From: Patescibacteria group bacterium | Lineage (GTDB): Bacteria > Patescibacteriota > Minisyncoccia > Phycocordibacterales > Zambryskibacteraceae | DNA length: 64,000 nt | NCBI GenBank assembly: GCA_004322205.1 | Contig: SCSN01000009.1 | Coordinates: 29,836-93,835 of the forward strand | Direction of reading: 5' to 3' | In this document: piece after piece, positions 1 to 64,000 of the stretch | Layout: every line of letters starts with the position of its first letter | Numbering within the stretch: the stretch's first letter is position 1 | The notes under the pieces: generated by a model | The model's input: the letters and a program-made list of their open reading frames with translations, nothing else | Told to the model about the DNA's origin: nothing | Databases searched by the model: none | Position numbers and translations under genes: made by a program

Positions 1-75
1 GAGCGAGAGGCGAGTGGACGAGTATTCTCGTACACAGCGGCCGAGCGAAGTTGAAACAAAGGTTCAGTATTCTTT

Positions 76-645
<570 letters not shown>

Positions 646-711
646 CTGGCTAGAGACGTACTTGTATAATATCGGCGCATCATTTTTATAATAATCTTTT
701 CTTAACTCGCT

Positions 712-2610
712 ATGGCAAAAATTGTTGGTATTGATCTTGGAACAACCAATTCGGCAATCGCGGTCATTGAACTGGGTAATCCGAAAATTGTAGAGAACGC
801 CGAAGGCGGGAGAATTACCCCGTCGGTAGTGGCCATTTCCAAGACAGGGGAGCGTTTGGTCGGACTCTTGGCGAAGCGGCAGGCGGTCACCAACCCGAGG
901 AATACCATTTTCGGCATCAAACGTTTTATCGGACATACCTTTGATGATCCGGGTGTCCAGAAAGACAAAGCCACTGTTCCTTTTGAGGTGCTCAAGGGTG
1001 GAGATGCCGGCGTTCAGGTCAAGATGGCCGACAAGCCCCATCGCCCGGAAGAAATTTCCGCCATGATTTTGCAGAAGTTGAAAAACGATGCCGAGACGAA
1101 GCTGGGCGAGAAGATTACCGAAGCTGTCATTACAGTTCCGGCATATTTCAACGATTCCCAACGTAAAGCCACCAAGGACGCGGGCGAGATTGCCGGTCTC
1201 AATGTCCGCCGCATTATTAACGAACCGACTGCCGCGGCTCTGGCCTACGGCTTTGATAAGAAAAAGAATGAGAAGATTGCAGTCTTCGACTTTGGCGGCG
1301 GAACTTTTGACATTTCAATTCTTGAGGTCGGTGATGACGTGGTGGAGGTCAAAGCAACCGACGGAGACAGCCATCTCGGCGGCCGCGATATTGATCAGAA
1401 GATTATTTACTGGCTTACCGATGAGTTTAAGAAGGAATCGGGAATTGATGTCCGCAAGGATCCGCTGGCTCTCCAACGCCTCGATGAAGGGGCAGAAAAG
1501 GCAAAAATCGAGCTTTCTACCGCTCTTGAAAGCGAGGTAAATATTCCCTTCATTACCTCCGACGCCAGTGGTCCTCGCCACCTTCTCATCAAGATGACTC
1601 GAGCCAAGCTCGAAGAGCTTGCCCGGGAATTTATCGATCGCGCCATTACCATCACCAAGCGCGCCTTCGAAGCTTCGCCCATAAAGACGGGTGAAATTGA
1701 CGAGATAATTTTGGTTGGCGGCCAGACCAGAATGCCGGCGCTCACTCAAGCAGTTAAGGAGCTTTTTAACAAAGAGCCGAACAAATCAATTAACCCCGAC
1801 GAGGTGGTGGCGCTGGGAGCGGCGGTGCAAGGCGGCATCATCGCCGGCGATGTCAAGGACATACTGCTCCTCGACGTCATTCCACTTTCACTTGGCATTG
1901 AAACTCTCGGCGGAGTGGCAACGAAAATTATTGATAGGAATACCACCATTCCGGCATCCAGAGCGCAAATCTTCTCGACGGCCACCGACAACCAAACCTT
2001 GGTTCAGGTCCATGTTGTTCAGGGAGAACGCTCAATGGTGGCGGATAACAAAAGCTTGGGTCAATTTATTCTCGACGGCATACCGCCGGCGCCGCGCGGC
2101 ATGCCGCAAATTGAAGTCAACTTTGACGTTGACGCCGACGGCATTCTCAATGTTACTGCCAAGGACAAGGCGACCGGCAAAGCCCAGTCTATTCGGATTG
2201 AGGCGAGCTCGGGCTTGACAGAGGCGGATATCGAGCGAATGAAGAAAGATGCAGAACTGCACGGCGAGGAAGACCGCAATAAAAAGGAGTTGGCGGAAGC
2301 CCGAAATCTTGCCGAGCAGCTTATCTATACTGCGGAAAAATCTCTCAAGGATGCTGCTGGCAAAATCCCGGCTGATCTCAAATCGGCGATTGAAACAAAG
2401 ATTGGCACTCTCAAAAAAGAAAAAGACTCCTTTGATCTGGGGGCGATCAAACGCGCCACTGAAGAGCTCTCGTCAGAGCTTCAAAAAATCGGTCCTTACA
2501 TCTCACCAGAGCAAACCGGCGGTCCAACTGCGGATTCAGAGAAAAAGAATAACATCAAGGATGCTGAATTTCGGGAGAAGAAAGACGACGAAGACCAAAC
2601 AAACAAATAA
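712..2610 (+). CDS. dnaK: Hsp70 chaperone DnaK
   Basis: N-terminus [14 protein letters not shown]; DLGGGTFD motif; 632 aa. Confidence 0.97.
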
Positions 2611-2680
2611 CAACTGACAACCAGTGACGGTCTTTGTTGTGGGTCGTAAGTTGTAAGTTGTGGGTCGCATAGTGTAAACT

Positions 2681-3763
2681 ATGCATATGGCGAAGGACTA
2701 CTACAAAGTTTTAGGAGTGTCAAAGGATGCTTCCAAGGAGGAAATCAAGAAAGCATTCCGCAAGCTTGCTCATGAATATCACCCCGACAAGCGAAGCGGC
2801 GACGCCGCTAAATTTAAAGAAGTTAGCGAAGCGTACAGTATACTCTCCGACGACCAGAAGCGCTCCCAGTACGACGCCTACGGCAGGGTTTTTGCCGGAG
2901 GTCAGACAGGAGGCGGTTTTGAGGGTTTTCAGGGCTTTGACTTCTCCCAGTTTGGCGGGGACAAAGGTTTTGAATTTGACCTCGGTGATATTTTCGGGGA
3001 TTTTTTCAGCTCTACTTTTGGCGGCAGAGGCGAGCGAACGCGGCGCGGCAGGGACATTTCCATTGACACCGAGCTTTCGTTTGAAGAGGCGGTGTTTGGA
3101 GTGGAACGCGTGATTGTACTCAATAAAGTTTCAACCTGCAGCGTCTGCGCCGGTAGCGGCGCGCGGCCCGGAAGCAGTATGGAGACCTGCCAAACCTGCA
3201 ACGGCAAGGGCACAGTTCGCGAGGTTCGCCGCTCTATTATCGGTTCGATTTCTACGGTTCACACCTGCGAGACCTGCGGCGGCAGAGGCAAGGTGCCGCG
3301 TGAACGCTGCGACAGCTGCCGCGGCAAAGGAGTAATCAGACGCGAACATGAGATCAAGGTGAAAGTTCCTGCCGGAGTAGAAGATGGAGAAATGATTCGC
3401 CTCGGGGGGATGGGGGAGTCGGTGGCAGGCGGCGTTGCCGGCGACCTTTACATTAAAATCCATGTCCGCAACCACTCTTATCTGCGGCGTGAGGGAAATA
3501 ATCTAATGATGGATCTTTCGGTGAAGCTAAGCGACGCCCTGCTTGGGGCGGAATACCCGGTTCAAGCGCTTGACGGTAAAATTACCGTCAAAATTCCCGA
3601 GGGTGTGGCGCCTGGGGAGATTTTGCGCGTGCGCGGCAAGGGCGTGCCGACGCAGAGCGGTAAACGCGGCGACCTGCTTATCAAGCTCATTATCAATCTT
3701 CCGAAAAAACTTTCAAAGGAGGCTAAAAAGCAAATTGAGCAGCTCAGAAAAGAAGGGGTATAG
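2681..3763 (+). CDS. dnaJ: DnaJ co-chaperone
   Basis: J domain (DYYKVLGV...HPDK), G/F-rich linker, four CxxCxGxG zinc-finger repeats. Confidence 0.95.
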
Positions 3764-3844
3764 ATATCCGTTACAAAGCAAAGGTGTTTGAAACGATGTC
3801 TTGTTTAGCTTCGTTTTGAACATATCTTTCTGATAAAACTTAAT

Positions 3845-4441
3845 ATGGCAGATTTACGCTCTATTTTGGGTGTGATAGCGGGAGTTATTACCTTTCTAGC
3901 CTTTGTTCCTTATATAATTTCGACCGTAAAAGGCGATACTAAACCCGAAAGAGCCACTTGGTTTATTTGGGCTGTTGTGGGTTTTCTCCTACTCACTAGT
4001 TATCACTATTCAGGCGCTGTCAGCACAATCTGGGCTGCAGTTACTTACTTTATCGGACCACTTATAGTGGCGTTGATTTCAGTTAAGTATGGGGTGGGAG
4101 GCTGGAGCGTTCTCGACAAGGTGTGTTTATCAGGAGCCGCTGTAAGTCTGATACTCTGGTATGTAACAAAGTCAGCCCCCGTTGCTCTTTACATAAATAT
4201 TCTTGTAGATTTTTTAGGTTTGATACCTACTATTGTCAAAACATACAACAACCCATCTAGTGAGAGCAGGCTATCGTGGAGTATGAGTACAATAGGGAAC
4301 TTCGTAAATTTGCTCGCTATAAATCGACTTACGTTATCCATAATTATTTTCCCGGCCTATTTTCTATTGAATACAGGCACAATATTATTGTTAATCTTAT
4401 TTAGAGGGTCAAGGAAATTCAAAAATGTCTACGCAAAATAA
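3845..4441 (+). CDS. hypothetical polytopic membrane protein
   Basis: 198 aa with several hydrophobic helices; no recognisable motif. Confidence 0.4.
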   Translation: MADLRSILGVIAGVITFLAFVPYIISTVKGDTKPERATWFIWAVVGFLLLTSYHYSGAVSTIWAAVTYFIGPLIVALISVKYGVGGWSVLDKVCLSGAAVSLILWYVTKSAPVALYINILVDFLGLIPTIVKTYNNPSSESRLSWSMSTIGNFVNLLAINRLTLSIIIFPAYFLLNTGTILLLILFRGSRKFKNVYAK

Positions 4442-4943
4442 ATTGTTACCCAAATACGCGTTTTTTATTGCTGGAACCGGCAAGCACAAAGATAGACTGC
4501 AAGCTTTTGACCGCGCTCTGCTTGCTGCCGGCCCTGTTGCTCATAATTTAGTTAGCGTTTCGAGCATTCTTCCTGCTGAATGCAAAATCATACCCGCGGG
4601 GAAAGGTTTTCGTTTGCTGACTCCTGGCCAAATAACTTTTTGTGTTATGGCAAGGCAAGATACAAACCAAAAGAGAAGAATAGTCTCGGCCGCTGTTGGA
4701 GTGGCCAAAACCAAGGCGTCGAAAGAATTTGGATATATATCCGAATACCATGGAAATGCGTCTAGTAAATATACTGCAGAGGGAGCCGCAAAAAGATTAG
4801 CCGTTGAGATGCTCGCTAAGAAACTTGCGATTCCGCCCAGTCAACTCAATCTGAAGTTTACAAAGGCGGTGGCTGCTTCTATCAAACAACCGGGTGACGA
4901 TAAATGGGTTTGTGCTCTTGCGCTTTGCGTGTTTGTTACCTGA
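4425..4943 (+). CDS. pdaD: pyruvoyl-dependent arginine decarboxylase
   Basis: 172 aa; AFDRALLAAG...NLVSVSSILP self-cleavage Ser-Ser motif, architecture typical of PdaD/AaxB. Confidence 0.7.
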   Translation: MSTQNKLLPKYAFFIAGTGKHKDRLQAFDRALLAAGPVAHNLVSVSSILPAECKIIPAGKGFRLLTPGQITFCVMARQDTNQKRRIVSAAVGVAKTKASKEFGYISEYHGNASSKYTAEGAAKRLAVEMLAKKLAIPPSQLNLKFTKAVAASIKQPGDDKWVCALALCVFVT

Positions 4944-6666
4944 AGTGTTTTTTGCTCACTAGATAATTACCAATTGCAAGATAGTCAATTTTTGTTCGCA
5001 AGAAAGTCTTTATCGCATCATCCGGTGAGCAAACAATTGGTTCGTTCTCGTTAAATGATGTATTCAATAAAATTGGTACTCCGGTGAGTTTATAAAAGTA
5101 GGTAATAAGTTTGTAGTAGAGAGGGTTTGTCTTCTTGTTCACTACCTGAATCCTGCTAGTACCGTCGACGTGCGTAACGGCAGGAATTTTTTCACGCCTT
5201 GACTTTTTGACAGTGAAGTTAATTTCCATAAACTCTGTTGACACGGATTTGCATTTTTTATGGCTAACGAACCATCTGGATACTTCATTAGCCAAAACAC
5301 TTGGCGCGAATGGTCTGAATGATTCACGTTTTTTGATGCGCTCATTTAGGACCTGTTTCATGTCTGCCCGACGGGGGTCAACAAGGAGTGAGCGATTACC
5401 CAAGGCGCGCGGACCCCATTCGGCTCTTCCTTGAAACCACCCAACAATGTTGTCCTCTGTTATTTTTTTCGCTGACTCCAGAGCAATGTTATCAACTTTT
5501 CGGTAAGATTTAATCTTCCAGCGAATCAGAGCATCTTTAATTTCTTTATCAGAGTAACCAGGTCCCCAATAGACGTGGTTGAGACAGAAAGTTCTCTTCT
5601 TATGAAGAATTTGATTCCAGATGTAGTATGCGGCTCCCAATGACGTGCCCGCATCGTTTGATGCGGGTTGGATATATAAATTCCTATATATACCTTTATT
5701 CATTAACAAACCGTTGGACACGCAGTTCAAGGCGACACCTCCGGCCAGACAGATGTTTTTGGAATTTGTATTTTTCTTCAGAAATTGAGCCAGGTGGATA
5801 ATGACGTCGTTGGTTATCTTTTGTAGAGCCGCAGCTATGTCTTCTTGATCTTTTCGAACCTCTGACGGCGAAAATATTCTCCTTACCCCGAATTTTTCTT
5901 CAAGTTGACTGAAGTCGTTGATGCGAAGACGTAATATGTTGTTATCTAACGCGAAATCTCCCGTGGGATAAAGTTTAACTATGTGCTGGAAAACCTTATA
6001 AAAGCGACTCGGGTTTCCGTAAGCCGCGAGACCCATTACTTTAGATGAATCATATTCGGTGAACCCCAAATATTTACTGATCTTCTCCCAGAGAAAGCCG
6101 ATAGAATTGGGATAGAGTATTTCTTTTACGACTTTTATTTCGTTGTCTTCTCCGTAACCAAGCCACGTAGTTGAGAACTCGCCTATGCCGTCGATTGACA
6201 AAATGGCGGATTCTCTAAAGGGGGAGACAAAAAAAGCACTACTTGCATGGCATTCGTGGTGAGGTATCCAACTTATTTTTGTTGCTAAATCAGTCTTGGC
6301 CAGCTTGCTTAGTAATGTAGGAACTGTTTTGATTTTTCTTACAAATAGCTTTTCTCCACTATCGCTTCCCCAATCTCCCTTAATGAAGTAAGGATCAGTA
6401 TTAATATTTTTAAGACGATCATCGGGTAGAAATGGAAGCCCAATGTAATCGACATCTTTCAGAGTAATTCCAGCGTAGTTAAGACAATATCGAATGGCTC
6501 TCTCGGGAAGGGTATCGGGGTTACTTACTAAAGCCCTCTTGCCTCGTTTAATGCGAGAAAACCTCTCCTCCTCAACCGCGGCCAGAAGCTTGCCGTTCTT
6601 AATTAGACAGGCTGACAGTTCATGGTAAGCGAAATTAAGCCCCAGAATATAGACCGGCTCCTTCAT
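4936..6666 (-). CDS. carbamoyltransferase (NodU/CmcH family)
   Basis: 576 aa; N-terminal Kae1/HypF-like fold (YILGLNFAYHELSACL...EEERFSRIK) and C-terminal carbamoyltransferase domain; 3' end overlaps pdaD convergently. Confidence 0.65.
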   Translation of the reverse strand: MKEPVYILGLNFAYHELSACLIKNGKLLAAVEEERFSRIKRGKRALVSNPDTLPERAIRYCLNYAGITLKDVDYIGLPFLPDDRLKNINTDPYFIKGDWGSDSGEKLFVRKIKTVPTLLSKLAKTDLATKISWIPHHECHASSAFFVSPFRESAILSIDGIGEFSTTWLGYGEDNEIKVVKEILYPNSIGFLWEKISKYLGFTEYDSSKVMGLAAYGNPSRFYKVFQHIVKLYPTGDFALDNNILRLRINDFSQLEEKFGVRRIFSPSEVRKDQEDIAAALQKITNDVIIHLAQFLKKNTNSKNICLAGGVALNCVSNGLLMNKGIYRNLYIQPASNDAGTSLGAAYYIWNQILHKKRTFCLNHVYWGPGYSDKEIKDALIRWKIKSYRKVDNIALESAKKITEDNIVGWFQGRAEWGPRALGNRSLLVDPRRADMKQVLNERIKKRESFRPFAPSVLANEVSRWFVSHKKCKSVSTEFMEINFTVKKSRREKIPAVTHVDGTSRIQVVNKKTNPLYYKLITYFYKLTGVPILLNTSFNENEPIVCSPDDAIKTFLRTKIDYLAIGNYLVSKKHFR

Positions 6667-6723
6667 TGAGTATAGCTCTTTTTACAAAAGCACTATATTA
6701 TATATAGTGAAATATACCAAAAA

Positions 6724-7563
6724 ATGCCTAGGTCTGACAATGACATGAAGATAAGTATGGTCGGTAAAATACTTATCGCTGATTTTGCTATCGCACTGGG
6801 AGTTGTTGTCTGGCTATATTTGTCAAATGTCACAAGTTCGATACTTATAGATCTCTACGGTGTGCTTTTCTTGGGATTTATCCCCGTTGTAGGTGGAGTT
6901 AACGGATTAATAATTGCCAAGCGGTGGGGATCGTTTAAGAGTGCCGTTGGTAGAGCTGTTATTTTTCTTTCACTGGGATTAATTTCTTGGGGACTCGGGA
7001 CCTATGTTTTTTCTGGGATCTATAACTTTTTGTTGCACGTTGAAGTTCCTTACCCGTCTATAGCGGATGTCGGATACATTTTGAGTTTACCATTGTGGGC
7101 TGTTGGAATGATACAGCTGTCCCGCGCCACTGGAGCGAAATACGGATTGCGTTCGAAGAAAGGCAAGGCGATACTTTTTGCTATCCCAATATTAGTTATA
7201 CTTGTTTCGTATTACCTTCTTGTGATAGTAGCTCGCGGCGGGTCAATTGATCTCTCTGGTGGTGGAATTCCAAAAATATTCTTCGACTTGGCTTATCCGA
7301 TTGGCGATGTGATAATTTTGACATTAGCCACTCTTGTCTATGGTCTATCTTATAACTACTTCGGGGGCATCTATAAAAAATCTATTTATGTGATACTTCT
7401 TGGTTTCGTAATTATGTATGCTGCCGATTTTCTTTTTTCCTATACTACAACCATTGAAATATGGCAGCCGGCAGACTGGGTAGATCTATTGTTCACAACG
7501 GCAGTATTTATATTGTCGATGGGTGTGACAATGCTTGACTCGCGAAAAGCTCTCGGAGCCTGA
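6724..7563 (+). CDS. hypothetical integral membrane protein
   Basis: 279 aa, about 8 hydrophobic segments. Confidence 0.4.
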   Translation: MPRSDNDMKISMVGKILIADFAIALGVVVWLYLSNVTSSILIDLYGVLFLGFIPVVGGVNGLIIAKRWGSFKSAVGRAVIFLSLGLISWGLGTYVFSGIYNFLLHVEVPYPSIADVGYILSLPLWAVGMIQLSRATGAKYGLRSKKGKAILFAIPILVILVSYYLLVIVARGGSIDLSGGGIPKIFFDLAYPIGDVIILTLATLVYGLSYNYFGGIYKKSIYVILLGFVIMYAADFLFSYTTTIEIWQPADWVDLLFTTAVFILSMGVTMLDSRKALGA

Positions 7564-7577
7564 TTTTTGTTCTGACC

Positions 7578-7865
7578 ATGGCAAACTTTGATCAAATTGT
7601 AGTAAGAATAATTAAAGAACAGGAACTCATTATAGGGCCTCTTGCCTGGTCTGAAGCTGAAAGAGTCCAAGGTATTACGGTACTTGACAGAAAAAAAGCC
7701 GAGATTATTCTCAACAGTGCAGATCCGAAACACGTAGTAGATCAATTGGTTGGTCAATACGAACGGCTCTTTGGCAGAGCTTCACATGAAGTGTGTAAAG
7801 AGGCCGTGGTGGGGATACTTGCTGATCTTTTGCCAAACGAAATACCCGCCAGTTTAAAAGGCTAG
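7578..7865 (+). CDS. hypothetical protein
   Basis: 95-aa ORF tightly linked upstream of the histidine kinase gene. Confidence 0.3.
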   Translation: MANFDQIVVRIIKEQELIIGPLAWSEAERVQGITVLDRKKAEIILNSADPKHVVDQLVGQYERLFGRASHEVCKEAVVGILADLLPNEIPASLKG

Positions 7866-7869
7866 GCAA

Positions 7870-9273
7870 ATGGCTGTTATAGGAAAAGAAGGGGAAAACT
7901 CGCTAAACCACGAACAGGAATTAAAGACTGTTACGGAAAGCCTTTATAAGCAAAACCTTGAGCTCGCCGTAAAAAACAAAACTCTTTCGCTTCTCCGCCA
8001 GCTCTATCAAATAAGCATTCTAACTCTTGAGCCGAAAATACTGGCAGAAAAACTTGGGGACACAATCCGAGAAACATTTGAATACGAATTAGTTGGTTTT
8101 TTCTCCTTTGACAAAGAAGAAGACACATTCATACCAATGTATTTTTCGCAGTCGGATCGCTGTGCCAAGGCTAGTTCCCGGGCTGAAGTATCTTTCATTT
8201 CTCTTCGGCTCAATCAGGTCTCTCGACACAACTTGTTTGCCCAAGTGCTCAAGGGCAGCATGGCTTATACCGAAAGCTTTCAGGATGTTTGGGGAGAAGC
8301 AATTTCAGGAAAAGATTGGACGGTAATTCAAAATGAATCTCGCGTCAAGGGCGTGCTTTTCTTTCCGCTTTTGATAGATGAAAAAGTCATTGGTGTATTA
8401 ACAATTGCTCTCAACAGAAGATATAAGGAGCTCATCCAATTTGAAAAAGATTCAATTCAGAGTTTTGTCAATGTTTTGGCCGTGGCACTTGATCGCGCTT
8501 ATTTGTATCAAAAATTAGGAGTTACAAACAAAGAATTGGCCGAAGCAAATGACCGCTTGAAAGAGTTGGACAGATTAAAATCTGAATTTCTTTCTTTTGC
8601 CAGTCATCAGATTCGGGCACCTCTCACCGCCATTGGTGGCTATGCTTCCATGCTCCTGCAGGGAGATTTCGGAGAGATGCCGGAGCAGATACGAAATTCG
8701 GTGAAAACAATAGATATATCTTCAAAGGAGCTTATTAAAGTTGTCAATGATTTTCTTGATATTTCCCGGATAGAACAGGGAAGAATGAAGTACGAGATGA
8801 CAGATTTTGATTTTAGGAAAGCGATTGAAGAAATTATTGATGAGTTTCGACCCAACATGGGGAAAAAAGGACTTTCCTTGGAATTTGAGGCTGCTGAAAA
8901 ATTATCATATATGATAAGTGGGGATGCGGGTAAAATAAAGCAAGTTGTGGGGAACATAATTGATAATGCCATTAAGTACACAGAACACGGGGGAATAAAA
9001 ATAAGTCTAGAGCGCACAGGCAGTAATATACGGCTTGCAGTCTCCGATACCGGCATTGGTATTGCTCTCGAAGATATCCCAAAACTTTTTTCTAAGTTCA
9101 GCAGGTCGAGAGATGCGCACAGAACTGACGTTACCGGCACAGGGCTCGGTCTCTACCTTGCCAAGCAACTCATCGAAGCTCATAAGGGCCGCATTTGGGT
9201 AGAGTCGGAAGGAAGAGGGCACGGCTCAACATTCTTTATCGAACTTCCAGCAAACGTATACCCCGTGAGATAA
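7870..9273 (+). CDS. cytoplasmic sensor histidine kinase (coiled-coil/GAF-like N-terminus, HisKA, HATPase_c)
   Basis: H-box SHQIRAPLTAI; G-box GTGLGLYLAKQL; no TM segment; no response regulator adjacent. Confidence 0.85.
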   Translation: MAVIGKEGENSLNHEQELKTVTESLYKQNLELAVKNKTLSLLRQLYQISILTLEPKILAEKLGDTIRETFEYELVGFFSFDKEEDTFIPMYFSQSDRCAKASSRAEVSFISLRLNQVSRHNLFAQVLKGSMAYTESFQDVWGEAISGKDWTVIQNESRVKGVLFFPLLIDEKVIGVLTIALNRRYKELIQFEKDSIQSFVNVLAVALDRAYLYQKLGVTNKELAEANDRLKELDRLKSEFLSFASHQIRAPLTAIGGYASMLLQGDFGEMPEQIRNSVKTIDISSKELIKVVNDFLDISRIEQGRMKYEMTDFDFRKAIEEIIDEFRPNMGKKGLSLEFEAAEKLSYMISGDAGKIKQVVGNIIDNAIKYTEHGGIKISLERTGSNIRLAVSDTGIGIALEDIPKLFSKFSRSRDAHRTDVTGTGLGLYLAKQLIEAHKGRIWVESEGRGHGSTFFIELPANVYPVR

Positions 9274-9407
9274 TAAAGTTTATGTACTACCCCTTGATGC
9301 GGGCAGTATCTAGGTCTAAAGAGATGATTAGCCAGTAGCCTATTGAGTATCTCATGGGGTATAGCTTGTCATAGGAGACTTGTGCGTCTTTCAAAAAAAG
9401 CTCTGTT

Positions 9408-10406
9408 TTGCTATCATTTTTCGATATGAGCGTCAAAAAAATTCTTCTTTCCGGGATACAACCGAGCGGACGGGTTCACATTGGGAACTATTTCGGCGCC
9501 ATGAAGCAGTTTGTTGACCTTCAAGATACCTATGAAAGTTACATTATAATTGTCGATCTCCACGCCCTGACTTCCACCCAAAATCCTGAAGAACTTCGAC
9601 AAAACATCATTGATCTTGCCATTGACTATCTGGCCGTCGGCTTGGATCCGAAGAAAATTACTCTCTATAAGCAATCTGATGTGCCGCAAGTGACCGAGCT
9701 GGCGTGGATTTTTGAATGTATTACCACTATGCCGTATCTCTCCCGCGCTCACGCCTTTAAAGACGCGCAGACGCAGGAAAAAGAAGTGAATGTCGGAACC
9801 TTCAACTACCCAATGCTCATGGCGGCTGACATTCTGATTCAGGACACGGACATCGTTCCGGTTGGTCAGGACCAGAAACAGCATGTTGAAATTTCCCGCG
9901 ACACCGCCGAGAAGTTCAATCGAACTTTCGGTGAAACGTTTAAAATTCCAGAGCCGTATATTCTCCCGTCTGTGCAAACCTTTCCGGGCACCGATGGACA
10001 GAAAATGAGCAAGAGCTACGGAAACACCATTGGTCTTTTCGCCTCGGATAAGGAAATCAAAGAAGCGGTAATGAAAATTCCCACCGATTCAAAAAGTGTT
10101 GACGAGCCGAAGAACCCGGAAACTGACAACGTCTTCGCTTTGCACAGATTTTTCACCGCAGGACCGGAGTTTGACGAATTGCGCGATCGCTACGAGGCCG
10201 GCGGCATCGGCTATCAGGAGTCGAAAGAGATTCTTGTCAGAAATATCAACCGGTTCATCGCTCCCTTGCGCGAGTCACGGGGAAAACTTGAGAAGAATAT
10301 GAAGATGGTTCTGGAGGTGCTCCGTGAGGGAGGGAAGCAGGCGAGCAAGCGGGCAGAGGAGAAAATGAGCGAGGTTCGAAAGCGCATTGGGATAACTTTA
10401 CCGTAA
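9408..10406 (+). CDS. trpS: tryptophanyl-tRNA synthetase
   Basis: GIQPSGRVHIGNYFG (HIGH-type) and KMSKS motifs; 332 aa. Confidence 0.9.
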   Translation: MLSFFDMSVKKILLSGIQPSGRVHIGNYFGAMKQFVDLQDTYESYIIIVDLHALTSTQNPEELRQNIIDLAIDYLAVGLDPKKITLYKQSDVPQVTELAWIFECITTMPYLSRAHAFKDAQTQEKEVNVGTFNYPMLMAADILIQDTDIVPVGQDQKQHVEISRDTAEKFNRTFGETFKIPEPYILPSVQTFPGTDGQKMSKSYGNTIGLFASDKEIKEAVMKIPTDSKSVDEPKNPETDNVFALHRFFTAGPEFDELRDRYEAGGIGYQESKEILVRNINRFIAPLRESRGKLEKNMKMVLEVLREGGKQASKRAEEKMSEVRKRIGITLP

Positions 10407-10407
10407 C

Positions 10408-11703
10408 GTGAAAAAGACTATCCACACGCGAGAAGTTTCGGCGCACGCCGGCAAGACGGTAACGCTCCAGGGCTTTGTTCATGCTCTTCGAGTCCAGAGC
10501 AAAATAATTTTTTTGATTCTGCGTGACGTCACCGGTACTATTCAGGTAGTGATTCCCGAATCGTCGCATCTTTTTGAGCATGCCAAAAACCTCTCTCTTG
10601 AATCTGTTGTTCGCGTCGCTGGTTTAGCGAAGGAAGAGAAGAACGCACCCGGTGGTGTTGAGATTCACCCCGATACTCTTGAAGTACTCTCGTCATCTGC
10701 TCCGGAGCTTCCCATTCCCGTGGTCACCCTGAAGGGCGGTGATGAAACGGAGTCTCCGACTCGCTTCGATTTTCGCTGGATTGACTTGCGCAAGCCGGAG
10801 AAGATAAAAATTTTCAAGATCTGGACGGAGTTTGAAAAAGGATTTCGCAAATTTTGGTATGAGAATGACTTCATCCAGATCTATACGCCTTCCTTTATGA
10901 GCACACCGAGCGAATCAGGCGCTGATGTTTTTGAAGTTGATTATTTTGACAGGAAGGCATATCTTGCGCAATCTCCACAATTCTACAAACAGATGGCGAT
11001 TGCTTCCGGTTTTGAAAGAGTTTTTATGGTCGGTCCCGTTTTTCGTGCCGAACCATCTTTCACTACACGGCATCTGACAGAGTTTACCGGTTGGGATTTT
11101 GAAGTGGCATATATTGACTCGCATCATGATCTTATGGATCTTGAGGAGAGAATGATTATTTCCGGCTTTCAGGCCGTGAGTCATACTTTTCCCGAGATCG
11201 CTCTTCCCATCCCGACACAGCCGTTTCCAAGAATTCCCATGGTTGAAGCAAAGAAAATTCTCCGGAGACTGCGGGTAATCTCGCCGGAAGAACACGATCT
11301 TTCGCCGGAGGAGGAACGCGCGCTTTCTGTTCACGTCACCAAGGAAATGAAGCACGAATTTGTTTTTGTCACCGACTATCACAAGTCAATGAGCGCTTTC
11401 TATCACATGCGTCATCCCGACGATCCTGATCGCGCCCGCCGAGCAGATCTCTTGTTCCGGGGCGTTGAAGTAACTACTCTTGCCCAGCGCGAACACCGAC
11501 CCGAAATTCTTGAGAAGCAGGCAAAGGAAAAAGGATTGAAGCTCGAGCCGCTTGCCGATTATCTTAACTTCTTCCGCTACGGCTGCCCGCCGCACGGTGG
11601 AGCCGGTATCGGACCGGGCCGCTTCATTATGAGTATGCTAAATCTCGGCAATATCCGCGAAGCTACTTTCCTGCCGCGGGACGTAAAACGTCTGAACCCT
11701 TGA
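10408..11703 (+). CDS. aspS: aspartyl-tRNA synthetase, archaeal/eukaryal type (class IIb)
   Basis: 431 aa; motif 2 FRAE; motif 3 GCPPHGGAGIGPGRFIMSMLNLGNIREATFLPRDVKRL typical of archaeal-type AspRS (AsnRS not fully excluded). Confidence 0.75.
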   Translation: MKKTIHTREVSAHAGKTVTLQGFVHALRVQSKIIFLILRDVTGTIQVVIPESSHLFEHAKNLSLESVVRVAGLAKEEKNAPGGVEIHPDTLEVLSSSAPELPIPVVTLKGGDETESPTRFDFRWIDLRKPEKIKIFKIWTEFEKGFRKFWYENDFIQIYTPSFMSTPSESGADVFEVDYFDRKAYLAQSPQFYKQMAIASGFERVFMVGPVFRAEPSFTTRHLTEFTGWDFEVAYIDSHHDLMDLEERMIISGFQAVSHTFPEIALPIPTQPFPRIPMVEAKKILRRLRVISPEEHDLSPEEERALSVHVTKEMKHEFVFVTDYHKSMSAFYHMRHPDDPDRARRADLLFRGVEVTTLAQREHRPEILEKQAKEKGLKLEPLADYLNFFRYGCPPHGGAGIGPGRFIMSMLNLGNIREATFLPRDVKRLNP

Positions 11704-11740
11704 GAAACTAGCAACCGACAACCAACAATTTACAACCGAA

Positions 11741-12520
11741 GTGGCTCATCAAAATTTTATAATTAAGACAGGGGTTTTTGAGGGACCGCTTGACCTCTTG
11801 CTTGCGCTTATCGAGAAGCGCAAGCTCTTTATCAGCGACATTTCTCTTGCCAAGGTGGCGGACGATTATATTGCTTATCTGGAGGGTATGAAGGAGTTTC
11901 CCATCGGGACGACTGCCCACTTTCTCTTGATTGCCTCAACCCTTCTTCTCATTAAATCAAAGTCGCTCTTGCCGTCCCTCGAACTCTCGGAAGAAGAGGA
12001 AAGCGGCATCAGTGATCTTGAAGCGCGTCTGCGTCTCTATAAGCGATTTCGCTCGCTGTCCGTTCACGTTGCCGCGCTTTTTGGCAGAGAGCGTATTTAT
12101 TCTAGGGATCGGGAGCGTTTTATCCAACCCATCTTTTCACCGCATCCACAAATTTCCCCCGCCAACATTGTCGCCGCCGCGCACTCCGTTCTTGCTGATC
12201 TTCCTCTGGTTGAGGAAATACCAAAAGCTCTTGTCAGTAAAATCGTCAGTCTTGAGGAAATGATTGTTAAACTCACCAAGCGGGTCAAAGCAAGTCTCAA
12301 ACTAAGTTTTGCCGAGTTTACTGCTTCAGGAGGAAGGGCGCCGGCTCGGCGCGCCGGCAAGCGTCTGGCCCGTGATGAAAAGCTCAATATCATTGTCAGC
12401 TTCCTTGCTTTACTTGAGCTAGTGAAGCGAGGTGTGGTCGAGGCACAGCAGAGAGAGCCGCGAGAAGATATTCACATTGAGTCGCAGGATGTTGGGGTTC
12501 CGAACTACGGGCAAATTTGA
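11741..12520 (+). CDS. scpA: segregation and condensation protein A
   Basis: LDLLLALIEKRKL...ISLAKVADDYIAYL signature; followed directly by scpB. Confidence 0.8.
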   Translation: MAHQNFIIKTGVFEGPLDLLLALIEKRKLFISDISLAKVADDYIAYLEGMKEFPIGTTAHFLLIASTLLLIKSKSLLPSLELSEEEESGISDLEARLRLYKRFRSLSVHVAALFGRERIYSRDRERFIQPIFSPHPQISPANIVAAAHSVLADLPLVEEIPKALVSKIVSLEEMIVKLTKRVKASLKLSFAEFTASGGRAPARRAGKRLARDEKLNIIVSFLALLELVKRGVVEAQQREPREDIHIESQDVGVPNYGQI

Positions 12521-12534
12521 TAATCTAAGACGCC

Positions 12535-13092
12535 ATGATTCTTCCTCTTGATGTCCAAATAGAAGCCGTTCTTTTTTCTCGGAGCGAGCCAGTGAGCGTT
12601 CGAAAGCTTGCCGAGCTCTGCCTGGTCAGTGAAAGCGAGGTGGAAGAAGCACTTGCGACGCTCCGCAATCGGCTGACGGGTTCCGGTTTGGGACTGGTGA
12701 TGCACAAGGGAGAGGTGCTCTTGGGCACGGCGCCGGAAGCAAGCGCTCTTATAGAGAAAATCACCAAAGAGGAACTCTCTCGCGAGCTTGGACGCGCCGC
12801 CCTTGAGACTCTTGCCATTGTGCTTTACCACTCGCCTGTTACCAAACGTGAAATTGATTACATTCGCGGCGTCAACTCGAGTTTTATCCTGCGCCATCTT
12901 CTCATTCGCGGGCTTATCGAGCGGCAAGAGGAGAGGGGAGTGCGCGGCTATCTCTACAATCCCTCCCTTGATCTCCTTTCCTATCTTGGGGTCGGGGGGG
13001 TTAACGAGCTTCCCGAATATGAGACCGTCGAAAAAGAACTAGAGAAAGCTTCAGCTTCAAGTGAAGTAAATCGGCAGGACGCTCCGGAATAA
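12535..13092 (+). CDS. scpB: segregation and condensation protein B
   Basis: 185-aa winged-helix protein downstream of scpA, ScpB-like N-terminus. Confidence 0.7.
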   Translation: MILPLDVQIEAVLFSRSEPVSVRKLAELCLVSESEVEEALATLRNRLTGSGLGLVMHKGEVLLGTAPEASALIEKITKEELSRELGRAALETLAIVLYHSPVTKREIDYIRGVNSSFILRHLLIRGLIERQEERGVRGYLYNPSLDLLSYLGVGGVNELPEYETVEKELEKASASSEVNRQDAPE

Positions 13093-13094
13093 AT

Positions 13095-14075
13095 ATGACG
13101 GAAATGACAGACGATACAAACACCACAGAAATTAGGCGGCAGACTCCGACGAGTAGCAAGCTCATCTACTTAGGGCTGTCTCTTCTGCTTTCACTTTCAT
13201 TAATTGTCCTAGTCTCTAGAGAGAGCTCGCGCAGCCTCTCCTCTTCCCGAGACCGCGCTAGCACTGCCCAGAGAAATCCTTTCGAGACTCTCACACTTCA
13301 GGCGCGCGCGGCGCTCGTCTGGGACATAAAAAATCAGAAAGCGCTTTTTGAAAAAGATCCTGGCGCTGTCTTGCCGTTCGCTTCGCTTACGAAAGTCCTT
13401 GTCGCGCTAACTGCTCTTGACTTGATTCCTGACACTACCGTTATTACTCTCGATAAGTCATTTTTGGCGGAAGAAGGGGATGTCGGACTTTTTGTAGATG
13501 AACGTTGGACTCTTCGTGATCTCGTCGATGTGAGCCTGGTTTCCTCGTCGAATGACGCCGCCACCGCCATCGCGGCAGTGGCTGGGGCTATTGAGGCAAA
13601 CGCCACAAGCTACGATGTCGGGCGCGGGCGGTTCATTGAGCTCATGAACAAGAAAGCACTGGAGATTGGCATGATGGAAACTCGCATCTTCAAGGAAAGC
13701 GGTCTTGATGCCGGTAGCGGTCAGGACGGGGCTTACGGCAGCGCTCGCGACATCGCCAGGCTTTTTGAGTTTGTCCTGCAGCACCGCCCTGATATTCTCT
13801 CAGCAACAAAATATGCCGCGGTGAAGAATGTCTCCATCAACCGTCTGCCGCATACCCTCAAAAATACAAATCCGGCAGTTGACGCTCTGCCGGCCGTTCT
13901 TGCGTCAAAAACGGGCTTTACTGACGGCTCGGGTGGAAATCTGGCGGTGGTCATTGATCCTGCTATCGGCAGACCTCTGGTTGTGGTGGTGCTGGGCTCG
14001 GGCTACGACGAACGGTTTAGCGACGTGGCGGCGATCGCCGAGGCGGCAGAGAGATGGGTTGCTTCGGGCCGCTAG
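13095..14075 (+). CDS. serine-type D-Ala-D-Ala carboxypeptidase (PBP5/DacA-like)
   Basis: N-terminal TM segment; SxxK (ASLTK), SxN (SSSND) and KTG (KTGFT) motifs. Confidence 0.75.
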   Translation: MTEMTDDTNTTEIRRQTPTSSKLIYLGLSLLLSLSLIVLVSRESSRSLSSSRDRASTAQRNPFETLTLQARAALVWDIKNQKALFEKDPGAVLPFASLTKVLVALTALDLIPDTTVITLDKSFLAEEGDVGLFVDERWTLRDLVDVSLVSSSNDAATAIAAVAGAIEANATSYDVGRGRFIELMNKKALEIGMMETRIFKESGLDAGSGQDGAYGSARDIARLFEFVLQHRPDILSATKYAAVKNVSINRLPHTLKNTNPAVDALPAVLASKTGFTDGSGGNLAVVIDPAIGRPLVVVVLGSGYDERFSDVAAIAEAAERWVASGR

Positions 14076-14204
14076 AATTCTTCTTTTGCACTCATTATTC
14101 CAAGCCGTATAATGGGGGCAACTGCTCTGTCTGCCTTTATGATTCGAGGGTGGCGATGAATGCAGTTTTGTCAGATTAGTCATTTCAAATTTTATTTTAT
14201 TGGC

Positions 14205-15275
14205 ATGATTACTGATGTTGTCAAAATCTTTCTGCCGGCCGTTATCTCATTCTGTCTTGGCATTGCCATCGCCCCCCCTCTCGCCGACTATCTTTACGGG
14301 CGCCGAATGTGGAAAAAGAAATCGGGGAAAGTTGATCTCTCCGGCGCCGCCACACCCATTTTCAACGAACTTCACAAGGACAAAGAAGTGGGAACTCCGC
14401 GCATGGGCGGAGTCATTATTTGGCTCTCATCATTCATTACCATCATCACCATTTGGGTAATTTCATACTTCTTACCGTCAGAGTTCTCTGTCAAGCTGGA
14501 TTTTTTGAGCCGAAAGCAAACTTGGTTGCCACTCGCCACTCTAATTTTCGGTTCACTTATTGGTTTGCTCGATGACTGGCTTGAGATTCGCGGCAGCGGC
14601 AGTCACCTTGCCGGCGGACTTTCACTCAGGAAGAGACTCTTGATTGTCAGTCTGGTCGGCCTTTTCGTCGGCTCGTGGTTTTTCTTTAAGCTTGATGTCT
14701 CCGGCATCGGCTTACCCGGTGGCGGGATCTTCCCGATGGGTCCTTTCTTTATACTTTTTTTTACCGTTGTGACGGTGATGCTCTATTCGGGAGGAGTTAT
14801 TGACGGGCTGGACGGTTTGGCGGGAGGCGTCTTTGCCACTATCTTTTCTGCCTACGCCGGTATCGCTTTTTTTCAACAGCAGATTGATCTTGCCGCCTTC
14901 GCTCTGGTGGTGGTTGGCGGGATACTCGCGTTTTTGTGGTTTAATATTCCTCCAGCGCGCTTTTACATGTCGGAGACCGGCACTATGGGACTCACTATGA
15001 CGCTTGCAGTAGTGGCGTTTATGACCGACAAGCTTGGTGGCGGCTACGGCGTCTTGGTTCTTCCAGTCATTGCCTTGCCGCTTGCCGCGACCACGCTCTC
15101 GGTCGTAATTCAGGTTCTTTCAAAAAGATTTCGAGGCAGGAAAATTTTTTTGGTGGCGCCGCTCCACCATCACTTTGAGGCTCTTGGCTGGCCAGCTTAC
15201 AAGGTGACCATGCGCTATTGGGTTATCGGAGTGGTTTTTGCCATCCTCGGCGTTATTCTTGCCGTCATTGCTTGA
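14205..15275 (+). CDS. mraY: phospho-N-acetylmuramoyl-pentapeptide transferase
   Basis: Multi-TM protein with MraY motifs (GTPRMGG, DDxxD-like LLDDWLEI); start taken at the internal ATG at 14205, the ORF is open from 14160. Confidence 0.9.
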   Translation: MITDVVKIFLPAVISFCLGIAIAPPLADYLYGRRMWKKKSGKVDLSGAATPIFNELHKDKEVGTPRMGGVIIWLSSFITIITIWVISYFLPSEFSVKLDFLSRKQTWLPLATLIFGSLIGLLDDWLEIRGSGSHLAGGLSLRKRLLIVSLVGLFVGSWFFFKLDVSGIGLPGGGIFPMGPFFILFFTVVTVMLYSGGVIDGLDGLAGGVFATIFSAYAGIAFFQQQIDLAAFALVVVGGILAFLWFNIPPARFYMSETGTMGLTMTLAVVAFMTDKLGGGYGVLVLPVIALPLAATTLSVVIQVLSKRFRGRKIFLVAPLHHHFEALGWPAYKVTMRYWVIGVVFAILGVILAVIA

Positions 15276-15277
15276 TA

Positions 15278-16390
15278 ATGAAAAGACTTACCGTTGACAA
15301 ACCGTTTGTTGCATCGGTCCTCATCCTCGTCGTCGCCGGCTTTTTTATTTTTAATTCAGCCTCACTCGGGCTTTTGGCGCAAGGAGGGGAGAAATACAGC
15401 AGTGTTGCTTTCTCACAAACCTTTTTCGGGCTTCTCCTTGGCACTCTAGCTCTGCTTATCACTTCACGCTTCCCGTACAAGAAGTGGAAGAAAGTGGCGT
15501 TTTTCCTTTTCCTAATTTCTATTGTTCTTACTCTCCTTGTCTTTGTGCCCGGACTCGGGTTCGAGCACGGCGGGGCGCGCCGCTGGATTCTTGTCTTCGG
15601 CGTTTCCTTTCAAACCTCCGAGCTTCTCAAATTTGGTTTCATTATCTACTTCGCTGCCTGGGCGTCGTCGGTCAAGGAGCGAATTACAACCTTCAAGTTT
15701 GGCTTAGTGCCGTTTTTACTCATGCTTGGAATAACCGGAGCGATTCTCCTTCTCCAGCCTGATACTGACACTCTTGCCGTCATTTTTGCCGCCGGCTGTG
15801 CCATGTTTCTCGCCGCCGGCGGTCGTTGGCGGCACGTTGTTCTCCTCCTTATAATTGCTGTTCTCGGCTTTGTTGCCATTGCCCAGTATCGTCCCTATCT
15901 CCAAGAGCGTTTGCAGACATTCCTGCATCCGGAGGAGGAGAGTCTCGGAGCAGGATACCAGATTCAGCAGTCACTTATTGCTATTGGCTCCGGCGGATTC
16001 GGGGGGAGGGGATTCGGCCAGAGCATTCAGAAATTTAGCTTCCTACCCGAGCCGATCGGTGATTCGATTTTTGCGGTGGCGGCGGAAGAATTCGGTTTTC
16101 TCGGCAGTCTTGTTCTGATTTTTCTATTTCTCTTTTTCGCTTTCCGCGGTCTTAAGATTGCAAAAAGAACGGAAGATTCATTCGGTAGACTGCTTGTTGT
16201 TGGAATTGTTATACTGATTGTATCCCAAGCTTTTGTCAATATGGGCGCTATGCTTGGGATTTTGCCGCTCACCGGTATCCCGCTTCCTTTTGTCAGTCAC
16301 GGCGGCACTGCTCTTCTCTTTACTCTGGCAGAAGTTGGCGTGGCGTTCAATGTCTCGCGATTTGCCCATAAGTTTTCAATTAAGCGCTAA
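15278..16390 (+). CDS. ftsW: SEDS-family peptidoglycan glycosyltransferase FtsW/RodA
   Basis: Polytopic protein with PEPIGDSIFAV and SHGGT motifs; located between mraY and murG. Confidence 0.85.
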   Translation: MKRLTVDKPFVASVLILVVAGFFIFNSASLGLLAQGGEKYSSVAFSQTFFGLLLGTLALLITSRFPYKKWKKVAFFLFLISIVLTLLVFVPGLGFEHGGARRWILVFGVSFQTSELLKFGFIIYFAAWASSVKERITTFKFGLVPFLLMLGITGAILLLQPDTDTLAVIFAAGCAMFLAAGGRWRHVVLLLIIAVLGFVAIAQYRPYLQERLQTFLHPEEESLGAGYQIQQSLIAIGSGGFGGRGFGQSIQKFSFLPEPIGDSIFAVAAEEFGFLGSLVLIFLFLFFAFRGLKIAKRTEDSFGRLLVVGIVILIVSQAFVNMGAMLGILPLTGIPLPFVSHGGTALLFTLAEVGVAFNVSRFAHKFSIKR

Positions 16391-16416
16391 GTGGCAAGTA
16401 ATTAATTTCTAACGGG

Positions 16417-17547
16417 ATGAAAATTCTCTTTACGGGCGGGGGGACCGGTGGTCATTTCTATCCGATAATTGCCATCGCAGAAGAGGTGAGCGACATTGTC
16501 AAAGAGCACAAGGTCGCTAACCTTGAGCTCTACTATATGTCTCCGATGCCGTATAACGCCGGCATTCTCTTCGATCATCACATCAGTTATAAAAGAAACT
16601 ATGCCGGCAAACTGCGTCGCTATTTCTCCATTCTCAATTTCCTAGATCTCTTCAAGACTTTCTGGGGAGTGATTAAATCGGTCTGGGACGTTTATCTCAT
16701 CTACCCTGACGTTGTCTTTGGCAAGGGCGGATACGCAAGTTTCCCGGCGCTTTTTGCCGCCAGGATTCTACGGATTCCCGTGGTCATTCACGAGTCCGAT
16801 GCCGTGCCGGGGCGCACCAATCTCTGGGCGGGAAAGTTTGCAGAGCGCATCGCCCTCTCTTTCTCTGAAGCGGCGCAGTATTTTAAAGTAGAAAGTAAAA
16901 TTGCTTACACCGGACAGCCAATTCGCAAGGAACTCTCTATGCCGCGCTCAAGCACTGGTCATGCCTTTTTGGGTCTAGAGGCAGATCTGCCGGTAATTCT
17001 TGTTCTAGGAGGGTCGCTCGGTGCCAGAAAAGTTAATGATGTTATTCTCGAAGCCCTGCCGCTTCTGGTCGAGAAATATCAGGTTATCCATCAAACCGGC
17101 AAAGACAATTTTGATGAGATCCGAGAAACTGCCAAGGTAATTCTTGAAGCAAGTCCGAATCGCAACCGCTACCGCCCCTATGCCTATCTTGATTCCCTGA
17201 CACTGCGCGCAGCGGCCGGTGTTGCTTCACTTGTCATCTCTCGCGCCGGTTCGACACTTTTCGAGATTGCTCTCTGGGGTCTACCAAGCATTGTTGTTCC
17301 CATTTCTGAAGCGGTCAGTCATGATCAAGTTAAAAATGCTTTTGCTTACGCTCGAAGCGGGGCGGCGGTAGTTGTTGAGGAGACAAATCTCACAGGTAAT
17401 ATCCTCGCCGCCGAAATTAGCCGAATTCTGGGGAGCCCGGAAATTGCGGGGAAAATGAAAGCTTCGGCCCGTGAGTTTGTCAGACCCGACGCCGCCCGCA
17501 AAATTGCCGAAGAGCTTCTCAAAATTGCATTGAGTCATGAAGTCTAA
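16417..17547 (+). CDS. murG: UDP-GlcNAc:lipid I N-acetylglucosaminyltransferase
   Basis: MKILFTGGGTGGHFYP N-terminus; GT28 family. Confidence 0.9.
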   Translation: MKILFTGGGTGGHFYPIIAIAEEVSDIVKEHKVANLELYYMSPMPYNAGILFDHHISYKRNYAGKLRRYFSILNFLDLFKTFWGVIKSVWDVYLIYPDVVFGKGGYASFPALFAARILRIPVVIHESDAVPGRTNLWAGKFAERIALSFSEAAQYFKVESKIAYTGQPIRKELSMPRSSTGHAFLGLEADLPVILVLGGSLGARKVNDVILEALPLLVEKYQVIHQTGKDNFDEIRETAKVILEASPNRNRYRPYAYLDSLTLRAAAGVASLVISRAGSTLFEIALWGLPSIVVPISEAVSHDQVKNAFAYARSGAAVVVEETNLTGNILAAEISRILGSPEIAGKMKASAREFVRPDAARKIAEELLKIALSHEV

Positions 17548-18919
17548 GATGAAGGAAAGTCGAATGGAGAGAGTCATTACCCGTTTTCCACCGTCTCCGA
17601 CGGGACTCCTTCATATCGGCAATGTCCGGACTGCACTTTTTAACTTTCTATTTGCGCGCCGACACGGCGGACAATTTCTCGTTCGCATTGAGGATACTGA
17701 CAGAGCGCGGTCGAAAAAAGACTACGAAGACGATATTTTAAGCGGTTTGGAGTGGCTTGGTTTATCGTATGACTCTAAACTCTGGCGTCAGAGCGAACGC
17801 ACGGAGATATATCGATCTCACCTGCGCAGATTAATTGATGGTGGGCATGCCTACCTCTCGGCGGAGGAGGAAGGGGAGCGCCGTGAAGTGGTGCGCTTTA
17901 AGAACCCCAATCGAGTTGTGAGTTTCACTGATCTCATTCGCGGCACCGTGACTTTTGATACCACGGAACTCAAGGACTTTATCATCGCCAGAAGCGCTGA
18001 CGAGCCGCTCTATCACTTGGCGGTCGTGGTTGATGATACTCTATCAGAAGTGACGCATGTCATTCGCGGCGAAGATCATATCTCAAACACACCTCGTCAG
18101 ATTTTGATTACGGAAGCTCTCGGCGCGCCGCTCCCGACCTATGCCCACCTGCCTCTCATTTTGGCTCCTGACCGTTCAAAACTTTCAAAACGCGAGCACG
18201 GGGAGATCATTGCTCTTCGCCACTACAAAGCAAAAGGCTACCTGCCCGAAGCGATGGTAAATTTCTTGGCGCTCCTCGGCTGGAACCCGGGCACCGAACG
18301 GGAGATCTTCAGCATGGATGAGTTAATTGAAGCATTTGATCTTTCAAAAGTTCAAAAAAGCGGCGCCGTCTTTAATGAAGAGAAGTTGCGCTGGATCAAC
18401 CGCGAATACCTCAAGCAACTTCCTCAAGAAAAAATCAAGAGCGAAATTGAAACAGCTCTCAAGGGTACTCGACGCTTTGCTCTCCGCGGCTGGTCGCTCT
18501 CTGACGAGCTAATTGAAAAACTTCTCCCCGTTCTTTTTGAGCGAATCCATGTCTGGAGCGATATAGCTAAACTGGCGAAATCGGGTGAACTTGATTACTG
18601 GTTTGAGGCGCCTCAATATGAGACTGACAAACTGTATTGGAAAGAGAAGAAAGAAAACGTGGCTCTGTCACGTCTTCTCCAAGAAGCAGTGTCTCTTCTT
18701 GAAGGACTTTCGGAAGGGGAGTTCCGCGCGCATCGGATAAAAGAGACATTGATGCAATTCGCCGAGTCTCACGGCAGGGGAGAGGTGCTCTGGGCACTGC
18801 GCTTTGCCCTCACCGGCAAAGACAAATCTCCCGACCCCTTTACCGTCGCTTGGGTGCTTGGGAGAAGTGAAAGTTTATCGCGTTTGTCAGAAGCAGTTAG
18901 GAAGCTGTCAAATAAATAA
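17537..18919 (+). CDS. gltX: glutamyl-tRNA synthetase
   Basis: RFPPSPTGLLHIGNVRTALFN (HIGH) and KLSKR motifs. Confidence 0.9.
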   Translation: MKSKMKESRMERVITRFPPSPTGLLHIGNVRTALFNFLFARRHGGQFLVRIEDTDRARSKKDYEDDILSGLEWLGLSYDSKLWRQSERTEIYRSHLRRLIDGGHAYLSAEEEGERREVVRFKNPNRVVSFTDLIRGTVTFDTTELKDFIIARSADEPLYHLAVVVDDTLSEVTHVIRGEDHISNTPRQILITEALGAPLPTYAHLPLILAPDRSKLSKREHGEIIALRHYKAKGYLPEAMVNFLALLGWNPGTEREIFSMDELIEAFDLSKVQKSGAVFNEEKLRWINREYLKQLPQEKIKSEIETALKGTRRFALRGWSLSDELIEKLLPVLFERIHVWSDIAKLAKSGELDYWFEAPQYETDKLYWKEKKENVALSRLLQEAVSLLEGLSEGEFRAHRIKETLMQFAESHGRGEVLWALRFALTGKDKSPDPFTVAWVLGRSESLSRLSEAVRKLSNK

Positions 18920-20206
18920 ATGAAGTGGGGAAGAATACTCTTGATGGTGGCGCTGATATTTCTCTCTGCGACAGAGAGCACGCAGGCGTTTTCCATTAGT
19001 GAGTTACGCGACCAGATTGAGAAGAAACGACAGGAAAAGGAGAAACTCGAGGAAGAAAACAAGAAGCTTGAAGCGCAGATTGACGAAGCGAACAAGAAGT
19101 CCCAGTCGCTTCAGGGTACGGTCAAAGCTCTTGATACCACTCAAAAGAAACTCCAAAATGACATTAAAGTGACCGAGAATAAAATTGGCACTACCGAACT
19201 GTCAATCAAAAAAGTGGCGCTTGAGATTCAGACAAAAGTGTCCACTATCACCGCTGATAAAGAAGCTCTGGCCAAGACAATTCGTAATCTCCAGTCTGCT
19301 GAAAGCCATTCAACAATTGAAGTTTTTCTTCAGTATGACACTCTCAATGAATTTTGGAGTACGCTTGAAGCGATGAGTCAGTTCCAGGGAAGTGTTCGGG
19401 ATCACATCGCGGGTCTCAAAAAGGTCAAACTTGAGCTCGAAGGTAAACAGGTGGAATTTCAAGGAAAAAAACAGGAGCTCGTCGAGTTCAAAGGCGAGCT
19501 CTCTGACCGCAAAGTCATTGTTGATCAGAACAAAAAAACCAAGAGCACACTGCTTGCTCAAACTAGAAACCAGGAAACCGAATATCGCCGCCTGCTAGAG
19601 CGCAACATTGAGCTTGGAAGAAAATTCGAAGCTGAACTTTTTGAATTCGAGTCCCAGCTCGAGCGTGCCATTGACCGCAGCAAACTTCCGGCAGAGCGTC
19701 TCGGGCTTCTTTCCTGGCCGCTCGAGAAGATTATCATTACCCAAAGGTTTGGAAAAACTGTGGAATCGCGTCGGCTCTACGTCTCCGGCACCCACAACGG
19801 CACTGATTTTCGAGCATCGGTTGGAACGCCGGTGATGGCTGTTTCCGGAGGAGTTGTAGAGGGGATAGGGAATACTGACGAACAAGCCGGCTGCTACTCC
19901 TACGGCAAGTGGATTTTAGTCAAGCACGGCAACGGGCTCTCTAGCCTCTACGCTCATCTTTCTGCCATTAAGATGAGCTCTGGGCAAACTGTCGGTCAAG
20001 GTGAGATAATTGCCTACAGCGGAGGTCAGCCGGGAACATTCGGCTCGGGGTTTTCGACCGGCCCTCACCTTCACTTGACGCTTTATGCATCTGATGGTGT
20101 AAAGATACAGCGCTACGAAGCAAGCAAGTTCTGTAAACAAGTGAGCATTCCTACAGCAAGCGCCAGCGCTTACCTTGACCCTCTGGCGTATCTGCCGTCT
20201 CTCTAA
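18920..20206 (+). CDS. M23 peptidase with N-terminal coiled coil (EnvC-like)
   Basis: Signal/TM segment, long coiled-coil, C-terminal M23 motifs (HNGTD, GPHLHLTL). Confidence 0.75.
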   Translation: MKWGRILLMVALIFLSATESTQAFSISELRDQIEKKRQEKEKLEEENKKLEAQIDEANKKSQSLQGTVKALDTTQKKLQNDIKVTENKIGTTELSIKKVALEIQTKVSTITADKEALAKTIRNLQSAESHSTIEVFLQYDTLNEFWSTLEAMSQFQGSVRDHIAGLKKVKLELEGKQVEFQGKKQELVEFKGELSDRKVIVDQNKKTKSTLLAQTRNQETEYRRLLERNIELGRKFEAELFEFESQLERAIDRSKLPAERLGLLSWPLEKIIITQRFGKTVESRRLYVSGTHNGTDFRASVGTPVMAVSGGVVEGIGNTDEQAGCYSYGKWILVKHGNGLSSLYAHLSAIKMSSGQTVGQGEIIAYSGGQPGTFGSGFSTGPHLHLTLYASDGVKIQRYEASKFCKQVSIPTASASAYLDPLAYLPSL

Positions 20207-20212
20207 TTTAGT

Positions 20213-20497
20213 ATGAACGCCAGAGATTACAAACGCGGTTTTATAAGCACTCTGCTTGTTCTCGTTCTGGCTCTTATTCTGCTTAAATTCGTTTTTGACA
20301 TCAGCCCATTGGATATTCTGAGGCATCCGACAGTGGCAACGGTTTTGTCTTATGTCAAAAAATTCTTTATCATTGTCTGGGACAAATTTATTGAGACTCC
20401 GGCGCGCTTTGTCTGGGACAAAATTATTGTGGAGATTATCTGGAAATACGGCAAAGAAGTATTAGAGCTTATAAAGCGCTGGATTGACAGTCAGTAA
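20213..20497 (+). CDS. hypothetical small membrane protein
   Basis: 94 aa with an N-terminal hydrophobic helix. Confidence 0.3.
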   Translation: MNARDYKRGFISTLLVLVLALILLKFVFDISPLDILRHPTVATVLSYVKKFFIIVWDKFIETPARFVWDKIIVEIIWKYGKEVLELIKRWIDSQ

Positions 20498-20878
20498 AGC
20501 ATAAACATTAACTTCCAATGGGACGACGAAGATGAAACCAAAAGTTATCCTTTTCTTTCTGCTTGCTCCGATTTACGTGCCACTATACCTATTTCTACAC
20601 TTAACTTTTAAGTGGTGGGAGAGTTTGTTGGAATAGTTTTAGTAAATAGTAAGTAGTAAACAGCTAGTCTAGAAATTAAAAAATACGGTGGGGAAGTGGT
20701 TCTAATAGAAAAGACCTTAGACTTCCATGTCTAACGGCGTAAAAGGTATATTGTGCGACGTATGCCACAATAATAAATAAAATAAAAAGGCCTCTCCCCT
20801 ATTGAATATATGATATTAAACAACTTCTTCATCCCAATGGTATTTTGTGTTATTCGATCAAATTCGTAATATTCGTAT

Positions 20879-21448
20879 TTAATATTTTCTAATCACTGCC
20901 TTCACCACCGCGGCTACGCGGAAACTTTCTCTCGGGTATATCGGCTTGTATCTTTTATTGGCCGGCTCAAGCCAAACTTTATTTCCTTGCTTGCGGAAAT
21001 ATTTCATTGTCCAGCCGCCGTCGATTTCCGCGATTACAATGTCTCTATCCCGCGCCTCCCCTCGCCTCTCGGCCAGAACATAGTCGCCCTCATCAATATG
21101 GGCGTCAATCATCGAGTCTCCCTTGACTTCAAGAATATAAGTTCTTGCCCTGTCTTCAACGAGAAAATCTTCAAGACTGACGGTATCAAGGTCAATCTCA
21201 TCGGCATCAGCTGGAAGCCCCGCCTCAACCAATCCCACCAGAGGAATTTCACTCTCAATGCGCTTCGGCACAATTTTCCCACGCGAATCTTTTGAAACTA
21301 TTCCCTGCTCCACTAACCAACCAATCAGCTTGTGAACGGAGTTTTTCGACTTGAAGCCCAGAATCTGCATTATCTCCTTATAACCCGGCATCCGCTTGTG
21401 CTTTTTGTAGAAATCTATAATTTTTGTTTTTTGTTCCTCTTTTCTCAT
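20879..21448 (-). CDS. lexA: LexA repressor (S24 peptidase)
   Basis: N-terminal winged HTH; VKGDSMIDAHI catalytic Ser; K of the Ser-Lys dyad; own promoter carries a GAAC-N4-GTTC box. Confidence 0.9.
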   Translation of the reverse strand: MRKEEQKTKIIDFYKKHKRMPGYKEIMQILGFKSKNSVHKLIGWLVEQGIVSKDSRGKIVPKRIESEIPLVGLVEAGLPADADEIDLDTVSLEDFLVEDRARTYILEVKGDSMIDAHIDEGDYVLAERRGEARDRDIVIAEIDGGWTMKYFRKQGNKVWLEPANKRYKPIYPRESFRVAAVVKAVIRKY

Positions 21449-21488
21449 GCCTTTATGTCATAAGTTGGTCGTTTGTTATTCATCTTTC

Positions 21489-21518
21489 ATTATAGTGAAC
21501 CACAGTTCACCCAACAAG
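21489..21518 (-). promoter_or_regulatory. lexA promoter with Cheo-type SOS box in the spacer
   Basis: Minus strand reads TTGTTG (-35) then 17 nt containing GTGAACTGTGGTTCAC then TATAAT (-10), about 35 nt upstream of the lexA ATG. Confidence 0.55.
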
Positions 21519-21536
21519 AGTTAGCTGTGGATAAAT

Positions 21537-21572
21537 AAAATACCTCGCCAGCAAGCTGGCGAGGTATTTTAT
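21537..21572 (-). terminator. intrinsic terminator-like hairpin
   Basis: AAAATACCTCGCCAGC-aagc-TGGCGAGGTATTTT, followed on the minus strand by TTTTATTTAT. Confidence 0.45.
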
Positions 21573-21693
21573 CTTTGAGAACCGACGGTTCTCAACGCTC
21601 GCCTCGCTCGCTGCTCTCCTCCGCGGGGAACCGGACGCGGTTCCCCGACCCCCCCACTCTTTACACATTCCTCCCCAGAGGAGGGCTCCGGGG

Positions 21694-21743
21694 TATCCTG
21701 TGCAAAAAATGAAAAAGAAAAGGACTCGACGCCAGTCGAGTCC
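21694..21743 (-). terminator. intrinsic terminator of the upstream 98-aa gene
   Basis: GGACTCGAC-tggc-GTCGAGTCC followed on the minus strand by TTTTCTTTTTCATTTTTT. Confidence 0.5.
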
Positions 21744-21788
21744 CGTCACCTCACTACTTCAGGTGTTTTTCACCAACTCCGTTGGCCC

Positions 21789-22085
21789 CTAGCCAATCAT
21801 TCTGTCAAGCTCTGAATTACCGAGCGGGCTTTTCACAGGCTCCATCAGACGCCGCGCCAGTTCAATGCTTTGTCCAGCCACGTCTAGCGAGAACTGCGCG
21901 CGAGAGTCAACTTTCACTATCCTACCCTTCTTGAGAAGAGGACTAAGTCTCATGACTTTACTCGCCTGTTCAATCACCGCGAAGCCGCCACTCTTCAGAA
22001 AAATGACAGCGCGATCTTCTGGAGGGAAGAAGAAAGCGCGATGAGTGAGATGGAGATGGACCTGCCCCTCAATCACCCTAAGCAT
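21789..22085 (-). CDS. hypothetical protein
   Basis: 98-aa ORF with its own terminator; no recognisable motif. Confidence 0.35.
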   Translation of the reverse strand: MLRVIEGQVHLHLTHRAFFFPPEDRAVIFLKSGGFAVIEQASKVMRLSPLLKKGRIVKVDSRAQFSLDVAGQSIELARRLMEPVKSPLGNSELDRMIG

Positions 22086-22289
22086 ATAACCTCCATGGCT
22101 TTATTGTGCAAGTTTGCAGGGGTGCTCCACAATTAGATTACAACAAATTTTTAAAAAATCAAATGCAACTTTCTTTTAGTCCATTTTCTTATGTCCCTTA
22201 TTCGAGCGAATAAGGGACATAAGGAAGAATTAAAAAATTGTACGCTAGTCCAATCAGTTTTCTTTTCAGAGCCATAATTTTGTATTAAG

Positions 22290-22958
22290 ATGACCTATAT
22301 GAAGAAAAACGTTTGGCTGATTGGTTTTGCAGTAATTTTGATAGGTGCCTTTGGAGCGATGCTGGCGGCGCGCAAAAACGTCAATATCCCCTCCCCCACG
22401 AGCACGGCGGCGCCGGAAGCCCAGTTTGCGATTACTGCCGAAGACCACATTAAGGGCGCGCAGTTTGCAAAAGTCACCATCATCGAGTTCAGCGATTTTC
22501 AATGTCCTGCCTGCCGTGCCTATTATCCCCTCTTAAACGAAGTTCTCAAAAACTATCCCAATAATGATGTAAGAGTGATCTATAAACACTTTCCTCTGGT
22601 AAACACCCATATTGGTGCAGAGCCGGCGGCTCGCGCCTCGGAGGCCGCGGCCCTGCAGGGTAAGTTTTGGGAGATGCATGATCTAATTTTTGACAAGCAA
22701 GAGAGCTGGGCAACAAGGCCGACAAGGGGCGCCTTTGAAGATCTTGCTCGAGAGCTTAATTTAGATATCAACGCTTTCAGACGCGACTATGATTTACCTG
22801 CGCTGAAAAACCACGTTCAGAGAGATCTCAAGGAAGGTATTGATTTAGGGGTAAATTCCACCCCAACCTTTTACCTCAACGGCAGAAAAATAGAAAACCC
22901 GCGGAGCTTGGAGGATTTCAAGGCGCTTATTGACACTGCTCTTGCGAACCCTTTATGA
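22290..22958 (+). CDS. DsbA-family thiol:disulfide oxidoreductase
   Basis: N-terminal TM anchor; thioredoxin fold with FSDFQCPACRAY CxxC active site. Confidence 0.8.
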   Translation: MTYMKKNVWLIGFAVILIGAFGAMLAARKNVNIPSPTSTAAPEAQFAITAEDHIKGAQFAKVTIIEFSDFQCPACRAYYPLLNEVLKNYPNNDVRVIYKHFPLVNTHIGAEPAARASEAAALQGKFWEMHDLIFDKQESWATRPTRGAFEDLARELNLDINAFRRDYDLPALKNHVQRDLKEGIDLGVNSTPTFYLNGRKIENPRSLEDFKALIDTALANPL

Positions 22959-23383
22959 CGCCCAGAGCGCTTGTCATCACTTTTATCGTTGTTGCTTTTT
23001 TAGGATTCCTTGATGCCGCGTATCTTACGGCAAATTACTTTTTAGGCACTGCCCCGGCCTGCTTTATCGCACAAGGCTGTGATGTGGTTACTACAAGCGT
23101 TTATTCGCGCGTTTTAGACGTGCCGGTGGCCCTCCTCGGCTCTCTCTACTATCTGGCAATGTTTTTTGCCGGCCTTTACCTCCTGGAGTCCAAAAACGCT
23201 CGTTTTGCCCGTTTCCTCCCCTACTTCACTGCAACCGGCTTATTGGTCTCAATTTGGCTGATATACGCTCAAATTGCCCTTATAAAAGCCCTCTGTGTCT
23301 ATTGCCTTCTCTCTGCTCTAACCTCTACAGCACTTTTCATTCTATCTTTCCCGATTTCTAAGAAGCTTGAGTTGCAGGTGTGA
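22955..23383 (+). CDS. vitamin K epoxide reductase (VKOR) family protein
   Basis: Four to five TM helices, loop Cys pair (CFIAQGC) and CVYC active site; 4-nt overlap with the dsbA-like gene. Confidence 0.7.
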   Translation: MTPRALVITFIVVAFLGFLDAAYLTANYFLGTAPACFIAQGCDVVTTSVYSRVLDVPVALLGSLYYLAMFFAGLYLLESKNARFARFLPYFTATGLLVSIWLIYAQIALIKALCVYCLLSALTSTALFILSFPISKKLELQV

Positions 23384-23385
23384 AG

Positions 23386-23856
23386 TTACCTTGCATTTCC
23401 CCATACATTCCCATTGTTATCGTAGGTGTAGGGAGCATTGTAGATTTTGGTGACGGCATGAGGATTGGTGTAGCCGGCATCAGTATAGGTGTAATTCCCT
23501 TTGTCGCTCTTCCTTGTGATGTTCCCTATGGCATTGTATGTAATGTCATGTCTGAAGTTAGAGCCGTAGATTGCAACAGTTGAGGAAGCGATGATGAGCC
23601 TATTCAGATCATCGTAATACAAGTCCAGCGTCTTTTTGGAGTTTGTCCCCGATTGATCCACGATCTTTGTTATATTCCCCACCGCATCATATGTATAGGT
23701 GATGTCTTGCAACACATCAGAGGAAGAGGCGTTGACGTAGTTTATTTCCAAATACGGGTCAGACGATGTACCCGCTTGTTCGGAGCTGTACATGTGTATA
23801 CCGTGGAAAACAGTTGGAGTGGAGCTGGCGATGTCATGGTCGGCTTCTTCTGTCAC
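23386..23856 (-). pseudogene. orphan internal RHS/YD-repeat fragment
   Basis: 156-aa ORF about 90% identical to an internal segment (ADHDIASSTP...YTYDNNGN) of the giant RHS gene about 5 kb away; lacks both core ends. Confidence 0.75.
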
Positions 23857-24356
23857 AGCTTGATTTTATCAGGATTTTCGTATTTTTTTATCAAGATTAG
23901 AGTTTGCTCATCCAGTTCGATATTTGGATTGAGTTCTTTGAGGTGTTTAACAATTTTAGCACCAGTCTCTTCCGTAAATGATTCATTTGGTAGTTCGAGA
24001 TATTTCATTTTTCCATCTGAATCACTTATGATGTATAGTGATTTGTAAACGTCCCCAAAGCTTTTATCTAGGTTAAAAGTAGGCTGTCTTGAGATCCGTT
24101 TAATATGCTCTATATTAATACATTTCTTAATTACGAAGCAGTCAACCTTGCAGGCCGATTTATTGCCAACTGATAAATATATACCAGAAAAAGCGTTCAA
24201 AATTAATAAGAGACAAGCTAGAGCAAGACCAATTACGGTTGAGTTATAAAAGTTTCTCCCTGAAAGGAAAAAGGCTAATAGAAAACCACTCCCTAAGAGC
24301 ACTGCGATTGAGCCAGCCCATTTTTTACTTGTTCTGTATTTTATCTCCTTCATCAA
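23853..24356 (-). CDS. candidate RHS immunity protein (paralog of 25327..25800)
   Basis: 167 aa; N-terminal TM helix and C-terminal VKHLKELNPNIELDE motif shared with the second immunity ORF; 4-nt overlap with the upstream orphan CT module. Confidence 0.5.
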   Translation of the reverse strand: MMKEIKYRTSKKWAGSIAVLLGSGFLLAFFLSGRNFYNSTVIGLALACLLLILNAFSGIYLSVGNKSACKVDCFVIKKCINIEHIKRISRQPTFNLDKSFGDVYKSLYIISDSDGKMKYLELPNESFTEETGAKIVKHLKELNPNIELDEQTLILIKKYENPDKIKL

Positions 24357-25219
24357 TTTCCACCAAACGCATTCCTAAATCTAATCAATTTCTGCTGTTG
24401 TCGATAGGCTGCCTGTTGTATTGCGGTAATATATTGTTGGAGCGACATACCTGAACCTCCCGAACCACCTCTTAGAGATTGCAGTGCACCCCGTGCTATA
24501 AAACCAGTACCGGCTCTGAAGACACCCTGTACTGTGGTGTATTGAATCTGCCTCGTCCATAAATCTGAACTTATTCCTTCTGGTTTTTTTAACAGGACAC
24601 CCTTAACAGGAGCTTGACCTACTCCAAACTTGAAAAGACCTCGCGCAACCATTGAGTTTGCAGCAGACACAGACGCTTTTTCAAAGTCTAGCGGTTCCTT
24701 GCCGGCAAGATCTTGAACGAGTGATCCTACACCAGAGGATAAGCCAGATGAAACAATCGATGTTCCAAAAAATCTCCCTCCTCCAGCCGCGAAGAGTTGA
24801 GCCACTATATACTCGCCCGGAGAGGAGCTAGGTAAATACTGATCAATACCACTAACATTATTCGTTCTATTCTCCATAATATCCACCGCCCACTTTGCAA
24901 GGGAAGCGACACCTGCACCGATTATCGGTACAGCATACGGCATCAAGGGACACAACACGACAAAACACAACCCTTGTGGATCCTTGTACACATAAGGGCT
25001 ATTGTTGGCATAGCTGTAGCTGTTTAAGACTTGTGGATCAGAAAGTAATTTCTTTAGGTCTTGGTTTGAGAGTTTTGTGGCTTCAGGTGAGCCCAACCAT
25101 ACGAATATAGGATCTTGTGAGGCAAACCTCCCAATACGGCCGTCATAGTAGCGTGCATTGAGACATGAGAGAGCTGTATCATCATCGTATTCCTGTCCAA
25201 TGTATTTTATGAGTAGCTT
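24353..25219 (-). pseudogene. orphan RHS C-terminal toxin cassette (5'-truncated, no start codon)
   Basis: Reading frame open from 25219 (stop at 25220..25222); begins inside the last RHS repeat (YIGQEYDDDTALS...YYDGRIGRFASQDP), has the DPQGL boundary, then a Cys-rich hydrophobic CT domain. Confidence 0.65.
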
Positions 25220-25326
25220 TCAGCTTTTAGCTGTTAGGAAATACGAATAACGAATCAGGAATTATGAGTTAGGAAGGACAAGGCGCGGAGGCTTTTTTAA
25301 AGAACAAGCTCGACCTTTGGTCCTAG

Positions 25327-25800
25327 CTAGATTTTAGCAGAACTTTCGTACTTCTGTATTAGATTCTCTGCATTTTCGTCTAATTCTATTTTCGGATTGA
25401 GTTCTTTGAGGTGCTTTACTACTTTGACAATAGTCTTTTGTGTGAACCCAATATTCGGCATCTCAATATATTTACTTTTATGATCAATCTCACTAGCAAC
25501 ATAAAGTGATCTTGCACTTCTTCCAATGATAAAGGTTGGTGTGTATGATATTTTCTGAATTGAATTGATTTCCAAACATCTTTTTAGAATAAAACTATCA
25601 GTACGGCAAATGGTTCTATCGCTGATATGCACATAGGTACCAAGGAAATTATCAAGTGCGATAAATATTAATAAAACAAAAACAAGTAGTATAATTGGCT
25701 CAATTCCTTCTGAAATTTGTCTTAATATAGCCGGAAAAATGCCGATTAGTAGTAGGACAGCTATCATCCCAGCCCAGGCTTTATCAGTTCTGTATCTCAT
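25327..25800 (-). CDS. candidate RHS immunity protein
   Basis: 157 aa; TM N-terminus and VKHLKELNPKIELDE motif; start overlaps the stop of orphan CT-1. Confidence 0.5.
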   Translation of the reverse strand: MRYRTDKAWAGMIAVLLLIGIFPAILRQISEGIEPIILLVFVLLIFIALDNFLGTYVHISDRTICRTDSFILKRCLEINSIQKISYTPTFIIGRSARSLYVASEIDHKSKYIEMPNIGFTQKTIVKVVKHLKELNPKIELDENAENLIQKYESSAKI

Positions 25801-26906
25801 GGCTTCTTTGAGTTAAAACTAGCAATGAGACTCCTCAGGGCTGATATGAATTGATTCATATTAAACGGCCTCCCATTTACCTGTCCTGAACCTTGAGCTG
25901 CCGGCCTACTTGAACCGCCAGAGGAGCGTCGTAATTCCTGGGCCCCCATACCCGGAAGTGTTTGCAGGGCCTCTTGCCCAACCGCATATCTAGCACCTTT
26001 ATCCAGAAGTGATGATGATGTTTTCTTGAATAAATTTGGCAATCCTTCTTCTGCCAATTCATCAAATGGTGATTGTCCAGCTGCAGATTTGAAGAGTTTT
26101 CCACCTATCCCCGCAGAAACTCCGGTTAGTACAGCTTTAATTGGATCAATAGGTCTTCCCCCAGCATAATCTTGAATTACCGAGCCTGCGGCCGCTATTA
26201 CTCCCGAGGTCACAGCTTTTGTTCCAATTTGCACTGCGGATGCAGCACCGAAACTTACACTGGTTACGTATTCAGAAAACGAAGACCTTGGCGCAAACTG
26301 TTGCCAACCCACAACACTCGCAGCTTGATTTTCCCTAATATCAGAATACCAAGTACTGTAAAACGCTACTGTCCCCCCTATTAAAGCCAGGATACAAGCA
26401 GGGCACAAGCCATTCGGATCTTTGTTAACAATAGGGTTATTATCCGCATATGCATAGCTATTCAATGTCTGTGGATTTGAGAGAAAGAATGATTGATCCT
26501 GTCCGGTTAATTTCTTTAATCCCTGAGAATATCCAATCGCCAAGAAACTCGGATCCTGACTCACAAACCTCCCAATACGTCCATCATAGTATCTGGCATT
26601 GAGGTATGAGAGTGCGGTTTCAGTGTCATACTCCTGCCCTATGTATTTCCTTGATTCATTGTATGTTGTTTGTTTCTGATCTGTTCGGAGTTCACCGAAG
26701 GGGAAGTAGTCAATGAGTTCACTCACTGTGCTACTTGCGTCTGTAATTACCGTTGAACCTTGAAGGTGGTCAGTGTGCACGTAGTATGTACTCGTTCCTG
26801 TATTTGTTCCTCGTACTGAAGCTAGGAGGGTATTGTTAGCGTAAACGTGGTGGTCTCTCGTACTAGAATAATTAGTCATAAATAGTGCCTGACCCCATAA
26901 TCCCAT
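25797..26906 (-). CDS. orphan RHS C-terminal module (last YD repeats + DPNGL + CT domain)
   Basis: N-terminal about 150 aa are roughly 85-90% identical to the 3' core of the giant RHS gene (YYVHTDHLQGSTVITDASST...YYDGRIGRF); then DPNGL followed by the divergent CT CPACILALIGG... Confidence 0.7.
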   Translation of the reverse strand: MGLWGQALFMTNYSSTRDHHVYANNTLLASVRGTNTGTSTYYVHTDHLQGSTVITDASSTVSELIDYFPFGELRTDQKQTTYNESRKYIGQEYDTETALSYLNARYYDGRIGRFVSQDPSFLAIGYSQGLKKLTGQDQSFFLSNPQTLNSYAYADNNPIVNKDPNGLCPACILALIGGTVAFYSTWYSDIRENQAASVVGWQQFAPRSSFSEYVTSVSFGAASAVQIGTKAVTSGVIAAAGSVIQDYAGGRPIDPIKAVLTGVSAGIGGKLFKSAAGQSPFDELAEEGLPNLFKKTSSSLLDKGARYAVGQEALQTLPGMGAQELRRSSGGSSRPAAQGSGQVNGRPFNMNQFISALRSLIASFNSKKP

Positions 26907-26966
26907 GAATCCCCAGGACTGAAAAACCCAGCAAGAAATGTGGAGTTTGCGAAGTTTTCTGGTTTA

Positions 26967-27410
26967 TCAAACACTTTGAATATCGGGGTTAGCATCTATG
27001 AGAGATTTGGGTGCACGATAATAATACCAGTTTTTTTCTCGCGTTAAATTATGTTTTTGTTCGTGCGCCAACCCACAAATATTTTCTTTTATTTTTATGG
27101 TTTTTTCTTCGAAGAGTGAATCTGGTAAAACAAGTTTTTTTTCAACTTCTTTTTGTTCTTCTGAACTTAATTCGGTAAGAACAATGTCAATCGCACTTCT
27201 AACATCAAGATTGTTAGTATACTCATATATATCATCTTCCATTTCTACATCTTCCGTTATTTTTTCCCATCTGGGAATTAAATAGTTTAAGCCGTCCTTA
27301 ACTATAAAGTCGGCGTAACCTTCTAATCTTTTTTTTATTTTTTCTGTATGCGGGTAGGGCATAATTTGTATCTGACTTATAACTGGTTTTGAATTAATTG
27401 CTTCTCCCAA
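26967..27410 (-). CDS. candidate cognate immunity protein of the main RHS toxin
   Basis: 147-aa acidic ORF whose start overlaps the RHS stop by 17 nt (27394..27410). Confidence 0.45.
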   Translation of the reverse strand: MGEAINSKPVISQIQIMPYPHTEKIKKRLEGYADFIVKDGLNYLIPRWEKITEDVEMEDDIYEYTNNLDVRSAIDIVLTELSSEEQKEVEKKLVLPDSLFEEKTIKIKENICGLAHEQKHNLTREKNWYYYRAPKSLIDANPDIQSV

Positions 27411-30400
27411 ATCGCCGAGAAAACCTTGCGGCTGCTTGTTGCAACCTAATAACTTGCGCCTGTAACGAAGACACGTCAGAAGCAGAGAGACTTAATCCGT
27501 TGCTCCAACCAGAATATGAAGCTCCACTTGAAGGTTTGAAGTATGTATGCATTGTGACACCCCCAGTATTTTGATTCATGCTGAAAGACGCGAAGGAATT
27601 TGTTCTCGTGTCATAAGTGTTAATTCTTCCTCTGGTTTTATCAAACCTAAGTGGATACTTACCACTAATAGCATCTGTAACAAACTCACGAGCTGATTCT
27701 ACATACTCTTTTGTATTTGTTGTTCCAAAGTCAGCAGCATGATCTGCCGCGTGTTTTGTAGCATTTGCAGCGCGATTCGCCATAGATCCTTTGCTCCAAA
27801 CGCCTTCAAAATTAATATTTGGCTTCGGCGAATTTGGCACTGGTCTAGCACCGACGGTTGCGAGTGGCGCAGCATCAAAGTAAATCTGTGGTTGACTAGC
27901 CGCTGCATATGCTTCTGGTTCGTACACAGGATCTGGAGATAGGGGACGAGGCATAAACAGTAACATTCCAATAATCCCCCATGGTGTAGGTGGAACTTCT
28001 AATCCCTGTGGATCCTTGTTTACAATTGGGTTATTATTTGCATAAGCATAACTATTCATTTGCTGGGGATTGGAGAGAAATATTTCTAAGTTTTGAGTGC
28101 TTAATCGTTCAAGGAGCGAAGAACCAATTTCTAAAAACACCGGATCCTGACTGGCAAACCTCCCAATACGACCGTCATAGTATCTGACATTGAGGTAAGA
28201 CAATGCGGTCTCTGTATCATACTCCTGCCCTATGTATTTCCTTGATTCATTGTACGTTGTTTGCTTCTGGTCTGTTCGGAGTTCTCCAAAGGGAAAGTAG
28301 TCAATGAGCTCATTTAGAGTTGATGAGGCGTCGGTAATAACTGTAGAGCCTTGGAGGTGGTCGGTGTGAACGTAATAAGTGGAGGTGCTTGTCGTACTGG
28401 ATCGAATGGAAGCCAGTAACATTCCGTTGCTGTAAATATGCTTGTCTCGTGTAGTGGTGGCTGATACGTCATAGTACATGTTGGGGTAGTAGGTGGCGGT
28501 AGTTCCCACCTGATACTTGACTCTAGCTCCAGCATGATCGTAGGCCATCTGCATCGTACTCGTCGCCTTCGTTATCTTTGTAATCCAATTGTTGTAATTC
28601 CAAGTACTTGTCGCTATCCCCCCTATCCCCAGCATATTCCCATTGTTGTCGTAGGTATAGGGAGCGTTCCAGACTTTGGTAACAGCCTGGGGGTTAATGT
28701 AGCCAGAATCAGTGTAGGTGTAATTCCCTTTGTCGCTCTTCCTCGTAATGTTCCCTATGGCATTGTACATCACATCATGTCTGAAATTGCTCCCGTAGAT
28801 GGCAACAGAGCTTGAAGCAATCACCAATCTATTCAAGTCATCATAGTAGAGATCCAGTGTCTTTTTCGAATTTGTGCCTGATTGATCCACAATTTTGGTT
28901 ATATTCCCCACCGCATCGTAGGTGTAAGTGATGTCTTGCAACACATCAGAGGAAGAGGCGTTGACGTAGTTTATTTCCAAATACGGGTCAGACGATGTAC
29001 CCGCTTGTTCAGAGCTGTACATGTGGATGCCGTGGAAGCCGGGTGGAGTGGAGCTGGCGATGTCATGGTCGGCTTCACGGATGGCGATGAGGGTGGTGGA
29101 GGTGGGAGAAATCCAGCTTGTTCCGGTGGCATTGAGGTACCATTTGTTGTAGCCAATGAGAAAGTCAGCGCTGTTTTTTCTTGTTGCTCCCTCATCGGGG
29201 TTATTGATAGTCATTCTGGAATAATCGGAATTTTGTAGGAGTGTGGTAGAGGCTTGGTTGCTTTTAACAATTGCCATATTACCTCCATCTTGCTTGGCGT
29301 AGACATAGATATTAAGAGATGCAGATGTAACAGTAGCGTTTGAGCCAAGAGAGGAAGTGTCAAAAACGTAGAACTGACGAGAATTACCAAGATAATAGCC
29401 AAAATCAGTATATGCTCTGGCCGTCCCTTGATATGAATCCCCTCCATAGTAATTGGCAGATGTTGTAGCTCGAATATATGACCAAGGGCGACATGCACAA
29501 GCATCGCCGCCATATGCGGAATCGTCGATAAATGCCAAGCCGCCGTCTCCAGAGCCTGAATATGGGCTAAGGGTGAGATCGGTGCGGACCGGAAAGACTG
29601 TCGTTTTGAAGTAAGAGGCCGGGAGAATCTTGGTAACTTGAATGTTTGTACCTATTTTCTCGTAACGAATTGAGATGGGCCGTAAATGCGCTCGATTGGC
29701 GTCAGAATCATCTATGTACGGGGCGCGAATATACGAAACTCCTCCGCGGTCATCAATGATTTTTGCAGGATTGGCGGAAACAATTGTTCCGGCTTGGCTT
29801 AATCTTTTACCTTCTACCTCAATGTCCAAATCGCCTGAACTGGTGATTTCAAATAGTATTTCGTAGTCAGTGCCCGTGGCGAAGGTTTGGAGCGTCTGAC
29901 TATTTGCAATCACAAACTCTTTGGTAAGTGATACATCACCAAGCGACACTACCATGTCGGCGCCGGACCCCAGATAATTTTTATATGTAACTCTCTTCCC
30001 TGCCCACATGGGATCGGTCAATTCCTTTTGGACCGTAGCCGATGAAGTTGCCGCCTGCGGGAATGTAAGTGAGAGTATTTGACCACCGTTTTCAAAAGTG
30101 ATGGGAGAGTTTGTCGGCGATTTATCAAGTGTCGCTTTATACGGAGCCTTGTACATAAGCCAATTGTTTTGGCCGTCAATGAGGATAGTGTCTATCTCCG
30201 AAAGATTTCCTGCGCTGTCCCGATAGAAGATGTCGCCGGAGTAAAACTGCCCTTGGCGGATTTCATTGCCTTGGGGGTCAAAACCTATGAGGTAAGTCTT
30301 GCTTCTGGAAGTTCGCAGGTCATCTTTTTCAAACGGTTGATTGAGTATATAGTTCCCGTTTTCATCCACGACAGACTGCTCCGCCCGCAGATAGTCCTCC

Positions 30401-33400
30401 ATACTTGCATAACCCATAAATCCCTCTCCGCCAGTTCCGCCCACTTTAGTTGTGATTTTTTTCTGAAGGCGATAGAGTTCATCGGGGTTGTAGACGAAGT
30501 AGCTCTCCGTATTGTTGGCGTAGTAAATATATGAAGGTTGGCCAGTCGGAGCATAGTCAATGTCTGAAACCACATCCGTAAAGCCGCCGCCGGCAGTTTC
30601 TTTCTTCTCAACTTTCTCAACCTGTCCGCCGTTGTTGTACGTGTAGCGAGACTCAAAGAGGTCGGGATAGACGATGTTTACGATATTTCCCTGCCTGTCG
30701 TAGGCGTAGGTAGTTGTTAGATTATTGGAATTTATCTTTTTCAGTTCTGTTACCACACGGCCGAGGGGATCATAGGTATAGACTGTATTTGCTCCAGTGC
30801 TTGTGGCCGCACAGAGTTGCCCCTTGCCGTTGGTACAGCCGTCGTAGCTGTACGTTACCTCTACTCCGGTCAGTCCTGTGAAGTCTTCCGTCAGAACTCT
30901 GTTAATTCCGTCGTACGTAAAATTAACTTTCTGGTTTTTCTGATCATAGCGCTGGACAAGATTACCTGCGTTGTCGTAGACATAAGTTGTTGAAGCAAAC
31001 GTGGAGTCAGCGGATGCGTGGAGATCCTCTGCTTTTGTACGCCTGCCGAGGCCGTCGTAGGTGAAGTTGCGGACGTTTCCGAGCGCGTCGGTGATTTTCG
31101 TCAGATTTCCGAGCCCATTATAGAGATAGTTGGTCGTGTAGGTGGACGTCGCGTTAATCTCATCTACCTTTGTGAGGTTGTCATACGCGTCTTTGTATAG
31201 CTTCTTTTGCTTGCTGCGGGCATCGGTAACAGTCAGCACCCAATCGTCATAGGCGTTAGTAGTACTCCCCACTGCATTTGTAATCTTTGTCACTCTTTCC
31301 AGCGGGTCATAGGTATAACTGATCTCGAGCTTCGAGGCGGTTGAGGTGGAAGAGCGGCTCGAGCCTTGGGCAAAGTACGGCAGAGTTTCTTTATCAAGAA
31401 GGCCGATGTTGTTGTAAGTATATTCCTTTACAACAAATTCGCTCGTATTCTCCGCCTCTTTTCTCTCTTGGAGAATGCGGTTGAAGCCATCAAGGTATGA
31501 GTAGGTATCTACGATGTTGGAACTATCCAGGTAGTCACTTCTTTTTACAACTGTCGGAACCGTATTGTCCGTATAAGTGAAGGTTGTTTTTGTCTCAAGG
31601 GTGGAAGAGGTTGAAGTGCTTGGCTGTTTTTCTTCTGTCACACGATCGAGGCCGTCATAGGTTGTTTGGAAAACGAAATTATTGGGATCAGTAAATTGTT
31701 TTACCTTGCCAGAGGAGTAGTCATATTGGTATCCAAAGTTTTGGCTTACTGCGTTTGTTGTTGTTGCCGGGTAAAGATTGTTCGCATCATATACGTAGGT
31801 AGTGTTGTTCCCCCTTGGGTCAGTATCGGTAGTGACTAAGCCGTAGCTATTGTATGCCTTTGTGGATGAGGCGTAAGCCGAGCCAGTTTTCCAGAGTTCC
31901 TGCTTGGTAAGATTTCCTTTATCGACATTGCCGTAAGAGAGGGTGTCGTAATAGAGCTTTGTTTCTTTGACTTTATTTGAGCTCTGGTCAAACATTCCCT
32001 CTTGGGACAGGAGATTCACTGAAACGGAGCTGGTGGCGGAGCTTGTGGCGTAGGTGTAGTTAAAGGTGAACTTGTCTGTGCCCGCATCTGTAAATGTCCC
32101 GTCATCGCTTGCAGTTACTTCACCCCAGAGAGTCTTTTGAGAGAGATTGCCGGCGCTGTCGTCATAGACATAGCTTTCGGCCTTGTGTTTGGAATCAGCA
32201 TCACCGTCCTGCGCCCAGTCAATAGTCTGCGTAAGCTTTACATAGTGGCGATCGTTCGCTAACCCGACATTCTCCCACTTGTTAATCTTTTTAGAGTAGA
32301 TGTTGTTCGACGCGTCAGTGATTTCAGTCCTATAGGTTTTACCGATTTTCGAGACGTGATCACTAAATTCGCCGAGAGATGAATCTGTGGTGTTTCCTTG
32401 GTGGTAATATGTTTTAACTTTGGTTCCAGCATCGTTACTCCTCGTGGTACTGGCAAATCCAGCTAGACGTCTGTCACGGCCAGTGTTGAAATAGAATCGC
32501 CCATCGGAATAGGTGTAGCTAACTGCTTCAGTATTGTTGACTCCGTTGCTCTTGGTGATTTGGGAAACTGTGTCAAGAATAATCGGAAGCTTGGGATTAA
32601 GAAGGTTTCCTCCGGATGCTGTATACAGCGGAGTTTGTTTGTAGGTAATATCGTGAGTGGCTCCTTTATCTGTAACAATTTTTATTAGTTGATCCGTTCG
32701 CGAAGGATTGGCGAGACGAATAGTATTTTGCGTTGAGTTGGCACTCCAGTATATCGACTGCAAGATATCGGGTATGGCATCCCCGTCAACATCGGCCATG
32801 CGCACCCCCTCGTCTTGATCAAAACCATTTGCAAAGTCTACGGGCGGGTCCCAAGAAGGATCGGTTATCTCTACCCACTGTTTCCCGGTATTTTTAGAAG
32901 TGCCGCGGAGGGTAAGCGGCGGATTACCGTTATAGACGTAGGAGGAAATCATATCCGTCAAGTTGTCGCCGTTGACATCGGCATAACGCACTCTCATGGA
33001 AACCGATGCGGTGTAGCCAGTCTGGCTTTTCCAGCCATTGCCTGTATTCATGTGAGTTGTAGTGGAAGTGAGAAAATCATAAAGCCCGTCTGCATTGACA
33101 TCCAAAAGCTGAATATCATCGGTTATCCCATCCGTGGCAAAGGACATGGGGTTTTTCCAGCTGGCTGATTCCGTCCAACCGGCGCCGTTATTCATATATA
33201 TTTTGTTGAATTGCTGGGTGCTGGTCGCATGAGAATAGAGAATATCTACGAGGCCATCGCCGTTTACATCACCTAAACGAACCCCATTGTCTTTCTCGGC
33301 GGCAATAAAGTATTCCGGCGGCTGCCACGTTGAACTTTCAGACCAACCAGAGCCAGTGTTTAAATATGTTTTCTTTGTAGTCGAACCACTGCCTGCATCA

Positions 33401-34995
33401 ATTGCCCAGAGAACATCGATGAGAAGATCCCCGTTTACGTCTGCAAGTCTCACGCCATCGTCTTTCCCATCTTTCACAAAGTGCACTGGGAATTGCCAGC
33501 TTGAATCGTAACTCCAAGTGAGGTTGCCTCTATTATTGAGATAAATTTTTTGAGTAGAGGATGCAGAACCTTCGAGCTCTGACCAAATGAAATCGGCGAG
33601 CGCGTCCCCATTTACGTCTGCCATACGCAAACCTTTGTCGGTGCGCGAGGTTCCGTCCTTGATAAACCACATCGGAATGGTGCCGGAGGCGGCAGGATTC
33701 GGATCCCACCCATTAGCAGTCAAGGTATTTCCATAAGTAAAGGAGGTCTGCGGAAGAGTGATTTCCGTCCCCAAATCATCCTTGCCAGTTTCCACAATGC
33801 CTCCCAGCAGTTTTCTTTCTCCGTTTTCAGCCAAGGCAGAATTGAAGGTGTATTTTCTAACCCAAGAACCGTTAACTTTGGCTTGCACTTCGTTTATGAA
33901 ATACTTGGTAACAACTTCAAAGGCGGGCCGGCTTGAGGTGGCGTAGCCGGCAGCGCCGCGATTCTGGCGGAAGAATTCAAGCTCGAAGATACCGTCTGTT
34001 ACTCCGTTGCCGGTGTATTTGATTTTTGAGGGGTAAATGTATCCTGCTCCTTTGTAATACTCGTATTTTATGTAGTTATCATTTCTGTCTCGCACTTCCT
34101 CAAGCATCCAGCGATAGATCTTCGTTCCATCAGATGGATCATCCATTCTTGTGCTAGTGGAGTAGCCGAATTTGTATTGTGTCCCGCTTTTGTCTGTTAC
34201 AAGCCACGTATTACTAGAAAAGGTATATGCCCTGAACGCCCCATTTTCGTACTTCGCTCCGTAAGCCGTAGTTGTAGTAGAGGTTGTGGCAAGTTCCCCG
34301 TCAAAGGAAGAGGTAAAATAAGTTGAAGAATATAGATTGTCGGAGCCGGTGCGATTGAGACGCTCAATGTACGGAATATCCAAGTTCCAGCCGTAGCCGA
34401 ACCAGTTTACGTCGTCTGCCGTTTGATTGTTGTAGTAGAGGGTGGCGCTTGGAGTCAGACCGTTTCTGCCGGGCGACACAGTCAGTTTGTATTGATAATT
34501 GAACGAACCTGCATAGGAATCCAGTGTGAAAGCGATTCGCAGTTCTTCGTCTTTGCTCCGATCCCTAATCGGCAAATCAGAAGACTCGCCGAGAAGCGAC
34601 AAGATACCAGCTTCCCCTTCTCCAGCGGGCTCTTCATCTGTTTTCTGCTGGGGCGCTCCGTTCTGGTTTGTCTGCTCGCCCGCGACCTCGCCGGGCGGAG
34701 TACTGGGGTTGCCTGCGGCTTGCCCCGCCGATTCATTTTGATTTGCTTCTGTCGGCTTGTTCCCCGATATCCCGGGAGTAACAGAAAATTCAACATCAGC
34801 CGGACTCTCAACAGGGATATTTTGAAGAGCACCGCCGACATTCGGAGTATTCGGCTCTTGGTTCAGAGTCGCCGTCTCTTCCTGCGCGGAAACAAAGAGC
34901 GGCTGGAGGAAAAAAGAAAATACTAACGTCAAAGACGTTAGTATTTTCAAGCACTGCCGCACCTTGAGAAAATCAAAAGTACGCCTCGCCCTCAT
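27394..34995 (-). CDS. giant secreted RHS/Tc-toxin BC-like polymorphic toxin
   Basis: 2533 aa; signal peptide; Pro/Gln/Gly-rich linker; SpvB-like GYGWNLDIPYIERL segment; six or more DVNGD(G)xxD FG-GAP/VCBS-like repeats; tens of YD repeats; PIVNKDPQGLE core boundary; then an about 200-aa unique C-terminal domain. Confidence 0.9.
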   Translation of the reverse strand: MRARRTFDFLKVRQCLKILTSLTLVFSFFLQPLFVSAQEETATLNQEPNTPNVGGALQNIPVESPADVEFSVTPGISGNKPTEANQNESAGQAAGNPSTPPGEVAGEQTNQNGAPQQKTDEEPAGEGEAGILSLLGESSDLPIRDRSKDEELRIAFTLDSYAGSFNYQYKLTVSPGRNGLTPSATLYYNNQTADDVNWFGYGWNLDIPYIERLNRTGSDNLYSSTYFTSSFDGELATTSTTTTAYGAKYENGAFRAYTFSSNTWLVTDKSGTQYKFGYSTSTRMDDPSDGTKIYRWMLEEVRDRNDNYIKYEYYKGAGYIYPSKIKYTGNGVTDGIFELEFFRQNRGAAGYATSSRPAFEVVTKYFINEVQAKVNGSWVRKYTFNSALAENGERKLLGGIVETGKDDLGTEITLPQTSFTYGNTLTANGWDPNPAASGTIPMWFIKDGTSRTDKGLRMADVNGDALADFIWSELEGSASSTQKIYLNNRGNLTWSYDSSWQFPVHFVKDGKDDGVRLADVNGDLLIDVLWAIDAGSGSTTKKTYLNTGSGWSESSTWQPPEYFIAAEKDNGVRLGDVNGDGLVDILYSHATSTQQFNKIYMNNGAGWTESASWKNPMSFATDGITDDIQLLDVNADGLYDFLTSTTTHMNTGNGWKSQTGYTASVSMRVRYADVNGDNLTDMISSYVYNGNPPLTLRGTSKNTGKQWVEITDPSWDPPVDFANGFDQDEGVRMADVDGDAIPDILQSIYWSANSTQNTIRLANPSRTDQLIKIVTDKGATHDITYKQTPLYTASGGNLLNPKLPIILDTVSQITKSNGVNNTEAVSYTYSDGRFYFNTGRDRRLAGFASTTRSNDAGTKVKTYYHQGNTTDSSLGEFSDHVSKIGKTYRTEITDASNNIYSKKINKWENVGLANDRHYVKLTQTIDWAQDGDADSKHKAESYVYDDSAGNLSQKTLWGEVTASDDGTFTDAGTDKFTFNYTYATSSATSSVSVNLLSQEGMFDQSSNKVKETKLYYDTLSYGNVDKGNLTKQELWKTGSAYASSTKAYNSYGLVTTDTDPRGNNTTYVYDANNLYPATTTNAVSQNFGYQYDYSSGKVKQFTDPNNFVFQTTYDGLDRVTEEKQPSTSTSSTLETKTTFTYTDNTVPTVVKRSDYLDSSNIVDTYSYLDGFNRILQERKEAENTSEFVVKEYTYNNIGLLDKETLPYFAQGSSRSSTSTASKLEISYTYDPLERVTKITNAVGSTTNAYDDWVLTVTDARSKQKKLYKDAYDNLTKVDEINATSTYTTNYLYNGLGNLTKITDALGNVRNFTYDGLGRRTKAEDLHASADSTFASTTYVYDNAGNLVQRYDQKNQKVNFTYDGINRVLTEDFTGLTGVEVTYSYDGCTNGKGQLCAATSTGANTVYTYDPLGRVVTELKKINSNNLTTTYAYDRQGNIVNIVYPDLFESRYTYNNGGQVEKVEKKETAGGGFTDVVSDIDYAPTGQPSYIYYANNTESYFVYNPDELYRLQKKITTKVGGTGGEGFMGYASMEDYLRAEQSVVDENGNYILNQPFEKDDLRTSRSKTYLIGFDPQGNEIRQGQFYSGDIFYRDSAGNLSEIDTILIDGQNNWLMYKAPYKATLDKSPTNSPITFENGGQILSLTFPQAATSSATVQKELTDPMWAGKRVTYKNYLGSGADMVVSLGDVSLTKEFVIANSQTLQTFATGTDYEILFEITSSGDLDIEVEGKRLSQAGTIVSANPAKIIDDRGGVSYIRAPYIDDSDANRAHLRPISIRYEKIGTNIQVTKILPASYFKTTVFPVRTDLTLSPYSGSGDGGLAFIDDSAYGGDACACRPWSYIRATTSANYYGGDSYQGTARAYTDFGYYLGNSRQFYVFDTSSLGSNATVTSASLNIYVYAKQDGGNMAIVKSNQASTTLLQNSDYSRMTINNPDEGATRKNSADFLIGYNKWYLNATGTSWISPTSTTLIAIREADHDIASSTPPGFHGIHMYSSEQAGTSSDPYLEINYVNASSSDVLQDITYTYDAVGNITKIVDQSGTNSKKTLDLYYDDLNRLVIASSSVAIYGSNFRHDVMYNAIGNITRKSDKGNYTYTDSGYINPQAVTKVWNAPYTYDNNGNMLGIGGIATSTWNYNNWITKITKATSTMQMAYDHAGARVKYQVGTTATYYPNMYYDVSATTTRDKHIYSNGMLLASIRSSTTSTSTYYVHTDHLQGSTVITDASSTLNELIDYFPFGELRTDQKQTTYNESRKYIGQEYDTETALSYLNVRYYDGRIGRFASQDPVFLEIGSSLLERLSTQNLEIFLSNPQQMNSYAYANNNPIVNKDPQGLEVPPTPWGIIGMLLFMPRPLSPDPVYEPEAYAAASQPQIYFDAAPLATVGARPVPNSPKPNINFEGVWSKGSMANRAANATKHAADHAADFGTTNTKEYVESAREFVTDAISGKYPLRFDKTRGRINTYDTRTNSFASFSMNQNTGGVTMHTYFKPSSGASYSGWSNGLSLSASDVSSLQAQVIRLQQAAARFSRRFGRSN

Positions 34996-35060
34996 AAATT
35001 TATCTTATGCGCTTTTGCGATATAAAACAGTGCCGCATCTGTGGAATACATGTGGAAAAC

Positions 35061-35097
35061 AAAACCACGCCCCGCGGTTGCGGGGCGTGGTTTTGTG
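35061..35097 (-). terminator. Rho-independent terminator
   Basis: AAAACCACGCCCCGC-ggtt-GCGGGGCGTGGTTTTGT, perfect stem flanked by an A-run and a T-run, immediately downstream of the gene ending at 35102. Confidence 0.6.
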
Positions 35098-35101
35098 TGG
35101 A

Positions 35102-35530
35102 TTACTTACGGGCTATTTCGTTAAACTTCGCCCAGCAGGGAGATGACGAGAGCCACGGTCTGGTACCTTCCCTCTCGTAGAGATACCGCGCGTAAGCGAG
35201 ATTCCCCCCCAGAGAGTGGATGTCAAAGCCGAGACGCTCCGCCCTCTCGAGATGATAGAGTTCGTTAATCTGCATCACCCCGACGTCAAAGCGGTTGACT
35301 TTACCGCGATGAATTTCCCCGTTGACACCAGTCTGGCGAAAATGCGACTCGCAGCGAGCGATTTCAACCATAATCGGCAGATCGGAGAAGTACTCGACTA
35401 CTTTTTCTTTGGTGGTCGGCGGCTTCACCTCGGAGACCGCAGTCTCCTCGATGGGCGGGGCCGCCGCGGGATTTTCTAACATCGCAGCCGGGGCGCCCAG
35501 ATAGCTGAAGCCGGAAATGACAGCAAGCAA
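35102..35530 (-). CDS. Rpf/lytic-transglycosylase-like domain protein with N-terminal signal/anchor
   Basis: CESHF...DVGVMQIN...PW..SSPCW motifs resemble the transglycosylase-like (Rpf) fold. Confidence 0.45.
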   Translation of the reverse strand: MLAVISGFSYLGAPAAMLENPAAAPPIEETAVSEVKPPTTKEKVVEYFSDLPIMVEIARCESHFRQTGVNGEIHRGKVNRFDVGVMQINELYHLERAERLGFDIHSLGGNLAYARYLYEREGTRPWLSSSPCWAKFNEIARK

Positions 35531-35737
35531 CCCAATACTGGCAAGATTTAAAATAAGCTAATGGTTATTTTTAATTCTGTCGTTGCGGTAAAAAACAAAA
35601 TTCAGCTTTCGCTGAATATTGTAATAATAGCATATCTGATTTAAATAGTCAATAACTTTATACTCAAAATTCTCAAAATATCGTTGTTATTAGCCACATT
35701 TAGACAACATAACTTAATTTGTGTAAAGGAAATATCT

Positions 35738-36325
35738 CTAAAGCCACGGAATGAGTAACTTGCAAAACTCCGGGAAGAGCGCCCGGTCATAGATAAGTCT
35801 CTGGAACGCCTCCGCCTCCCAGATGGCGCCGTTTAGCCCATTGTGCGGCTTGGATTCTGTTGGAATGCCGACATACTCCATCACTTTGTCTGAATCGAGA
35901 TTGGATTTCCGGTTTTCCAAGGGTGGCGCAACGCCTCTTCGCAGCATGTGATAAAAAGTTACCGAATGCAAGTCAACAATCCGCTTGGAGAGCGGGGTGG
36001 ATATGCCAGAGCGCTGCGCCGCCGCCTTGACGAAACTCACATCAAAATCAACATTATGACCCAGAATCACCATATCATCTCTTTCTCCCAACCACTTGAG
36101 AAAATTGGCAGCCATTTCCCCTTCACTTTGCTTCCGCGCGTCTTTGATTTGCTCCTCGCTGAAACCGTTTCGCTCGAGCGCCACCGGATCAATATGCGCG
36201 CCGTCCCATATTCGGCATTCCTCGTAAAACTGAGCTTCCGGATGCGAAAATTCAACCGCCCCAATACTCACTAATGAGTTTTTCGCGAGGTCTGTTCCTG
36301 TTGTTTCTACGTCGAGGACAATCAT
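35738..36325 (-). CDS. DEDD-family 3'-5' exonuclease (DnaQ-like)
   Basis: MIVLDVETTGTD Exo I motif; HNVDFD (Exo II) and YH...D (Exo III) motifs. Confidence 0.75.
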   Translation of the reverse strand: MIVLDVETTGTDLAKNSLVSIGAVEFSHPEAQFYEECRIWDGAHIDPVALERNGFSEEQIKDARKQSEGEMAANFLKWLGERDDMVILGHNVDFDVSFVKAAAQRSGISTPLSKRIVDLHSVTFYHMLRRGVAPPLENRKSNLDSDKVMEYVGIPTESKPHNGLNGAIWEAEAFQRLIYDRALFPEFCKLLIPWL

Positions 36326-36380
36326 GGTAATTAGTAATCAGTAATCAGTTACTGTCTACTTATTTACTGTCCACTGTTCA

Positions 36381-36722
36381 TTATTTTAATCCTTTGCAAT
36401 TCGCCGCCGGACTAAAGCCGGCTTTGCGGGCTTCTTCGGCTGAAGAAAAGACAATTCGGTTTTCCGCAGATATTCTTTTTGCGCCTGAACACCACGGAAA
36501 GTGATACTTATCGCTGTTTTTTGACGCTACTACGGAGCCGGAAGTTTCTACGGCGGCGCCTTTTACTTCGGCTTCTATTTCTGCTTGTGCTTCAGACGGC
36601 GCGGAGTTGGAAACTTCCTCAAGTGTCTGTGAATCTAAACGAAGAGTAACGGGAACTTGCTTCTCCGAATAGAAAGACAGCCTTCCCAGCCCAAAGGCGG
36701 CCGTCGCGACAGCCACGAGCAC
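36381..36722 (-). CDS. hypothetical membrane-anchored protein with C-terminal Cys motif domain
   Basis: TM N-terminus, acidic linker, C-terminal YHFPWCSGAKRI...FSSAEEARKAGFSPAANC motif (possible metal-binding domain). Confidence 0.35.
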   Translation of the reverse strand: MLVAVATAAFGLGRLSFYSEKQVPVTLRLDSQTLEEVSNSAPSEAQAEIEAEVKGAAVETSGSVVASKNSDKYHFPWCSGAKRISAENRIVFSSAEEARKAGFSPAANCKGLK

Positions 36723-36906
36723 GGCCGCTCGGAAGAGATGTTCTTTGAGGTTCCGTCCGCCCGATTTACCGACGGCAACAATGTCAAATTCTTCTTCAAA
36801 AATCTTCGTTTCCTGGCTCTCCTTCCCTTTTTCTTTATTCTGCAGTATGATAGTTATATTCTAAGCTAATTAGTTAATAAAGCTAATTAGCTAACAAGCT
36901 AAGAGA

Positions 36907-37179
36907 ATGGCAACAAAAAAAGCCACAGGTTCAACAAAAAACAGCAGAGATTCCAATCCGAAATATTTGGGAATCAAGATTACTCCTGGAGCCGTCGCCC
37001 GAGAGGGAGCTGTCTTGGTGCGCCAAAGAGGAACAAAAATTCTCCCCGGCAAAGGGGTCGGCATGGGGAAGGACTACACCCTTTTCGCCTTGCGCAAAGG
37101 CACTGTTTTTCTTACAACTCGCCGCAAGCCTCATTTCGACGGCAAGACAGTGAAAAAACACGTCTTCCACATAGTTTAG
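36907..37179 (+). CDS. rpmA: 50S ribosomal protein L27
   Basis: [24 protein letters not shown]...[11 protein letters not shown] signature. Confidence 0.9.
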
Positions 37180-37380
37180 AGTTAGTCACGTTTTTTAAAG
37201 TGTCCACAAATTCTGTGCTATAGCACAGAATTTGTGTATGTCAGAAATATGAGAAATGCAGGCAAACCAACACCTTTCAGCTCTGGATAGCGATGGGAGA
37301 GCAAATGGCAATTAAAAATATGATAAATTTCCCTGCCCCCGGTTACTTGGCGGTTCGGTCGCCGAGTTGGTTATACGATT

Positions 37381-37824
37381 TCACTTAGCCCTTACTGAAA
37401 GTTCAAACGGCACGATAGTTTCGTTTATCTTCACAGAGAGTGCATAGTCCCCGACTGTTTTAATTGGTTTTTCTAGCTCGATGTACTCCGAAGGTATATC
37501 TAGTCGGGTTTGTTCTTTGATCCTTGCCGCTAGTTCTTCTTTGTGAATGCCGGCAAACAAATGGCCTTTGTCGTTTGCCGCCTCTGTAATCTCAATTGTT
37601 GTCCCATTGAGATTCTTTATATTTTCCAGTAAAAGCGTTTCGTTGAGTTTACGTTTTGCTTCCTCTTGCGCTCGTATAACCTCAAGTCGCTTCAAGGCAC
37701 CCGCAGTCGCGGTCTCGGCGAGCTTTCTGGGAATAAGAAAGTTGAGGGCGTGGCCGGCAGCCACCTCCTTGACTTCATATTTCCTGCCGAGAGCGACAAC
37801 GTCTTTAAGCAGTATCACCTTCAT
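37381..37824 (-). CDS. rplI: 50S ribosomal protein L9
   Basis: MKVILLKDVVALGRKYEVKEVAAGHALNFLIPRKLA signature. Confidence 0.9.
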   Translation of the reverse strand: MKVILLKDVVALGRKYEVKEVAAGHALNFLIPRKLAETATAGALKRLEVIRAQEEAKRKLNETLLLENIKNLNGTTIEITEAANDKGHLFAGIHKEELAARIKEQTRLDIPSEYIELEKPIKTVGDYALSVKINETIVPFELSVRAK

Positions 37825-37979
37825 CCCGTGCGAAATTTAATAATTAAATTTTGGATGGTCATTCTATGTTTTCGCTTTGATTCTGTCCATTCCCAAATAA
37901 ATAAGTCTAGATTAAATTTCTAACGGGACAGACCCCGTAAGAAGTAGTCCCGCAAGGCTGGACGTTAGTTCGTTCAGAG

Positions 37980-39206
37980 TCAATTCAGCAAGATTTCAAT
38001 CGCTTTTTCTTTTTGCGGATCGCGATTTTTCTCCGCATCTTCTTTTGTAATTTTCACCGCAAAATCCGGTGTTACACCGCTCTCCGAAATTGAGATTCCG
38101 TTTGGCGTCAACCATCTTGCAATAGTGAGTTTGAGCGACGTTTCAGAGGTGATTTTGATTAACTCCTGAACCGAACCTTTGCCGAAAGTTCGCTCTCCCA
38201 CCAGCTTGGCAATACCGTGGTCACGCAGAGCGCTGGCCAAAATCTCCGAAGCGGAAGCAGACCCGCCGTCAACCAGAATGACGAGCTTAAGATTTTCGTT
38301 GAAAACGTCATAGCCGCGGCTGCGGTAAATCACATCATCCTGTTTGCCGCCGAAATCTTCCCGCACCACCACTTTACCGGCGGGCAGAAACCAGCTCGCC
38401 ATATCAATTGATGCCTCCAAGTAGCCTCCCGGGTTGCCGCGCAGATCAATGAGCAGTTTATCGGTATTGGCTCCAATAAATTCCCGAAGCGCTTTGCGGA
38501 AAAGGTCTGGAGCATTAGCGGAGAAACTGTAAAGTTCGATAAGGAAAATCCTGTTGGGCAAGAGTTCGGTGCGGATAGTCGGGATATTAATCGTTTCGCG
38601 CACCAGAGTGAATTGAAGCGGTTCCTTGAGACCGTTGCGCGCGACGGTTAAAGTAACTGTTGTCCCGCCCTGCCCGCGAATGAGAGAGACCGCTTGTTCG
38701 GTAGTCATGTTAACAGTCGGCTTGTCGCCAATTTTGATAATTTTATCGCCCGCTTTGATGCCAGCGCGATAAGCCGGGGTGTCTTTGAGCGGCGCCACGA
38801 CCGTCACGACTCCATCGCGAATACCAATTTCCATCCCCACACCCTCAAAATTGCCGCGAACGTCGCTTTCGAAGAGCTCCGTTTCAGTGGGCGGCAGAAA
38901 GACGGTGTGAGGATCTTTGAGAGATTGAGCCAATCCTTCAATGGCGCCCCAGACTTTCTCCTGATCACTTATCACTCCGGTCGAAGTGGCTGGAGAAACG
39001 AATTTCTCGTTGATGACGCTCCAAGCTTTCCAAAACGGCGAAAAATCAACAGTTTGAGGCTTATTTTCCTCTTTGTTAGTAACTTCAGTGACCTGCTCAA
39101 TGGCGGGCACCGATCCCCTGCCGATCGAGACGCCGGCGTAGAAAATCAAAGCTGCAATGACAAGCCAGCCAACAACTTTGCCGAGTCTCTGATCAGTTCC
39201 CTTCAT
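37980..39206 (-). CDS. ctpA: C-terminal processing peptidase (S41) with PDZ domain
   Basis: TM anchor, PDZ segment, S41 motifs (DLRGNPGGYL, catalytic Ser/Lys region). Confidence 0.85.
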   Translation of the reverse strand: MKGTDQRLGKVVGWLVIAALIFYAGVSIGRGSVPAIEQVTEVTNKEENKPQTVDFSPFWKAWSVINEKFVSPATSTGVISDQEKVWGAIEGLAQSLKDPHTVFLPPTETELFESDVRGNFEGVGMEIGIRDGVVTVVAPLKDTPAYRAGIKAGDKIIKIGDKPTVNMTTEQAVSLIRGQGGTTVTLTVARNGLKEPLQFTLVRETINIPTIRTELLPNRIFLIELYSFSANAPDLFRKALREFIGANTDKLLIDLRGNPGGYLEASIDMASWFLPAGKVVVREDFGGKQDDVIYRSRGYDVFNENLKLVILVDGGSASASEILASALRDHGIAKLVGERTFGKGSVQELIKITSETSLKLTIARWLTPNGISISESGVTPDFAVKITKEDAEKNRDPQKEKAIEILLN

Positions 39207-39290
39207 AGAAAGTACCCGTTAGTATAGCAAATTTATCATCGCCGTAAAACACCAACCTTAGAAACCTTAGAGCTGTGATATACTGATTTC

Positions 39291-40202
39291 ATGATTTATC
39301 GTCGGCGATACAGAGAAGCTCTCTGGGTTGACGCCGTCAATCCGACCCACCAGGAGTTGAACGGCTTGGCAGACGAACTGCGTTTCCATCCGGCGGTCGT
39401 AGAAGAGCTCGCCTCTCCATCGCTTAAGTCCCGAGTTGAACTCTACGACCAGTATCTCTTTCTTATCCTTCACTTCCCTGCCGTGAAGCTAAGCCACCGC
39501 GACAGCATTCAGGAAATAGACTTTGTTATCGGGCGGGATTTTGTCGTTACGGTACGCTATGACACAGTGGACGCCATTGACGCCTTCGGGAAGATTCTCG
39601 AGGTCAAAAGCATTCTCGACCGCGGCCCGCGCGAGCATCCGGCGGGCTATATTTTCTTTGGCATCACCCAGGAGATTTACCACTCGCTTTTAAGCGAACT
39701 TGAGTATGTCGGCAACTGGATTGCAAAAATTGAGGAAGGAATTTTTGCCGGACGCGAGCGGGAAATGGTCATGGCGCTATCGGAAGTCAGCCGGACTCTT
39801 CTCAATTTCAAAAAAGCCACGGACTTTCACAATGAAATCCTCACCTCTCTCCACGACCTCGGCAAAAAAGTTTTTGACGAGCATTTCTCGTACCACGTCG
39901 AACGCCTCCTTGACGAATATCATAAGGTTAGACACGTTCTGAACGGAGATATTGATTCGGTGGCAGAACTGCGTGAGACAAACGATTCTCTCCTCTCCAC
40001 CAAGCAAAATGAGGTTATGAAAGTTCTCACTATCGTGGCTTTCATTGCTCTTCCTCTTTCGCTTATAACTTCTCTGCTCCAGATTGACGCCGTTTCCAGG
40101 CCAATTATCGGGCGTCCGAATGACTTCTGGATTATTCTTGCCGCCCTGCTAGCTCTTGGGGTGCTTCTTTTCGCCTACTTTAAGCACAAAAAATGGCTTT
40201 AA
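39291..40202 (+). CDS. CorA-family divalent cation transporter (divergent pore motif)
   Basis: Cytoplasmic domain plus two C-terminal TM helices; ends ...YFKHKKWL like CorA; the canonical GMN is replaced (SLLQID). Confidence 0.55.
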   Translation: MIYRRRYREALWVDAVNPTHQELNGLADELRFHPAVVEELASPSLKSRVELYDQYLFLILHFPAVKLSHRDSIQEIDFVIGRDFVVTVRYDTVDAIDAFGKILEVKSILDRGPREHPAGYIFFGITQEIYHSLLSELEYVGNWIAKIEEGIFAGREREMVMALSEVSRTLLNFKKATDFHNEILTSLHDLGKKVFDEHFSYHVERLLDEYHKVRHVLNGDIDSVAELRETNDSLLSTKQNEVMKVLTIVAFIALPLSLITSLLQIDAVSRPIIGRPNDFWIILAALLALGVLLFAYFKHKKWL

Positions 40203-40237
40203 TCAGCTAACAAGCTAATTAGCTGGTTAGCTTTTTA

Positions 40238-41650
40238 ATGAAAATGCTAAGACTTACCAATACTCTCACTGGCAAAAAGGAGGAGTTCATACCGATAAAA
40301 GAAGGGACGGTTAGCATGTACCACTGCGGTCCGACAGTGCACAACTACGCTCACATTGGCAATCTGCGCGCCTACATTTTTGCCGACGTTTTGAGACGCA
40401 CCCTTGAGTTCCTGGGCCTAGACGTCCATCAGGTGATAAATGTCACTGACATCGGGCATCTGGTCAGTGAAACGGATGAAGGTGAAGACAAAATGACGCG
40501 GGCGCTTTCGCGTGAAGGTAAGCCCCTGACGCTTGCGGCAATGCGAGAGCTTGCTGATTTCTATTTTGAAGCCTTTAAGAATGATCTCATCGCTCTTAAC
40601 ATCAAGCTTCCGGAGCATTTCCCCTTTGCCAGCGATCATATTGCCGAAGAAGTCGCTCTGGTCCAGAAACTCATCGAGAAAAACCGCACCTACCAGACGA
40701 ACGACGGCATCTACTTTGATACTGCAAAAATGAAAGAATACGGCAAACTCGGCGGCCCTACTGCAGACAACAGTGAACACTCCCGAATACCTCCGAACCC
40801 TCAAAAAAAACATCCTCGCGACTTCGCTCTCTGGAAATTCTCCGCTCAAGGTGGGGAGCTTGGCTACGACGCGCCTTTTGGCAAAGGTTTTCCCGGCTGG
40901 CACATTGAGTGCTCCGCTATGTCAATGAAATATCTCGGCGAGACGTTTGACATTCACACCGGTGGCATTGACCACATTCCAGTTCACCACAACAACGAAA
41001 TCGCCCAGTCAGAAGCCGCAACCGGAAAACCTCTGGCGCGCTACTGGCTTCACAGTGCCTTTCTCACTGTTGAGAGCGGAAAAATGGCAAAGTCGGAAGA
41101 GAACTTCGTTCGACTTCAATCACTTATTGATCGCGGCATCCATCCACTCGCCTACCGATTCTTCATTCTTCAAGCTCATTACCACTCCCCGCTCATCTGG
41201 AGCTGGGAAGCTGTTGAAGCCGCCCAGAGTGGATTTGAATCTCTCGTTCTTCGGGTGGCAGATTTGCAGACGGAGGTGAAGAATGTTTCTCATCAGGCGC
41301 TTCCCACTGACCCAGACTTTTTTTTAGAAGCTATCACTGATGATTTGAATACTCCGCGGGCAATTGCACTACTGTCTTCTTTCCTAGAGGAAAAACTGCC
41401 GCCCAACGCCAAGCTCGCTACTCTCTACCACCTTGACGAAATTCTCGGCTTGCGGCTCAAAGAACTGGCAGAGAAAGTAAGAACTATCCCCTCTGAAATT
41501 CTTGCCGTCAAAAGAGAGAGAGATACACTCCGGCAAGGGAAAAAATTCCAAGAGGCTGACGCCCTCCGGGAAGAAATCAGCTCCCAATATCTTGTCCGCG
41601 ATCTCGAGAGTGGAACTGCAATCACCCGAAGACTTGACCCTTCTCTCTAG
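40238..41650 (+). CDS. cysS: cysteinyl-tRNA synthetase
   Basis: MYHCGPTVHNYAHIGN (HIGH) and KMAKS motifs; zinc-binding Cys. Confidence 0.92.
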   Translation: MKMLRLTNTLTGKKEEFIPIKEGTVSMYHCGPTVHNYAHIGNLRAYIFADVLRRTLEFLGLDVHQVINVTDIGHLVSETDEGEDKMTRALSREGKPLTLAAMRELADFYFEAFKNDLIALNIKLPEHFPFASDHIAEEVALVQKLIEKNRTYQTNDGIYFDTAKMKEYGKLGGPTADNSEHSRIPPNPQKKHPRDFALWKFSAQGGELGYDAPFGKGFPGWHIECSAMSMKYLGETFDIHTGGIDHIPVHHNNEIAQSEAATGKPLARYWLHSAFLTVESGKMAKSEENFVRLQSLIDRGIHPLAYRFFILQAHYHSPLIWSWEAVEAAQSGFESLVLRVADLQTEVKNVSHQALPTDPDFFLEAITDDLNTPRAIALLSSFLEEKLPPNAKLATLYHLDEILGLRLKELAEKVRTIPSEILAVKRERDTLRQGKKFQEADALREEISSQYLVRDLESGTAITRRLDPSL

Positions 41651-41734
41651 TACTTTCTCTCCCCAGATTAGACACATCTTACCCAGAAGTAAGTCTTTTT
41701 GCCTTCTTCGTTGGTGTGGTAGGATAGTGCCTGT

Positions 41735-43123
41735 ATGACAGATGGCATCCGAGAGAAAATCCGCGTTCCCCCGCAGAGCCTCGAGGCGGAGCGGGCGCTC
41801 CTCGGCTCCATAATGCTGCGTCCGGAAGGCATTTACGAAGTCATTGATCTCATTACTCCCCAGTCCTTCTACTCGCATAAGCACACCCTCATCTTCGAGA
41901 CAATGCTTGAACTTTTCCTGAAGCGTCAGCCAATTGACCTTCTCTCGCTCTCTTCGCGCCTCAAGGAAAAGAACCTCCTTGAGGAGATCGGCGGGGCAAG
42001 CTATTTAACGGAGTTGGTGAATGTCGTCCCCTCTTCGACCAATCTCAAGCACTACGCGGAGATTGTCCATAAGAAATACATGATGCGGCGGCTAATTGAG
42101 GCGTCCGAATTTATCGCCGGGCTCGGTTACGAGGAAGCACATGACATCGAAGAGATTATCGACAGCGCCGAAAAAAAAGTTTACGAAATAACTTCGGCGG
42201 GCGGCATCCAATCATTCACCGAACTGCGCGAAGAACTTGCCGAGGCCTGGGAACGCCTCGATCGGCTCCACAACACGAAAGGCGGACTGCGAGGCATCCC
42301 GACGGGATTCCCGGAAATTGACAACAAACTTTCAGGCTTGCAAAAAGCAGATCTCATTATTCTTGCCGCCCGCCCCGCCATGGGGAAAACCGCTCTAGCG
42401 CTCGATATTGCCCGTCAAACGGCAGTCAACCACAAAGTGCCGGTCGGTATCTTTTCTCTCGAAATGAGCGCCCAGCAGCTGGTGGATAGAATGCTCGCCG
42501 CCCAGTCCAATGTTGACGCTTGGCGGTTGCGCACCGGTAAGCTCTCGCGAGAGGAGGAATTTGCCGCCATCCGTCAATCACTTGACGTCCTCTCCCAAGC
42601 TCCCATTTACGTTGACGACCAGCCGGCAAATAACATCATGAAAATGCGCTCGGTGGCGCGACGCCTCAAGAGCGAAAAAGGTCTCGGACTGCTGATCGTT
42701 GATTATCTCCAGCTTATGGTCCCCACTCAGTCGCGCACAAACGATAACCTTGTTCAGCAAGTCACTGAAATTTCCCGCTCCCTCAAAAACCTGGCGCGGG
42801 AACTTAATATTCCCGTTCTTGCTCTCTCCCAGCTTTCACGTGCCGCCGTGCAAAGCGGCGACAGACCCAAACTCCATCACCTCCGCGACAGCGGAAGCCT
42901 TGAGCAGGATGCCGACGTGGTGATGTTCATTCACCGCGAAGACAAGTACAAGGACGACAGCGAAAAGAAAAACATCGCTGAAATTCTCATTGAAAAACAC
43001 CGCAACGGAGAAACCGGAAAGATTGAATTGTACTTCAACGAGAAGCGAGTCACATTTCAGAGCATTGAGAAAAGCCGTTTTAGCGGCACCGAAGAGGAGG
43101 AGCTTGAGACAGTAAGCTATTAA
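41735..43123 (+). CDS. dnaB: replicative DNA helicase
   Basis: PPQSLEAERALLGSIML N-terminus; Walker A GKT; RecA-like C-domain. Confidence 0.92.
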   Translation: MTDGIREKIRVPPQSLEAERALLGSIMLRPEGIYEVIDLITPQSFYSHKHTLIFETMLELFLKRQPIDLLSLSSRLKEKNLLEEIGGASYLTELVNVVPSSTNLKHYAEIVHKKYMMRRLIEASEFIAGLGYEEAHDIEEIIDSAEKKVYEITSAGGIQSFTELREELAEAWERLDRLHNTKGGLRGIPTGFPEIDNKLSGLQKADLIILAARPAMGKTALALDIARQTAVNHKVPVGIFSLEMSAQQLVDRMLAAQSNVDAWRLRTGKLSREEEFAAIRQSLDVLSQAPIYVDDQPANNIMKMRSVARRLKSEKGLGLLIVDYLQLMVPTQSRTNDNLVQQVTEISRSLKNLARELNIPVLALSQLSRAAVQSGDRPKLHHLRDSGSLEQDADVVMFIHREDKYKDDSEKKNIAEILIEKHRNGETGKIELYFNEKRVTFQSIEKSRFSGTEEEELETVSY

Positions 43124-43127
43124 TCGG

Positions 43128-43748
43128 ATGAGTGCGCTTGAAGAGCTTGAGAGGTTGTTTCGGGAATTCCCCGGCATCGGGCCGCGGCAGGCAAAGCGGT
43201 TCGTTTATTTTTTGCTCACCCGCAATGGCGACTTTCTGTCTAGTCTCTCGGAAAATATCAAAAAACTCCGTCGAGAAGTAATTCTGTGTAATTTGTGTTT
43301 CCGCTACTTCCCTACAGGTTTGAAAAAAACTCATCTCTGCTCCATTTGCTCCGCCGAGAACCGCGATCATGGCACACTGCTGGTCGTAGCGCGCGACAGT
43401 GATTTGGAGACCGTTGAGAAAAGCGGCGTCTATCGGGGTCTCTATTTTGTTTTAGGCGGCACGCTTCCAATCCTTGAAAAAGAACCGGGGGGGGAAATTC
43501 GCATCCATGAGCTTATGTCTCGCCTTGAAAAAGATGGTGAAGGAAAAAAACTGAAAGAGATTATTTTTGCTCTTAATGTAAATCCTGAAGGAGAAAACAC
43601 GGCCGACTATATACGAGAAAAAATTGAACCGCTCTCAAAAAAATATGGCATTAAAATATCTCTCCTTGGCAGAGGACTCTCCACCGGCCTGGAACTCGAA
43701 TATTCTGACCCCGAAACTCTCAAGTATGCTCTTAAAAACAGAGAGTAG
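43128..43748 (+). CDS. recR: recombination protein RecR
   Basis: HhH (EFPGIGPRQAKR), C4 zinc finger, Toprim domain. Confidence 0.9.
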   Translation: MSALEELERLFREFPGIGPRQAKRFVYFLLTRNGDFLSSLSENIKKLRREVILCNLCFRYFPTGLKKTHLCSICSAENRDHGTLLVVARDSDLETVEKSGVYRGLYFVLGGTLPILEKEPGGEIRIHELMSRLEKDGEGKKLKEIIFALNVNPEGENTADYIREKIEPLSKKYGIKISLLGRGLSTGLELEYSDPETLKYALKNRE

Positions 43749-43799
43749 AGAATATAACGGATTTGGGAGCTGGGCTCCCAAGTTGTCCCGTTACAGAGA

Positions 43800-44234
43800 C
43801 TAGAATATCTCTGTAATCTCCACCTCAAAAAATGGCTGGCGGTGTCCGTATTTTTTGTAGTAGCGGCTTTTGGCTTTGTAGTGAACAACGTTTATTTTTT
43901 TTGCCCTGCCGATTTTAAGAAGTTTTGCGTCAACCCTGGCGTCTGAAATGTAAGGGTCTCCAACTACTGTCTCTTTTCCGTTATCACGAAGGAGAACCTT
44001 GTCAAATGTGAGGCTGTCCCCTTCCTTGAGGCCACCTTTTATTTTCTCAATTCTTATTTTATTCCCTGCCGATACGAGATATTGTTTCCCCCCCGTCGCA
44101 ATCACAGCAAAGCCAGAATCTTTATTTATTCCGCGGGCCTTGCTCTCTTTTATTTTTTTTGTTGCTAGCCGTTTGTCGCCTGCCTGCCGGCGAGGCAGGT
44201 TGGTCGTTAGTTCTCTTGGCATAATGCGCTCCAT
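43800..44234 (-). CDS. rplU: 50S ribosomal protein L21 with about 40-aa basic N-terminal extension
   Basis: FAVIATGGKQYLVSAGNKIRIEK...GHRQPFFEVEI core. Confidence 0.85.
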   Translation of the reverse strand: MERIMPRELTTNLPRRQAGDKRLATKKIKESKARGINKDSGFAVIATGGKQYLVSAGNKIRIEKIKGGLKEGDSLTFDKVLLRDNGKETVVGDPYISDARVDAKLLKIGRAKKINVVHYKAKSRYYKKYGHRQPFFEVEITEIF

Positions 44235-44294
44235 TCTACACAGCCAACAGCGATTGACAAGCGCGCCATGCCGAGAGCTTTGGATTCCCGCAGT

Positions 44295-45377
44295 CTACTC
44301 CGTGGTTGGCTTATCAATGGCGAGTGGTTCGATTCCGGGTGCCGCGCCGCTAATTTTCATAACATCTTTATCGACTTTTCCGAGTTCCTTGTAAGCGGCA
44401 TTGTAGTGCGAAACGCTTGTCGAGAGAGCGTTGCCAAGCCGCCCCATATAATCCTCATAAGATTTTAAGTGCCGCCCCAAATCCCCTACCCGCTTCATAA
44501 TTTCCTTGGCAGTTTCCTCAATTTTAAAAGCCTTGAAGCCGTACAGTACCGATTGGAGATAGGCAGAAAAGGTCGTTGGCGAGACGATAATAACTTTCTT
44601 CTCATTGTAAGCGTAGTCTATGAGGTTGCGCGTATTTACCTTAAGCGTCCCGATCTCATTGACCAGAAGATCGTAGTAAATCGCTTCCGCCGGGATGAAC
44701 ATAAAAGCAAACGGCAGGGTTCCCTCGTTTGGTCTTACGTATTTTGCCGTCTCGTCTATGCGTTTCTTTAAGTCGTTGCGAAATTCTTTTTCAAGCTCTT
44801 CTTTCTCCCTGTCGCCAACAGCGTGAACGATTCTAGTGTAGTTATCGAGAGAAAACTTTGCATCAATGGGAATTTTACCGTCTTTCGTAATAATAACCGC
44901 GTCTACGGTGTCACCGTTCTCGAAACTGTACTGCATTCGAAAAGCGTCAGGCGGGAGAATGTTGGAAAGGATGAGTTCAAGCGAGGCTTCGCCGAGATTT
45001 CCTCTCTGTTTCTGGTGTTTGAGAACTTTTTCAAGATTTGCAAGCTGCTCGGCAATAGACATAAACTGCCGTGTGGCTTCATTGGTTTTAGTTTGCTCTT
45101 TTGCCACCTCAAGAAGATTTTTGCTCACCTCTTGGTTAATTTCGCGAATTAGGCGCTGAGACTCCGAAAACTGTATCCGGACCGCATCCTGCATCTCCCG
45201 ACGGGAGTCAGAAAGCTTGGAGTCGAGTGTCCGCATCAGTTCATTGAGCTGATTTTGCAGCAAGACAAATTCACCCTCCCCTGATACACCCTTTCGTCGG
45301 TGGACGCGCCACAGAAAAAAAGCGTTAAACAGGAGAATAACAAACATAACAACAAGAACCGCAGTCAAAGTAGTCAC
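44295..45377 (-). CDS. rmuC: DNA recombination protein RmuC
   Basis: N-terminal TM segment, long coiled coil, RmuC C-terminal domain. Confidence 0.7.
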   Translation of the reverse strand: MTTLTAVLVVMFVILLFNAFFLWRVHRRKGVSGEGEFVLLQNQLNELMRTLDSKLSDSRREMQDAVRIQFSESQRLIREINQEVSKNLLEVAKEQTKTNEATRQFMSIAEQLANLEKVLKHQKQRGNLGEASLELILSNILPPDAFRMQYSFENGDTVDAVIITKDGKIPIDAKFSLDNYTRIVHAVGDREKEELEKEFRNDLKKRIDETAKYVRPNEGTLPFAFMFIPAEAIYYDLLVNEIGTLKVNTRNLIDYAYNEKKVIIVSPTTFSAYLQSVLYGFKAFKIEETAKEIMKRVGDLGRHLKSYEDYMGRLGNALSTSVSHYNAAYKELGKVDKDVMKISGAAPGIEPLAIDKPTTE

Positions 45378-45443
45378 GATGAGTCAATTATAACAGGAAT
45401 TACTGTTTGCTTATAGCTTTGCCTCTCCAGAAAAAACCTTATA

Positions 45444-45914
45444 ATGATTATTATGCCTTTGACTGAAACTATACGAGAAGAAATGAAAAAAGCGATGTTT
45501 GCCAAGAATGAGTTGCGGCTCAATACCCTGCGAGGGCTTATTGCCGCCTTCACCAACGAGCTCGTCGCCACCCGCCGCAAGCCCACGGAAGAGTTTCCTG
45601 ACGATGATGCTCTTGAGGTGATTCGGCGTGGAGTGAAACAGCGCAAAGACTCAATTGAGCAGTTTGGCGCCGGTGGGCGTCAGGATCTGGTGAAACAGGA
45701 AGAGGCGGAGATGAAGATTCTTTTGGAGTTTCTCCCCGCCGCTATGCCGGAAGAAGAAATTCGCAAACTTGCGGAAACGAAAAAGGCAGAGCTTGGTATA
45801 ACAGACAAATCAAAAATGGGTATGCTCATTGGCACAGTGATGAAAGAATTGAAAGGAAGAGCGGACGGAGCGGAAGTCAAAAAAGTTGTGGAAAATCTAT
45901 TCCGCGACGCTTGA
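45444..45914 (+). CDS. GatB/YqeY domain protein
   Basis: LKEAMKAKD-like N-terminus (EEMKKAMFAKNELRLNTLRGL), about 150 aa. Confidence 0.7.
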   Translation: MIIMPLTETIREEMKKAMFAKNELRLNTLRGLIAAFTNELVATRRKPTEEFPDDDALEVIRRGVKQRKDSIEQFGAGGRQDLVKQEEAEMKILLEFLPAAMPEEEIRKLAETKKAELGITDKSKMGMLIGTVMKELKGRADGAEVKKVVENLFRDA

Positions 45915-45947
45915 AAATATTCATTTTTTTGACTTTTACAATCAATT

Positions 45948-46301
45948 ATGACAAAATTTAATCCAGAAAAAGTCCCAAAGAAGGAACCGATGCTTCCTGA
46001 CATTGCAGTAATGCGCAGTATTACGGAAGAAGCACGCAGGATCTGGAAAGAGGAGGACCGAATGGCAACCAATATGATCAACTCCTCAATCCAAAGAGCT
46101 ATGGAGAAGTTTGGGTATCACCCTGACCGTGACCAAGAGCTGAGGCGTGTCATCGGCGAATCGTTCGCCGAAGAGAGCGCCAAAATGGTTGCCGCCACCC
46201 TCTCTGAGCGCAAGCGTCACTTCCCGGGAGAGCGCATTGGTAGAGACGGGCGCACCTACCGCGCCCAAAACGCCTACCAGCCAGAGCGAGACGACTACTG
46301 A
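45948..46301 (+). CDS. hypothetical protein
   Basis: 117-aa ORF, no recognisable motif. Confidence 0.3.
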   Translation: MTKFNPEKVPKKEPMLPDIAVMRSITEEARRIWKEEDRMATNMINSSIQRAMEKFGYHPDRDQELRRVIGESFAEESAKMVAATLSERKRHFPGERIGRDGRTYRAQNAYQPERDDY

Positions 46302-46343
46302 TGTCTCGCTCTGTTTTGTTTCTTTCTTTACTCTATTGACTTT

Positions 46344-46679
46344 ATGTTTAAGATGTACTATCCTAAAATTAGGATATGTATGCTCTTAAACATTCCGGGA
46401 GGGACCCTAATGTACTACGGGATGACGAAACACCAGAAGCGCTTCGTTAATCTCGCCTCCAAGATTCTTAGAAAAGACGAAGCGGGGAACGGCAAGGAGG
46501 CGGCCATTCGAGCCCTTCAGTTGGAAGGAATAGACCCTTTCGACAATTCCTCGCTTGTATCCCGCATCTGCAGCGAACTGGGGCGACGAGGGGCCGCGGC
46601 GCGCAAGCGCGCCGCCAAACGAGCCAATGGACGTTGGCAAGAAGAGATCGCCGATGCCCGAGCAGGATTCGAACGTTGA
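46344..46679 (+). CDS. hypothetical basic protein (start uncertain)
   Basis: 111-aa ORF with an Arg/Lys/Ala-rich C-terminus. Confidence 0.25.
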   Translation: MFKMYYPKIRICMLLNIPGGTLMYYGMTKHQKRFVNLASKILRKDEAGNGKEAAIRALQLEGIDPFDNSSLVSRICSELGRRGAAARKRAAKRANGRWQEEIADARAGFER

Positions 46680-47008
46680 ATCCTGCTTTTTTGTTACAAT
46701 GAAAACATTAATAGTAACTCAAACGCCATGCTCAAAAACAGCATTTATAACCTTCTGCTCCAGCCCACCGAAGAGAACAAAAGTCTGTGGCGCATTAAGA
46801 ATATGTATCTTAAGGACTCCGAAGGCAACGAGGGGGTGCTAACATTCTGGAAGAAAATGGAAACTGGCAAGGAAAATCACACTAAGGAATTAATTGAACT
46901 GGTAAATGGGATCTTAAAGGCCAGCTAATTATCAGCAACTATAATTCAGTATATGCAACAATTCCATGGAATTGTTGAGTGAGAACAAATTGAAATTAAA
47001 AATTATAA

Positions 47009-49792
47009 CTAAATCTGCGGGGCTATTTCCTCATTAGGAATAGATGATTTTTGATATTTTTTCATAACTTCTGCTTCAACTTCTTCAGCTGGACGGCCAA
47101 AACGCTCAAACGACGCCTGTTTGATTGTCTGCGGATCACTTATACCCTCTTCTGCTACAGATATTGTTTCAATGCTAAAGGGCCGCTCCGGCCTGCCGTT
47201 TACAAGAAGTTTCAGGTGGGCGCGGCGATTTTCGATATTGACGAGCCCTTGGGCGGTAAAGACCGGCTCAAACTGCTTTGCCAGATATTCAGCATCATCG
47301 CTTCCCACCCGGAAGGCAGCAATGGTGCCAACATTTCCAAAGACGGCGTTTTTAATGTTTTCCTCAAGCTGACCGATGAATTGGTGGGCAATAGTGAGAG
47401 AGAGCTTGTACTTGCGAGCTTCGGAAAGAATGGTGGCTATGGAATTGGTTGTGATGTTTTGGAATTCGTCGATATAGAGATTAAATGTCGGCAATCCGTC
47501 TGCTGGCGGACTAGCGAGTGAGTCCACGCGCGAGAGCGCCGCCATCAGAATTTTGCCGACGAGAACCAAACCAATTAGATTAGCGTTGATGTCACCGAGG
47601 CGGCCTTTTGAAAGATTGACCAGAAGGATTTTGCGATTATCCATAATCTCCCTAAAGTTAAAGGCAGAGTGTTCTTGAGCAACAATGGGACGCATGATGT
47701 CGTTTGCCAGAAAGACGTCAAACTTGCTTGTGATATACGGCACGATATTGGCAAGGGCCGCCTCGCCGCCAGCTTTTTCGGCAACTTCCTTCCAGAACTG
47801 CACCACTACCGGGTTACCGCAGCGCGAGAGTTTGAGCTGGCGGAATTCCCTATTGGACAGCACCCGAGAGACATCAAGAAGTGTCGAGCCGCTTTCCGGG
47901 TCTTCAATGACAAGCATTGCCGAATTGCGGAAATATTGCTCAAACATCGGCCCCATTGACTCCGGCACCGCCCCATAGAGTTTCTGGAAGATATTGAAGA
48001 GCTCGTTTACCACAAATGTTTTTTGCTCGGGGAAACGCGGATCGTACTCGAGCATATTGAGCCCCATCGGTTTCTGTGTATAGGCTGGATCGAAATAAAT
48101 CAGGTCTTGAACGCGCTCCGGCGGAATGTGCCGCAGAACATCTTCAATATCAACTCCGTGCGGGTCAATCATGGCCACACCTTGACCTCGGGCGATATCC
48201 TGAATAATCATGTTCTTGAGAAGAGTGGACTTCCCTGTTCCCGTTTGACCAATGGTGTAGAAATGACGCAAGCGGTCGTCATCGGTAATATATACTTTCC
48301 GCTCAACTCCTTGGAAACGATTGACGCCAAGAAGAGTACCCTCGGCGGGAAGATTAACCGGCACCGGGGCATCGTGTGCTCGAAGAGTGCGAAGTTGGGC
48401 CACGCCGGAAAGTGCTTCAGTATGAAAATGCACAAGCGAAGTCAGCTCTTTGAGATTGAGTGGAATTGCTTCCTTTGGCAAGAACAGCCGGAAAGCGAAA
48501 TGCCGCAGAAACCGCTTTAACCGACTGCCAGAGGCTCTCTTAAAGCGCAGTGACAGCCCTTGGGGATTGTCAAACTGCTTAAAAGCTGATTCCAAGTCGC
48601 CAAGGATTGCTTCGGCCCGTTCCCGGCTTGCCGCCGAAGCCGCCAAACGAAGGGAGGCCGAGACAATGGGGGCGGATAATTTTTTCTCCACTCGCTCTAC
48701 CGCCGCCTGATCAACGGTCTTTGGTTTACCGTCATCTTTCTTCTTTTTCTCCGAAGAGAAGAGTTCTTTGAAAAGACCGAAGGCCTCTTCGGTAAAGGTG
48801 GTAGAAATTTTTGTGGCTTCTTTTACCGGAGCACCTTCCTTTATTTTCTTTAGCGCATAACCAAATCTTTTGGCGTAGATCTCACCGGCAGGTTGGATAA
48901 GGAGTTGTAAACTCGCCCCTTCCCCTTCCCGATTAATTTTGGAAAAGACCTGAAGAACAATGTTGAGCGGATCGTGGTCGAATTCGTCATAAGTTTTAAG
49001 TGGAAAAACCGGACTGCCTTGGGCAACGGCATATGAGCCGGCAGAAGCACCTTGCTCGTTAAAAATGTTGTAGTCATTGACCCGTTCGCGCAGTTGAGCT
49101 CCGGGGAAAATGGAAAGAATTTGTTTTTCAAAGAGAGCTTTTTTTGATTCGGGAACTGCGGCGTAGAAAACAAACTCCTCACTGCCGTTTTCGTTGGCGA
49201 TTTCCAGAACCAAATAATTTTCCGCCGGCTTTTTATCCGGAGAGACAGCAAGCATCCCCGCGTAAAACTGCTCCATTCCCGAGAGAATTTCTTTAAGCGT
49301 ACGCTCACGCTCGTTGCTTGCCTGCGGGATTACAATCTCAAAAAGTGCCAGCGACAGGGCTTTGTAGAGTGGTTTTCGTTTAGAAATACCCTTCACTTCA
49401 AAGCCGCTCTTAATATACTGTACCAGGTAGCGATGGAGATCATCCTCGACGTGAATGTCGCCGAGTTTTTCCAGCACCGAAAGAGCATTCTTGATTCCCT
49501 TTTCATTGACAAGTTTGATGAGTTCCTGAACGCGGCTGTCGTGGCGCTCCGGCGCCAAATTGAGAGCGGCAGCTTCAACCTGCGCGCCCGGTAAACGAAA
49601 CGATTCATCGAGGATTTGTTCGCTCGGTATTTTCTTGTACTCCTGTATCTTTTCAGTAATAACAGTCTCACGATCGGAGGCAACGCCCTGCTCGGTCAGC
49701 TCCCGCTCTCGCCGAATAACTTCTCGAGTGACATGCGATAGCTCTTCTTGCGGACTGCGTAAATACTCCCCGGAAGATGAAGGTTTCTCCAT
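47009..49792 (-). CDS. VirD4/TraG/TrwB-like (type IV coupling protein family) P-loop ATPase
   Basis: 927 aa; Walker A GQTGTGKST; Walker B LYIDEF; KLSLTIAHQFIGQL...GNVGTIAAFRVG motif typical of coupling-protein/FtsK-HerA-type ATPases. Confidence 0.5.
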   Translation of the reverse strand: MEKPSSSGEYLRSPQEELSHVTREVIRRERELTEQGVASDRETVITEKIQEYKKIPSEQILDESFRLPGAQVEAAALNLAPERHDSRVQELIKLVNEKGIKNALSVLEKLGDIHVEDDLHRYLVQYIKSGFEVKGISKRKPLYKALSLALFEIVIPQASNERERTLKEILSGMEQFYAGMLAVSPDKKPAENYLVLEIANENGSEEFVFYAAVPESKKALFEKQILSIFPGAQLRERVNDYNIFNEQGASAGSYAVAQGSPVFPLKTYDEFDHDPLNIVLQVFSKINREGEGASLQLLIQPAGEIYAKRFGYALKKIKEGAPVKEATKISTTFTEEAFGLFKELFSSEKKKKDDGKPKTVDQAAVERVEKKLSAPIVSASLRLAASAASRERAEAILGDLESAFKQFDNPQGLSLRFKRASGSRLKRFLRHFAFRLFLPKEAIPLNLKELTSLVHFHTEALSGVAQLRTLRAHDAPVPVNLPAEGTLLGVNRFQGVERKVYITDDDRLRHFYTIGQTGTGKSTLLKNMIIQDIARGQGVAMIDPHGVDIEDVLRHIPPERVQDLIYFDPAYTQKPMGLNMLEYDPRFPEQKTFVVNELFNIFQKLYGAVPESMGPMFEQYFRNSAMLVIEDPESGSTLLDVSRVLSNREFRQLKLSRCGNPVVVQFWKEVAEKAGGEAALANIVPYITSKFDVFLANDIMRPIVAQEHSAFNFREIMDNRKILLVNLSKGRLGDINANLIGLVLVGKILMAALSRVDSLASPPADGLPTFNLYIDEFQNITTNSIATILSEARKYKLSLTIAHQFIGQLEENIKNAVFGNVGTIAAFRVGSDDAEYLAKQFEPVFTAQGLVNIENRRAHLKLLVNGRPERPFSIETISVAEEGISDPQTIKQASFERFGRPAEEVEAEVMKKYQKSSIPNEEIAPQI

Positions 49793-49873
49793 AATTACTT
49801 AAATTTATTTCGACGATCGAGGGTAGCGGGCAAGTCCTTGGCTTGCCCCGAGGAACCTTCATTATAGCATTTG

Positions 49874-49931
49874 AATTTCCAATAAAACAAAGCTCCGCGA
49901 GATGTGGCAATTATACGCTGTCTCGCGGAGC
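49874..49931. terminator. bidirectional terminator-like hairpin in a divergent intergenic region
   Basis: AAAACAAAGCTCCGCGAGA-N18-TCTCGCGGAGCATTTTGTTTT; TGcTATAAT extended -10 for the minus-strand ATPase gene lies at about 49862..49870. Confidence 0.4.
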
Positions 49932-50212
49932 ATTTTGTTTTATTGTCTGGCTTCTCTGCTATTCACTTCCTCCGCGTATTCCATGAGTTCATGCGCACTA
50001 TGGATTTCGGTGATTGTTCCGTCCGGCCCGTTTATCCTCATTGGAAATAATTCTGATCTTTCATACGACTCTTTGTCACCACCCAAAGCGCTATCTTCAA
50101 TTGAATCTGGCATATTGAATATTTAAGACTAATCTTGCACAAGAGTATTGACTAAATACCCACACTATATTAATATATACACTAGAAACCAGCAACAATC
50201 AAGGAGGAAGTC

Positions 50213-50791
50213 GTGATAAACCGAGAGCCGCTCGCAAACCTCGACATAAGTGAGATCCCGCCGGAGCGAATCATTCTCCTCAAGGGAACAATCGATTGGC
50301 CGCGAGTTGACGCTATCGTCGAGAAACTGCATGAACTTAGCGCCAAGCCAACACCTGTTCTCATCGAGTTCAACTCAAGAGGCGGTGAGTTCTGGGACGG
50401 ACTGCACCTCTACGATCGCTTTCGTCTCTCGGCGGTGCCTGTGGTCGGAAGAGTCATGGGGGTTGCCCATTCGGCTGCTCTCACGGCACTTCAGGGATGC
50501 CACCTCCGCATTGCTTCGGCAAACGCCAGATTTGTCTTGCACGAGCCATACATGGAATTGCGGACACGGTTGAAACGCCGAACCGGCACCTCCGTTCTTG
50601 AGTTCGTGGCTACGCAGATCGACGCCGTAAGCGAAAACTCGCTGCGAGTGCTCAACATTCTGCTCGAACGTGTCGGCGCCACTGCCGACGAGGTTATGCG
50701 GAGGAAAGTTGAGAATTTGTTCTTTGGCGAGGAGCGAATCCTCACCCCGGAAGAGATTCTCGAGTTCCGGTTTCTGGACCGAATTGTCTGA
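50213..50791 (+). CDS. ClpP/S14-family serine peptidase-like protein
   Basis: NSRGG, GVAHSAA (catalytic Ser) and LHEP (His) motifs of the ClpP fold; 192 aa. Confidence 0.6.
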   Translation: MINREPLANLDISEIPPERIILLKGTIDWPRVDAIVEKLHELSAKPTPVLIEFNSRGGEFWDGLHLYDRFRLSAVPVVGRVMGVAHSAALTALQGCHLRIASANARFVLHEPYMELRTRLKRRTGTSVLEFVATQIDAVSENSLRVLNILLERVGATADEVMRRKVENLFFGEERILTPEEILEFRFLDRIV

Positions 50792-50793
50792 AT

Positions 50794-50836
50794 CCGCCCC
50801 GTGGGATGCGTGCAAGCGCTATCCTGCGGGGTTTTT
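50794..50836 (+). terminator. Rho-independent terminator
   Basis: CCGCCCCG...CGGGG stem followed by TTTTT, directly after the ClpP-like stop. Confidence 0.5.
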
Positions 50837-50882
50837 CCTACTCTCCGCCTATATATATTCCACTTTTTACTTCCTCTTTTCT

Positions 50883-51134
50883 TTATTTTATATACCCCTC
50901 CTCAACTAGACGTCGCCGCTTTGCGAGATTGCCCTCACGGTAGCCACCGAGTGAGCCGTCGGAGTGAATGACGCGGTGGCATGGGATTTTGGGACTAGTG
51001 TTTTTATTCAAAATATTCCCCACCGCGCGGTAGGCTTTTGGCCGCCCCGCCCGCCGCGCTACTTCCTTATACGTTAAAACCTTCCCTCTCGGAATCTTTT
51101 TTACAACCGAGAAAACTTTTTTCTGAAAGGTCAT
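50883..51134 (-). CDS. MGMT-family DNA-binding domain protein (stand-alone O6-alkylguanine transferase C-domain)
   Basis: 83 aa with PCHRV active-site motif and HTH (YKEVARRAGRP). Confidence 0.65.
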   Translation of the reverse strand: MTFQKKVFSVVKKIPRGKVLTYKEVARRAGRPKAYRAVGNILNKNTSPKIPCHRVIHSDGSLGGYREGNLAKRRRLVEEGYIK

Positions 51135-51145
51135 TGCCAGATTAT

Positions 51146-51180
51146 AACAAACAAAATCCGCCCCATGCGAGATGGGGCGG
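51146..51180 (-). terminator. terminator-like hairpin
   Basis: CCGCCCCAT-gcgag-ATGGGGCGG with a T-run on the minus strand. Confidence 0.4.
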
Positions 51181-51200
51181 ACAGCGGATGGATCGGTGAG

Positions 51201-51734
51201 CTAGCCGAGCTGGGCTACTGTCTTGACAACCCGGAAGAGAAGCTCATCAGAGCAACGCCGCGGCTGATTGCCGTGCTCGCTCACGAAGACCGTGAACTTG
51301 AGATCGAGCTGTTCCCGGCTCAAGACGGCATGGGTGAGCAGACGTTCGTCGCACTCGTATAGGTTACGAGTTGTGCCATCCGCACAGAACATACCGCTGT
51401 AGTAAGACGTGGGCTCCCAGATTCTCCCCGCAAAGTACTGTTCAGTGTTGTTGTCGTGCGCTTCCACGAAAAAACGCCGCGCCGGCACCGACCTTCGACC
51501 GCGATGTGGCATTTTGCCCTCCGAGGAACTGTTTAGTTTCCAAGGAAAAGAATACAACTTTCCGCAGATTAGATCACAAATTGAAACTTGGTCGGAAGTG
51601 AGCGCAAAATCTGGGCGCGCCGAAGGCGCGCTGTATGGCGAGAGAATGAAATCCGTCTTGCGGGCGCGGGCGAATTCGGAGGGCGGGCGGAAAGCAAGAA
51701 ATGAGATCTTAATAGTTTCTTTTTTTGAATCCAA
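51201..51734 (-). CDS. hypothetical ORF whose 5' end is an inverted copy of the recombinase 3' end (possible rearrangement remnant)
   Basis: N-terminal about 45 aa (ISF...PPSEFARARKTDFILSPYSAPSARPDFALTSDQVSICD) are identical to the recombinase C-terminus; the remainder is unique. Confidence 0.3.
   Translation of the reverse strand: MDSKKETIKISFLAFRPPSEFARARKTDFILSPYSAPSARPDFALTSDQVSICDLICGKLYSFPWKLNSSSEGKMPHRGRRSVPARRFFVEAHDNNTEQYFAGRIWEPTSYYSGMFCADGTTRNLYECDERLLTHAVLSREQLDLKFTVFVSEHGNQPRRCSDELLFRVVKTVAQLG
51574..51708. repeat. inverted repeat copy 1 (about 130 bp)
   Basis: Reverse complement matches 53147..53272 except for a 9-bp indel. Confidence 0.8.
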
Positions 51735-51743
51735 AACCTATTT

Positions 51744-53288
51744 ATGAATAAACCAAAATATTTTCTCTATGCTCGCAAGAGCACCGAAGATGATGATAAA
51801 CAAGTGATGAGTATTCCGGCTCAACTTGTGGAGCTTCGTGAATTTGCGAGCAGAGAAAATATTGAAATTCTTGAGGAATTTCAAGAGTCGAAAAGCGCAA
51901 AGAGCCCGGGACGAGAAGTGTTCGGCGAAATGATGATGCGTATTGAAAAAATGAATGGTGTAGGCATTCTCGCGTGGCATCCTGACCGACTAGCGAGAAA
52001 TAGTATTGACGGAGGACGCATCATTTACGCCGTAGACACTTCTAAAATTGTCTCTTTGCGTTTTCCGACATTTTGGTTTGAACCCACACCGCAGGGGCTC
52101 TTTATGTTGCAAGTGGCGTTCGGACAGAGCAAATATTACTCCGACAATTTGAAGCAAAATGTCGAGCGAGGTATGCGCCAAAAATTGCGACGAGGAGAAT
52201 GGCTGACCCGCGCTCCATTCGGGTATGTGAACAATCCAACCACGCGCAATATCGAACCTGATCCGGTGAAATCTAAAATTATCGTGCGAGCGTTTGGTGA
52301 ATATGTTAAAGGAACACATACCCTCATTTCGCTGTCGCAATTTTTGGCTGACCACGGTGTTGCTCAAAAGTCCGGAACGCCACTTGGCAAAGCTTCCGTG
52401 AAAAGGATATTAACCAATCGTGCGTACTTGGGATTTACCAAACATCGTGAGGAGTATTTTCCCGGAAGCTTTGCGCCAATTCTTTCTCCGACACTATTTG
52501 AAGCTGTGCAAAAACAACTTTCCGTGCGAGCGCATCCGAGGCATAGCAAAATATCTCACAATTTTCCTTTCACCGGACTTTTTCGTTGTGGGGAATGTGG
52601 CTCGATGATAACCGCTCAATGGTGTACTGGAAAAATGGGCGGTCGCTATCGCTATTATCGTTGTACGAAAAAGAAAGGAAAATGTTGTCAAGGATATTTG
52701 CAGGAAGATGCGCTCGCATTCCAAGTTAAGGAACAGCTTCAATCAGTGTCGCTTCCCGAAGCGTGGGCAGATTATATGCTCAAAAAAGTGGAAGTTTTTG
52801 AGCATGACGAAATCCACGCTTCGGGAAATCGTCTCGGACAGATGAAGGAAGATTTGAAAACGCTTGAAGCTAAGCTCGACGCACTCGTGGATTTATACTT
52901 AAACCACGATATTGAGCGCGACATATATCTGACAAAAAAGGACGCGCTCATGCGTCAAAAAAGCTCGCTTCAAGCAAAATCTTCATCTGCCCGAGCCGAG
53001 AGAAAGAATTGGGTCGAACCCCTGCGGAAGTGGATTTTGGATTCAAAACGCGCGGGGTTTCTCGCTACGAGTGAAAATCTCCACGAGATGCGAGATTTTC
53101 TTCGTTCCTTCGGAACGAACCCCGCGCTGAAAGATAAAACTATTTCGATCTCATTTTGCCCGCCCTCCGAATTCGCCCGCGCCCGCAAGACGGATTTCAT
53201 TCTCTCGCCATACAGCGCGCCTTCGGCGCGCCCAGATTTTGCGCTCACTTCCGACCAAGTTTCAATTTGTGACCCTATCGGGATTTGA
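51744..53288 (+). CDS. large serine recombinase (resolvase N-domain + recombinase domain + zinc ribbon)
   Basis: YARKSTEDD catalytic-Ser N-terminus, DRLARN motif, CGECGSM...YYRC zinc ribbon, C-terminal coiled coil; 514 aa. Confidence 0.85.
   Translation: MNKPKYFLYARKSTEDDDKQVMSIPAQLVELREFASRENIEILEEFQESKSAKSPGREVFGEMMMRIEKMNGVGILAWHPDRLARNSIDGGRIIYAVDTSKIVSLRFPTFWFEPTPQGLFMLQVAFGQSKYYSDNLKQNVERGMRQKLRRGEWLTRAPFGYVNNPTTRNIEPDPVKSKIIVRAFGEYVKGTHTLISLSQFLADHGVAQKSGTPLGKASVKRILTNRAYLGFTKHREEYFPGSFAPILSPTLFEAVQKQLSVRAHPRHSKISHNFPFTGLFRCGECGSMITAQWCTGKMGGRYRYYRCTKKKGKCCQGYLQEDALAFQVKEQLQSVSLPEAWADYMLKKVEVFEHDEIHASGNRLGQMKEDLKTLEAKLDALVDLYLNHDIERDIYLTKKDALMRQKSSLQAKSSSARAERKNWVEPLRKWILDSKRAGFLATSENLHEMRDFLRSFGTNPALKDKTISISFCPPSEFARARKTDFILSPYSAPSARPDFALTSDQVSICDPIGI
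53147..53272. repeat. inverted repeat copy 2 (encodes the recombinase C-terminus, ends at the tRNA-Glu 3' end)
   Basis: See copy 1. Confidence 0.8.
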
Positions 53289-53344
53289 ACCCGAGTTTCC
53301 AGGATGAGAACCTGGCGTCCTAGACCGGGCTAGACGATAGGGCC
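53271..53344 (-). tRNA. tRNA-Glu (anticodon CUC)
   Basis: Minus-strand sequence GGCCCTATCGTCTAGCCCGGTCTAGGACGCCAGG-TTCTCAT-CCTGG...CGGGTTCAAATCCCGATAGGGTC folds as a cloverleaf; anticodon loop TTCTCAT; T-loop TTCAAAT; no encoded CCA. Confidence 0.8.
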
Positions 53345-53410
53345 GCGCAGAACAAGAATACAGAATCAAGAACGAAGAATCAAGAAAACCTCTTCTTCAA
53401 AATCACTATT

Positions 53411-53432
53411 TTCTAATTCGTACGAATTAGAA
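53411..53432. repeat. perfect 22-bp palindrome TTCTAATTCGTACGAATTAGAA
   Basis: In the AT-rich gap between tRNA-Glu and the murF stop. Confidence 0.6.
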
Positions 53433-53508
53433 AATAAGGAATGACGTTAGTAAGGTTAGACTTTATTGGTTTATTCATTACGTCTGGTCTGCGCTTGTTC
53501 TGTGCAGT

Positions 53509-54813
53509 TCAGCGTTTAGCCCATTCTCTCTCCTGCCTCACTAAAAGTTTTTCTTTTCGGCTCGGGTCGGCGAGGACTTCTTCAACTGCTCTCTCCATGC
53601 GCATTCCCTGGGAGCCCTTGATGAGAACAACGTCTCCTTCAGCTACCGTTGTCTCCACAAATTTTCCAGCCGAGCGCGAGTCTTCAAACTGAAAAATATT
53701 TTTCTCGTCCATTCCGGCATTGAGCGCTCCCTCGGCAATTCCGCGCGCTCGAATGCCAACCGTCACAAGAGTTACCGCGGCAGATGCAGCATGAACGCCA
53801 GCTTTTTTGTGCTCTTCCGCCGAGTACATTCCGAGCTCAAGCATATCGCCAAGAACAGCAATTTTTCTGCCGCTGGTCTCAAGAGCCCCAAGAGTTCGAA
53901 GAGCTTCCTCAAGCGCTACCGGCGAGGAGTTGTAAGAGTCGTCAATAATAATTGAACCCTTGACCCCGGCGAGCACCCGCATCCGCCCGCGCGCCGCCTC
54001 ATATTTTGAAAGCGCCCCGGCGGCTCTCTCAAAAGAAAGCGAGAGACCAGCCCCGACAGCAAGCGCTGCCAGCGCCGTATACATTTGCTGGACACCAAGC
54101 ACTCCCTTTAAGTTTATTTGCTTCTCTTTTTTCCCAATACGGGCAGAAAAGACGATTCCGCTCGGTTCTTTCTTCCCTCCTCTCTCCTCGTAAGTAATCT
54201 TGTATCCGCTTCCCACCACATCGGCTTTGACCCCGGTGCCGTAAAAGATTTTCTTTACGTCCATAAGCCCCGCGAAAGCAACCACGTCCTCATCGTCGCC
54301 ATTGAAAACCAGCAGTCCGTCGCGCCTCACATTTTGCACCAAAAAGCTTTTCTCGCGGACCAGCTCCTCAACCGAGTGAAAATACTCAACATGCACAGGC
54401 ACCTTCGAGAGCCGCGTTATCACCGCGATATCCGGTTTTATCCAACTGGCAAGAGTCCTGATATCCCCCGGACGATCAGCTCCGATCTCGAGCACCAGCC
54501 ATTCCGGGTAATGGTTCGGAAGAAAAATCAGAGCAAAACCTTCAATGATGTTTTGAATCCAGCCGATAATACTCCCCCAAGCGTTTGGCCGTCCCAAAAT
54601 CGTGAGCGGCGCGCCAATCTCGCTGTTGAAACTTTTTTCACTCTTGCGGACAAAGTAGAATTCCGACAGCGCCGTATAAATAGCGTCTTTGCTGGAGGTC
54701 TTGCCGACACTCCCCGTAATTGCAACTATCTTGGGTTTGTACTTCTCAAGCACGCTTTGCGCCTGCCACGTCAAAATCGCAACGAGAGCAGTCTTGAGTA
54801 TTTTTTTTACCAT
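53509..54813 (-). CDS. murF: UDP-MurNAc-tripeptide--D-Ala-D-Ala ligase
   Basis: Mur ligase P-loop GSVGKTSSKD and MurF-specific GDMLELG motif; C-terminus KGSQGMRMERAV. Confidence 0.8.
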   Translation of the reverse strand: MVKKILKTALVAILTWQAQSVLEKYKPKIVAITGSVGKTSSKDAIYTALSEFYFVRKSEKSFNSEIGAPLTILGRPNAWGSIIGWIQNIIEGFALIFLPNHYPEWLVLEIGADRPGDIRTLASWIKPDIAVITRLSKVPVHVEYFHSVEELVREKSFLVQNVRRDGLLVFNGDDEDVVAFAGLMDVKKIFYGTGVKADVVGSGYKITYEERGGKKEPSGIVFSARIGKKEKQINLKGVLGVQQMYTALAALAVGAGLSLSFERAAGALSKYEAARGRMRVLAGVKGSIIIDDSYNSSPVALEEALRTLGALETSGRKIAVLGDMLELGMYSAEEHKKAGVHAASAAVTLVTVGIRARGIAEGALNAGMDEKNIFQFEDSRSAGKFVETTVAEGDVVLIKGSQGMRMERAVEEVLADPSRKEKLLVRQEREWAKR

Positions 54814-54899
54814 TAAGTCGGGGGCTGTAGAACCCCAATCCTAGGTCGTGACCGTTTTTATAATACACGTAGAGTGGTTTGCGTTCCACGCCCGTGCGT

Positions 54900-56609
54900 C
54901 TATCTGTCTGGCGGGATCTCGTAATAGTTGATAAGGAATTTCGTAATATCCATAAACGATTCAGAGAGAGTCTCGGAGGCAAAGCGCACGCCTTTCGGAT
55001 ACATGGTGTATAGAAAGACAATAAAGCGCGGCTCATAGGCTGGAAAATACCCGAAGAATGAGTGCAGAAAGCGGTCATCGTAATAGCCGCGGCTGCCCTC
55101 GCGCACCACCTGCGCCGTCCCGGTTTTGGCGGCAATGCTGTAATTGGGCACCTTGAGGGTCCCGCCGCGCAGAGCTTTATCAACCACCACAACAAGCATG
55201 CGGGTAATTTCTTCTGATGTCTCTGGTTTGAGAACTTGCTTGGGCGGATTAGGACTTATCTTTTTTGAGCCGCCGATTTTATAGTTGACGCGCGTTGCAA
55301 TGTGAGGGTTGACGAGATATCCGCCGTTACCAAGGGCGGCAAGAGCGCGAATCGTGCCAATTGGTGTGAGCGCAATTCCCTGACCAAAGGCGGCGGTGGC
55401 GTATTCGATGTCGCGCGGACTTTTAAGATTTTCAACAAGTCCGTGCGTTTCATTAGGAAGGTCAATACCCGTTTCCTCGCCGAGGCCGTAGCCAAGCATG
55501 TAGCGGGCAAAATTTTCTTTGCCCATCGTTCGCACCACAAAAGCCGCGCCGGTATTGAGTGACTGATTAAGCACCTCCTGCATATTGACCGTGCCGCGGC
55601 CCTTGGCGTCAAAGTTTGAAATGGTCTTGTTGTTGAGGGTCAGCGTGCCGGCGTCAAAATATGTTGTGCTGGTTGTCACCGCTTTGCTATCGAGTCCGGC
55701 CGCCATGGTCAGCGGTTTTATAATCGAGCCCATTTCATAGACACTTTCAACGAGATAATTTGAAAACAGCCGCGGATTTGTAACTTCCTGAAAGTTATTG
55801 GGGTCAAACGAAGGAGAGAGCGCCATTGCATAAATTTCGCCATTCATTGGGTTCATAATGATGCCACCCGAATATTCGGAGTTCCAAGTTTCATTGACCT
55901 CCTGTAATTTTTGCTCCAGGTACGCCTCGACTGACGGCTCAATACTTGTCACAATGTCACCTTCCAGAGATTTTTCTTTGGAGAGTCCTCTCTGAATATT
56001 CGAGAAAATTTCCGCGAAGAAGTTTACAAAAGCGCTTTCGCTGTCCCTTCCGAGGACATCCTCGTAGTAACGCTCCAAACCATAACGTCCCGCCAAATCG
56101 TTCTCCCGATAGGCAAGAAAACCAAGCGCCTGGGCCGCCATGGAGTCGCCGGGATAAAACCTCCAGCGTTCTTTATGCGCCTCCACGCCGGGAAGCTTCG
56201 CGGCTGAAATTGACTCTGCGGTTTCGCGCGGCAGACGGCGGGCAATTTCACGATAAGTCAGATCTTTCCTTGCCGCCTTTTCAAAAAAAGCTTTTTCATC
56301 AAGCGGAATAATCTGTTCCAGTTTCTCATAAACTGATTGCGGGTCAGTGATAAGCTTCGGGTTGATTGCAGCCAAATAGCCGGTCTTGAGAGTTGCGGCA
56401 GAAACTAGATTGCCGTCCTTACTCTGAAAAAATATTGTCCCGCGATCGAAGAAATCGTAATTTGCCTGCGTGTACTGACGGTCACCGCGGTTGCGGAACT
56501 CTTCACCCGAAACAATTTGAACAAAATAAAGTTTACCGATAAGAAAAAGAGCAAACAGAAAAATGAAAACCGAAAGTTGTCGGATGCGCTGTGAGGGAGT
56601 CGTCCCCAT
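54900..56609 (-). CDS. ftsI: peptidoglycan D,D-transpeptidase FtsI (class B PBP)
   Basis: TM anchor, dimerisation domain, SxxK (GSIIKP), SxN and KTGT motifs. Confidence 0.85.
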   Translation of the reverse strand: MGTTPSQRIRQLSVFIFLFALFLIGKLYFVQIVSGEEFRNRGDRQYTQANYDFFDRGTIFFQSKDGNLVSAATLKTGYLAAINPKLITDPQSVYEKLEQIIPLDEKAFFEKAARKDLTYREIARRLPRETAESISAAKLPGVEAHKERWRFYPGDSMAAQALGFLAYRENDLAGRYGLERYYEDVLGRDSESAFVNFFAEIFSNIQRGLSKEKSLEGDIVTSIEPSVEAYLEQKLQEVNETWNSEYSGGIIMNPMNGEIYAMALSPSFDPNNFQEVTNPRLFSNYLVESVYEMGSIIKPLTMAAGLDSKAVTTSTTYFDAGTLTLNNKTISNFDAKGRGTVNMQEVLNQSLNTGAAFVVRTMGKENFARYMLGYGLGEETGIDLPNETHGLVENLKSPRDIEYATAAFGQGIALTPIGTIRALAALGNGGYLVNPHIATRVNYKIGGSKKISPNPPKQVLKPETSEEITRMLVVVVDKALRGGTLKVPNYSIAAKTGTAQVVREGSRGYYDDRFLHSFFGYFPAYEPRFIVFLYTMYPKGVRFASETLSESFMDITKFLINYYEIPPDR

Positions 56610-56622
56610 TGTCTAAAGTCTG

Positions 56623-56949
56623 TTATTGAGCTCTACTCGAAGCCGTCTCTGCCAGCGCCACGCCGGACTTTCTCGAAACAAACTGCGGCTCGGATACAGT
56701 GCGAAAACCCATCGAGCGAGCAAGAGAAAGAGTAATAGTATTTTTAAGCGAAATGTATTTAAATTCAAGCTCTCCAACTTGGCTGGAAAGAGTGGCGAGC
56801 TCAGCAGAAACTTTTTGACGGTGCGCAACGTTGCGCACCGTGGCATTGACAGCAATAACATAAAAAACAAGCGAAAGCGCAATAACGCTGGCAGATGACC
56901 AGAAAATAAGTTTTGCGTGATGGTGAATGAGAACTTTTGCCTTTGTCAT
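56623..56949 (-). CDS. ftsL: FtsL-like cell division protein
   Basis: 108 aa, single TM helix plus coiled coil, positioned between rsmH and ftsI. Confidence 0.5.
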   Translation of the reverse strand: MTKAKVLIHHHAKLIFWSSASVIALSLVFYVIAVNATVRNVAHRQKVSAELATLSSQVGELEFKYISLKNTITLSLARSMGFRTVSEPQFVSRKSGVALAETASSRAQ

Positions 56950-56950
56950 A

Positions 56951-57841
56951 TCATCGTTTCTCGATAATCCTCAATTTTGCGCTCCGGGCGCGGGGATTTG
57001 CTGCCATCTCCTCCTCCGATGCCGCTATGGGCTTTTTCGTCACAAGCTGCCCTTCATAAGCCGCGACTTTCCCCCGAAAGAAGCGCTTCACGATCCTGTC
57101 CTCCAAACTGTGGAAAGAAATGACCGCCATTCTCCCCTGCTTTGAGAGCCGCTCAAAGCCGGCGGCAATCCCCTCGGAAAGAGCTGTCAATTCATCGTTT
57201 ACGGCTATACGGAGGGCTTGAAAGGTTCTGGTGGCGGGGTGGATTCTTCCGTGGCGATAGCTCGCGGGAACGGCTCCTGCAATAATTTCCGCGAGCTCAT
57301 CCGCCTTCTGAATCCGCTCTTCCTTTCGAACCGAGGCGATTTTTGCTGCGATTCTCCCCGCATAGCGCTCCTCACCATAACGCCGGATGATGTCGCGAAG
57401 CTCCTCTTTACTTGTGAAGTTCACAAGCTCATAGGCAGTGAGGAAGCTTTGGCGCGGAGGAGCGAAGGTCATGATGAGCGGCTCGGAGCGGCGAAATGAG
57501 AATCCTCTTCCCGACTCTTCAATCTGGAAACTGGACATTCCCAGATCAAAAAGAATTTTATCGACATTGTGCACTCCAAGTCCTGCGAGAATGGCGTCGA
57601 GATTTCGGAAATTGTCTTCGACAAAAGTGACGTCGCATTCAACTTCCGCGAGACGCGCCCGTGAGCGCTTGATTGCCTCGGCATCAGCATCAATGCCTAC
57701 GATTTTGACGCCGCGCCCGAACATCTCCGCCACTCGCGCACTGTGCCCGCCGTCGCCCAGCGTCGCGTCAACAAAGATGTCGCCGCTGTCGATATCAAGC
57801 CCCGCTATCGCTTCCTGTAAAAGAACACTGACATGCGTCAT
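56951..57841 (-). CDS. rsmH: 16S rRNA (cytosine1402-N4)-methyltransferase
   Basis: MTHVSVLLQEAIAGLDI...FVDATLGDGGHS SAM-binding signature. Confidence 0.92.
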   Translation of the reverse strand: MTHVSVLLQEAIAGLDIDSGDIFVDATLGDGGHSARVAEMFGRGVKIVGIDADAEAIKRSRARLAEVECDVTFVEDNFRNLDAILAGLGVHNVDKILFDLGMSSFQIEESGRGFSFRRSEPLIMTFAPPRQSFLTAYELVNFTSKEELRDIIRRYGEERYAGRIAAKIASVRKEERIQKADELAEIIAGAVPASYRHGRIHPATRTFQALRIAVNDELTALSEGIAAGFERLSKQGRMAVISFHSLEDRIVKRFFRGKVAAYEGQLVTKKPIAASEEEMAANPRARSAKLRIIEKR

Positions 57842-57934
57842 ACGAATCAGCGAATAAATGCAAATCTACGAATAGTTACGAATATTCGTATTGATTTGTA
57901 TAATTCGTAACATTCGCATATTCGTATGTTCCGA

Positions 57935-58372
57935 CTAAAATACTCCGATTTCGCCGAGTTTCTCCGCCATGGCGTCGGCGCTTTTCTCGATCCGCTTTTT
58001 ATACTCGGACCAAGCCCTGTCGTTCCAGATCTCAATGCGATCGTAGACGCCGGCAAAGATTACCTTGCTCTTGAGATTGGCGTAGTCGCGCAAGAATTCC
58101 GGGATGAGAATCCGACCGATGGAATCCACTTCGACTTCGACCGCTCCGGCGAGCATGAAACGGCCAAAAGCACGGGTATCGCTTTTGGCAAGCGAGAGAG
58201 CGCCCAATTTGCGGGCAATCACCTCCCAGGCCTTGAGTGGGTAGAGAAGGAGGGAATTATCGAGGCCGTGAGTCACCACAACTTTTTTGCCGAGAGCTTG
58301 ACGAAATTTCGACGGCAGCGAGACCCGTTTCTTTTCGTCAACAGTGTGCGTGTATTCTCCGATAAATGCCAC
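57935..58372 (-). CDS. mraZ: transcriptional regulator MraZ (GTG start)
   Basis: (M)AFIGEYTHTVDEKKRVSLPSKFR with duplicated SpoVT/AbrB-like halves. Confidence 0.9.
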   Translation of the reverse strand: MAFIGEYTHTVDEKKRVSLPSKFRQALGKKVVVTHGLDNSLLLYPLKAWEVIARKLGALSLAKSDTRAFGRFMLAGAVEVEVDSIGRILIPEFLRDYANLKSKVIFAGVYDRIEIWNDRAWSEYKKRIEKSADAMAEKLGEIGVF

Positions 58373-58384
58373 GATAGATTTTCT

Positions 58385-58599
58385 TGAACCTTGAGCGAAG
58401 CAGTTAGAAAATCATCACCCAGCACTTATTTACGAAGACTGACAATAAGATGTAAAATAAAGGGTATTGACCCTTTATTTCAACTTCGCTCGGACATCGT
58501 GAGAGATTATTCTCAACATGTCTCTCGCTCGTTGAAATAAAACGGCAGCAGGTTTTACTTTCCTAAACTTCAGTCTCCGCGATAAGTGCTGGGTGGTGA
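58385..58599. repeat. ORF-less copy of the IR-bracketed element (MITE-like) in the mraZ leader
   Basis: 18-bp inverted repeat TCATCACCCAGCACTTAT (58412..58429) / ATAAGTGCTGGGTGGTGA (58582..58599) enclosing about 150 bp of hairpin-rich non-coding DNA; the same arms bracket the GIY-YIG gene at 60.7 kb. Confidence 0.55.
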
Positions 58600-58792
58600 A
58601 AAACATGTTTTCCGCCAACTAACGGATCATTGTTTTTCTACCACTTTTTCCCACTCACTTTAAATCGTATAACACTTATTCCCACTGCGTGAAACCTTTT
58701 ATCCACACTTTTGGTGAACTATGGTACACCTTCTCACAAAAAACCCGACTCGAAGTCAGAGCTTCTCGTCGGGGCCGCATCGGCGTACAACC

Positions 58793-59197
58793 TTACCGTT
58801 TGTTGACAAGATACAGAGCCAGAGCGGCGAGAGCGACGCCAAGCCATTGATGCGGTGTAAGCCGCACACCGAAGAACACCGTACCCAGAACCATCGCCGC
58901 CACCGGAAAGAAACCGGTGATGAGAATGATCGCGGCTGTGATATTCTCGTTTGGCGCGTGATTCAGCGCAACATTGAAGAACAGCAAGCCGGTAACACCA
59001 AGCACGGCTCCCAGAACCTCGTTTCTTGCAGACAGTCCGGTAATCTCTGCTGTCGTCAGGACAAACTGCCCTCTGCCAAAGAAAAGCAGAGAGACAGTCA
59101 AAATGATGTAGCACATGGTATTTAGAAAAATATTCACTCCAACGCCATGTACCACCACAACCCTGCGGCTGTAGAAGCCAAACAGGGACCACGTCAT
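58793..59197 (-). CDS. small EamA/DMT-family membrane protein
   Basis: 134 aa with four TM helices, EamA-like half-transporter pattern. Confidence 0.45.
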   Translation of the reverse strand: MTWSLFGFYSRRVVVVHGVGVNIFLNTMCYIILTVSLLFFGRGQFVLTTAEITGLSARNEVLGAVLGVTGLLFFNVALNHAPNENITAAIILITGFFPVAAMVLGTVFFGVRLTPHQWLGVALAALALYLVNKR

Positions 59198-59205
59198 ATT
59201 CTACT

Positions 59206-60684
59206 TTACTCGCCTTTGCGAGGCCGTAAGGTCGGAAAGAGAATCACTTCCTTGATATTTTTTACATCAGTCAGAAGCATTGCCAGGCGGTCAATGCCGA
59301 TGCCGATGCCGCCGTTTGGCGGCATGCCGTACTCCATCGCCTCGAGATATTCTTTATCGCTTGGAGAAATTTCCGCCTCTCCTGCTTGTCCCTTTTTATC
59401 CTCTTCAAGATAGCGTTCGCGCTGATCGAGCGGATTGTTTGTCTCGGAAAAAGCATTGACTAGCTCCAAACCGCCGATTACAAGCTGAAATCGGTCAATA
59501 AGCGATGGATCGTCTTCTTTTCTTTTGGCGAACGGGTTGGTGGCAACCGAAAAGTCAACGACAAAAGTCGGTTGAATAAGTTTCGGCCGCACCACTTTTT
59601 TGTAAATATTGTCTAGAATTTTTTCGAGCGCTTCCTCGTCCACCACTTCTATTCCCAGCTGGCGAGCGCGAACTGCCACTTCGCTTCGCGTGATTGATTC
59701 AGGGTGTATGATAAGTGCCCAGCGCCGCAGCAAATCATAAAATGTAACGACGCTGAATTTTTTGCCGAAATCTATTTCCTTGCCGCCGTAGATAATTTTT
59801 GTCTTGCCAAAAAGTTTTTTCACCACCTGTCTGAAAAGTTTCTCAATGAAATCCCGCTGGCTTTTGGCATCGGCATAGGCTTCGTTGGACTCAAGCATGG
59901 TAAATTCCGGGTTGTGCAAATGGTCAATGCCTTCGTTTCTAAAACGCCGCCCCAGCTCATAAACTTTTGCAAAGCCGCCGGCCAGAAGCTCTTTGAGATA
60001 AAGCTCTTGAGCCGTGGGCAAATAAAAATCCGCTTCAAGAGCGTTGTGGCGTGTGACAAAGGGCCTGGCCGTCGCTCCGCCGGCAAGCGGCTGGAGCTCC
60101 GGCAGTTCAACCTCCAAGTATCCAGCGGCATTGTAAAACCCCCGAATTTCCTCAATCATCCGAATCCGCAGGAGAAAGCGTTCTTTAACCCCGGGATTCA
60201 TAAGAATATCTAGATAACGCCGACGGAAGCGCTCCTCTACGTCCTGAAGCCCGTGCCATTTCTCCGGCAGAGGCCGCAGAGACTTGGCAAGCATCCGCCA
60301 AGAGTGAACAAGGATTGTTTTTTCCTTGCGCTTAGTGAGAAAGAGGTTACCTCTGACTTCTATGAAATCACCGACGTCAACCGTTTCACCGAACAGCAGA
60401 AAATCTTCGTTGGTTACCTTTTCACCTCGTTTGAGAGCTCCTTGAAACTTCTCCGTATCGTCAAAAAAATGGAAAAAAATGAGTCCGCCCTGCGCTCGCA
60501 ATGACATAACGCGCCCGACAAGAGAAATTGCCTTTTTCGATTGGGAGAGCCTGCCGAAATTTTTCACAACCTCGGCGAGCGTATAGTCTTGTCTTGCAGA
60601 AACAGGGTAAGGGTTAATACCCTTTTCTTGCAGGAGTTTGAGTTTTTGGAGCCGCGTATTTCTTATTTCATCTAGTGAAGCCAT
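59206..60684 (-). CDS. lysS: lysyl-tRNA synthetase (class II)
   Basis: OB-fold N-domain; motif 2 FRNEG; GGATARPF; motif 3 GIGIDRLAMLL. Confidence 0.92.
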   Translation of the reverse strand: MASLDEIRNTRLQKLKLLQEKGINPYPVSARQDYTLAEVVKNFGRLSQSKKAISLVGRVMSLRAQGGLIFFHFFDDTEKFQGALKRGEKVTNEDFLLFGETVDVGDFIEVRGNLFLTKRKEKTILVHSWRMLAKSLRPLPEKWHGLQDVEERFRRRYLDILMNPGVKERFLLRIRMIEEIRGFYNAAGYLEVELPELQPLAGGATARPFVTRHNALEADFYLPTAQELYLKELLAGGFAKVYELGRRFRNEGIDHLHNPEFTMLESNEAYADAKSQRDFIEKLFRQVVKKLFGKTKIIYGGKEIDFGKKFSVVTFYDLLRRWALIIHPESITRSEVAVRARQLGIEVVDEEALEKILDNIYKKVVRPKLIQPTFVVDFSVATNPFAKRKEDDPSLIDRFQLVIGGLELVNAFSETNNPLDQRERYLEEDKKGQAGEAEISPSDKEYLEAMEYGMPPNGGIGIGIDRLAMLLTDVKNIKEVILFPTLRPRKGE

Positions 60685-60692
60685 GATAGATT

Positions 60693-61017
60693 TTCTTGAG
60701 CAAAGTGATTAGAAAATCATCACCCAGCACTTACAACAGAATCTTTTATCCTTTGCTTTAATCTGGATCTCGCTTGGTCGTAATCTTTCAACTTTCTCTC
60801 TCGCCATCTAGCATCGCTTTCAGATAAATATTCTTCGTAGTATATCAACTCCCAATTCCTTCCGTGCTCCTTAGCTCGGCGGCGGAGATTATCAGTATAG
60901 CCATAATATAGCTCACGCCTGCCATACTTATACTTCAGGCAGTAAACATAATACATGTAAGTGCTGGGTTGTAGAGATTAAATAAAAACTGCGTTTTTAT
61001 TTAATCTCTACAACCTT
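60693..61017 (-). mobile_element. candidate IR-flanked GIY-YIG mini-element
   Basis: CCCAGCACTTAC immediately 5' of the ATG and GTAAGTGCTGGG forming the last four codons; the same arms plus a shared about 60-nt leader recur upstream of mraZ. Confidence 0.4.
60720..60956 (-). CDS. small GIY-YIG nuclease-family protein
   Basis: 78 aa; YYVYCLKY...GYTDNLRRRAKEH pattern (GIY ... YIG, R, E). Confidence 0.7.
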   Translation of the reverse strand: MYYVYCLKYKYGRRELYYGYTDNLRRRAKEHGRNWELIYYEEYLSESDARWRERKLKDYDQARSRLKQRIKDSVVSAG

Positions 61018-61461
61018 ATACGTCATTGTACCAGAGGGTGTGGAGAATGAGAATGTTTCCCCTTTTTTCTTGCCGAGAACCGCATGACCGAAGGGAGACC
61101 GGACCGAGACTTTTCCGTTTGCCATGTCGGCTTCCTCGGTGCCAACAATGGTGAGTTTCTTTTTTTCTTTGTCGCTGTCTTTGACAACAGTGACAACAGA
61201 GCCGATCGTTACCGAGTCGGTAGCATGAGATGAGACAATGGTTGCCGACTTCAAAATGTTCTCGAGCTTGGTAATACGCTCTTCGGTGCTCGCCTGCAGG
61301 TCGCGCGCTTCGTGATACTCAGCATTTTCAGCAAGGTCGCCCAATCCTTTGGCGTACTCCAAACTCTCCGCCACTTCCTTACGTTTGACGGTTTTGAGAA
61401 ACTGGAGTTCTTTTTGGAACTCCTCGTATTTTTCTGGGGTCAAGTACTCGTGTTCCTGCAT
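60997..61461 (-). CDS. greA: transcription elongation factor GreA
   Basis: MQEHEYLTPEKYEEFQKELQFL N-terminal coiled coil plus FKBP-like C-domain; the ORF is open to 61521, start chosen by homology; promoter TTGACA-N16-TACAAT at about 61471..61500. Confidence 0.85.
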   Translation of the reverse strand: MQEHEYLTPEKYEEFQKELQFLKTVKRKEVAESLEYAKGLGDLAENAEYHEARDLQASTEERITKLENILKSATIVSSHATDSVTIGSVVTVVKDSDKEKKKLTIVGTEEADMANGKVSVRSPFGHAVLGKKKGETFSFSTPSGTMTYKVVEIK

Positions 61462-61589
61462 AAGAATGAAAGACAATTGTACACCCCGCGCCGGAGCTGT
61501 CAATGAAAATAAGACCCGCAAGCCAACTCTGGAAAAGCTGTGGGTATTTTGGGGAAAAAGTTGCTTGACAACCGCGGTAGCTTTGAGAG

Positions 61590-62010
61590 ATTAGGTAGCG
61601 GAACCATGGTTCGCCTAGCGTTGTGGCTTTGAGCCTCGGGGATTATCAAGGTCCGGATAGGACTAAGACAACCACGAGGGTTCCTGACTCGAGCACCGCC
61701 TCAGAATACCGCTGTTGATGAGGTGGCAGTACGCAAGGCAAGGGGTGGTAGTGGACCATGGTGCTTCCCGTCAGGGAGGCAACCCGGGGGATCACCCGCA
61801 GACAACGGACACTAGCACGGCAGAAATGCCGAGCAACGTGGGAGCTGTCGGCGCCCTCACTGTAACGCAGGCTTTCAGGAATCAGCTGGTGCGGTACTCC
61901 GAGGAAACAAGGGGAGCCAGCAAAAACCTGGGTTGCAGTTCGCACATTCCCGGCGCTTCGCGCCGTTCACAGGCACTCCCTTGAGTTCTTCGGGGAGTGC
62001 TCTTCTTTTA
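61590..62010 (+). ncRNA. candidate structured RNA gene, possibly RNase P RNA
   Basis: About 420-nt GC-rich ORF-free block ending in the terminator GGCACTCCC-N12-GGGAGTGC-TCTTCTTTT (61972..62010). Contains AAGGUCCGGAUAGG, GGUGCGGUA and ACAUUCCCGGCGCUU segments reminiscent of RNase P CR-I/II/IV. Not verified. Confidence 0.3.
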
Positions 62011-62099
62011 TGTTAATTTCATGCAAGAATTAAGATGGCGTGTTCAAACCCAGAAGTCCAAATACCCTATCAACCCTTGACGGGTAGCCCGGAACGGGC

Positions 62100-62140
62100 G
62101 GTCTCTGGTCGACGGAAGTTCGCCAGAGACTTTTTGTTTT
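62100..62140 (+). terminator. Rho-independent terminator
   Basis: GGTCTCTGG-N14-CCAGAGAC followed by TTTTTGTTTT. Confidence 0.5.
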
Positions 62141-62335
62141 CCTGAAATCTGATAAAGAACCTCGCCCCAAGGGACGAGGTATTAGGAGCCCCTTGAGGCG
62201 AACCAGGGGGGTTCTTTGTTGCAGAAGTGCGAGCTCCGCTCGCGACAGATTATTGCGCGGCCATTTATCCCCGCCGCAAGCGGACGGGATGTTCTGGCCG
62301 CTTGCAATAAGCTAACAAGCTAATCAACTAATAAG

Positions 62336-64000
62336 CTATCTAACATATTCCGGCGTATTGACATACATCCACTCCAAAAGTTCTCTTATGACTAATGTTG
62401 CACCGACCTGATTGTAACGGGAACCCCGTTCCATAAGGACAGCAAAGGCGTATTTGGGATTATCGTATGGAAAATAGCCGATGCTCCAAGAATTCACGAG
62501 TTCCTTTGAGACACCGAGTTCAGCGGTGCCGGTCTTTGCCGCCACCGCAATGCCGGGCATGGAGAGTCCGGCGGCGGTGCCGTCAGTCACGGCCAGACGC
62601 AATCCTTCACGAATAATTTTGAAATACTCATCGCTAAACGGCAGTTTCGGCGCATCGGGTAACGTTTTTTCCTCTCGCTTGAGAATTGTTAGCGAGAGTA
62701 AGTATCCGCCATTGGCAATCGCCGCCATCGCTCGGGCCTGCTGAAGCGGCGTAACCTGAAAACCGTATTGACCAATTGAAGTGTTGTAGGTGTCGCCTAG
62801 GCGCCACGGGTCGCCGTTGAAGGTTTTTTCTTTCCATTCCTTGCTTGGCACAAGACCACCTTCTTCTCCTTCCAAATCAACATCTGTCGGTGAACCAAAA
62901 CCAAACGATGAAAGGTATGAGTGGATTTTTTCTATGCCAAGCCCGCGTTGATCGCCGAAGCCGCCGCCCACCGTAAAAAAGTAAACGTTTGAGGAAACAG
63001 CAAGCGCCTGACGCAGATCAACCCAGCCGTGAGCCTTCCAGTCTTTGAAGACGCTTTTTTTTGTCGGGTCATAAGGATTAGGCAACGAGATCGAGCCGGT
63101 GCTTAAAATTTTCTCCTCCGGTGAAATAATTCCCTCTTCAAGCACTCCCATGGCGATGTAGGGTTTGACTGTTGATCCAGGGATATAGAGACCGGAGACA
63201 GCACGATTGAGAAACGGATTGTTTTTCTGGTTTAGTAATTTCTGAATGTGCTCCTTATCCTTCCCTTGGGTCATGACATCGGACTCAAATTCTGGAAAAC
63301 TCACCAGCGCGAGCAATTCCCCCGTTTCAACATCCGCAATAACCGCGCCACCGCCGCTGAAGCCGTACTGCCGCGCCGTTTCACCCATAAGCGAGTAAAG
63401 TTTCTCGGAAACTCTGGCGTCAATGGCAAGCGTCAGATTCTCACCGTCGCGCGGCGGTCGCAGAAGATTTTCCGACTGCACCTCTCCGACCGCGTCCGTC
63501 TCGGTAATCTTTATGCCGTTCCGTCCCGAGAGCTCTTCGTCATAGCGGGATTCAACACCGCCGCGGCCAAGATATTTCTCCTCATAGTACACGCCAGAAG
63601 CGTCTTTTGAAGGGTATTTGAGAAAGCCAAGAACGTGAGCAACTCCGGAAACGGCGGCGTAGCGGCGCAGCGAGAACTCGTCATCGGGATTTATTGCATT
63701 GCCGGCAAGAAGCGTGCCTCGGCGGTCAAAAATAAGCCCGCGATTGGCAAAGATAGTAGTATGCTTGAGATTGTTCCCTTCGGAGCGGATAGCGAAAGAA
63801 CGTCCTTCAAGAACTTGAAGCTCCGTGAGCTTGCCAAGAATTACAAACCCGATAAGAATGAAAACGAGAATTAAAAACAGAAAAATTTTTCGTTCGACTG
63901 GTTTCTCGATTCTGCCCTCAAACTGATGAGTGTCAAAACGCGGCAGATTCGAAGAATCAAGAAAAATTTCATCGGGATCAATCTCCCGACGGGCGGCAGG
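62336..64000 (-). CDS. mrdA: class B penicillin-binding protein PBP2 (MrdA-like), 5' end beyond the window
   Basis: Reading frame is open from 62336 to the window edge (TM helix RKIFLFLILVFILIGFVIL near 63900); SxxK (GSTVKP), SxN and KTGTA motifs. Confidence 0.8.
   Translation of the reverse strand, partial: PAARREIDPDEIFLDSSNLPRFDTHQFEGRIEKPVERKIFLFLILVFILIGFVILGKLTELQVLEGRSFAIRSEGNNLKHTTIFANRGLIFDRRGTLLAGNAINPDDEFSLRRYAAVSGVAHVLGFLKYPSKDASGVYYEEKYLGRGGVESRYDEELSGRNGIKITETDAVGEVQSENLLRPPRDGENLTLAIDARVSEKLYSLMGETARQYGFSGGGAVIADVETGELLALVSFPEFESDVMTQGKDKEHIQKLLNQKNNPFLNRAVSGLYIPGSTVKPYIAMGVLEEGIISPEEKILSTGSISLPNPYDPTKKSVFKDWKAHGWVDLRQALAVSSNVYFFTVGGGFGDQRGLGIEKIHSYLSSFGFGSPTDVDLEGEEGGLVPSKEWKEKTFNGDPWRLGDTYNTSIGQYGFQVTPLQQARAMAAIANGGYLLSLTILKREEKTLPDAPKLPFSDEYFKIIREGLRLAVTDGTAAGLSMPGIAVAAKTGTAELGVSKELVNSWSIGYFPYDNPKYAFAVLMERGSRYNQVGATLVIRELLEWMYVNTPEYVR

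Follow-up and report, generated by a model that had tools for sequence, protein, structure and literature searches.

A Rhs polymorphic toxin island in a Patescibacteria genome: a probably Sec-exported, WapA-like locus on a TcB/TcC-fusion-like architecture

Our analysis of a 64-kb stretch of DNA (here referred to as the window) from an ultrasmall Patescibacteria genome, recovered as a metagenome-assembled genome (MAG), located an island of approximately 12 kb on the minus strand that is dominated by one very large rhs gene. Part of this gene is 100% identical at the nucleotide level to contig SCQK01000018.1 of another patescibacterial MAG record (Patescibacteria DP16D_bin.9). The first-pass annotation had proposed a polymorphic toxin island of the Tc/RHS type in otherwise housekeeping surroundings, and profile searches, repeat analysis and locus comparison supported an Rhs polymorphic toxin island that includes immunity genes as well as orphan cassettes, within a housekeeping-type window. 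The DsbA-like and VKOR proteins that were said to flank the island were both detected by Pfam search. The open reading frame (ORF) regarded as an Rpf-like muramidase is present at 35102..35530, but it yielded only a weak SLT lysozyme-like match (E value of 0.019). As a strong hairpin-plus-T-run terminator lies between this ORF and the rhs gene (approximately 35056-35090), the lysozyme-like gene represents a separate transcription unit. In agreement with the earlier reading, a profile scan of 44 ORFs in the 64-kb window revealed no TcA, T6SS or T7SS gene, and neither the main protein nor the scanned neighboring ORFs matched PAAR or VgrG. All features of the island described below are encoded on the minus strand.

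The main rhs gene (27394..34995) starts with ATG and encodes a protein of 2533 amino acids (aa), supported by Pfam, NCBIfam and PDB sequence matches. All elements previously ascribed to this 7.6-kb gene, that is, an SpvB segment, six FG-GAP repeats, a YD-repeat shell and a DPQGL boundary, could be located. The protein opens with a putative Sec signal peptide (aa 1-37, 34885..34995; MRARRTFDFLKVRQCLKILTSLTLVFSFFLQPLFVSA followed by QE). Sequence inspection showed a signal-like N terminus: its n-region is basic, aa 16-37 are hydrophobic and VSA precedes QE. The peptide itself, claimed earlier without qualification, is putative; similar N termini are found in the relatives P0001, P0006 and P0011, the first of which shares 45% identity with aa 1-1520 of the main protein. 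There follows an acidic linker rich in Pro, Glu and Gln (aa 38-161, 34513-34884; computed pI of 4.05) and then an SpvB/TcB-N-like domain (aa 162-315, 34051..34512), which matched Pfam PF03534 with an E value of 2.3e-12 on the whole protein and 5.8e-13 on the sub-fragment and which harbors GYGWNLDIPYIERL, whose first residue is aa 200. Six FG-GAP-type repeats (aa ~450-760, 32716..33648) carry one copy each of the motif D[VL][ND][GA]D, at aa 460, 519, 576, 632, 673 and 735; the FG-GAP_3 profile matched the whole protein at 2.6e-10 and the sub-fragment at 2.2e-12 in five stretches, and the FG-GAP profile matched the sub-fragment at 3.3e-6. To judge from their sequence, these repeats may fold into a beta-propeller of six blades like that of TcB. 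The first part of the RHS/YD-repeat shell (aa ~761-1520, 30436..32715) is separated by an insertion from the second part, which continues into the Rhs-associated core (together aa 2020-2332, 28000..28938) and is followed by the C-terminal domain (CT). Over the main protein, profile searches gave 4.7e-28 for RHS_repeat (Pfam), 1.3e-15 for YD_repeat_2x (NCBIfam) and 1.7e-16 for Rhs_assc_core (NCBIfam TIGR03696; aa 2233-2332, 28000-28299). The core contains RYYDGRIGRFASQDP and the terminal DPQGL (aa 2328), after which 201 aa remain.

The shell insertion, which was overlooked in the first-pass annotation, spans about 500 aa (aa ~1521-2019, 28939..30435) and was delimited by alignment gaps, being missing from the closest full-length relatives P0001, P0006 and P0011. 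Its C-terminal half (aa ~1840-2009, 28969-29478) is DNRLRE/CBM96-like at a level below threshold: the NCBIfam profile DNRLRE_dom matched over positions 4-164 of 164 with an E value of 3.3e-6 and 27.3 bits (cut-off of 34), and Pfam CBM96 gave an E value of 0.22. A word-index search retrieved no homologue of the insertion, and its single-sequence AF2 model reached a pLDDT of 31.8.

The CT of the main protein (aa 2333-2533, 27397..27999) consists of a hydrophobic, Pro-rich leader (before aa ~2407), a BECR-fold RNase domain (aa ~2407-2504, 27484-27777) recognized from its relatives and from a PDB profile match, and a basic C-terminal helix (27397-27483). Earlier described as unique, the domain proved to have 191 detectable relatives. 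These occupy mostly the C termini of host proteins that range from 83 to 3155 aa and include some other SpvB+FG-GAP+RHS proteins; the domain also occurs in a CdiA of solved structure, and no Pfam model matches the family. Against PDB, the CT profile matched 8ey4, a "PT-VENN domain-containing protein" that is part of a CDI toxin-immunity complex, with an E value of 2.7e-25. Structure prediction, which had been proposed for this domain, produced an AF2 model with a pLDDT of 91.5, whose two helices and four-stranded antiparallel sheet agree with solved BECR members. Four residues that are near-invariant across the family, H2415, H2419, K2487 and Y2494, are retained here and constitute candidate catalytic residues. 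The main CT is a BECR-fold (colicin D/CdiA-CT-like) nuclease-type domain with putative RNase activity. The reference BECR toxins are CdiA-CT of E. coli O32:H37 (PDB 8EY4), for whose substrate we found no description in the literature searched, and the tRNase domain of colicin D (PDB 1TFK, 5ZNM). In contrast to these, which depend on CdiA/CdiB or on a colicin translocation domain, the present domain is attached to an Rhs shell, is accompanied by a different immunity family and carries the additional basic C-terminal helix.

Directly downstream lies an ORF for a small acidic protein (pI of 4.9; GC of 0.33), noted before as an immunity candidate that overlaps the main gene by 17 nt. The ORF is present and its candidacy is supported by synteny; the overlap is probably only apparent. 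The longest frame spans 26967..27410, but the homologues suggest that translation begins at the ATG at 27362; the resulting protein has 131 aa (26967..27362) and its gene no longer overlaps the main gene. The protein shares 33% identity (E value of 4e-16) with the product of the ORF that immediately follows P0003, a homologous CT (locus L003), and 32% with that after P0007 (L009), and its homologues occur immediately 3′ of homologous CTs at L003-L006 and L009, one of these loci being from a Parcubacteria MAG. Seven loci allow the downstream gene to be seen, and in each of them it is a member either of this acidic family or of Cys_rich_CPCC. CT similarity does not follow which of these two unrelated families accompanies the CT, and co-variation of toxin and immunity gene, suggested earlier as a check on the locus, is therefore only partial, even though the acidic family recurs after homologous CTs. 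By its synteny, the 131-aa ORF is a candidate for the cognate immunity gene of the main CT.

Further downstream, the two additional core-plus-CT modules reported earlier are both present, each followed by the small membrane ORF that had been described, but their CTs are paralogous rather than two unrelated toxins. Orphan 1 (25797..26906; 369 aa) comprises ~165 aa from the end of the shell and core (Rhs_assc_core, 4e-18), DPNGL and a basic CT of 202 aa rich in Gly, Ala and Ser. It is 77.8% identical at the nucleotide level to positions 28010-28380 of the main gene, including a 38-nt exact match, and its stop overlaps by 4 nt the start of immunity candidate A (25327..25800), whose 157 aa form two N-terminal transmembrane (TM) helices, as judged by hydropathy, and a soluble domain. 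Orphan 2 (24353..25207) retains a CT of 204 aa after KDPQGL and a TM partner, but only a degraded stub of the core and no proper start codon: its ORF (24353..25096) can be called only with the TTG at 25096 as its start, and the core remnant, which gave a weak Rhs core profile match, continues upstream to ~25207 without a start codon. This remnant was recognized by frame translation and by 75.5% nucleotide identity between positions 25110-25207 and 28142-28239 of the main gene. Immunity candidate B (23853..24356; ~166 aa) again overlaps its module by 4 nt and has two TM helices, identified by hydropathy and likeness to candidate A. Since the orphan CTs are 41% and their TM partners 42% identical, the two pairs represent co-diverged paralogues. 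The island ends, as noted before, with a displaced internal rhs fragment (23386..23856; RHS_repeat, 2.6e-5) that corresponds to aa 1974-2123 of the main protein and is 84.7% identical over 451 nt to positions 28626..29076, with exact matches of 83, 33 and 29 nt; it spans the junction of insertion end and shell and lacks core and toxin.

Searches of Pfam, PDB and a word index found no homologue of the orphan CTs, and their Gly-rich composition showed no glycine-zipper periodicity beyond chance. Candidate A resembles an ORF at the foreign locus L008 (positions 857-1321; 26% identity, E value of 1.6e-8) that likewise sits after a Gly-rich Rhs CT. This ORF is the only foreign homologue of the TM partners that was found, and the CT before it is not detectably related to the orphan CTs by hhalign (probability of 0.1%). 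L008 contains the same kinds of module as the window in another order. All three CTs of the window are basic (pI of 9.5-9.8), and a short basic amphipathic tail ends each of them and two Gly-rich CTs of L008. The arrangement recalls the enterobacterial rhs loci of Salmonella and E. coli, in which, according to the account of Koskiniemi et al. 2014 given in PMC12704120, a main gene is followed by promoter-less orphans consisting of core end, CT and immunity gene. It shares with them core DNA homology to the main gene (here 75-85% identity, with exact tracts of 38-83 nt) and displaced fragments at the distal end. Unlike those proteins, which are T6SS cargo linked to PAAR or VgrG, the main protein is of the putative Sec type and carries no PAAR domain.

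A close parallel is WapA of Bacillus subtilis and of Streptococcus suis (WapA-CT1/CT2); in the latter, experiments have documented Sec-dependent Rhs toxins that carry a DNRLRE domain and are accompanied by orphan modules (PMC12704120). Both systems combine a Sec-type N-terminal signal (putative here) with no nearby T5, T6 or T7 apparatus, an RHS shell, an Rhs core, a polymorphic CT with an immunity gene directly 3′, truncated orphan copies of core and CT that lack a signal peptide, and a DNRLRE-type surface domain, which here scores below the profile cut-off. The present locus differs in that a TcB-like N-terminal region (SpvB and six FG-GAP repeats) replaces the LysM/wall-binding repeats of WapA, the DNRLRE-like module lies within the shell instead of at the N terminus, no neighboring sortase or SecF-like gene is seen, and the host is a patescibacterium. 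Immunity genes, the putative signal peptide and the lack of a Pfam TcdB-mid match and of TcA among the scanned ORFs together point to a WapA-like antibacterial Rhs toxin rather than an ABC toxin. Of the earlier Tc/Rhs label, the TcB-like N-terminal architecture stands, whereas these same features speak against the Tc part. In our view, the island probably represents a WapA-like Rhs polymorphic toxin locus whose product is exported by Sec and follows a TcB/TcC-fusion-like architecture. Several points count against this reading. Toxin and immunity gene co-vary only in part, the orphan CTs have neither a homologue in the searches made nor a glycine-zipper periodicity beyond chance, and the CT that precedes the foreign homologue of their TM partner is not detectably related; moreover, a cocoon of more than 250 kDa would have to be delivered without TcA, T6SS or CdiB-type machinery, a difficulty that extends to WapA.

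By analogy with known systems, we infer the following target and delivery. On the basis of established Rhs/Tc biology, the protein would be exported by Sec across a single membrane, and its YD repeats would form a closed cocoon, with the N-terminal region and the core acting as plugs. Cleavage by the aspartyl-protease motif of the core (RYYD...GRF.SQDP...DPQGL) would occur after DPQGL, so that the toxin, basic and unfolded, stays enclosed. The propeller, the DNRLRE/CBM-like insert or both might bind a surface structure of a neighboring cell, whereupon the released toxin would enter by means of its hydrophobic leader and cleave tRNA or other RNA; the acidic 131-aa protein would protect the producer and immune kin by blocking the RNase. 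The orphan modules may serve as silent spare toxin-immunity pairs, whose immunity genes would still be protective and which could be moved into the main gene by homologous recombination through the conserved core, for example via the 38-nt exact match of orphan 1. As their partners are membrane proteins, the orphan CTs are probably membrane-acting. The likeliest targets would be bacteria that lack immunity and share the surface, namely rival Patescibacteria or relatives that compete for a host, with the host itself as the main alternative.

That alternative, in which the toxin is aimed at the host cell of the episymbiont for parasitic or predatory killing, or for growth arrest to gain nutrients, and immunity serves self-protection during synthesis, appears rather unlikely to us. 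It would suit a patescibacterium, given that in the accounts available the cultivated members of this group live on host cells; an RNase toxin requires an antidote in its producer whatever the target, the DNRLRE/CBM96-like insert could bind a wall polymer of the host, and the adjoining lysozyme-like gene would also fit. Nevertheless, immunity candidates embedded in the membrane and the retention of orphan immunity genes are typical where siblings are attacked from outside, orphan arrays and a fast turnover of CTs characterize intraspecific competition, and the lysozyme-like gene is set apart in its own transcription unit by the terminator.

Less plausible still, and in our view unlikely, is a self-sufficient injector consisting of a Sec-exported TcB/TcC-type cocoon that works without TcA, docks on a host or rival cell by propeller and insert, and delivers its toxin C terminus first, the short, basic and amphipathic tail of the CT serving as a guide for release. 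The architecture has the order of the TcB-TcC cocoons TcdB2-TccC3 and YenB-YenC, namely SpvB, propeller, shell, aspartyl-protease core and basic hypervariable toxin, although all parts reside here in one polypeptide. For a fused BC subunit of a true ABC toxin, with a TcA pentamer encoded elsewhere that docks on the propeller and injects the CT, possibly into a eukaryote, we see very little chance. This order favors it, as do the Pfam TcdB_toxin_midN match of the relative P0011 and the basic pI of the CTs, a property favored for Tc cargo release (PMC7861908). The main protein, however, did not match TcdB_toxin_midN/midC even at an E value of 10, no TcA-like protein is encoded among the scanned ORFs, and a tcA gene of ~7.5 kb would be costly for a reduced genome. 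Cognate immunity genes, orphan cassette arrays and an RNase of the CDI/colicin type, absent from TcB-TcC systems, are antibacterial features; the extra shell insertion is a further difference, and the signal-like N terminus contrasts with the reported release by lysis of Yersinia entomophaga Tc toxins (PMC10847048). Moreover, known TcC proteins come from Proteobacteria (96.4%) and Firmicutes (3.2%) (PMC7861908). Among solved structures, the best sequence matches of the YD shell in a PDB search were Rhs effectors of the T6SS kind (Tse5, 5.1e-17; 7q97; Tse15), a group comprising Tse5, RhsA, Tse15 and Rhs1, with which the protein would share the logic of encapsulation and autoproteolysis (here visible only as the motif RYYDGRIGRFASQDP...DPQGL); the N-terminal half differs, and PAAR, VgrG, chaperone and T6SS genes are missing here. 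Finally, a role mainly as a surface adhesin, with shell, propeller and CBM-like insert attaching to the host and toxin and orphans as decaying relics, would fit the large extracellular beta-rich architecture with its carbohydrate-binding-like insert and the clearly degraded orphan 2 and terminal fragment, but is scarcely credible given a 7.6-kb ORF that is intact through core motif and toxin, retained near-invariant toxin residues, an intact cognate immunity gene in conserved synteny, and intact orphan 1 and TM ORFs.

The locus belongs to a well-known kind of bacterial weapon and is unusual only for the lineage of its host and for some particulars. Even the lineage is less exceptional than the first-pass annotation implied when it called such a weapon unusual for an episymbiont: a Saccharibacteria genome with a 2487-aa RHS/YD toxin and an adjoining immunity gene was noted earlier (PMC6031116), and a related module, P0007, is present in a MAG assigned to Candidatus Parcubacteria. 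In the literature that could be searched, Rhs toxins of Patescibacteria are mentioned only in passing. New here are the linkage of the acidic ORF to homologous CTs in other loci, the paralogous orphan pairs, the shell insertion and the identity with DP16D_bin.9. In biological terms, these results extend a well-understood system rather than reveal a new one. They contribute a family of toxins with one relative of solved structure and no model in Pfam, together with a toxin/TM-immunity pair whose toxin has no detectable relatives in the searches made. If the TcA-independent injector were true, it would constitute a distinct delivery mode by which ultrasmall episymbionts kill or manipulate the very cells that carry them. 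Only a small number of effectors with which Patescibacteria affect their hosts or rivals are known, and this locus provides, from a CPR organism, a concrete toxin-antidote pair, the BECR RNase with the acidic 131-aa protein, along with two more candidates; a reduced genome still devotes approximately 12 kb to a polymorphic weapon with spare cassettes.

The largest gene of the island, a minus-strand rhs ORF (27394..34995), encodes a protein of 2533 amino acids (aa) for which an exact look-up returned no record, and the island gave no match against phage and plasmid collections. The first-pass annotation had recognized SpvB, FG-GAP and RHS segments in this protein, and profile searches bore this reading out, with Pfam matches to RHS_repeat (4.7e-28), SpvB (2.3e-12, aa 162-315) and FG-GAP_3 (2.6e-10) and NCBIfam matches to the Rhs-associated core (1.7e-16, aa 2233-2332) and YD_repeat_2x (1.3e-15). 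At least six FG-GAP/VCBS-like repeats, a DPQGL boundary and a C-terminal domain of about 200 aa had also been claimed; a motif scan located six D[VL][ND][GA]D repeats (aa 460, 519, 576, 632, 673 and 735) and DPQGL at aa 2328, leaving a C-terminal toxin domain (CT) of 201 aa. The fused TcB-TcC/Rhs architecture was likewise recovered, as a TcB-like N-terminal half (SpvB, six repeats), the RHS shell and the core lie in one ORF, and the top sequence matches among solved structures were the Rhs effectors Tse5 (5.1e-17), 7q97 and Tse15. The N terminus reads MRARRTFDFLKVRQCLKILTSLTLVFSFFLQPLFVSA followed by QE and continues into an acidic linker rich in Pro, Glu and Gln (pI 4.05). Of the signal peptide proposed earlier, the n/h/c layout and a hydrophobic stretch (aa 16-37) were seen, which make the N terminus a putative Sec signal.

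The closest full-length relatives of the main protein (P0001, with 45% identity over aa 1-1520, P0006 and P0011) all skip aa ~1521-2019. This insertion in the shell is genuine and not an assembly artefact, because the reading frame is open throughout and because a diverged rhs fragment in the window (23386..23856) independently preserves the point where the insertion ends and the shell resumes. Its C-terminal half aligned with the full profile of the NCBIfam DNRLRE domain (E 3.3e-6; 27.3 bits, below the 34-bit cut-off), and a weak match to Pfam CBM96 was not significant. A word-index search with the insertion found no homologue, and the confidence of its single-sequence AF2 model was too low to use (pLDDT 31.8). 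Since DNRLRE belongs to the N-terminal wall-binding fragment of Streptococcus suis WapA (PMC12704120) and CBM96 is an alginate-binding module (PMC9971899), a surface or glycan-binding role of the insertion is plausible.

The CT of the main protein is a BECR-fold domain of the colicin D/CdiA-CT class and is most likely an RNase; for PDB 8EY4, its solved relative from a CDI toxin-immunity complex, a literature search found no paper. Pfam and the word-index homology search returned nothing for this CT, and among the methods tried relatives came only from a full HMMER scan of 1.84 billion representatives, which yielded 191 (best E 6.8e-21) and so overturned the earlier description of the CT as unique. 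The domain ends within 30 residues of the C terminus in 135 of the 150 relatives listed, and the proteins, 83 to 3155 aa long among the matches listed, contain RHS repeats in the large members tested. P0001 and P0006 share the SpvB, FG-GAP and RHS architecture of the main protein.

Directly downstream lies the acidic ORF (26967-27362, minus strand; 131 aa, pI 4.9) that had been put forward as an immunity candidate. Alignment with homologues placed its start at the ATG at 27362, so the 17-nt overlap with the main gene claimed before disappears, whereas the claimed 4-nt overlaps farther downstream stood. The candidacy itself was strengthened by homologues directly 3′ of homologous CTs: the ORF shares 33% identity (E 4e-16) with the one following P0003, an orphan on groundwater contigs L003-L006 whose CT is 47% identical, and 32% with the one following P0007 (in L009), which comes from a Candidatus Parcubacteria MAG. 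Pfam gave nothing significant for the immunity ORFs, and a metagenome scan with the acidic-immunity alignment returned only L003 and L006, both already known. At four other loci (L007, L008, L012/L015 and L013), a Cys_rich_CPCC protein (PF14206) takes the place of the acidic family, and L009 has genes of both. These Cys_rich_CPCC genes lie directly 3′ of BECR CT members (L007:13184-13594, L008:3133-3540, L012:10772-11092, L013:930-1259, L009:1612-1962 and L015:16155-16475) and appear to form another immunity family for BECR CT toxins, unrelated to the acidic one. The gene downstream of the BECR CT thus belonged to one of the two families in seven of seven observable loci; CT similarity gave no clean partition by immunity type. 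Co-occurrence of the CT with its downstream gene is therefore supported, and strict CT/immunity co-variation, which the first-pass annotation had named as one of its tests, is only partly so, because CT similarity does not predict the downstream family.

Two further modules of Rhs core plus CT follow on the minus strand, each with a membrane ORF, as had been described. Orphan 1 (25797..26906; Rhs core 4e-18) has an ATG and lacks a signal peptide; it retains the last ~165 aa of the shell and the core, a region that has 77.8% DNA identity with the main gene and includes a 38-nt exact tract. Its stop is overlapped by 4 nt by a two-TM ORF (25327..25800), an immunity candidate. In orphan 2 (24353..25096), the core is reduced to a stub whose remnant extends upstream to ~25207 without a start codon, and a second two-TM immunity candidate (23853..24356) again overlaps the stop by 4 nt. 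The displaced internal rhs fragment was confirmed at the end of the array (23386..23856, minus strand), with 84.7% DNA identity to the segment encoding aa 1974-2123 of the main protein. The two orphan CTs, described earlier as different, are paralogues of each other (41% identity), as are their two-TM ORFs (42%), and such parallel divergence is the pattern expected of toxin/immunity pairs. Both CTs are basic (pI 9.5-9.8) and rich in Gly, Ala and Ser (34-38%), and no homologue was detected by Pfam or by a word-index search with the orphan 1 CT. Glycine-zipper motifs were no commoner than in shuffled sequences, so the membrane location of the partner TM proteins is what hints that the orphan CTs may act on membranes. 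A metagenome scan with the TM-immunity alignment gave no match, and a promoter and terminator scan of the orphan region showed no excess over chance. The three immunity candidates have a GC content of 0.33-0.35, compared with 0.45-0.47 for the adjacent CTs and 0.477 for the whole window.

The single foreign homologue of the TM ORF family (L008:857-1321; 26% identity, E 1.6e-8) also comes after a Gly-rich Rhs CT, although profile-profile comparison revealed no relationship between the orphan CTs of the window and the Gly-rich CTs of L008. In L008, the 3′ part of an Rhs gene, which codes for a Gly-rich CT, precedes a TM ORF, an orphan with a BECR CT (P0002) and a CPCC protein; a third orphan, its CT again Gly-rich, and small TM ORFs come next. 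The modules are of the same kinds as in the window and their order differs, as expected from modular shuffling of polymorphic toxin loci.

Five CTs with unrelated toxin domains carry a short, basic and amphipathic tail at their extreme C terminus: the main CT (27397-27483; ...LQAQVIRLQQAAARFSRRFGRSN), whose tail is a helix in the AF2 model, orphan 1 (25800-25860; MNQFISALRSLIASFNSKKP), orphan 2 (24356-24440; ...IQQAAYRQQQKLIRFRNAFGGN) and two in L008 (L008:700-827 and L008:4620-4686; ...NNLLNYVSAKLGN and NLYSAIKTSVTSAVKKISNQSN). The tails share no DNA similarity with each other, and in the BECR-CT relatives P0001-P0007 the last residues are ...DLKNLFSK or similar. The tail might serve as a signal for release or translocation.

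Outside the island, the window is a housekeeping region, as stated earlier, with DnaK/DnaJ, six aminoacyl-tRNA synthetases, L9, DnaB, RecR, CorA and a wall cluster (MraY/FtsW/MurG/Mur ligase/PBP). As noted earlier, T6SS and T7SS domains were absent from the 44 window ORFs scanned. The flanking DsbA and VKOR were both confirmed. The putative Rpf-like muramidase exists as an ORF (35102-35530) with a weak SLT lysozyme-like match (E 0.019). A strong intrinsic terminator follows it (35056-35090, minus strand; an 11-bp GC-rich stem, CCACGCCCCGC/GCGGGGCGTGG, with an AACC loop and the T-run TTTTGTTTT). Because this hairpin separates it from the rhs gene, the ORF is a neighbour and not a component; given also its weak match and its lack of conservation beside the relative's gene in L002, we left it out of the system. 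Consequently, the ~60 nt between the terminator and the ATG at 34995 must hold a separate promoter for the rhs gene. Just upstream of dsbA/VKOR lie a LexA-like S24 peptidase (20879-21448, minus strand) and a 428-aa M23 peptidase (18920-20206, plus strand), so that, with the lysozyme-like ORF, several secreted wall-active enzymes surround the island. Elsewhere, a 927-aa TraG-D_C/DUF87/FtsK-like ATPase of the VirD4/VirB4 type (47009-49792, minus strand) and a large serine recombinase (51744-53288, plus strand) are a few kb apart, and the 3′ end of the recombinase gene overlaps the sole tRNA of the window, tRNA-Glu (CTC) (53269-53344, minus strand); the region may represent an integrated element or a part of the type IV secretion/competence machinery of Patescibacteria. 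A second low-GC stretch (4000-9000; 0.41-0.42) holds a carbamoyltransferase (4936-6666, minus strand), a 279-aa ORF without a Pfam match (6724-7563) and a GAF histidine kinase (7870-9273).

Collectively, profiles, core homology and synteny agree in every sequence-testable respect with the proposed Rhs polymorphic toxin island with orphan cassettes. Architecture, toxin fold and synteny were computed here; the remaining steps of the mechanism are drawn by analogy from Tc BC cocoons, T6SS Rhs effectors and WapA, whose export logic the main protein would share. The protein would be exported by Sec, its YD repeats would fold into a closed shell, and the aspartyl-protease motif of the core would self-cleave after DPQGL, leaving the basic, unfolded toxin stored within. 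After binding to a neighbouring cell, the toxin would be released, enter and cleave RNA, while the acidic immunity protein would protect the producer and its kin. The orphans could serve as a reservoir for the main gene, and the exact repeats of 38 nt (main gene/orphan 1) and 83 nt (main gene/fragment, at 28928 and 23699) are long enough for homologous recombination. We consider neighbouring, non-immune bacteria the likelier target and the host cell the main alternative, since immunity proteins in the membrane and the retention of orphan immunity genes fit best with siblings being hit from outside. A true ABC toxin served by a distant TcA is unlikely despite the similarity of the N-terminal half to TcB, given the signal-like N terminus, the immunity genes in the locus, the predicted CDI/colicin-type RNase, the lack of a TcdB-mid match in the main protein and the absence, as noted earlier, of TcA domains among the 44 window ORFs scanned.

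Zhang, Aravind and colleagues reportedly already listed SpvB/FG-GAP-headed polymorphic Rhs toxins in their 2012 survey of polymorphic toxins. In 2018, an RHS/YD toxin with an adjoining immunity gene was noted in a Saccharibacteria genome (PMC6031116). The novelty is limited to an orphan array documented in a Patescibacterium, a BECR toxin family with a solved relative and without a Pfam model, a CT/TM-immunity pair without detectable relatives and a large insertion in the Rhs shell. Window positions 31865-34497 agree at 100% identity with SCQK01000018.1, a contig of 2633 nt from Patescibacteria group bacterium isolate DP16D_bin.9, and the window therefore comes from the DP16D_bin.9 population. 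Patterns from the remainder of the main gene had no other confirmed match in the collection holding SCQK01, and in this public MAG the 7.6-kb rhs gene is represented by one internal 2.6-kb contig. Since short-read assemblies apparently break at this locus, Rhs loci in Patescibacteria MAGs may be under-counted.

Follow-up and report, generated by a model that had tools for sequence, protein, structure and literature searches.

Locus Layout

The locus studied here raises the question of what the short gene fragments behind a full-length RHS toxin gene of a Patescibacteria genome encode, how their products would act, and whether they can still be used. The window, which is the whole stretch of 64,000 nucleotides analyzed from contig SCSN01000009.1, likely holds the distal end of an RHS polymorphic-toxin locus at this point. 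The layout, in which orphan tip/immunity modules follow an RHS gene, is a familiar one and accounts for the locus. The order on the minus strand is the main RHS gene, its own immunity gene, orphan-1 with imm1, orphan-2 with imm2, and a third core remnant. We hold the statements on architecture and family membership, taken together, with high confidence. The features are as follows.

27394..34995, minus strand: full-length RHS toxin gene, 2533 aa (ORF list)
27397..27999, minus strand: main RHS tip, 201 aa (within the main RHS ORF)
26967..27410, minus strand: imm0, presumed immunity gene of the main tip (ORF list)
25797..26906, minus strand: orphan-1, ORF of 369 aa with an ATG start (ORF list; annotated as a protein by NCBI)
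26406..26906, minus strand: RHS-core remnant of orphan-1, aa 1-167, ending in DPNGL (TIGR03696, 4e-18)
25797..26405, minus strand: CT1, toxin tip of orphan-1, 202 aa plus stop (alignment, profile search)
25327..25800, minus strand: imm1, 157 aa, its ATG overlapping the orphan-1 stop (ATGA)
25220..25326, minus strand: unique spacer of 107 bp between imm1 and orphan-2, ending in an in-frame TGA (25220..25222)
24968..25219, minus strand: RHS-core remnant of orphan-2, 84 aa, from KYIGQEYD to DPQGL (TIGR03696, 1.7e-13)
24353..24967, minus strand: CT2, toxin tip of orphan-2, 204 aa plus stop (alignment to CT1)
23853..24356, minus strand: imm2, 166 aa from the ATG at 24353 or 167 aa from the TTG at 24356, its start overlapping the orphan-2 stop (TGATG)
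23386..23856, minus strand: third RHS-core remnant, 156 aa, corresponding to main RHS aa 1973-2123 (blastp, 91% over 151 aa)

The main RHS protein carries an RHS/YD-repeat shell, with Pfam matches to RHS_repeat (4.7e-28), SpvB (2.3e-12) and FG-GAP_3 (2.6e-10) and an NCBIfam match to TIGR03696 Rhs_assc_core (1.1e-16). Its N-terminal segment is signal-peptide-like. The main tip had no family match in Pfam or NCBIfam and, except for a short C-terminal tail, no significant similarity to the orphan tips. The imm0 gene likely starts at the ATG at 27362, giving a soluble, acidic protein of 131 aa with no hydrophobic window (GC 0.324). No similarity to imm1 or imm2 was found by blastp, and imm0 had no Pfam or NCBIfam match.

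The core of both orphans is homologous to that of the main gene; the N-terminal part is missing, and the tip differs (blastp, blastn). The demarcation PxxxxDPxGL stands before the tip in the main gene (DPQGL), orphan-1 (DPNGL) and orphan-2 (DPQGL), and the upstream motif RYYDxxxGRFxSQDP is kept in both orphans. The initial annotation had described two orphan cassettes that keep the end of the RHS core and the DPxGL boundary. Its coordinates, including the frame of orphan-2 that is open from 25219 and closed on the 5' side by the TGA, and its motifs were all confirmed. The third remnant matched the main gene at 84.7% (blastn, 23398..23847 against 28626..29076; longest exact match 83 bp) and Pfam RHS_repeat at 2.6e-5. 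It has neither tip nor immunity gene and adjoins the 3' end of a convergent VKOR gene.

Orphan CT-immunity loci of RHS/YD-repeat proteins occur among the Rhs genes of E. coli, Salmonella and Serratia and, for monoderm cells, with WapA of B. subtilis. The present locus shares with them a full-length RHS gene with a core, DPxGL, a variable tip and an immunity gene directly downstream, followed by fragments made of a core piece and another tip/immunity pair, and the lower GC of the modules. It differs from them in its host, a Patescibacteria MAG, and in the unusual divergence of the orphans from the main core. Unlike PAAR/VgrG-linked Rhs proteins of the T6SS, the RHS protein here has a signal peptide and SpvB/FG-GAP domains.

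The Toxin Tips Form One Family

CT1 and CT2 alone are 37% identical over 115 aa (blastp, E = 5e-15), and both fell into one family recovered by profile search. This indicates that they are paralogs. An exhaustive HMMER scan of 1.84 billion proteins gave 34 relatives at E <= 1e-3 and 15 at E <= 1e-10. In the relatives the match was always C-terminal, after NPxxxxDPxG. Three of them were full-length RHS proteins with the SpvB/FG-GAP/YD-shell architecture (P0006, 3062 aa; P0008, 1925 aa; P0014, 2402 aa), and an immunity homolog was encoded downstream of P0006 and P0014. The tips are thus neither unrelated to each other nor confined to fragments, since CT1 and CT2 are related and their family is also carried on full RHS cores, in agreement with the initial annotation. 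A tip with an immunity homolog as the next gene was found at eight loci (two in the window, two in L001, and one each in L004, L005, L008 and L010). As judged from sequence, the tip and immunity families form a pair and are found side by side in other metagenomes as well.

Other searches added little. Word-index homolog searches for the tip returned only the sequences of the window itself or were swamped by low-complexity words. The immunity patterns matched nothing in GTDB species genomes, and the metagenome scan gained only L008 and a bPH_4 protein in L009. Scans of 32 tip sequences against Pfam, NCBIfam and PHROGs gave no recurring family. New here are a helical tip family of about 200 aa and a 2TM-PH immunity family, neither of which is in Pfam, NCBIfam, PHROGs or PDB.

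Mode of Action of the Tips

The AlphaFold model of CT1 is all-alpha with eight helices (pLDDT 71, pTM 0.56) and matched nothing in PDB by fold (Foldseek); a sequence profile likewise found no PDB match. The tips had been called Cys-rich, which does not hold. Each contains two Cys in about 200 residues, and the conserved pair is N-terminal, directly after the cleavage motif. They had also been described as hydrophobic, Gly/Ala-rich and probably membrane-targeting. The Gly+Ala+Ser fraction is 0.38 in CT1 and 0.34 in CT2. The hydrophobicity of the tips is moderate. The best 19-residue KD window reached 1.43 in CT1 and 1.96 in CT2, at the N-terminus only. On family average, hydrophobicity is found in the N-terminal segment and in helices 43-109, with a low hydrophobic moment. 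Searches of PDB by sequence and fold and a Pfam scan revealed no similarity to any known pore former.

The closest parallel in action may be Tse5-CT of Pseudomonas aeruginosa, a pore-forming tip encapsulated by an Rhs protein, whose immunity protein, Tsi5, is predicted to have two TM regions (PMC9637101, PMC10684867). Like Tse5-CT, the present tip belongs to an Rhs protein, would be released at DPxGL, is predicted to be helical with hydrophobic stretches and has no enzymatic signature; like Tsi5, the immunity protein is small with two predicted TM helices. The tip is longer (about 200 aa vs about 150 aa), the immunity protein has an extra PH-like domain that Tsi5 lacks, and Tse5 is delivered by the T6SS into diderm cells. 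Profile and Foldseek searches of PDB gave no match that would indicate likeness to Tse5-CT, although an ordered Tse5-CT tip may not be in that PDB copy.

Several known toxin classes were compared and rejected. The glycine-zipper toxins EsxX and TspA depolarize membranes in monoderm bacteria and are neutralized by the membrane proteins ExiCD and TsaI (PMC12744356). They resemble the present system in a polymorphic tip rich in small residues and in membrane-protein immunity that also occurs as orphans. However, EsxX and TspA are LXG/T7SS substrates and not RHS proteins, and ExiCD are polytopic membrane proteins and not 2TM-PH proteins. Neither CT1 nor CT2 contains GxxxGxxxG. Of the ten other tip members checked, nine lacked it as well, and the one match (GASMGGGGG) lay in a poly-Gly C-terminal linker. 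With no such motif in a hydrophobic helix, the glycine-zipper class (EsxX, TspA, Tse4) was rejected; looser small-xxx-small patterns are frequent in the tips. Zhang et al. 2012 catalogued a single pore-forming tip, Tox-WTIP, which has two TM helices, RxxR and W[ST]IP (PMC3482391). It was rejected as RxxR and W[ST]IP are not among the conserved positions of the tip family. Lipocone tips form a four-helix cone with a conserved His (H2), Glu (H3) and Asp (H4) (PMC12419801). Membership in this superfamily was rejected because the tip family has no conserved His and no VanZ, SAA, Wnt or DUF model matched at E <= 1.

How would such a tip act? After carriage inside the RHS shell it would be cut off at DPxGL, and the released tip would act on the cytoplasmic membrane of the target cell. 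Its most likely action would be insertion of helices leading to ion leakage or depolarization, as for Tse5-CT, and the immunity protein would intercept it in or at the membrane. Membrane attack by the tip is plausible, and we give this mechanism an even chance. It is weakened because the polar residues conserved across several helices of the tip family (D22, N26-R27, Y46, S75, Q78-D79, K106, R139-Y140; Q78-D79 at 91%) would also suit an enzyme. The tip might then be active at the interface of the membrane, or its substrate might be lipid-linked or cytoplasmic, as with a Lipocone- or colicin-M-like head-group hydrolase, while the PH domain of the immunity protein binds and blocks it. The moderate hydrophobicity of the tip and the predicted cytoplasmic position of the immunity domain would fit such an enzyme, and polymorphic toxin systems are known to include helical toxins that act on lipid head groups and have membrane-bound immunity proteins (PMC12419801). 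Nevertheless, we consider an enzyme unlikely. Without a conserved His, the tips lack the His/Glu/Asp triad inferred for Lipocones. The 32 members gave no Pfam match to an enzyme or Lipocone-related family, and no PDB fold matched. About one third of the tip is Gly/Ala/Ser, which is commoner in helix-packing membrane peptides.

If the tip attacks membranes, it would be a second RHS pore-type toxin beside Tse5 and unrelated to it. Interbacterial weaponry would then be documented in Patescibacteria, which are hard to study for cell-cell interactions.

The Immunity Proteins Carry a PH-Like Domain

The two ORFs downstream of the tips had been proposed to be paralogs with one N-terminal TM helix and a shared C-terminal motif. 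Imm1 and imm2 (NCBI EPN83_02195, P0002) are 42% identical over 161 aa (blastp, E = 2.5e-42) and have the motif VKHLKELNP(K/N)IELDE in common, which bears out the paralogy. The single helix has to be corrected to two. Two strongly hydrophobic windows (KD 2.05-3.44) were present in all eight immunity homologs, imm2 included, and the AlphaFold model of imm1 has helices at 9-28 and 34-52, followed by six strands and a capping helix. Both results argue for the proposed membrane location.

When the imm1 model was compared with PDB by Foldseek, the top 38 matches were PH, PTB or other PH-like-fold domains (best E = 5.6e-3). No bPH model of Pfam matched seven immunity homologs (six plus one) even at E <= 1. 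The L009 protein is a bPH_4 protein (PF06713, 1.6e-25), and the immunity profile A5 aligned with it over 129 columns (hhalign 96.3%, E = 1.8e-9). The immunity protein is modelled with two TM helices and a PH-like domain, and the profile alignment makes it a remote relative of Pfam bPH_4.

Bacterial PH proteins with two TM helices (YdbS/DdE) are encoded in leaderless-bacteriocin loci, namely those of enterocin DD14, aureocin A53 and lacticin Q (PMC8657885). Like bPH_4/DUF1200, YdbS-type bPH_2 and DdE proteins, the immunity proteins would have two N-terminal TM helices followed by a helix-capped PH-like beta-sandwich, and with bPH_4 proteins they share the profile-profile match. They differ in reaching no Pfam bPH model and in an extra C-terminal helix with an LNPxIELDE...KKYE motif. 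The literature searched describes no role in RHS immunity for bPH_4/DUF1200, YdbS-type bPH_2 or DdE.

By the positive-inside rule, the PH domain is predicted to lie in the cytoplasm, not an obvious site for an encounter with a toxin that comes from outside. Only tentatively do we propose the combined reading, in which the tips would be a new membrane-acting RHS toxin family neutralized by membrane-anchored bacterial PH-domain proteins. If true, a bPH_4/DUF1200-like protein would for the first time have a concrete function, toxin immunity, and there would be a handle on antagonism in ultra-small Patescibacteria. Membrane attack by the tip would also give a role to one branch of the bacterial PH domains, a poorly understood group.

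Can the Orphan Modules Be Used?

Orphan-2 had been said to lack a start codon and to be expressed only after recombination onto a full-length RHS gene. There is indeed no start codon at its 5' end. Internal in-frame starts exist, a TTG at 25096 and an ATG, and gene callers use the latter for a 196-aa product (P0001). The claim is too strong because of these starts. In spirit it stands, as the fragment lacks both a signal peptide and an RHS shell. As they are, the orphans would not be secretable, and reactivation would come only through rare recombination with the core of the main gene.

Such a reactivation is doubtful because the homology to the main gene is old, and in both orphans it is short and diverged. 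The core of orphan-1 is 75% identical to main RHS aa 2180-2343 over 165 aa (blastp, E = 1e-76), and its DNA matched at 77.8% over 374 bp (blastn, 26416..26789 against 28010..28380), with a longest exact match of 38 bp. For orphan-2, the values are 61% aa identity to main RHS aa 2253-2341 (blastp), 75.5% over 98 bp (blastn, 25110..25207 against 28142..28239) and a longest exact match of 18 bp. The search for recombinants with the main core and an orphan tip found none. CT2 is also present in one independent assembly (L006/P0001), the sole other one with this tip, and the order there is the same as in the window. Orphan modules can thus be too diverged from the main gene to be a ready toxin reservoir.

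This divergence also suits another explanation, that the orphan tips are decaying relics that are never reused, while selection keeps imm1 and imm2 as an "immunity island" against the toxins of neighbours. Orphan-2 has lost its 5' part and start, and the third remnant is tipless. Both immunity genes are intact, with starts overlapping the upstream stops, and orphan immunity genes without a toxin are documented (ExiCD, PMC12744356). On the other hand, both tip frames are intact over about 200 codons and keep the best-conserved positions, including G53, D79 and G110, and the orphans preserve DPxGL and RYYDxxxGRFxSQDP. On balance we are inclined to doubt that the tips are mere relics, while seeing a real case for it. 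In the reading with secreted, membrane-acting tips, too, imm1 and imm2 would probably be read through from the main operon and would protect against neighbours bearing these tips.

The annotated orphan-1 ORF could also be a stand-alone cytoplasmic protein that forms an internal toxin-antitoxin or addiction module with imm1, whose overlapping start would permit coupled translation. We regard this as highly improbable. The product is a truncated RHS core without known independent function, and elsewhere the tip family sits on full-length secreted RHS proteins. Upstream there was no promoter-like site above chance and no clear Shine-Dalgarno sequence. Scanned for promoters and terminators, the array did no better than shuffled sequence, and the spacer between imm1 and orphan-2 likewise showed neither type of site beyond what shuffling predicts.

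Base Composition and Exchange of the Modules

The GC content of the immunity genes was 0.32-0.35, vs 0.477 for the window. On another contig, the same module had a GC content of 0.50 in a flank of 0.63. These differences in GC point to a horizontal origin of the modules. With the taxonomic range of the tip relatives judged from gene content and GC only, the cassette appears to have been exchanged with high-GC, apparently non-Patescibacterial bacteria.

Organization of the RHS locus

The array is a standard RHS orphan array, in which the main gene, a full-length RHS toxin gene (2533 aa) with its own tip, is followed by six further features. All of them lie on the minus strand. The toxin tips of orphan-1 and orphan-2 are called CT1 and CT2, and their downstream immunity genes imm1 and imm2.

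Features of the RHS array
34995..27394, minus strand, main RHS ORF, 2533 aa
27410..26967, minus strand, presumed immunity ORF of the main tip, 147 aa
26906..25797, minus strand, orphan-1, 369 aa, ATG start
25800..25327, minus strand, imm1 ORF, 157 aa
frame opening just after the TGA at 25220..25222 and extending to 24353 (read from the sequence), minus strand, orphan-2
24356..23853, minus strand, imm2 ORF, 167 aa
23856..23386, minus strand, third RHS-core remnant, 156-aa ORF

At NCBI the source is labelled a MAG of a 'Patescibacteria group bacterium'; the locus tags are EPN83_02195 and EPN83_02205. The main protein contains SpvB, FG-GAP and RHS repeats and an N-terminal signal-peptide-like segment. 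The neighbours of its gene are housekeeping genes (GltX-like, M23 peptidase, S24/LexA-like, DsbA, VKOR, exonuclease, L9 and S41 peptidase), and no recombinase was found among them. The stop codon at 25220..25222, given in the initial annotation, was read directly in the DNA, as were the overlapping stop/start junctions between the orphans and their immunity genes (ATGA and TGATG). The frame of orphan-2 does open after this TGA without a 5' start, but internal in-frame starts are present, so the claim that it has no start at all did not hold.

Both orphans keep a piece of the RHS core. The RHS-associated core model TIGR03696 matched orphan-1 at 4e-18 and orphan-2 at 1.7e-13, and the DPxGL motif that separates core from variable tip reads DPNGL and DPQGL, respectively. 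Orphan-1 is 75% identical to main-protein residues 2180-2343, and orphan-2 is 61% identical to residues 2253-2341. The last ORF (23386..23856) shares 91% amino acid identity with main residues 1973-2123 (84.7% nucleotide identity with 28626..29076) and is therefore a third core remnant, absent from the list in the initial annotation. It has neither tip nor immunity gene and abuts the VKOR gene. Because this remnant and the main gene (28626..29076) form a direct repeat with an 83-bp exact match, recombination between the two copies would remove the entire tip/immunity array.

Low GC relative to the surroundings is typical of imported modules. All three immunity genes (23853..24356, 25327..25800 and 26967..27410) show this pattern, with a GC of 0.32-0.35 against 0.477 for the window, and the tips are near the window average at about 0.45-0.47. 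Scanning the array for promoters and terminators revealed none that stood out. Beyond the array, 840 nt without a convincing ORF (21449..22289, GC skew -0.23) contain long hairpins at 21531..21576 and 22164..22242; no Rfam family reached the gathering score in this stretch.

Tip and immunity families and their relatives

The two tips were described as related and their downstream proteins as paralogs, and both descriptions are borne out. CT1 and CT2 by themselves align over 115 residues with 37% identity (E=5e-15). For the immunity proteins the alignment covers 161 residues at 42% identity (E=2.5e-42), and both contain VKHLKELNP(K/N)IELDE. The main gene's own tip (27397..27999, minus strand, 201 aa) and its acidic, soluble partner (26967..27362, minus strand, 131 aa) had no match in Pfam or NCBIfam and resemble a further, as yet uncharacterised toxin/immunity pair.

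Word-index searches gave almost no matches for the tip and one extra immunity homolog, P0004; on its contig, L001, two more tip/immunity pairs stand in tandem. An exhaustive HMMER scan of 1.84 billion protein representatives with a CT1+CT2 profile gave 34 tip-family matches at E<=1e-3, 15 of them at E<=1e-10, and the matched region was always C-terminal, after NPxxxxDPxG. Three matches (3062, 1925 and 2402 aa) are complete RHS proteins that contain SpvB/FG-GAP/YD-shell domains, so the family does occur on full RHS cores. The two refutations named in the initial annotation, unrelated CT domains and cassettes never fused to a full core, were thus both checked, and each outcome supports the interpretation. 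Behind two of these three carriers, the next gene is a clear imm1/imm2 homolog. With two more pairs on the metagenomic contigs L008 and L010, the total reached eight.

The cassette seems to move beyond Patescibacteria, between very different bacteria, since the L010 module has a GC of 0.50 within flanks of 0.63 and its contig carries phasin, ArsP, two-component and guanylate-cyclase genes. On L010 (10001..11746 and 14788..16414) the module is an isolated RHS fragment, with a second RHS fragment bearing a different tip nearby. On L001 (3710..4381), the gene of a Y1 (IS200-type) transposase comes after the tip/immunity array, and on L005 (1..5933) a full-length RHS gene adjoins TrwB-like, HTH_36 and DUF3768 genes. 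These neighbours hint at carriage on mobile elements.

Both families are absent from Pfam, NCBIfam, PHROGs and the PDB. In the catalogue of Zhang et al. 2012, Tox-WTIP is the only pore-forming tip (PMC3482391). In the literature searched, a single paper mentioned both RHS repeats and the Candidate Phyla Radiation.

Immunity proteins

The immunity proteins were annotated with a single TM helix; we found two hydrophobic helices. Two 17-residue windows with a Kyte-Doolittle hydropathy of 2.05-3.44 were present in all eight of the eight homologs. Lys and Arg are enriched in the N-tail and behind TM2 relative to the loop, pointing to an N-in/C-in topology. The structural model (pLDDT 74, from only three sequences) has helices at 9-28 and 34-52, six strands, a capping helix and a final helix. 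Its top 38 Foldseek matches in the PDB were PH, PTB or other PH-like-fold domains, with a probability near 1 but a best E-value of 5.6e-3. The immunity proteins themselves reached none of the Pfam bPH models. The metagenome scan recovered a 136-aa protein on L009 that matches Pfam bPH_4 at 1.6e-25, and hhalign aligned the immunity profile with it over 129 columns (probability 96.3%, E=1.8e-9). We read the immunity proteins as a divergent branch of membrane-anchored bacterial PH proteins.

Features of the toxin tip

The AlphaFold model from a 32-sequence tip alignment is all-alpha, with eight helices (pLDDT 71, pTM 0.56). Foldseek gave no PDB match below E=1.4, a profile search of PDB sequences gave no meaningful match, and no family recurred when all members were scanned against Pfam, NCBIfam and PHROGs. 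The Lipocone signature (His/Glu/Asp; PMC12419801) was absent from the tip.

On family average, the N-terminal 20 or so residues and helices 43-109 are hydrophobic, with a low hydrophobic moment. The classical TM threshold is exceeded only at the CT2 N-terminus, and GxxxGxxxG in a hydrophobic helix was absent from every member checked. The conserved positions are Gly/small residues mixed with polar ones (D22, N26-R27, Y46, S75, Q78-D79, K106 and R139-Y140).

The description of the tips as Cys-rich was not sustained, as each has just two cysteines. In 19 of 27 members, a Cys stands directly behind the predicted DPxG-x cleavage site and a second follows at most 12 residues on; ten members have the redox-like CPxC. 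The tip starts concerned are 26391..26405 in CT1 and 24950..24967 in CT2, and the relatives fall among P0006-P0036. The array lies next to DsbA and VKOR genes (22290..23383), and a DsbA gene also adjoins the RHS gene of P0008.

Otherwise unrelated tips are closed by a similar Gly/Ser linker and amphipathic helix (SLQxxIxxIQQAAxR), found in the main tip (27394..27500), CT2 (24353..24470) and a third, different tip on L010 (16080..16179). The score of 46 between the main-tip and CT2 tails was reached by 0 of 5000 shuffles, without nucleotide similarity. Tip-family members have at least three alternative tail types. The shared tail may serve targeting or packaging as a module in its own right.

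Possible mode of action

What the data show is the RHS architecture and demarcation motif, the paralogous tips and immunity proteins, their repeated occurrence as pairs, and an immunity protein anchored in the membrane. The tip would be released at DPxGL and act at the cytoplasmic membrane of the target, where the immunity protein would intercept it. Among characterised systems, Tse5-CT comes closest. This Rhs tip inserts itself into membranes, where it opens ion-selective pores, and it depolarises cells; two TM regions are predicted for its immunity protein, Tsi5 (PMC9637101). In parallel with the present locus, the leaderless-bacteriocin loci of enterocin DD14, aureocin A53 and lacticin Q encode two-TM bacterial PH proteins (PMC8657885). 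The main rival explanation is that the tip is a membrane-interface enzyme, which fits its conserved polar residues and the predicted cytoplasmic immunity domain.

Orphans as a possible toxin reservoir

CT1 and CT2 are intact and retain the conserved positions of the family. Orphan-1 shares 374 bp with the main gene at 77.8% nucleotide identity (longest exact match 38 bp), and orphan-2 shares 98 bp at 75.5% (longest exact match 18 bp). In the initial annotation, orphan-2 could be expressed only after recombination onto a full-length RHS gene. CT2 turned up in a single further assembly, L006, whose gene order is that of the window. Switching of orphan tips onto the main gene is probably infrequent, and what counts may be that the immunity genes are kept. 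Similarly, orphan membrane immunity proteins are retained against the depolarising toxin EsxX (PMC12744356), a parallel to the present array.

What the first reader, a model, noticed from the sequence alone, without database searches (positions are those of the whole stretch)
27394..27998. Main RHS C-terminal toxin domain of unknown family, with translationally coupled immunity ORF
After ...NNNPIVNKDPQGLE the protein switches to a non-repetitive about 200-aa domain (PPTPWGIIGMLLF...KHAADHAADFGTTNTKEYVESAREFV...). I cannot assign it to any known toxin fold. The next ORF (26967..27410, 147 aa, acidic) starts 17 nt before the RHS stop, which is the classic toxin/immunity coupling.
Basis: partly seen in the sequence, partly recalled or inferred. 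Interest (0 to 1): 0.6.

Follow-up and report, generated by a model that had tools for sequence, protein, structure and literature searches.

The report
Colicin-D-like RNase toxin on Rhs
The tail of this giant Rhs protein from a Patescibacteria genome is a colicin-D-like RNase toxin from a widespread family whose structure is already solved (PDB 8EY4). It is followed by a small acidic protector protein of a rare, unnamed family, making this an ordinary bacterial toxin/antidote pair with one modest twist.

Summary
The ORFs are as described: a 2533-aa Sec-signal/SpvB/FG-GAP/RHS protein (27394..34995, minus strand) ends in DPQGL followed by a roughly 200-aa non-repetitive tail, with a small acidic ORF directly downstream.

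The tail is not an orphan fold. Pfam and NCBIfam have no model for it. An exhaustive search found 200 cluster representatives, almost all with the domain at the C-terminus of RHS, MafB, CdiA/DUF637, WXG100-like or phage-portal proteins. A family profile hits PDB 8EY4 chain A (CDI toxin, E. coli O32:H37) at E=6e-26. A high-confidence AlphaFold model (pLDDT 90) matches 8EY4, then the colicin D tRNase, then RelE/HigB. [quoted passage not shown] The conserved His/His/Asp/Thr/Lys residues are all present.

The family's usual immunity partner is a Cys_rich_CPCC protein (8EY4 chain I, E. coli pO113, three Patescibacteria-type relatives). The window instead carries an unrelated acidic 131-aa protein. 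Its only detected homologues sit directly downstream of this same toxin domain in three other distinct loci, plus one orphan copy.

The homologues place its start at the ATG at 27362, 31 nt after the RHS stop. The claimed 17-nt overlap is therefore probably an ORF-extension artefact.

Verdict: a new member of a known kind, of modest interest.

The parts
27394..34995 (-). Main Rhs polymorphic-toxin gene (2533 aa). Domain order: Sec-type signal peptide, SpvB, FG-GAP propeller, RHS/YD shell, DPQGL motif, C-terminal toxin.
   Evidence: ORF. Pfam RHS_repeat 4.7e-28, SpvB 2.3e-12, FG-GAP_3 2.6e-10.
34885..34995 (-). Predicted Sec signal peptide (MRARRTFDFLKVRQCLKILTSLTLVFSFFLQPLFVSA|QEE).
   Evidence: Read from the sequence: basic n-region, hydrophobic h-region, VSA-Q site. 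No predictor was run.
28000..28014 (-). DPQGL motif that ends the Rhs core, residues 2328-2332. This is the predicted autoproteolytic release site of the toxin tip.
   Evidence: Sequence. The equivalent core ends of the two orphan copies match TIGR03696 Rhs_assc_core. Cleavage is inferred from established Rhs/TcC biology.
27823..27999 (-). 59-aa linker after DPQGL: a short hydrophobic stretch (PWGIIGMLLFM), then a Pro-rich segment.
   Evidence: It differs from the ~70-aa hydrophobic module (YAPQITSFLQSLATPxGQ...) shared by the closest relatives.
27487..27822 (-). BECR-fold (colicin-like) RNase toxin core, residues 2392-2503 (core numbering 1-112).
   Evidence: 200 relatives by exhaustive phmmer. 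Profile vs PDB 8EY4_A E=8e-23 and 6e-26. AlphaFold2 pLDDT 90.4 with pre-alpha + alpha + four strands. Foldseek ranks 8EY4 first, then colicin D, then RelE/HigB.
27727..27774 (-). Pre-alpha helix carrying the predicted catalytic residues H2415 (core H24), H2419 (H28) and D2422 (D31), followed by F32.
   Evidence: H24 in 147/150 relatives, H28 in 148/150, D/E31 in 142/150, F32 in 148/150. Helix 17-32 in the model. The Hxx[ED] motif of Tox-ColD is from PMC3482391.
27532..27558 (-). Strand beta-4 plus the K-P turn: H2483 (core 92), T2484 (T93), K2487 (K96), P2488.
   Evidence: T93 in 142/150, K/R96 in 131/150, P97 in 147/150. Position 92 is R/K in 124/150 but His here. Strand 89-95 in the model.
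27397..27486 (-). Basic helical tail (core residues 113-142, pI 12), absent from most relatives. Role unknown.
   Evidence: Helix 114-138 at pLDDT about 80. pI. Only a few relatives align this far (P0030, P0104, P0143).
26967..27362 (-). Predicted cognate immunity gene: 131 aa from ATG 27362, pI 4.95. It belongs to an unnamed acidic family, called 'type II' here.
   Evidence: Homologues lie 1-3 nt downstream of the same toxin domain in L005, L008/L009/L016/L017 and L012/L014/L015, with an orphan copy in L013. No Pfam, NCBIfam or PDB sequence match. NCBI calls the 131-aa product.
27363..27410 (-). In-frame 5' extension up to TTG 27410, which produced the apparent 17-nt overlap. Probably not translated.
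25797..26906 (-). Orphan Rhs fragment 1 (369 aa): a core-end fragment plus a different, Gly/Ala-rich hydrophobic C-terminal domain.
   Evidence: TIGR03696 4e-18. A 195-nt stretch is 86% identical to the main gene's core end.
25327..25800 (-). Membrane ORF (157 aa) overlapping orphan 1's end by 4 nt. Putative immunity for orphan 1.
   Evidence: 42% identical to the ORF after orphan 2.
24353..25096 (-). Orphan Rhs fragment 2 (247 aa), with a C-terminal domain paralogous to that of orphan 1.
   Evidence: 41% identity over 156 aa. Core-like DNA extends upstream to 25103..25207.
23853..24356 (-). Membrane ORF (167 aa) overlapping orphan 2's end by 4 nt. Putative immunity for orphan 2.
23386..23856 (-). 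Terminal Rhs-repeat remnant with no toxin tip.
   Evidence: RHS_repeat 2.6e-5. 300 nt are 80% identical to 28636..28935.

Best explanation
The region encodes the exchangeable toxin tip of a Sec-secreted Rhs polymorphic toxin of a Patescibacteria (CPR) bacterium, together with its immunity gene.

[quoted passage not shown] The RNase is homologous to the CdiA-CT toxin crystallised as PDB 8EY4.

Proposed mechanism (inferred unless marked otherwise):
1. The protein is exported by Sec.
2. The SpvB/FG-GAP/RHS part forms a TcB/TcC-like shell around the tip.
3. The tip is cut free after DPQGL.
4. Once inside a neighbouring cell, the RNase cleaves an essential RNA and arrests translation. The target is most likely a tRNA, as for colicin D and other colicin-like BECR toxins. 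Catalysis would use H2419 (with D2422) and H2415 on the pre-alpha helix, and T2484/K2487 on and just after strand beta-4, leaving a 2',3'-cyclic phosphate.
5. The producer and its kin are protected by the acidic 131-aa protein encoded 31 nt downstream. It is presumed to bind the basic toxin core (pI 9.4) 1:1 and block the RNA-binding face.

Shown here: family membership, fold, conserved residues, and the conserved toxin/ORF gene pairing.

Inferred: RNase activity, tRNA target, cleavage at DPQGL, delivery route, and the way the immunity protein inhibits.
For: - Architecture.
- Family size and position: 200 cluster representatives at E<=1e-3, and the aligned domain ends within 30 residues of the C-terminus in 136 of the 150 listed proteins, which range from 83 to 3155 aa.
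- Carriers: the same domain is fused to RHS, WXG100-like, MafB, DUF637/RHS and phage-portal proteins, and it occurs on 47 plasmid records.
- Homology to a solved CDI toxin: single sequence vs 8EY4_A E=9e-4; profiles E=8e-23 and 6e-26 over the whole 88-residue chain.
- Fold: AF2 model pLDDT 90.4, pTM 0.80, topology pre-alpha/alpha/beta1-4. Foldseek gives 8EY4_A (TM 0.79, rmsd 2.2, 31% id), then the colicin D tRNase entries 1TFK/1V74/1TFO/5ZNM (prob 0.85-0.90), then HigB/RelE/YoeB/ParE. This is the 'Colicin-like' topology, with active-site residues on pre-alpha and beta-4, as described in bioRxiv 10.64898/2026.08.28.747851.
- Catalytic signature: H24, H28, D31, F32, Y40, T93, K96, P97 and Y103 are each conserved in 124-148 of 150 relatives and all are present here. 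H28xxD31 and T93xxK96 fit the Hxx[ED] and [TS]xxK motifs of Tox-ColD in PMC3482391.
- Immunity: the homologous ORF directly follows this toxin domain in three other distinct loci, with toxins 39-47% and ORFs 28-33% identical to the window's. The ORF is acidic and the toxin core basic. The immunity gene is AT-rich (GC 0.35-0.37) next to a core of 0.43-0.50, as expected for a swapped-in module.
Against: - No biochemical data exist for this protein. I also found no paper describing the activity or target of the 8EY4 toxin, so RNase activity rests on fold and motif analogy.
- There is no sequence-level link to colicin D: no Pfam Colicin_D hit, and colicin D is absent from the profile-vs-PDB results.
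- The basic residue at core position 92 (R/K in 124/150 relatives) is His here, which might alter activity.
- The family's usual immunity partner (Cys_rich_CPCC) is missing from the window.
- No direct evidence shows that the 131-aa protein binds the toxin.
- The delivery route in a CPR bacterium is unknown. No T6SS or TcA-like gene was noticed in the flanking genes examined, though 36-64 kb was listed only as ORF coordinates.
Confidence: 0.78

Rival explanations
1. The toxin is an RNase of this family, but its target is not tRNA. It could be rRNA or mRNA on the ribosome, as with RelE/HigB or the sarcin-ricin-loop cleaver SRLase1, or it could degrade RNA non-specifically.
For: The Foldseek list also contains the ribosome-dependent mRNases HigB/RelE/YoeB. 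BECR and BECR-like toxins are known to hit different RNAs. The target of the 8EY4 toxin is unpublished as far as I could find.
Against: The nearest characterised structural neighbour after 8EY4 is the colicin D tRNase. The 2026 preprint states that characterised colicin-like members predominantly target tRNAs.
Confidence: 0.25
2. The 131-aa ORF is not the immunity protein but an accessory factor such as a chaperone or adaptor. Under this view the window toxin is either unprotected or protected by something elsewhere, because the family's true immunity is the Cys-rich CPCC/Zn-ribbon type.
For: CPCC proteins are the partner in the 8EY4 crystal (chain I), in E. coli pO113 and in L002, L004 and L010. 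In L005 a Cys-rich Zn-ribbon ORF follows the type-II ORF.
Against: In the window, L008 and L012 no Cys-rich ORF follows. A small home-made CPCC HMM found none in six-frame ORFs of the 64-kb window or those loci, although it also missed the divergent L005 Zn-ribbon ORF. The type-II ORF occupies exactly the immunity slot (1-3 nt gaps) and is acidic. It also occurs as a stand-alone orphan gene (L013), which is typical of immunity genes. Swapping of immunity families on one toxin family is common in polymorphic toxin systems (PMC3482391).
Confidence: 0.12
3. The tip is a decayed or inactive relic, or a structural domain, rather than a working effector.
For: It has an unusual His at core position 92, an atypical Pro-rich linker and an extra basic tail not seen in most relatives.
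Against: The reading frame is intact across 2533 aa, all near-invariant family residues are retained, the model is confident and the partner ORF is intact and conserved.
Confidence: 0.07

Closest known systems
CdiA-CT/CdiI complex of E. coli O32:H37 (PDB 8EY4; immunity alone 8EY3)
   Same: Homologous toxin domain: profile E=6e-26 over the full chain, 31% identity, TM 0.79, rmsd 2.2 A. It shares the H...H..[DE]F...Y...RTxFKP...Y signature. It is the C-terminal tip of a large secreted polymorphic toxin, followed by a small immunity gene.
   Different: - Carrier: a type V CdiA filament (PT-VENN) in a diderm there, a Sec/SpvB/FG-GAP/RHS protein in a CPR bacterium here.
- Immunity: a ~65-70-aa Cys_rich_CPCC protein there, an unrelated acidic 131-aa protein here.
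- The window toxin also has a 30-aa basic tail, and His instead of Arg at core position 92.
Colicin D tRNase domain with ImmD (PDB 1V74, 1TFK, 1TFO, 5ZNM; Tox-ColD of Zhang et al. 2012)
   Same: Next-best structural match (Foldseek prob 0.85-0.90, TM about 0.5). Same pre-alpha + alpha + 4-strand 'Colicin-like' BECR topology. Comparable motif layout of Hxx[DE] on the N-terminal helix and [ST]xxK at the last strand. An acidic immunity protein blocks a basic RNase.
   Different: No detectable sequence homology: no Pfam Colicin_D hit and no profile hit. About 18% identity in the structural alignment. The family here has two conserved His four residues apart, rather than KK..H. The immunity protein was not shown to be related to ImmD.
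Ntox35 clade of predicted BECR toxins (Zhang et al. 2012, PMC3482391)
   Same: Described as having two conserved N-terminal histidines ('H, KH') plus the conserved S/T on the C-terminal strand, and as occurring on MafB-N and RHS proteins across many phyla. That description fits this family.
   Different: No Pfam Ntox model matched any of the 28 family members scanned, even at permissive thresholds. Identity with Ntox35 could therefore not be established.
Rhs/WapA-type polymorphic toxins with orphan toxin/immunity arrays, and TcB/TcC cocoons
   Same: RHS shell, DPxGL core end, variable C-terminal toxin, adjacent immunity gene, and downstream orphan modules sharing core-end DNA. The SpvB + FG-GAP + RHS order is that of TcB-TcC. 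This comparison rests on established knowledge, not on a test run here.
   Different: The host is a Patescibacteria MAG with no T6SS, PAAR/VgrG or TcA-like gene noticed in the flanking genes examined. Export is apparently by a Sec signal peptide, and the entry route into targets is unknown.

Membership tests
Rhs polymorphic toxin (main gene plus orphan array) | RHS/YD repeats forming the shell | tested here: met
   Pfam RHS_repeat 4.7e-28.
Rhs polymorphic toxin (main gene plus orphan array) | Conserved core end (Rhs_assc_core, ...DPxGL) followed by a variable C-terminal domain | tested here: met
   DPQGL at residues 2328-2332. TIGR03696 was scored only on the orphan copies (4e-18 and 0.0024). 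The main gene's core end is 86% identical in DNA to orphan 1.
Rhs polymorphic toxin (main gene plus orphan array) | Small immunity gene immediately downstream of the toxin tip | tested here: met
   A 131-aa ORF starts 31 nt after the stop, and the pairing is conserved in three other loci. Protective function was not tested.
Rhs polymorphic toxin (main gene plus orphan array) | Autoproteolytic release of the tip | not testable with these tools
   Only the motif is seen.
8EY4-type CdiA-CT toxin domain family (no Pfam model; JGI labels many members 'pyocin large subunit-like') | Significant sequence/profile match to the crystallised toxin chain | tested here: met
   phmmer E=9e-4. Profile E=8e-23 and 6e-26, full-length.
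8EY4-type CdiA-CT toxin domain family (no Pfam model; JGI labels many members 'pyocin large subunit-like') | Same fold | tested here: met
   AF2 pLDDT 90.4. Foldseek top hit 8ey4_A, TM 0.79, rmsd 2.2.
8EY4-type CdiA-CT toxin domain family (no Pfam model; JGI labels many members 'pyocin large subunit-like') | Near-invariant residues H24, H28, D/E31, F32, Y40, T93, K96, P97, Y103 | tested here: met
   All are present. The only deviation is H at position 92, where 124/150 relatives have R/K.
8EY4-type CdiA-CT toxin domain family (no Pfam model; JGI labels many members 'pyocin large subunit-like') | Cys_rich_CPCC (PF14206) immunity partner | tested here: not met
   The window ORF has no CPCC, Pfam or PDB match, and no CPCC ORF was found in the window. 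CPCC is the partner in 8EY4_I, pO113, L002, L004 and L010.
Canonical BECR fold, Colicin-like group | Topology pre-alpha + alpha + beta1-beta4, with conserved residues on pre-alpha and beta-4 | tested here: met
   Model elements H17-32, H37-52, E58-61, E66-71, E76-82, E89-95. Definition. Conserved residues map to 24-32 and 92-97.
Canonical BECR fold, Colicin-like group | Metal-independent RNase activity | not testable with these tools
   Inferred from fold and motifs only.
Colicin D / Tox-ColD (Pfam Colicin_D) | Match to the family's sequence model | tested here: not met
   No Pfam hit for the window domain or for the other family members scanned. Colicin D is absent from the profile-vs-PDB hits.
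Colicin D / Tox-ColD (Pfam Colicin_D) | Signature [KH]K, Hxx[ED], [ST], [TS]xxK | tested here: inconclusive
   H24 (at the [KH] spacing, -4 from H28), H28xxD31 and T93xxK96 fit, but the second K is F/A here. The equivalence was not verified by superposition.
Colicin D / Tox-ColD (Pfam Colicin_D) | ImmD/Imm64 immunity partner | not tested
   The window ORF matched no Pfam family or PDB chain. ImmD and Imm64 were not compared directly.
Ntox35 (Zhang et al. 2012) | Two N-terminal His ('H, KH') plus S/T on the last strand; MafB-N and RHS carriers | tested here: inconclusive
   The verbal description fits, but no Pfam Ntox model matched. The type sequence NGMG_00731 was not available for comparison.

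The most novel reading that the evidence does not exclude
The acidic ~130-aa 'type II' protein may be a previously undescribed immunity fold. In one Patescibacteria-type lineage of Rhs toxins it would have displaced the ancestral CPCC zinc-ribbon immunity of this RNase family. A second possibility is that these cell-wall-attached episymbionts use a Sec-exported, self-contained TcB/TcC-like Rhs cocoon to inject a tRNase into hosts or rivals without any T6SS or TcA partner.
Probability: 0.3. Interest if true: 0.5.

Novelty: new member of a known kind. Interest (0 to 1): 0.3.

Why it matters
The analysis replaces an 'unknown toxin fold' with a concrete, testable assignment: a colicin-D-like RNase with named catalytic residues. 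That assignment comes from linking the domain to a solved but apparently unpublished structure (8EY4).

It also shows that a large polymorphic-toxin domain family (at least 200 clusters at 50% identity) still lacks a Pfam or NCBIfam model. The family occurs on Rhs, CdiA, MafB, WXG100-like and phage-portal carriers.

The family pairs with at least two unrelated immunity families: CPCC and a new acidic one. For CPR/Patescibacteria biology, this adds an example of contact- or secretion-based antagonism in tiny-genome bacteria.

None of this overturns current understanding of Rhs systems.

Tried and rejected
- Pfam and NCBIfam scans of the tip, the ORF and the orphan modules gave no meaningful hits.
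- The word-indexed homologue search with the tip found nothing, and with the ORF it found only itself.
- Single-sequence AlphaFold gave a useless model at pLDDT 49.
- Searches of genome and metagenome contigs with a 2-sequence immunity alignment found nothing. Only the 4-sequence alignment worked.
A 3-sequence version returned only the already known Parcubacteria contig.
- The viral fold library gave one marginal hit, A0A9E7CKV2 at E=2e-3.
- Literature searches for 8EY4, O32:H37 and CPCC as an immunity protein found nothing.
- A colicin D plasmid record could not be fetched for a direct residue alignment.
- The promoter/terminator scan was no better than shuffled sequence.
- MafB2-CT (RNase A-like) and SRLase1 (BECR-like superfamily) were considered and set aside as different families.
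- The idea that the 147-aa TTG start is real was rejected on homologue N-termini.
Full report
**1. What is there**

The minus strand carries a 2533-aa ORF at 27394..34995. It has:
- a basic/hydrophobic N-terminus ending VSA|QEE, read as a Sec signal peptide from the sequence;
- Pfam SpvB, FG-GAP and RHS_repeat domains;
- a core end ...YAYANNNPIVNKDPQGL at residues 2328-2332;
- a 201-aa non-repetitive tail at 27397..27999.

Downstream on the same strand lie, in order:
- a small acidic ORF (26967..27410 if read from the first TTG);
- two truncated Rhs core-end fragments, each with a different tail (25797..26906 and 24353..25096), and each overlapped by 4 nt by a membrane-protein ORF;
- a final Rhs remnant (23386..23856).

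The orphans share 73-86% identical DNA with the 3' core of the main gene. This is the standard main-plus-orphan Rhs array. The immunity ORF matches NCBI protein EPN83_02215 from a 'Patescibacteria group bacterium' MAG. The genes examined on either side of the array are housekeeping genes, with no T6SS or TcA-like gene noticed; the 36-64 kb part was listed only as ORF coordinates.

**2. The tail is not of unknown family**

Pfam and NCBIfam gave nothing, and the word-indexed search was empty. A direct phmmer against PDB sequences gave one borderline hit, 8EY4 chain A, 'PT-VENN domain-containing protein' (E=9e-4).

The exhaustive phmmer against 1.84 billion cluster representatives found 200 proteins at E<=1e-3, seven of them at E<=1e-10. 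In 136 of the 150 listed, the aligned domain ends within 30 residues of the C-terminus, and the proteins range from 83 to 3155 aa. Carriers include RHS proteins, a WXG100-like protein, a MafB protein, a DUF637/RHS protein and a phage portal protein. The domain occurs on 47 plasmid records from Escherichia, Salmonella, Clostridium, Paenibacillus and other genera. JGI labels many members 'pyocin large subunit-like protein'. One paper lists the corresponding COG5529 as the CT domain of a P. aeruginosa CdiA (PMC4725963).

Profiles of 22 and 59 family members hit the entire 88-residue 8EY4_A chain at E=8e-23 and 6e-26.

**3. Fold**

With the 59-sequence alignment, AlphaFold2 gave pLDDT 90.4 and pTM 0.80. 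The secondary structure is helix 17-32, helix 37-52, four strands between residues 58 and 95, and a further helix 114-138. The single-sequence model had been useless.

Foldseek against the PDB ranked the hits as follows:
- 8EY4_A, 'Contact-dependent growth inhibition toxin-immunity protein complex from E. coli O32:H37' (TM 0.79, rmsd 2.2 A, 31% identity);
- the colicin D tRNase domain (1TFK, 1V74, 1TFO, 5ZNM; probability 0.85-0.90);
- HigB, RelE, YoeB and ParE toxins.

This is the BECR fold. The pre-alpha + alpha + beta1-4 order is the 'Colicin-like' group of a 2026 classification. That work places the active site on the pre-alpha helix and beta-4, and notes that characterised members mostly cut tRNAs (bioRxiv 10.64898/2026.08.28.747851).

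**4. Active site**

Conservation across 150 relatives:

| Core position | Residue | Conserved in |
|---|---|---|
| 24 | H | 147 |
| 28 | H | 148 |
| 31 | D/E | 142 |
| 32 | F | 148 |
| 40 | Y | 148 |
| 93 | T | 142 |
| 96 | K/R | 131 |
| 97 | P | 147 |
| 103 | Y | 146 |

The window protein keeps all of them. In full-length numbering they include H2415, H2419, D2422, T2484 and K2487.

H28xxD31 and T93xxK96 fit the Hxx[ED] and [TS]xxK elements of the Tox-ColD signature. In colicin D, K607, K608, H611, D614 and S677 are essential (PMC3482391). I could not superpose coordinates, so these equivalences are inferred.

The same paper's verbal description of Ntox35 also fits: two N-terminal His plus S/T on the last strand, on MafB and RHS carriers. 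No Pfam Ntox or Colicin_D model matched any member, even at permissive thresholds, so the formal family name stays open.

One deviation stands out. Core position 92 is R/K in 124 of 150 relatives but His in the window.

**5. The downstream ORF**

The 147-aa reading starts at a TTG that is simply the first start codon after the preceding stop. The sequence shows the RHS stop TAA at 27394-27396 and an in-frame ATG at 27362, with no clear Shine-Dalgarno before either start.

To test the immunity idea I looked at what follows the closest toxin relatives.

| Toxin relative | Locus | Gene directly downstream |
|---|---|---|
| P0007 | L005, Candidatus Parcubacteria MAG | Homologue of the window ORF, 127-132 aa, pI 4.5-5.0, 1-3 nt gap |
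| P0003 | L008/L009 | Homologue of the window ORF, same properties |
| P0024 | L012 | Homologue of the window ORF, same properties |
| P0002 | L002 | Cys_rich_CPCC (PF14206) protein |
| P0012 | L004 | Cys_rich_CPCC (PF14206) protein |
| P0006 | L010 | Cys_rich_CPCC (PF14206) protein |
| P0008 | L003 | Other Cys-rich Zn-ribbon protein |

The window-type homologues are 28-33% identical to the window ORF and align from their Met1 to the window's ATG.

A metagenome scan with the 4-sequence alignment found five loci. Four were further copies of the L008 and L012 loci, again directly after the toxin domain. The fifth (L013) has a 45%-identical gene with no toxin upstream, that is, an orphan immunity-like gene. 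The family has no Pfam, NCBIfam or PDB sequence match.

The conserved pairing is good comparative evidence that this is the cognate immunity protein. So are its acidity against a basic toxin core (pI 9.4) and its low GC (0.35-0.37). The most likely start is ATG 27362, 31 nt after the RHS stop.

**6. The family's canonical immunity**

The CPCC protein from L004 matches 8EY4 chain I and 8EY3 at E=5e-13 and 1e-12. Both are annotated 'Cys_rich_CPCC domain-containing protein'. On E. coli plasmid pO113 the toxin-domain match is followed 3 nt later by an annotated 'CPCC family cysteine-rich protein'.

The toxin/CPCC pairing therefore spans E. coli CDI systems and Patescibacteria-type Rhs proteins. 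The window and three related loci have exchanged CPCC for an unrelated acidic protein. L005 retains a Cys-rich Zn-ribbon ORF one gene further on. Immunity swapping of this kind is normal for polymorphic toxins. It is the only modestly new element here.

**7. Mechanism and confidence**

I commit to a Sec-exported Rhs cocoon that releases, after DPQGL, a colicin-D-like metal-independent RNase. The RNase most likely cuts tRNA and is neutralised in the producer by the 131-aa acidic protein.

Shown:
- homology and fold;
- conserved residues;
- conserved gene pairing.

Inferred:
- catalysis and target;
- cleavage at DPQGL;
- delivery route;
- mode of inhibition.

I found no publication on the activity of the 8EY4 toxin.

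**8. Verdict**

The 'unknown family' label is superseded. This is a new member of a known kind, paired with a rare unnamed immunity family. Interest is modest at 0.3.

Noticed in passing
window 25797..26906 / 25327..25800 and 24353..25096 / 23853..24356 (minus strand): The two orphan modules are paralogues of each other. Their tails are 41% identical, Gly/Ala-rich and hydrophobic, with no Pfam hit. Their downstream ORFs are 42% identical, have hydrophobic N-terminal segments and overlap the toxin stop by 4 nt. They look like a membrane-acting toxin with a membrane-embedded immunity protein, unrelated to the main tip.
   Followed up: partly
window 23386..23856 (minus strand): A terminal Rhs-repeat remnant without a toxin tip, 80% identical over 300 nt to 28636..28935 of the main gene. 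It overlaps the end of the last immunity ORF and abuts VKOR/DsbA-like genes. It is probably a recombination scar marking the end of the array.
   Followed up: partly
window 27544..27549 (core positions 92-93; residues H2483, T2484): The basic residue before the conserved Thr on strand beta-4 is R or K in 124 of 150 relatives but His in the window toxin. The effect on activity or specificity is unknown.
   Followed up: no
window 27397..27486 (minus strand): A 30-aa strongly basic (pI 12) helical tail follows the RNase core and is missing from most relatives. Only a few distant members (P0030, P0104, P0143) align that far.
   Followed up: no
window 27823..27999, compared with P0002/P0004/P0007/P0008/P0003: The closest relatives share a ~70-aa hydrophobic module after DPxG (…YAPQITSFLQSLATPxGQ…NGNYGMAxxG…). 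This could be a membrane-entry segment. The window keeps only a short hydrophobic stretch and replaces the rest with a Pro-rich linker.
   Followed up: partly
L005 1612..1962; L003 10134..10544; L013 560..970: L005 has a Cys-rich Zn-ribbon ORF after its type-II immunity gene, related to the ORF after the L003 toxin (E=2e-5). Neither scores as CPCC in Pfam. L013 carries a type-II immunity homologue (45% identical to the window's) with no toxin upstream, that is, an orphan immunity gene.
   Followed up: partly
P0085 (662 aa); BFVD A0A9E7CKV2; L018 (E. coli pO113) 2501..2943: The same RNase domain is fused to a phage portal protein, and there is one marginal viral structural match. On pO113 the toxin-domain match has no feature listed in PLSDB's (incomplete) gene table. 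It is followed by an annotated CPCC gene and a transposase, with subA at the edge of the fetched stretch.
   Followed up: no
window 35102..35530 (minus strand): The small ORF just upstream of the Rhs gene has lytic-transglycosylase-like motifs (…CES…, GVMQIN, AYxxY) but no Pfam hit at E<=1e-3. If real, it could help the large Rhs protein cross the cell wall.
   Followed up: no
window 27394..34995: The word-indexed 5.8-billion-protein search did not return the Rhs protein itself when queried with its own tip, although the neighbouring immunity protein is in that collection. The full-length product may not be on record there.
   Followed up: no
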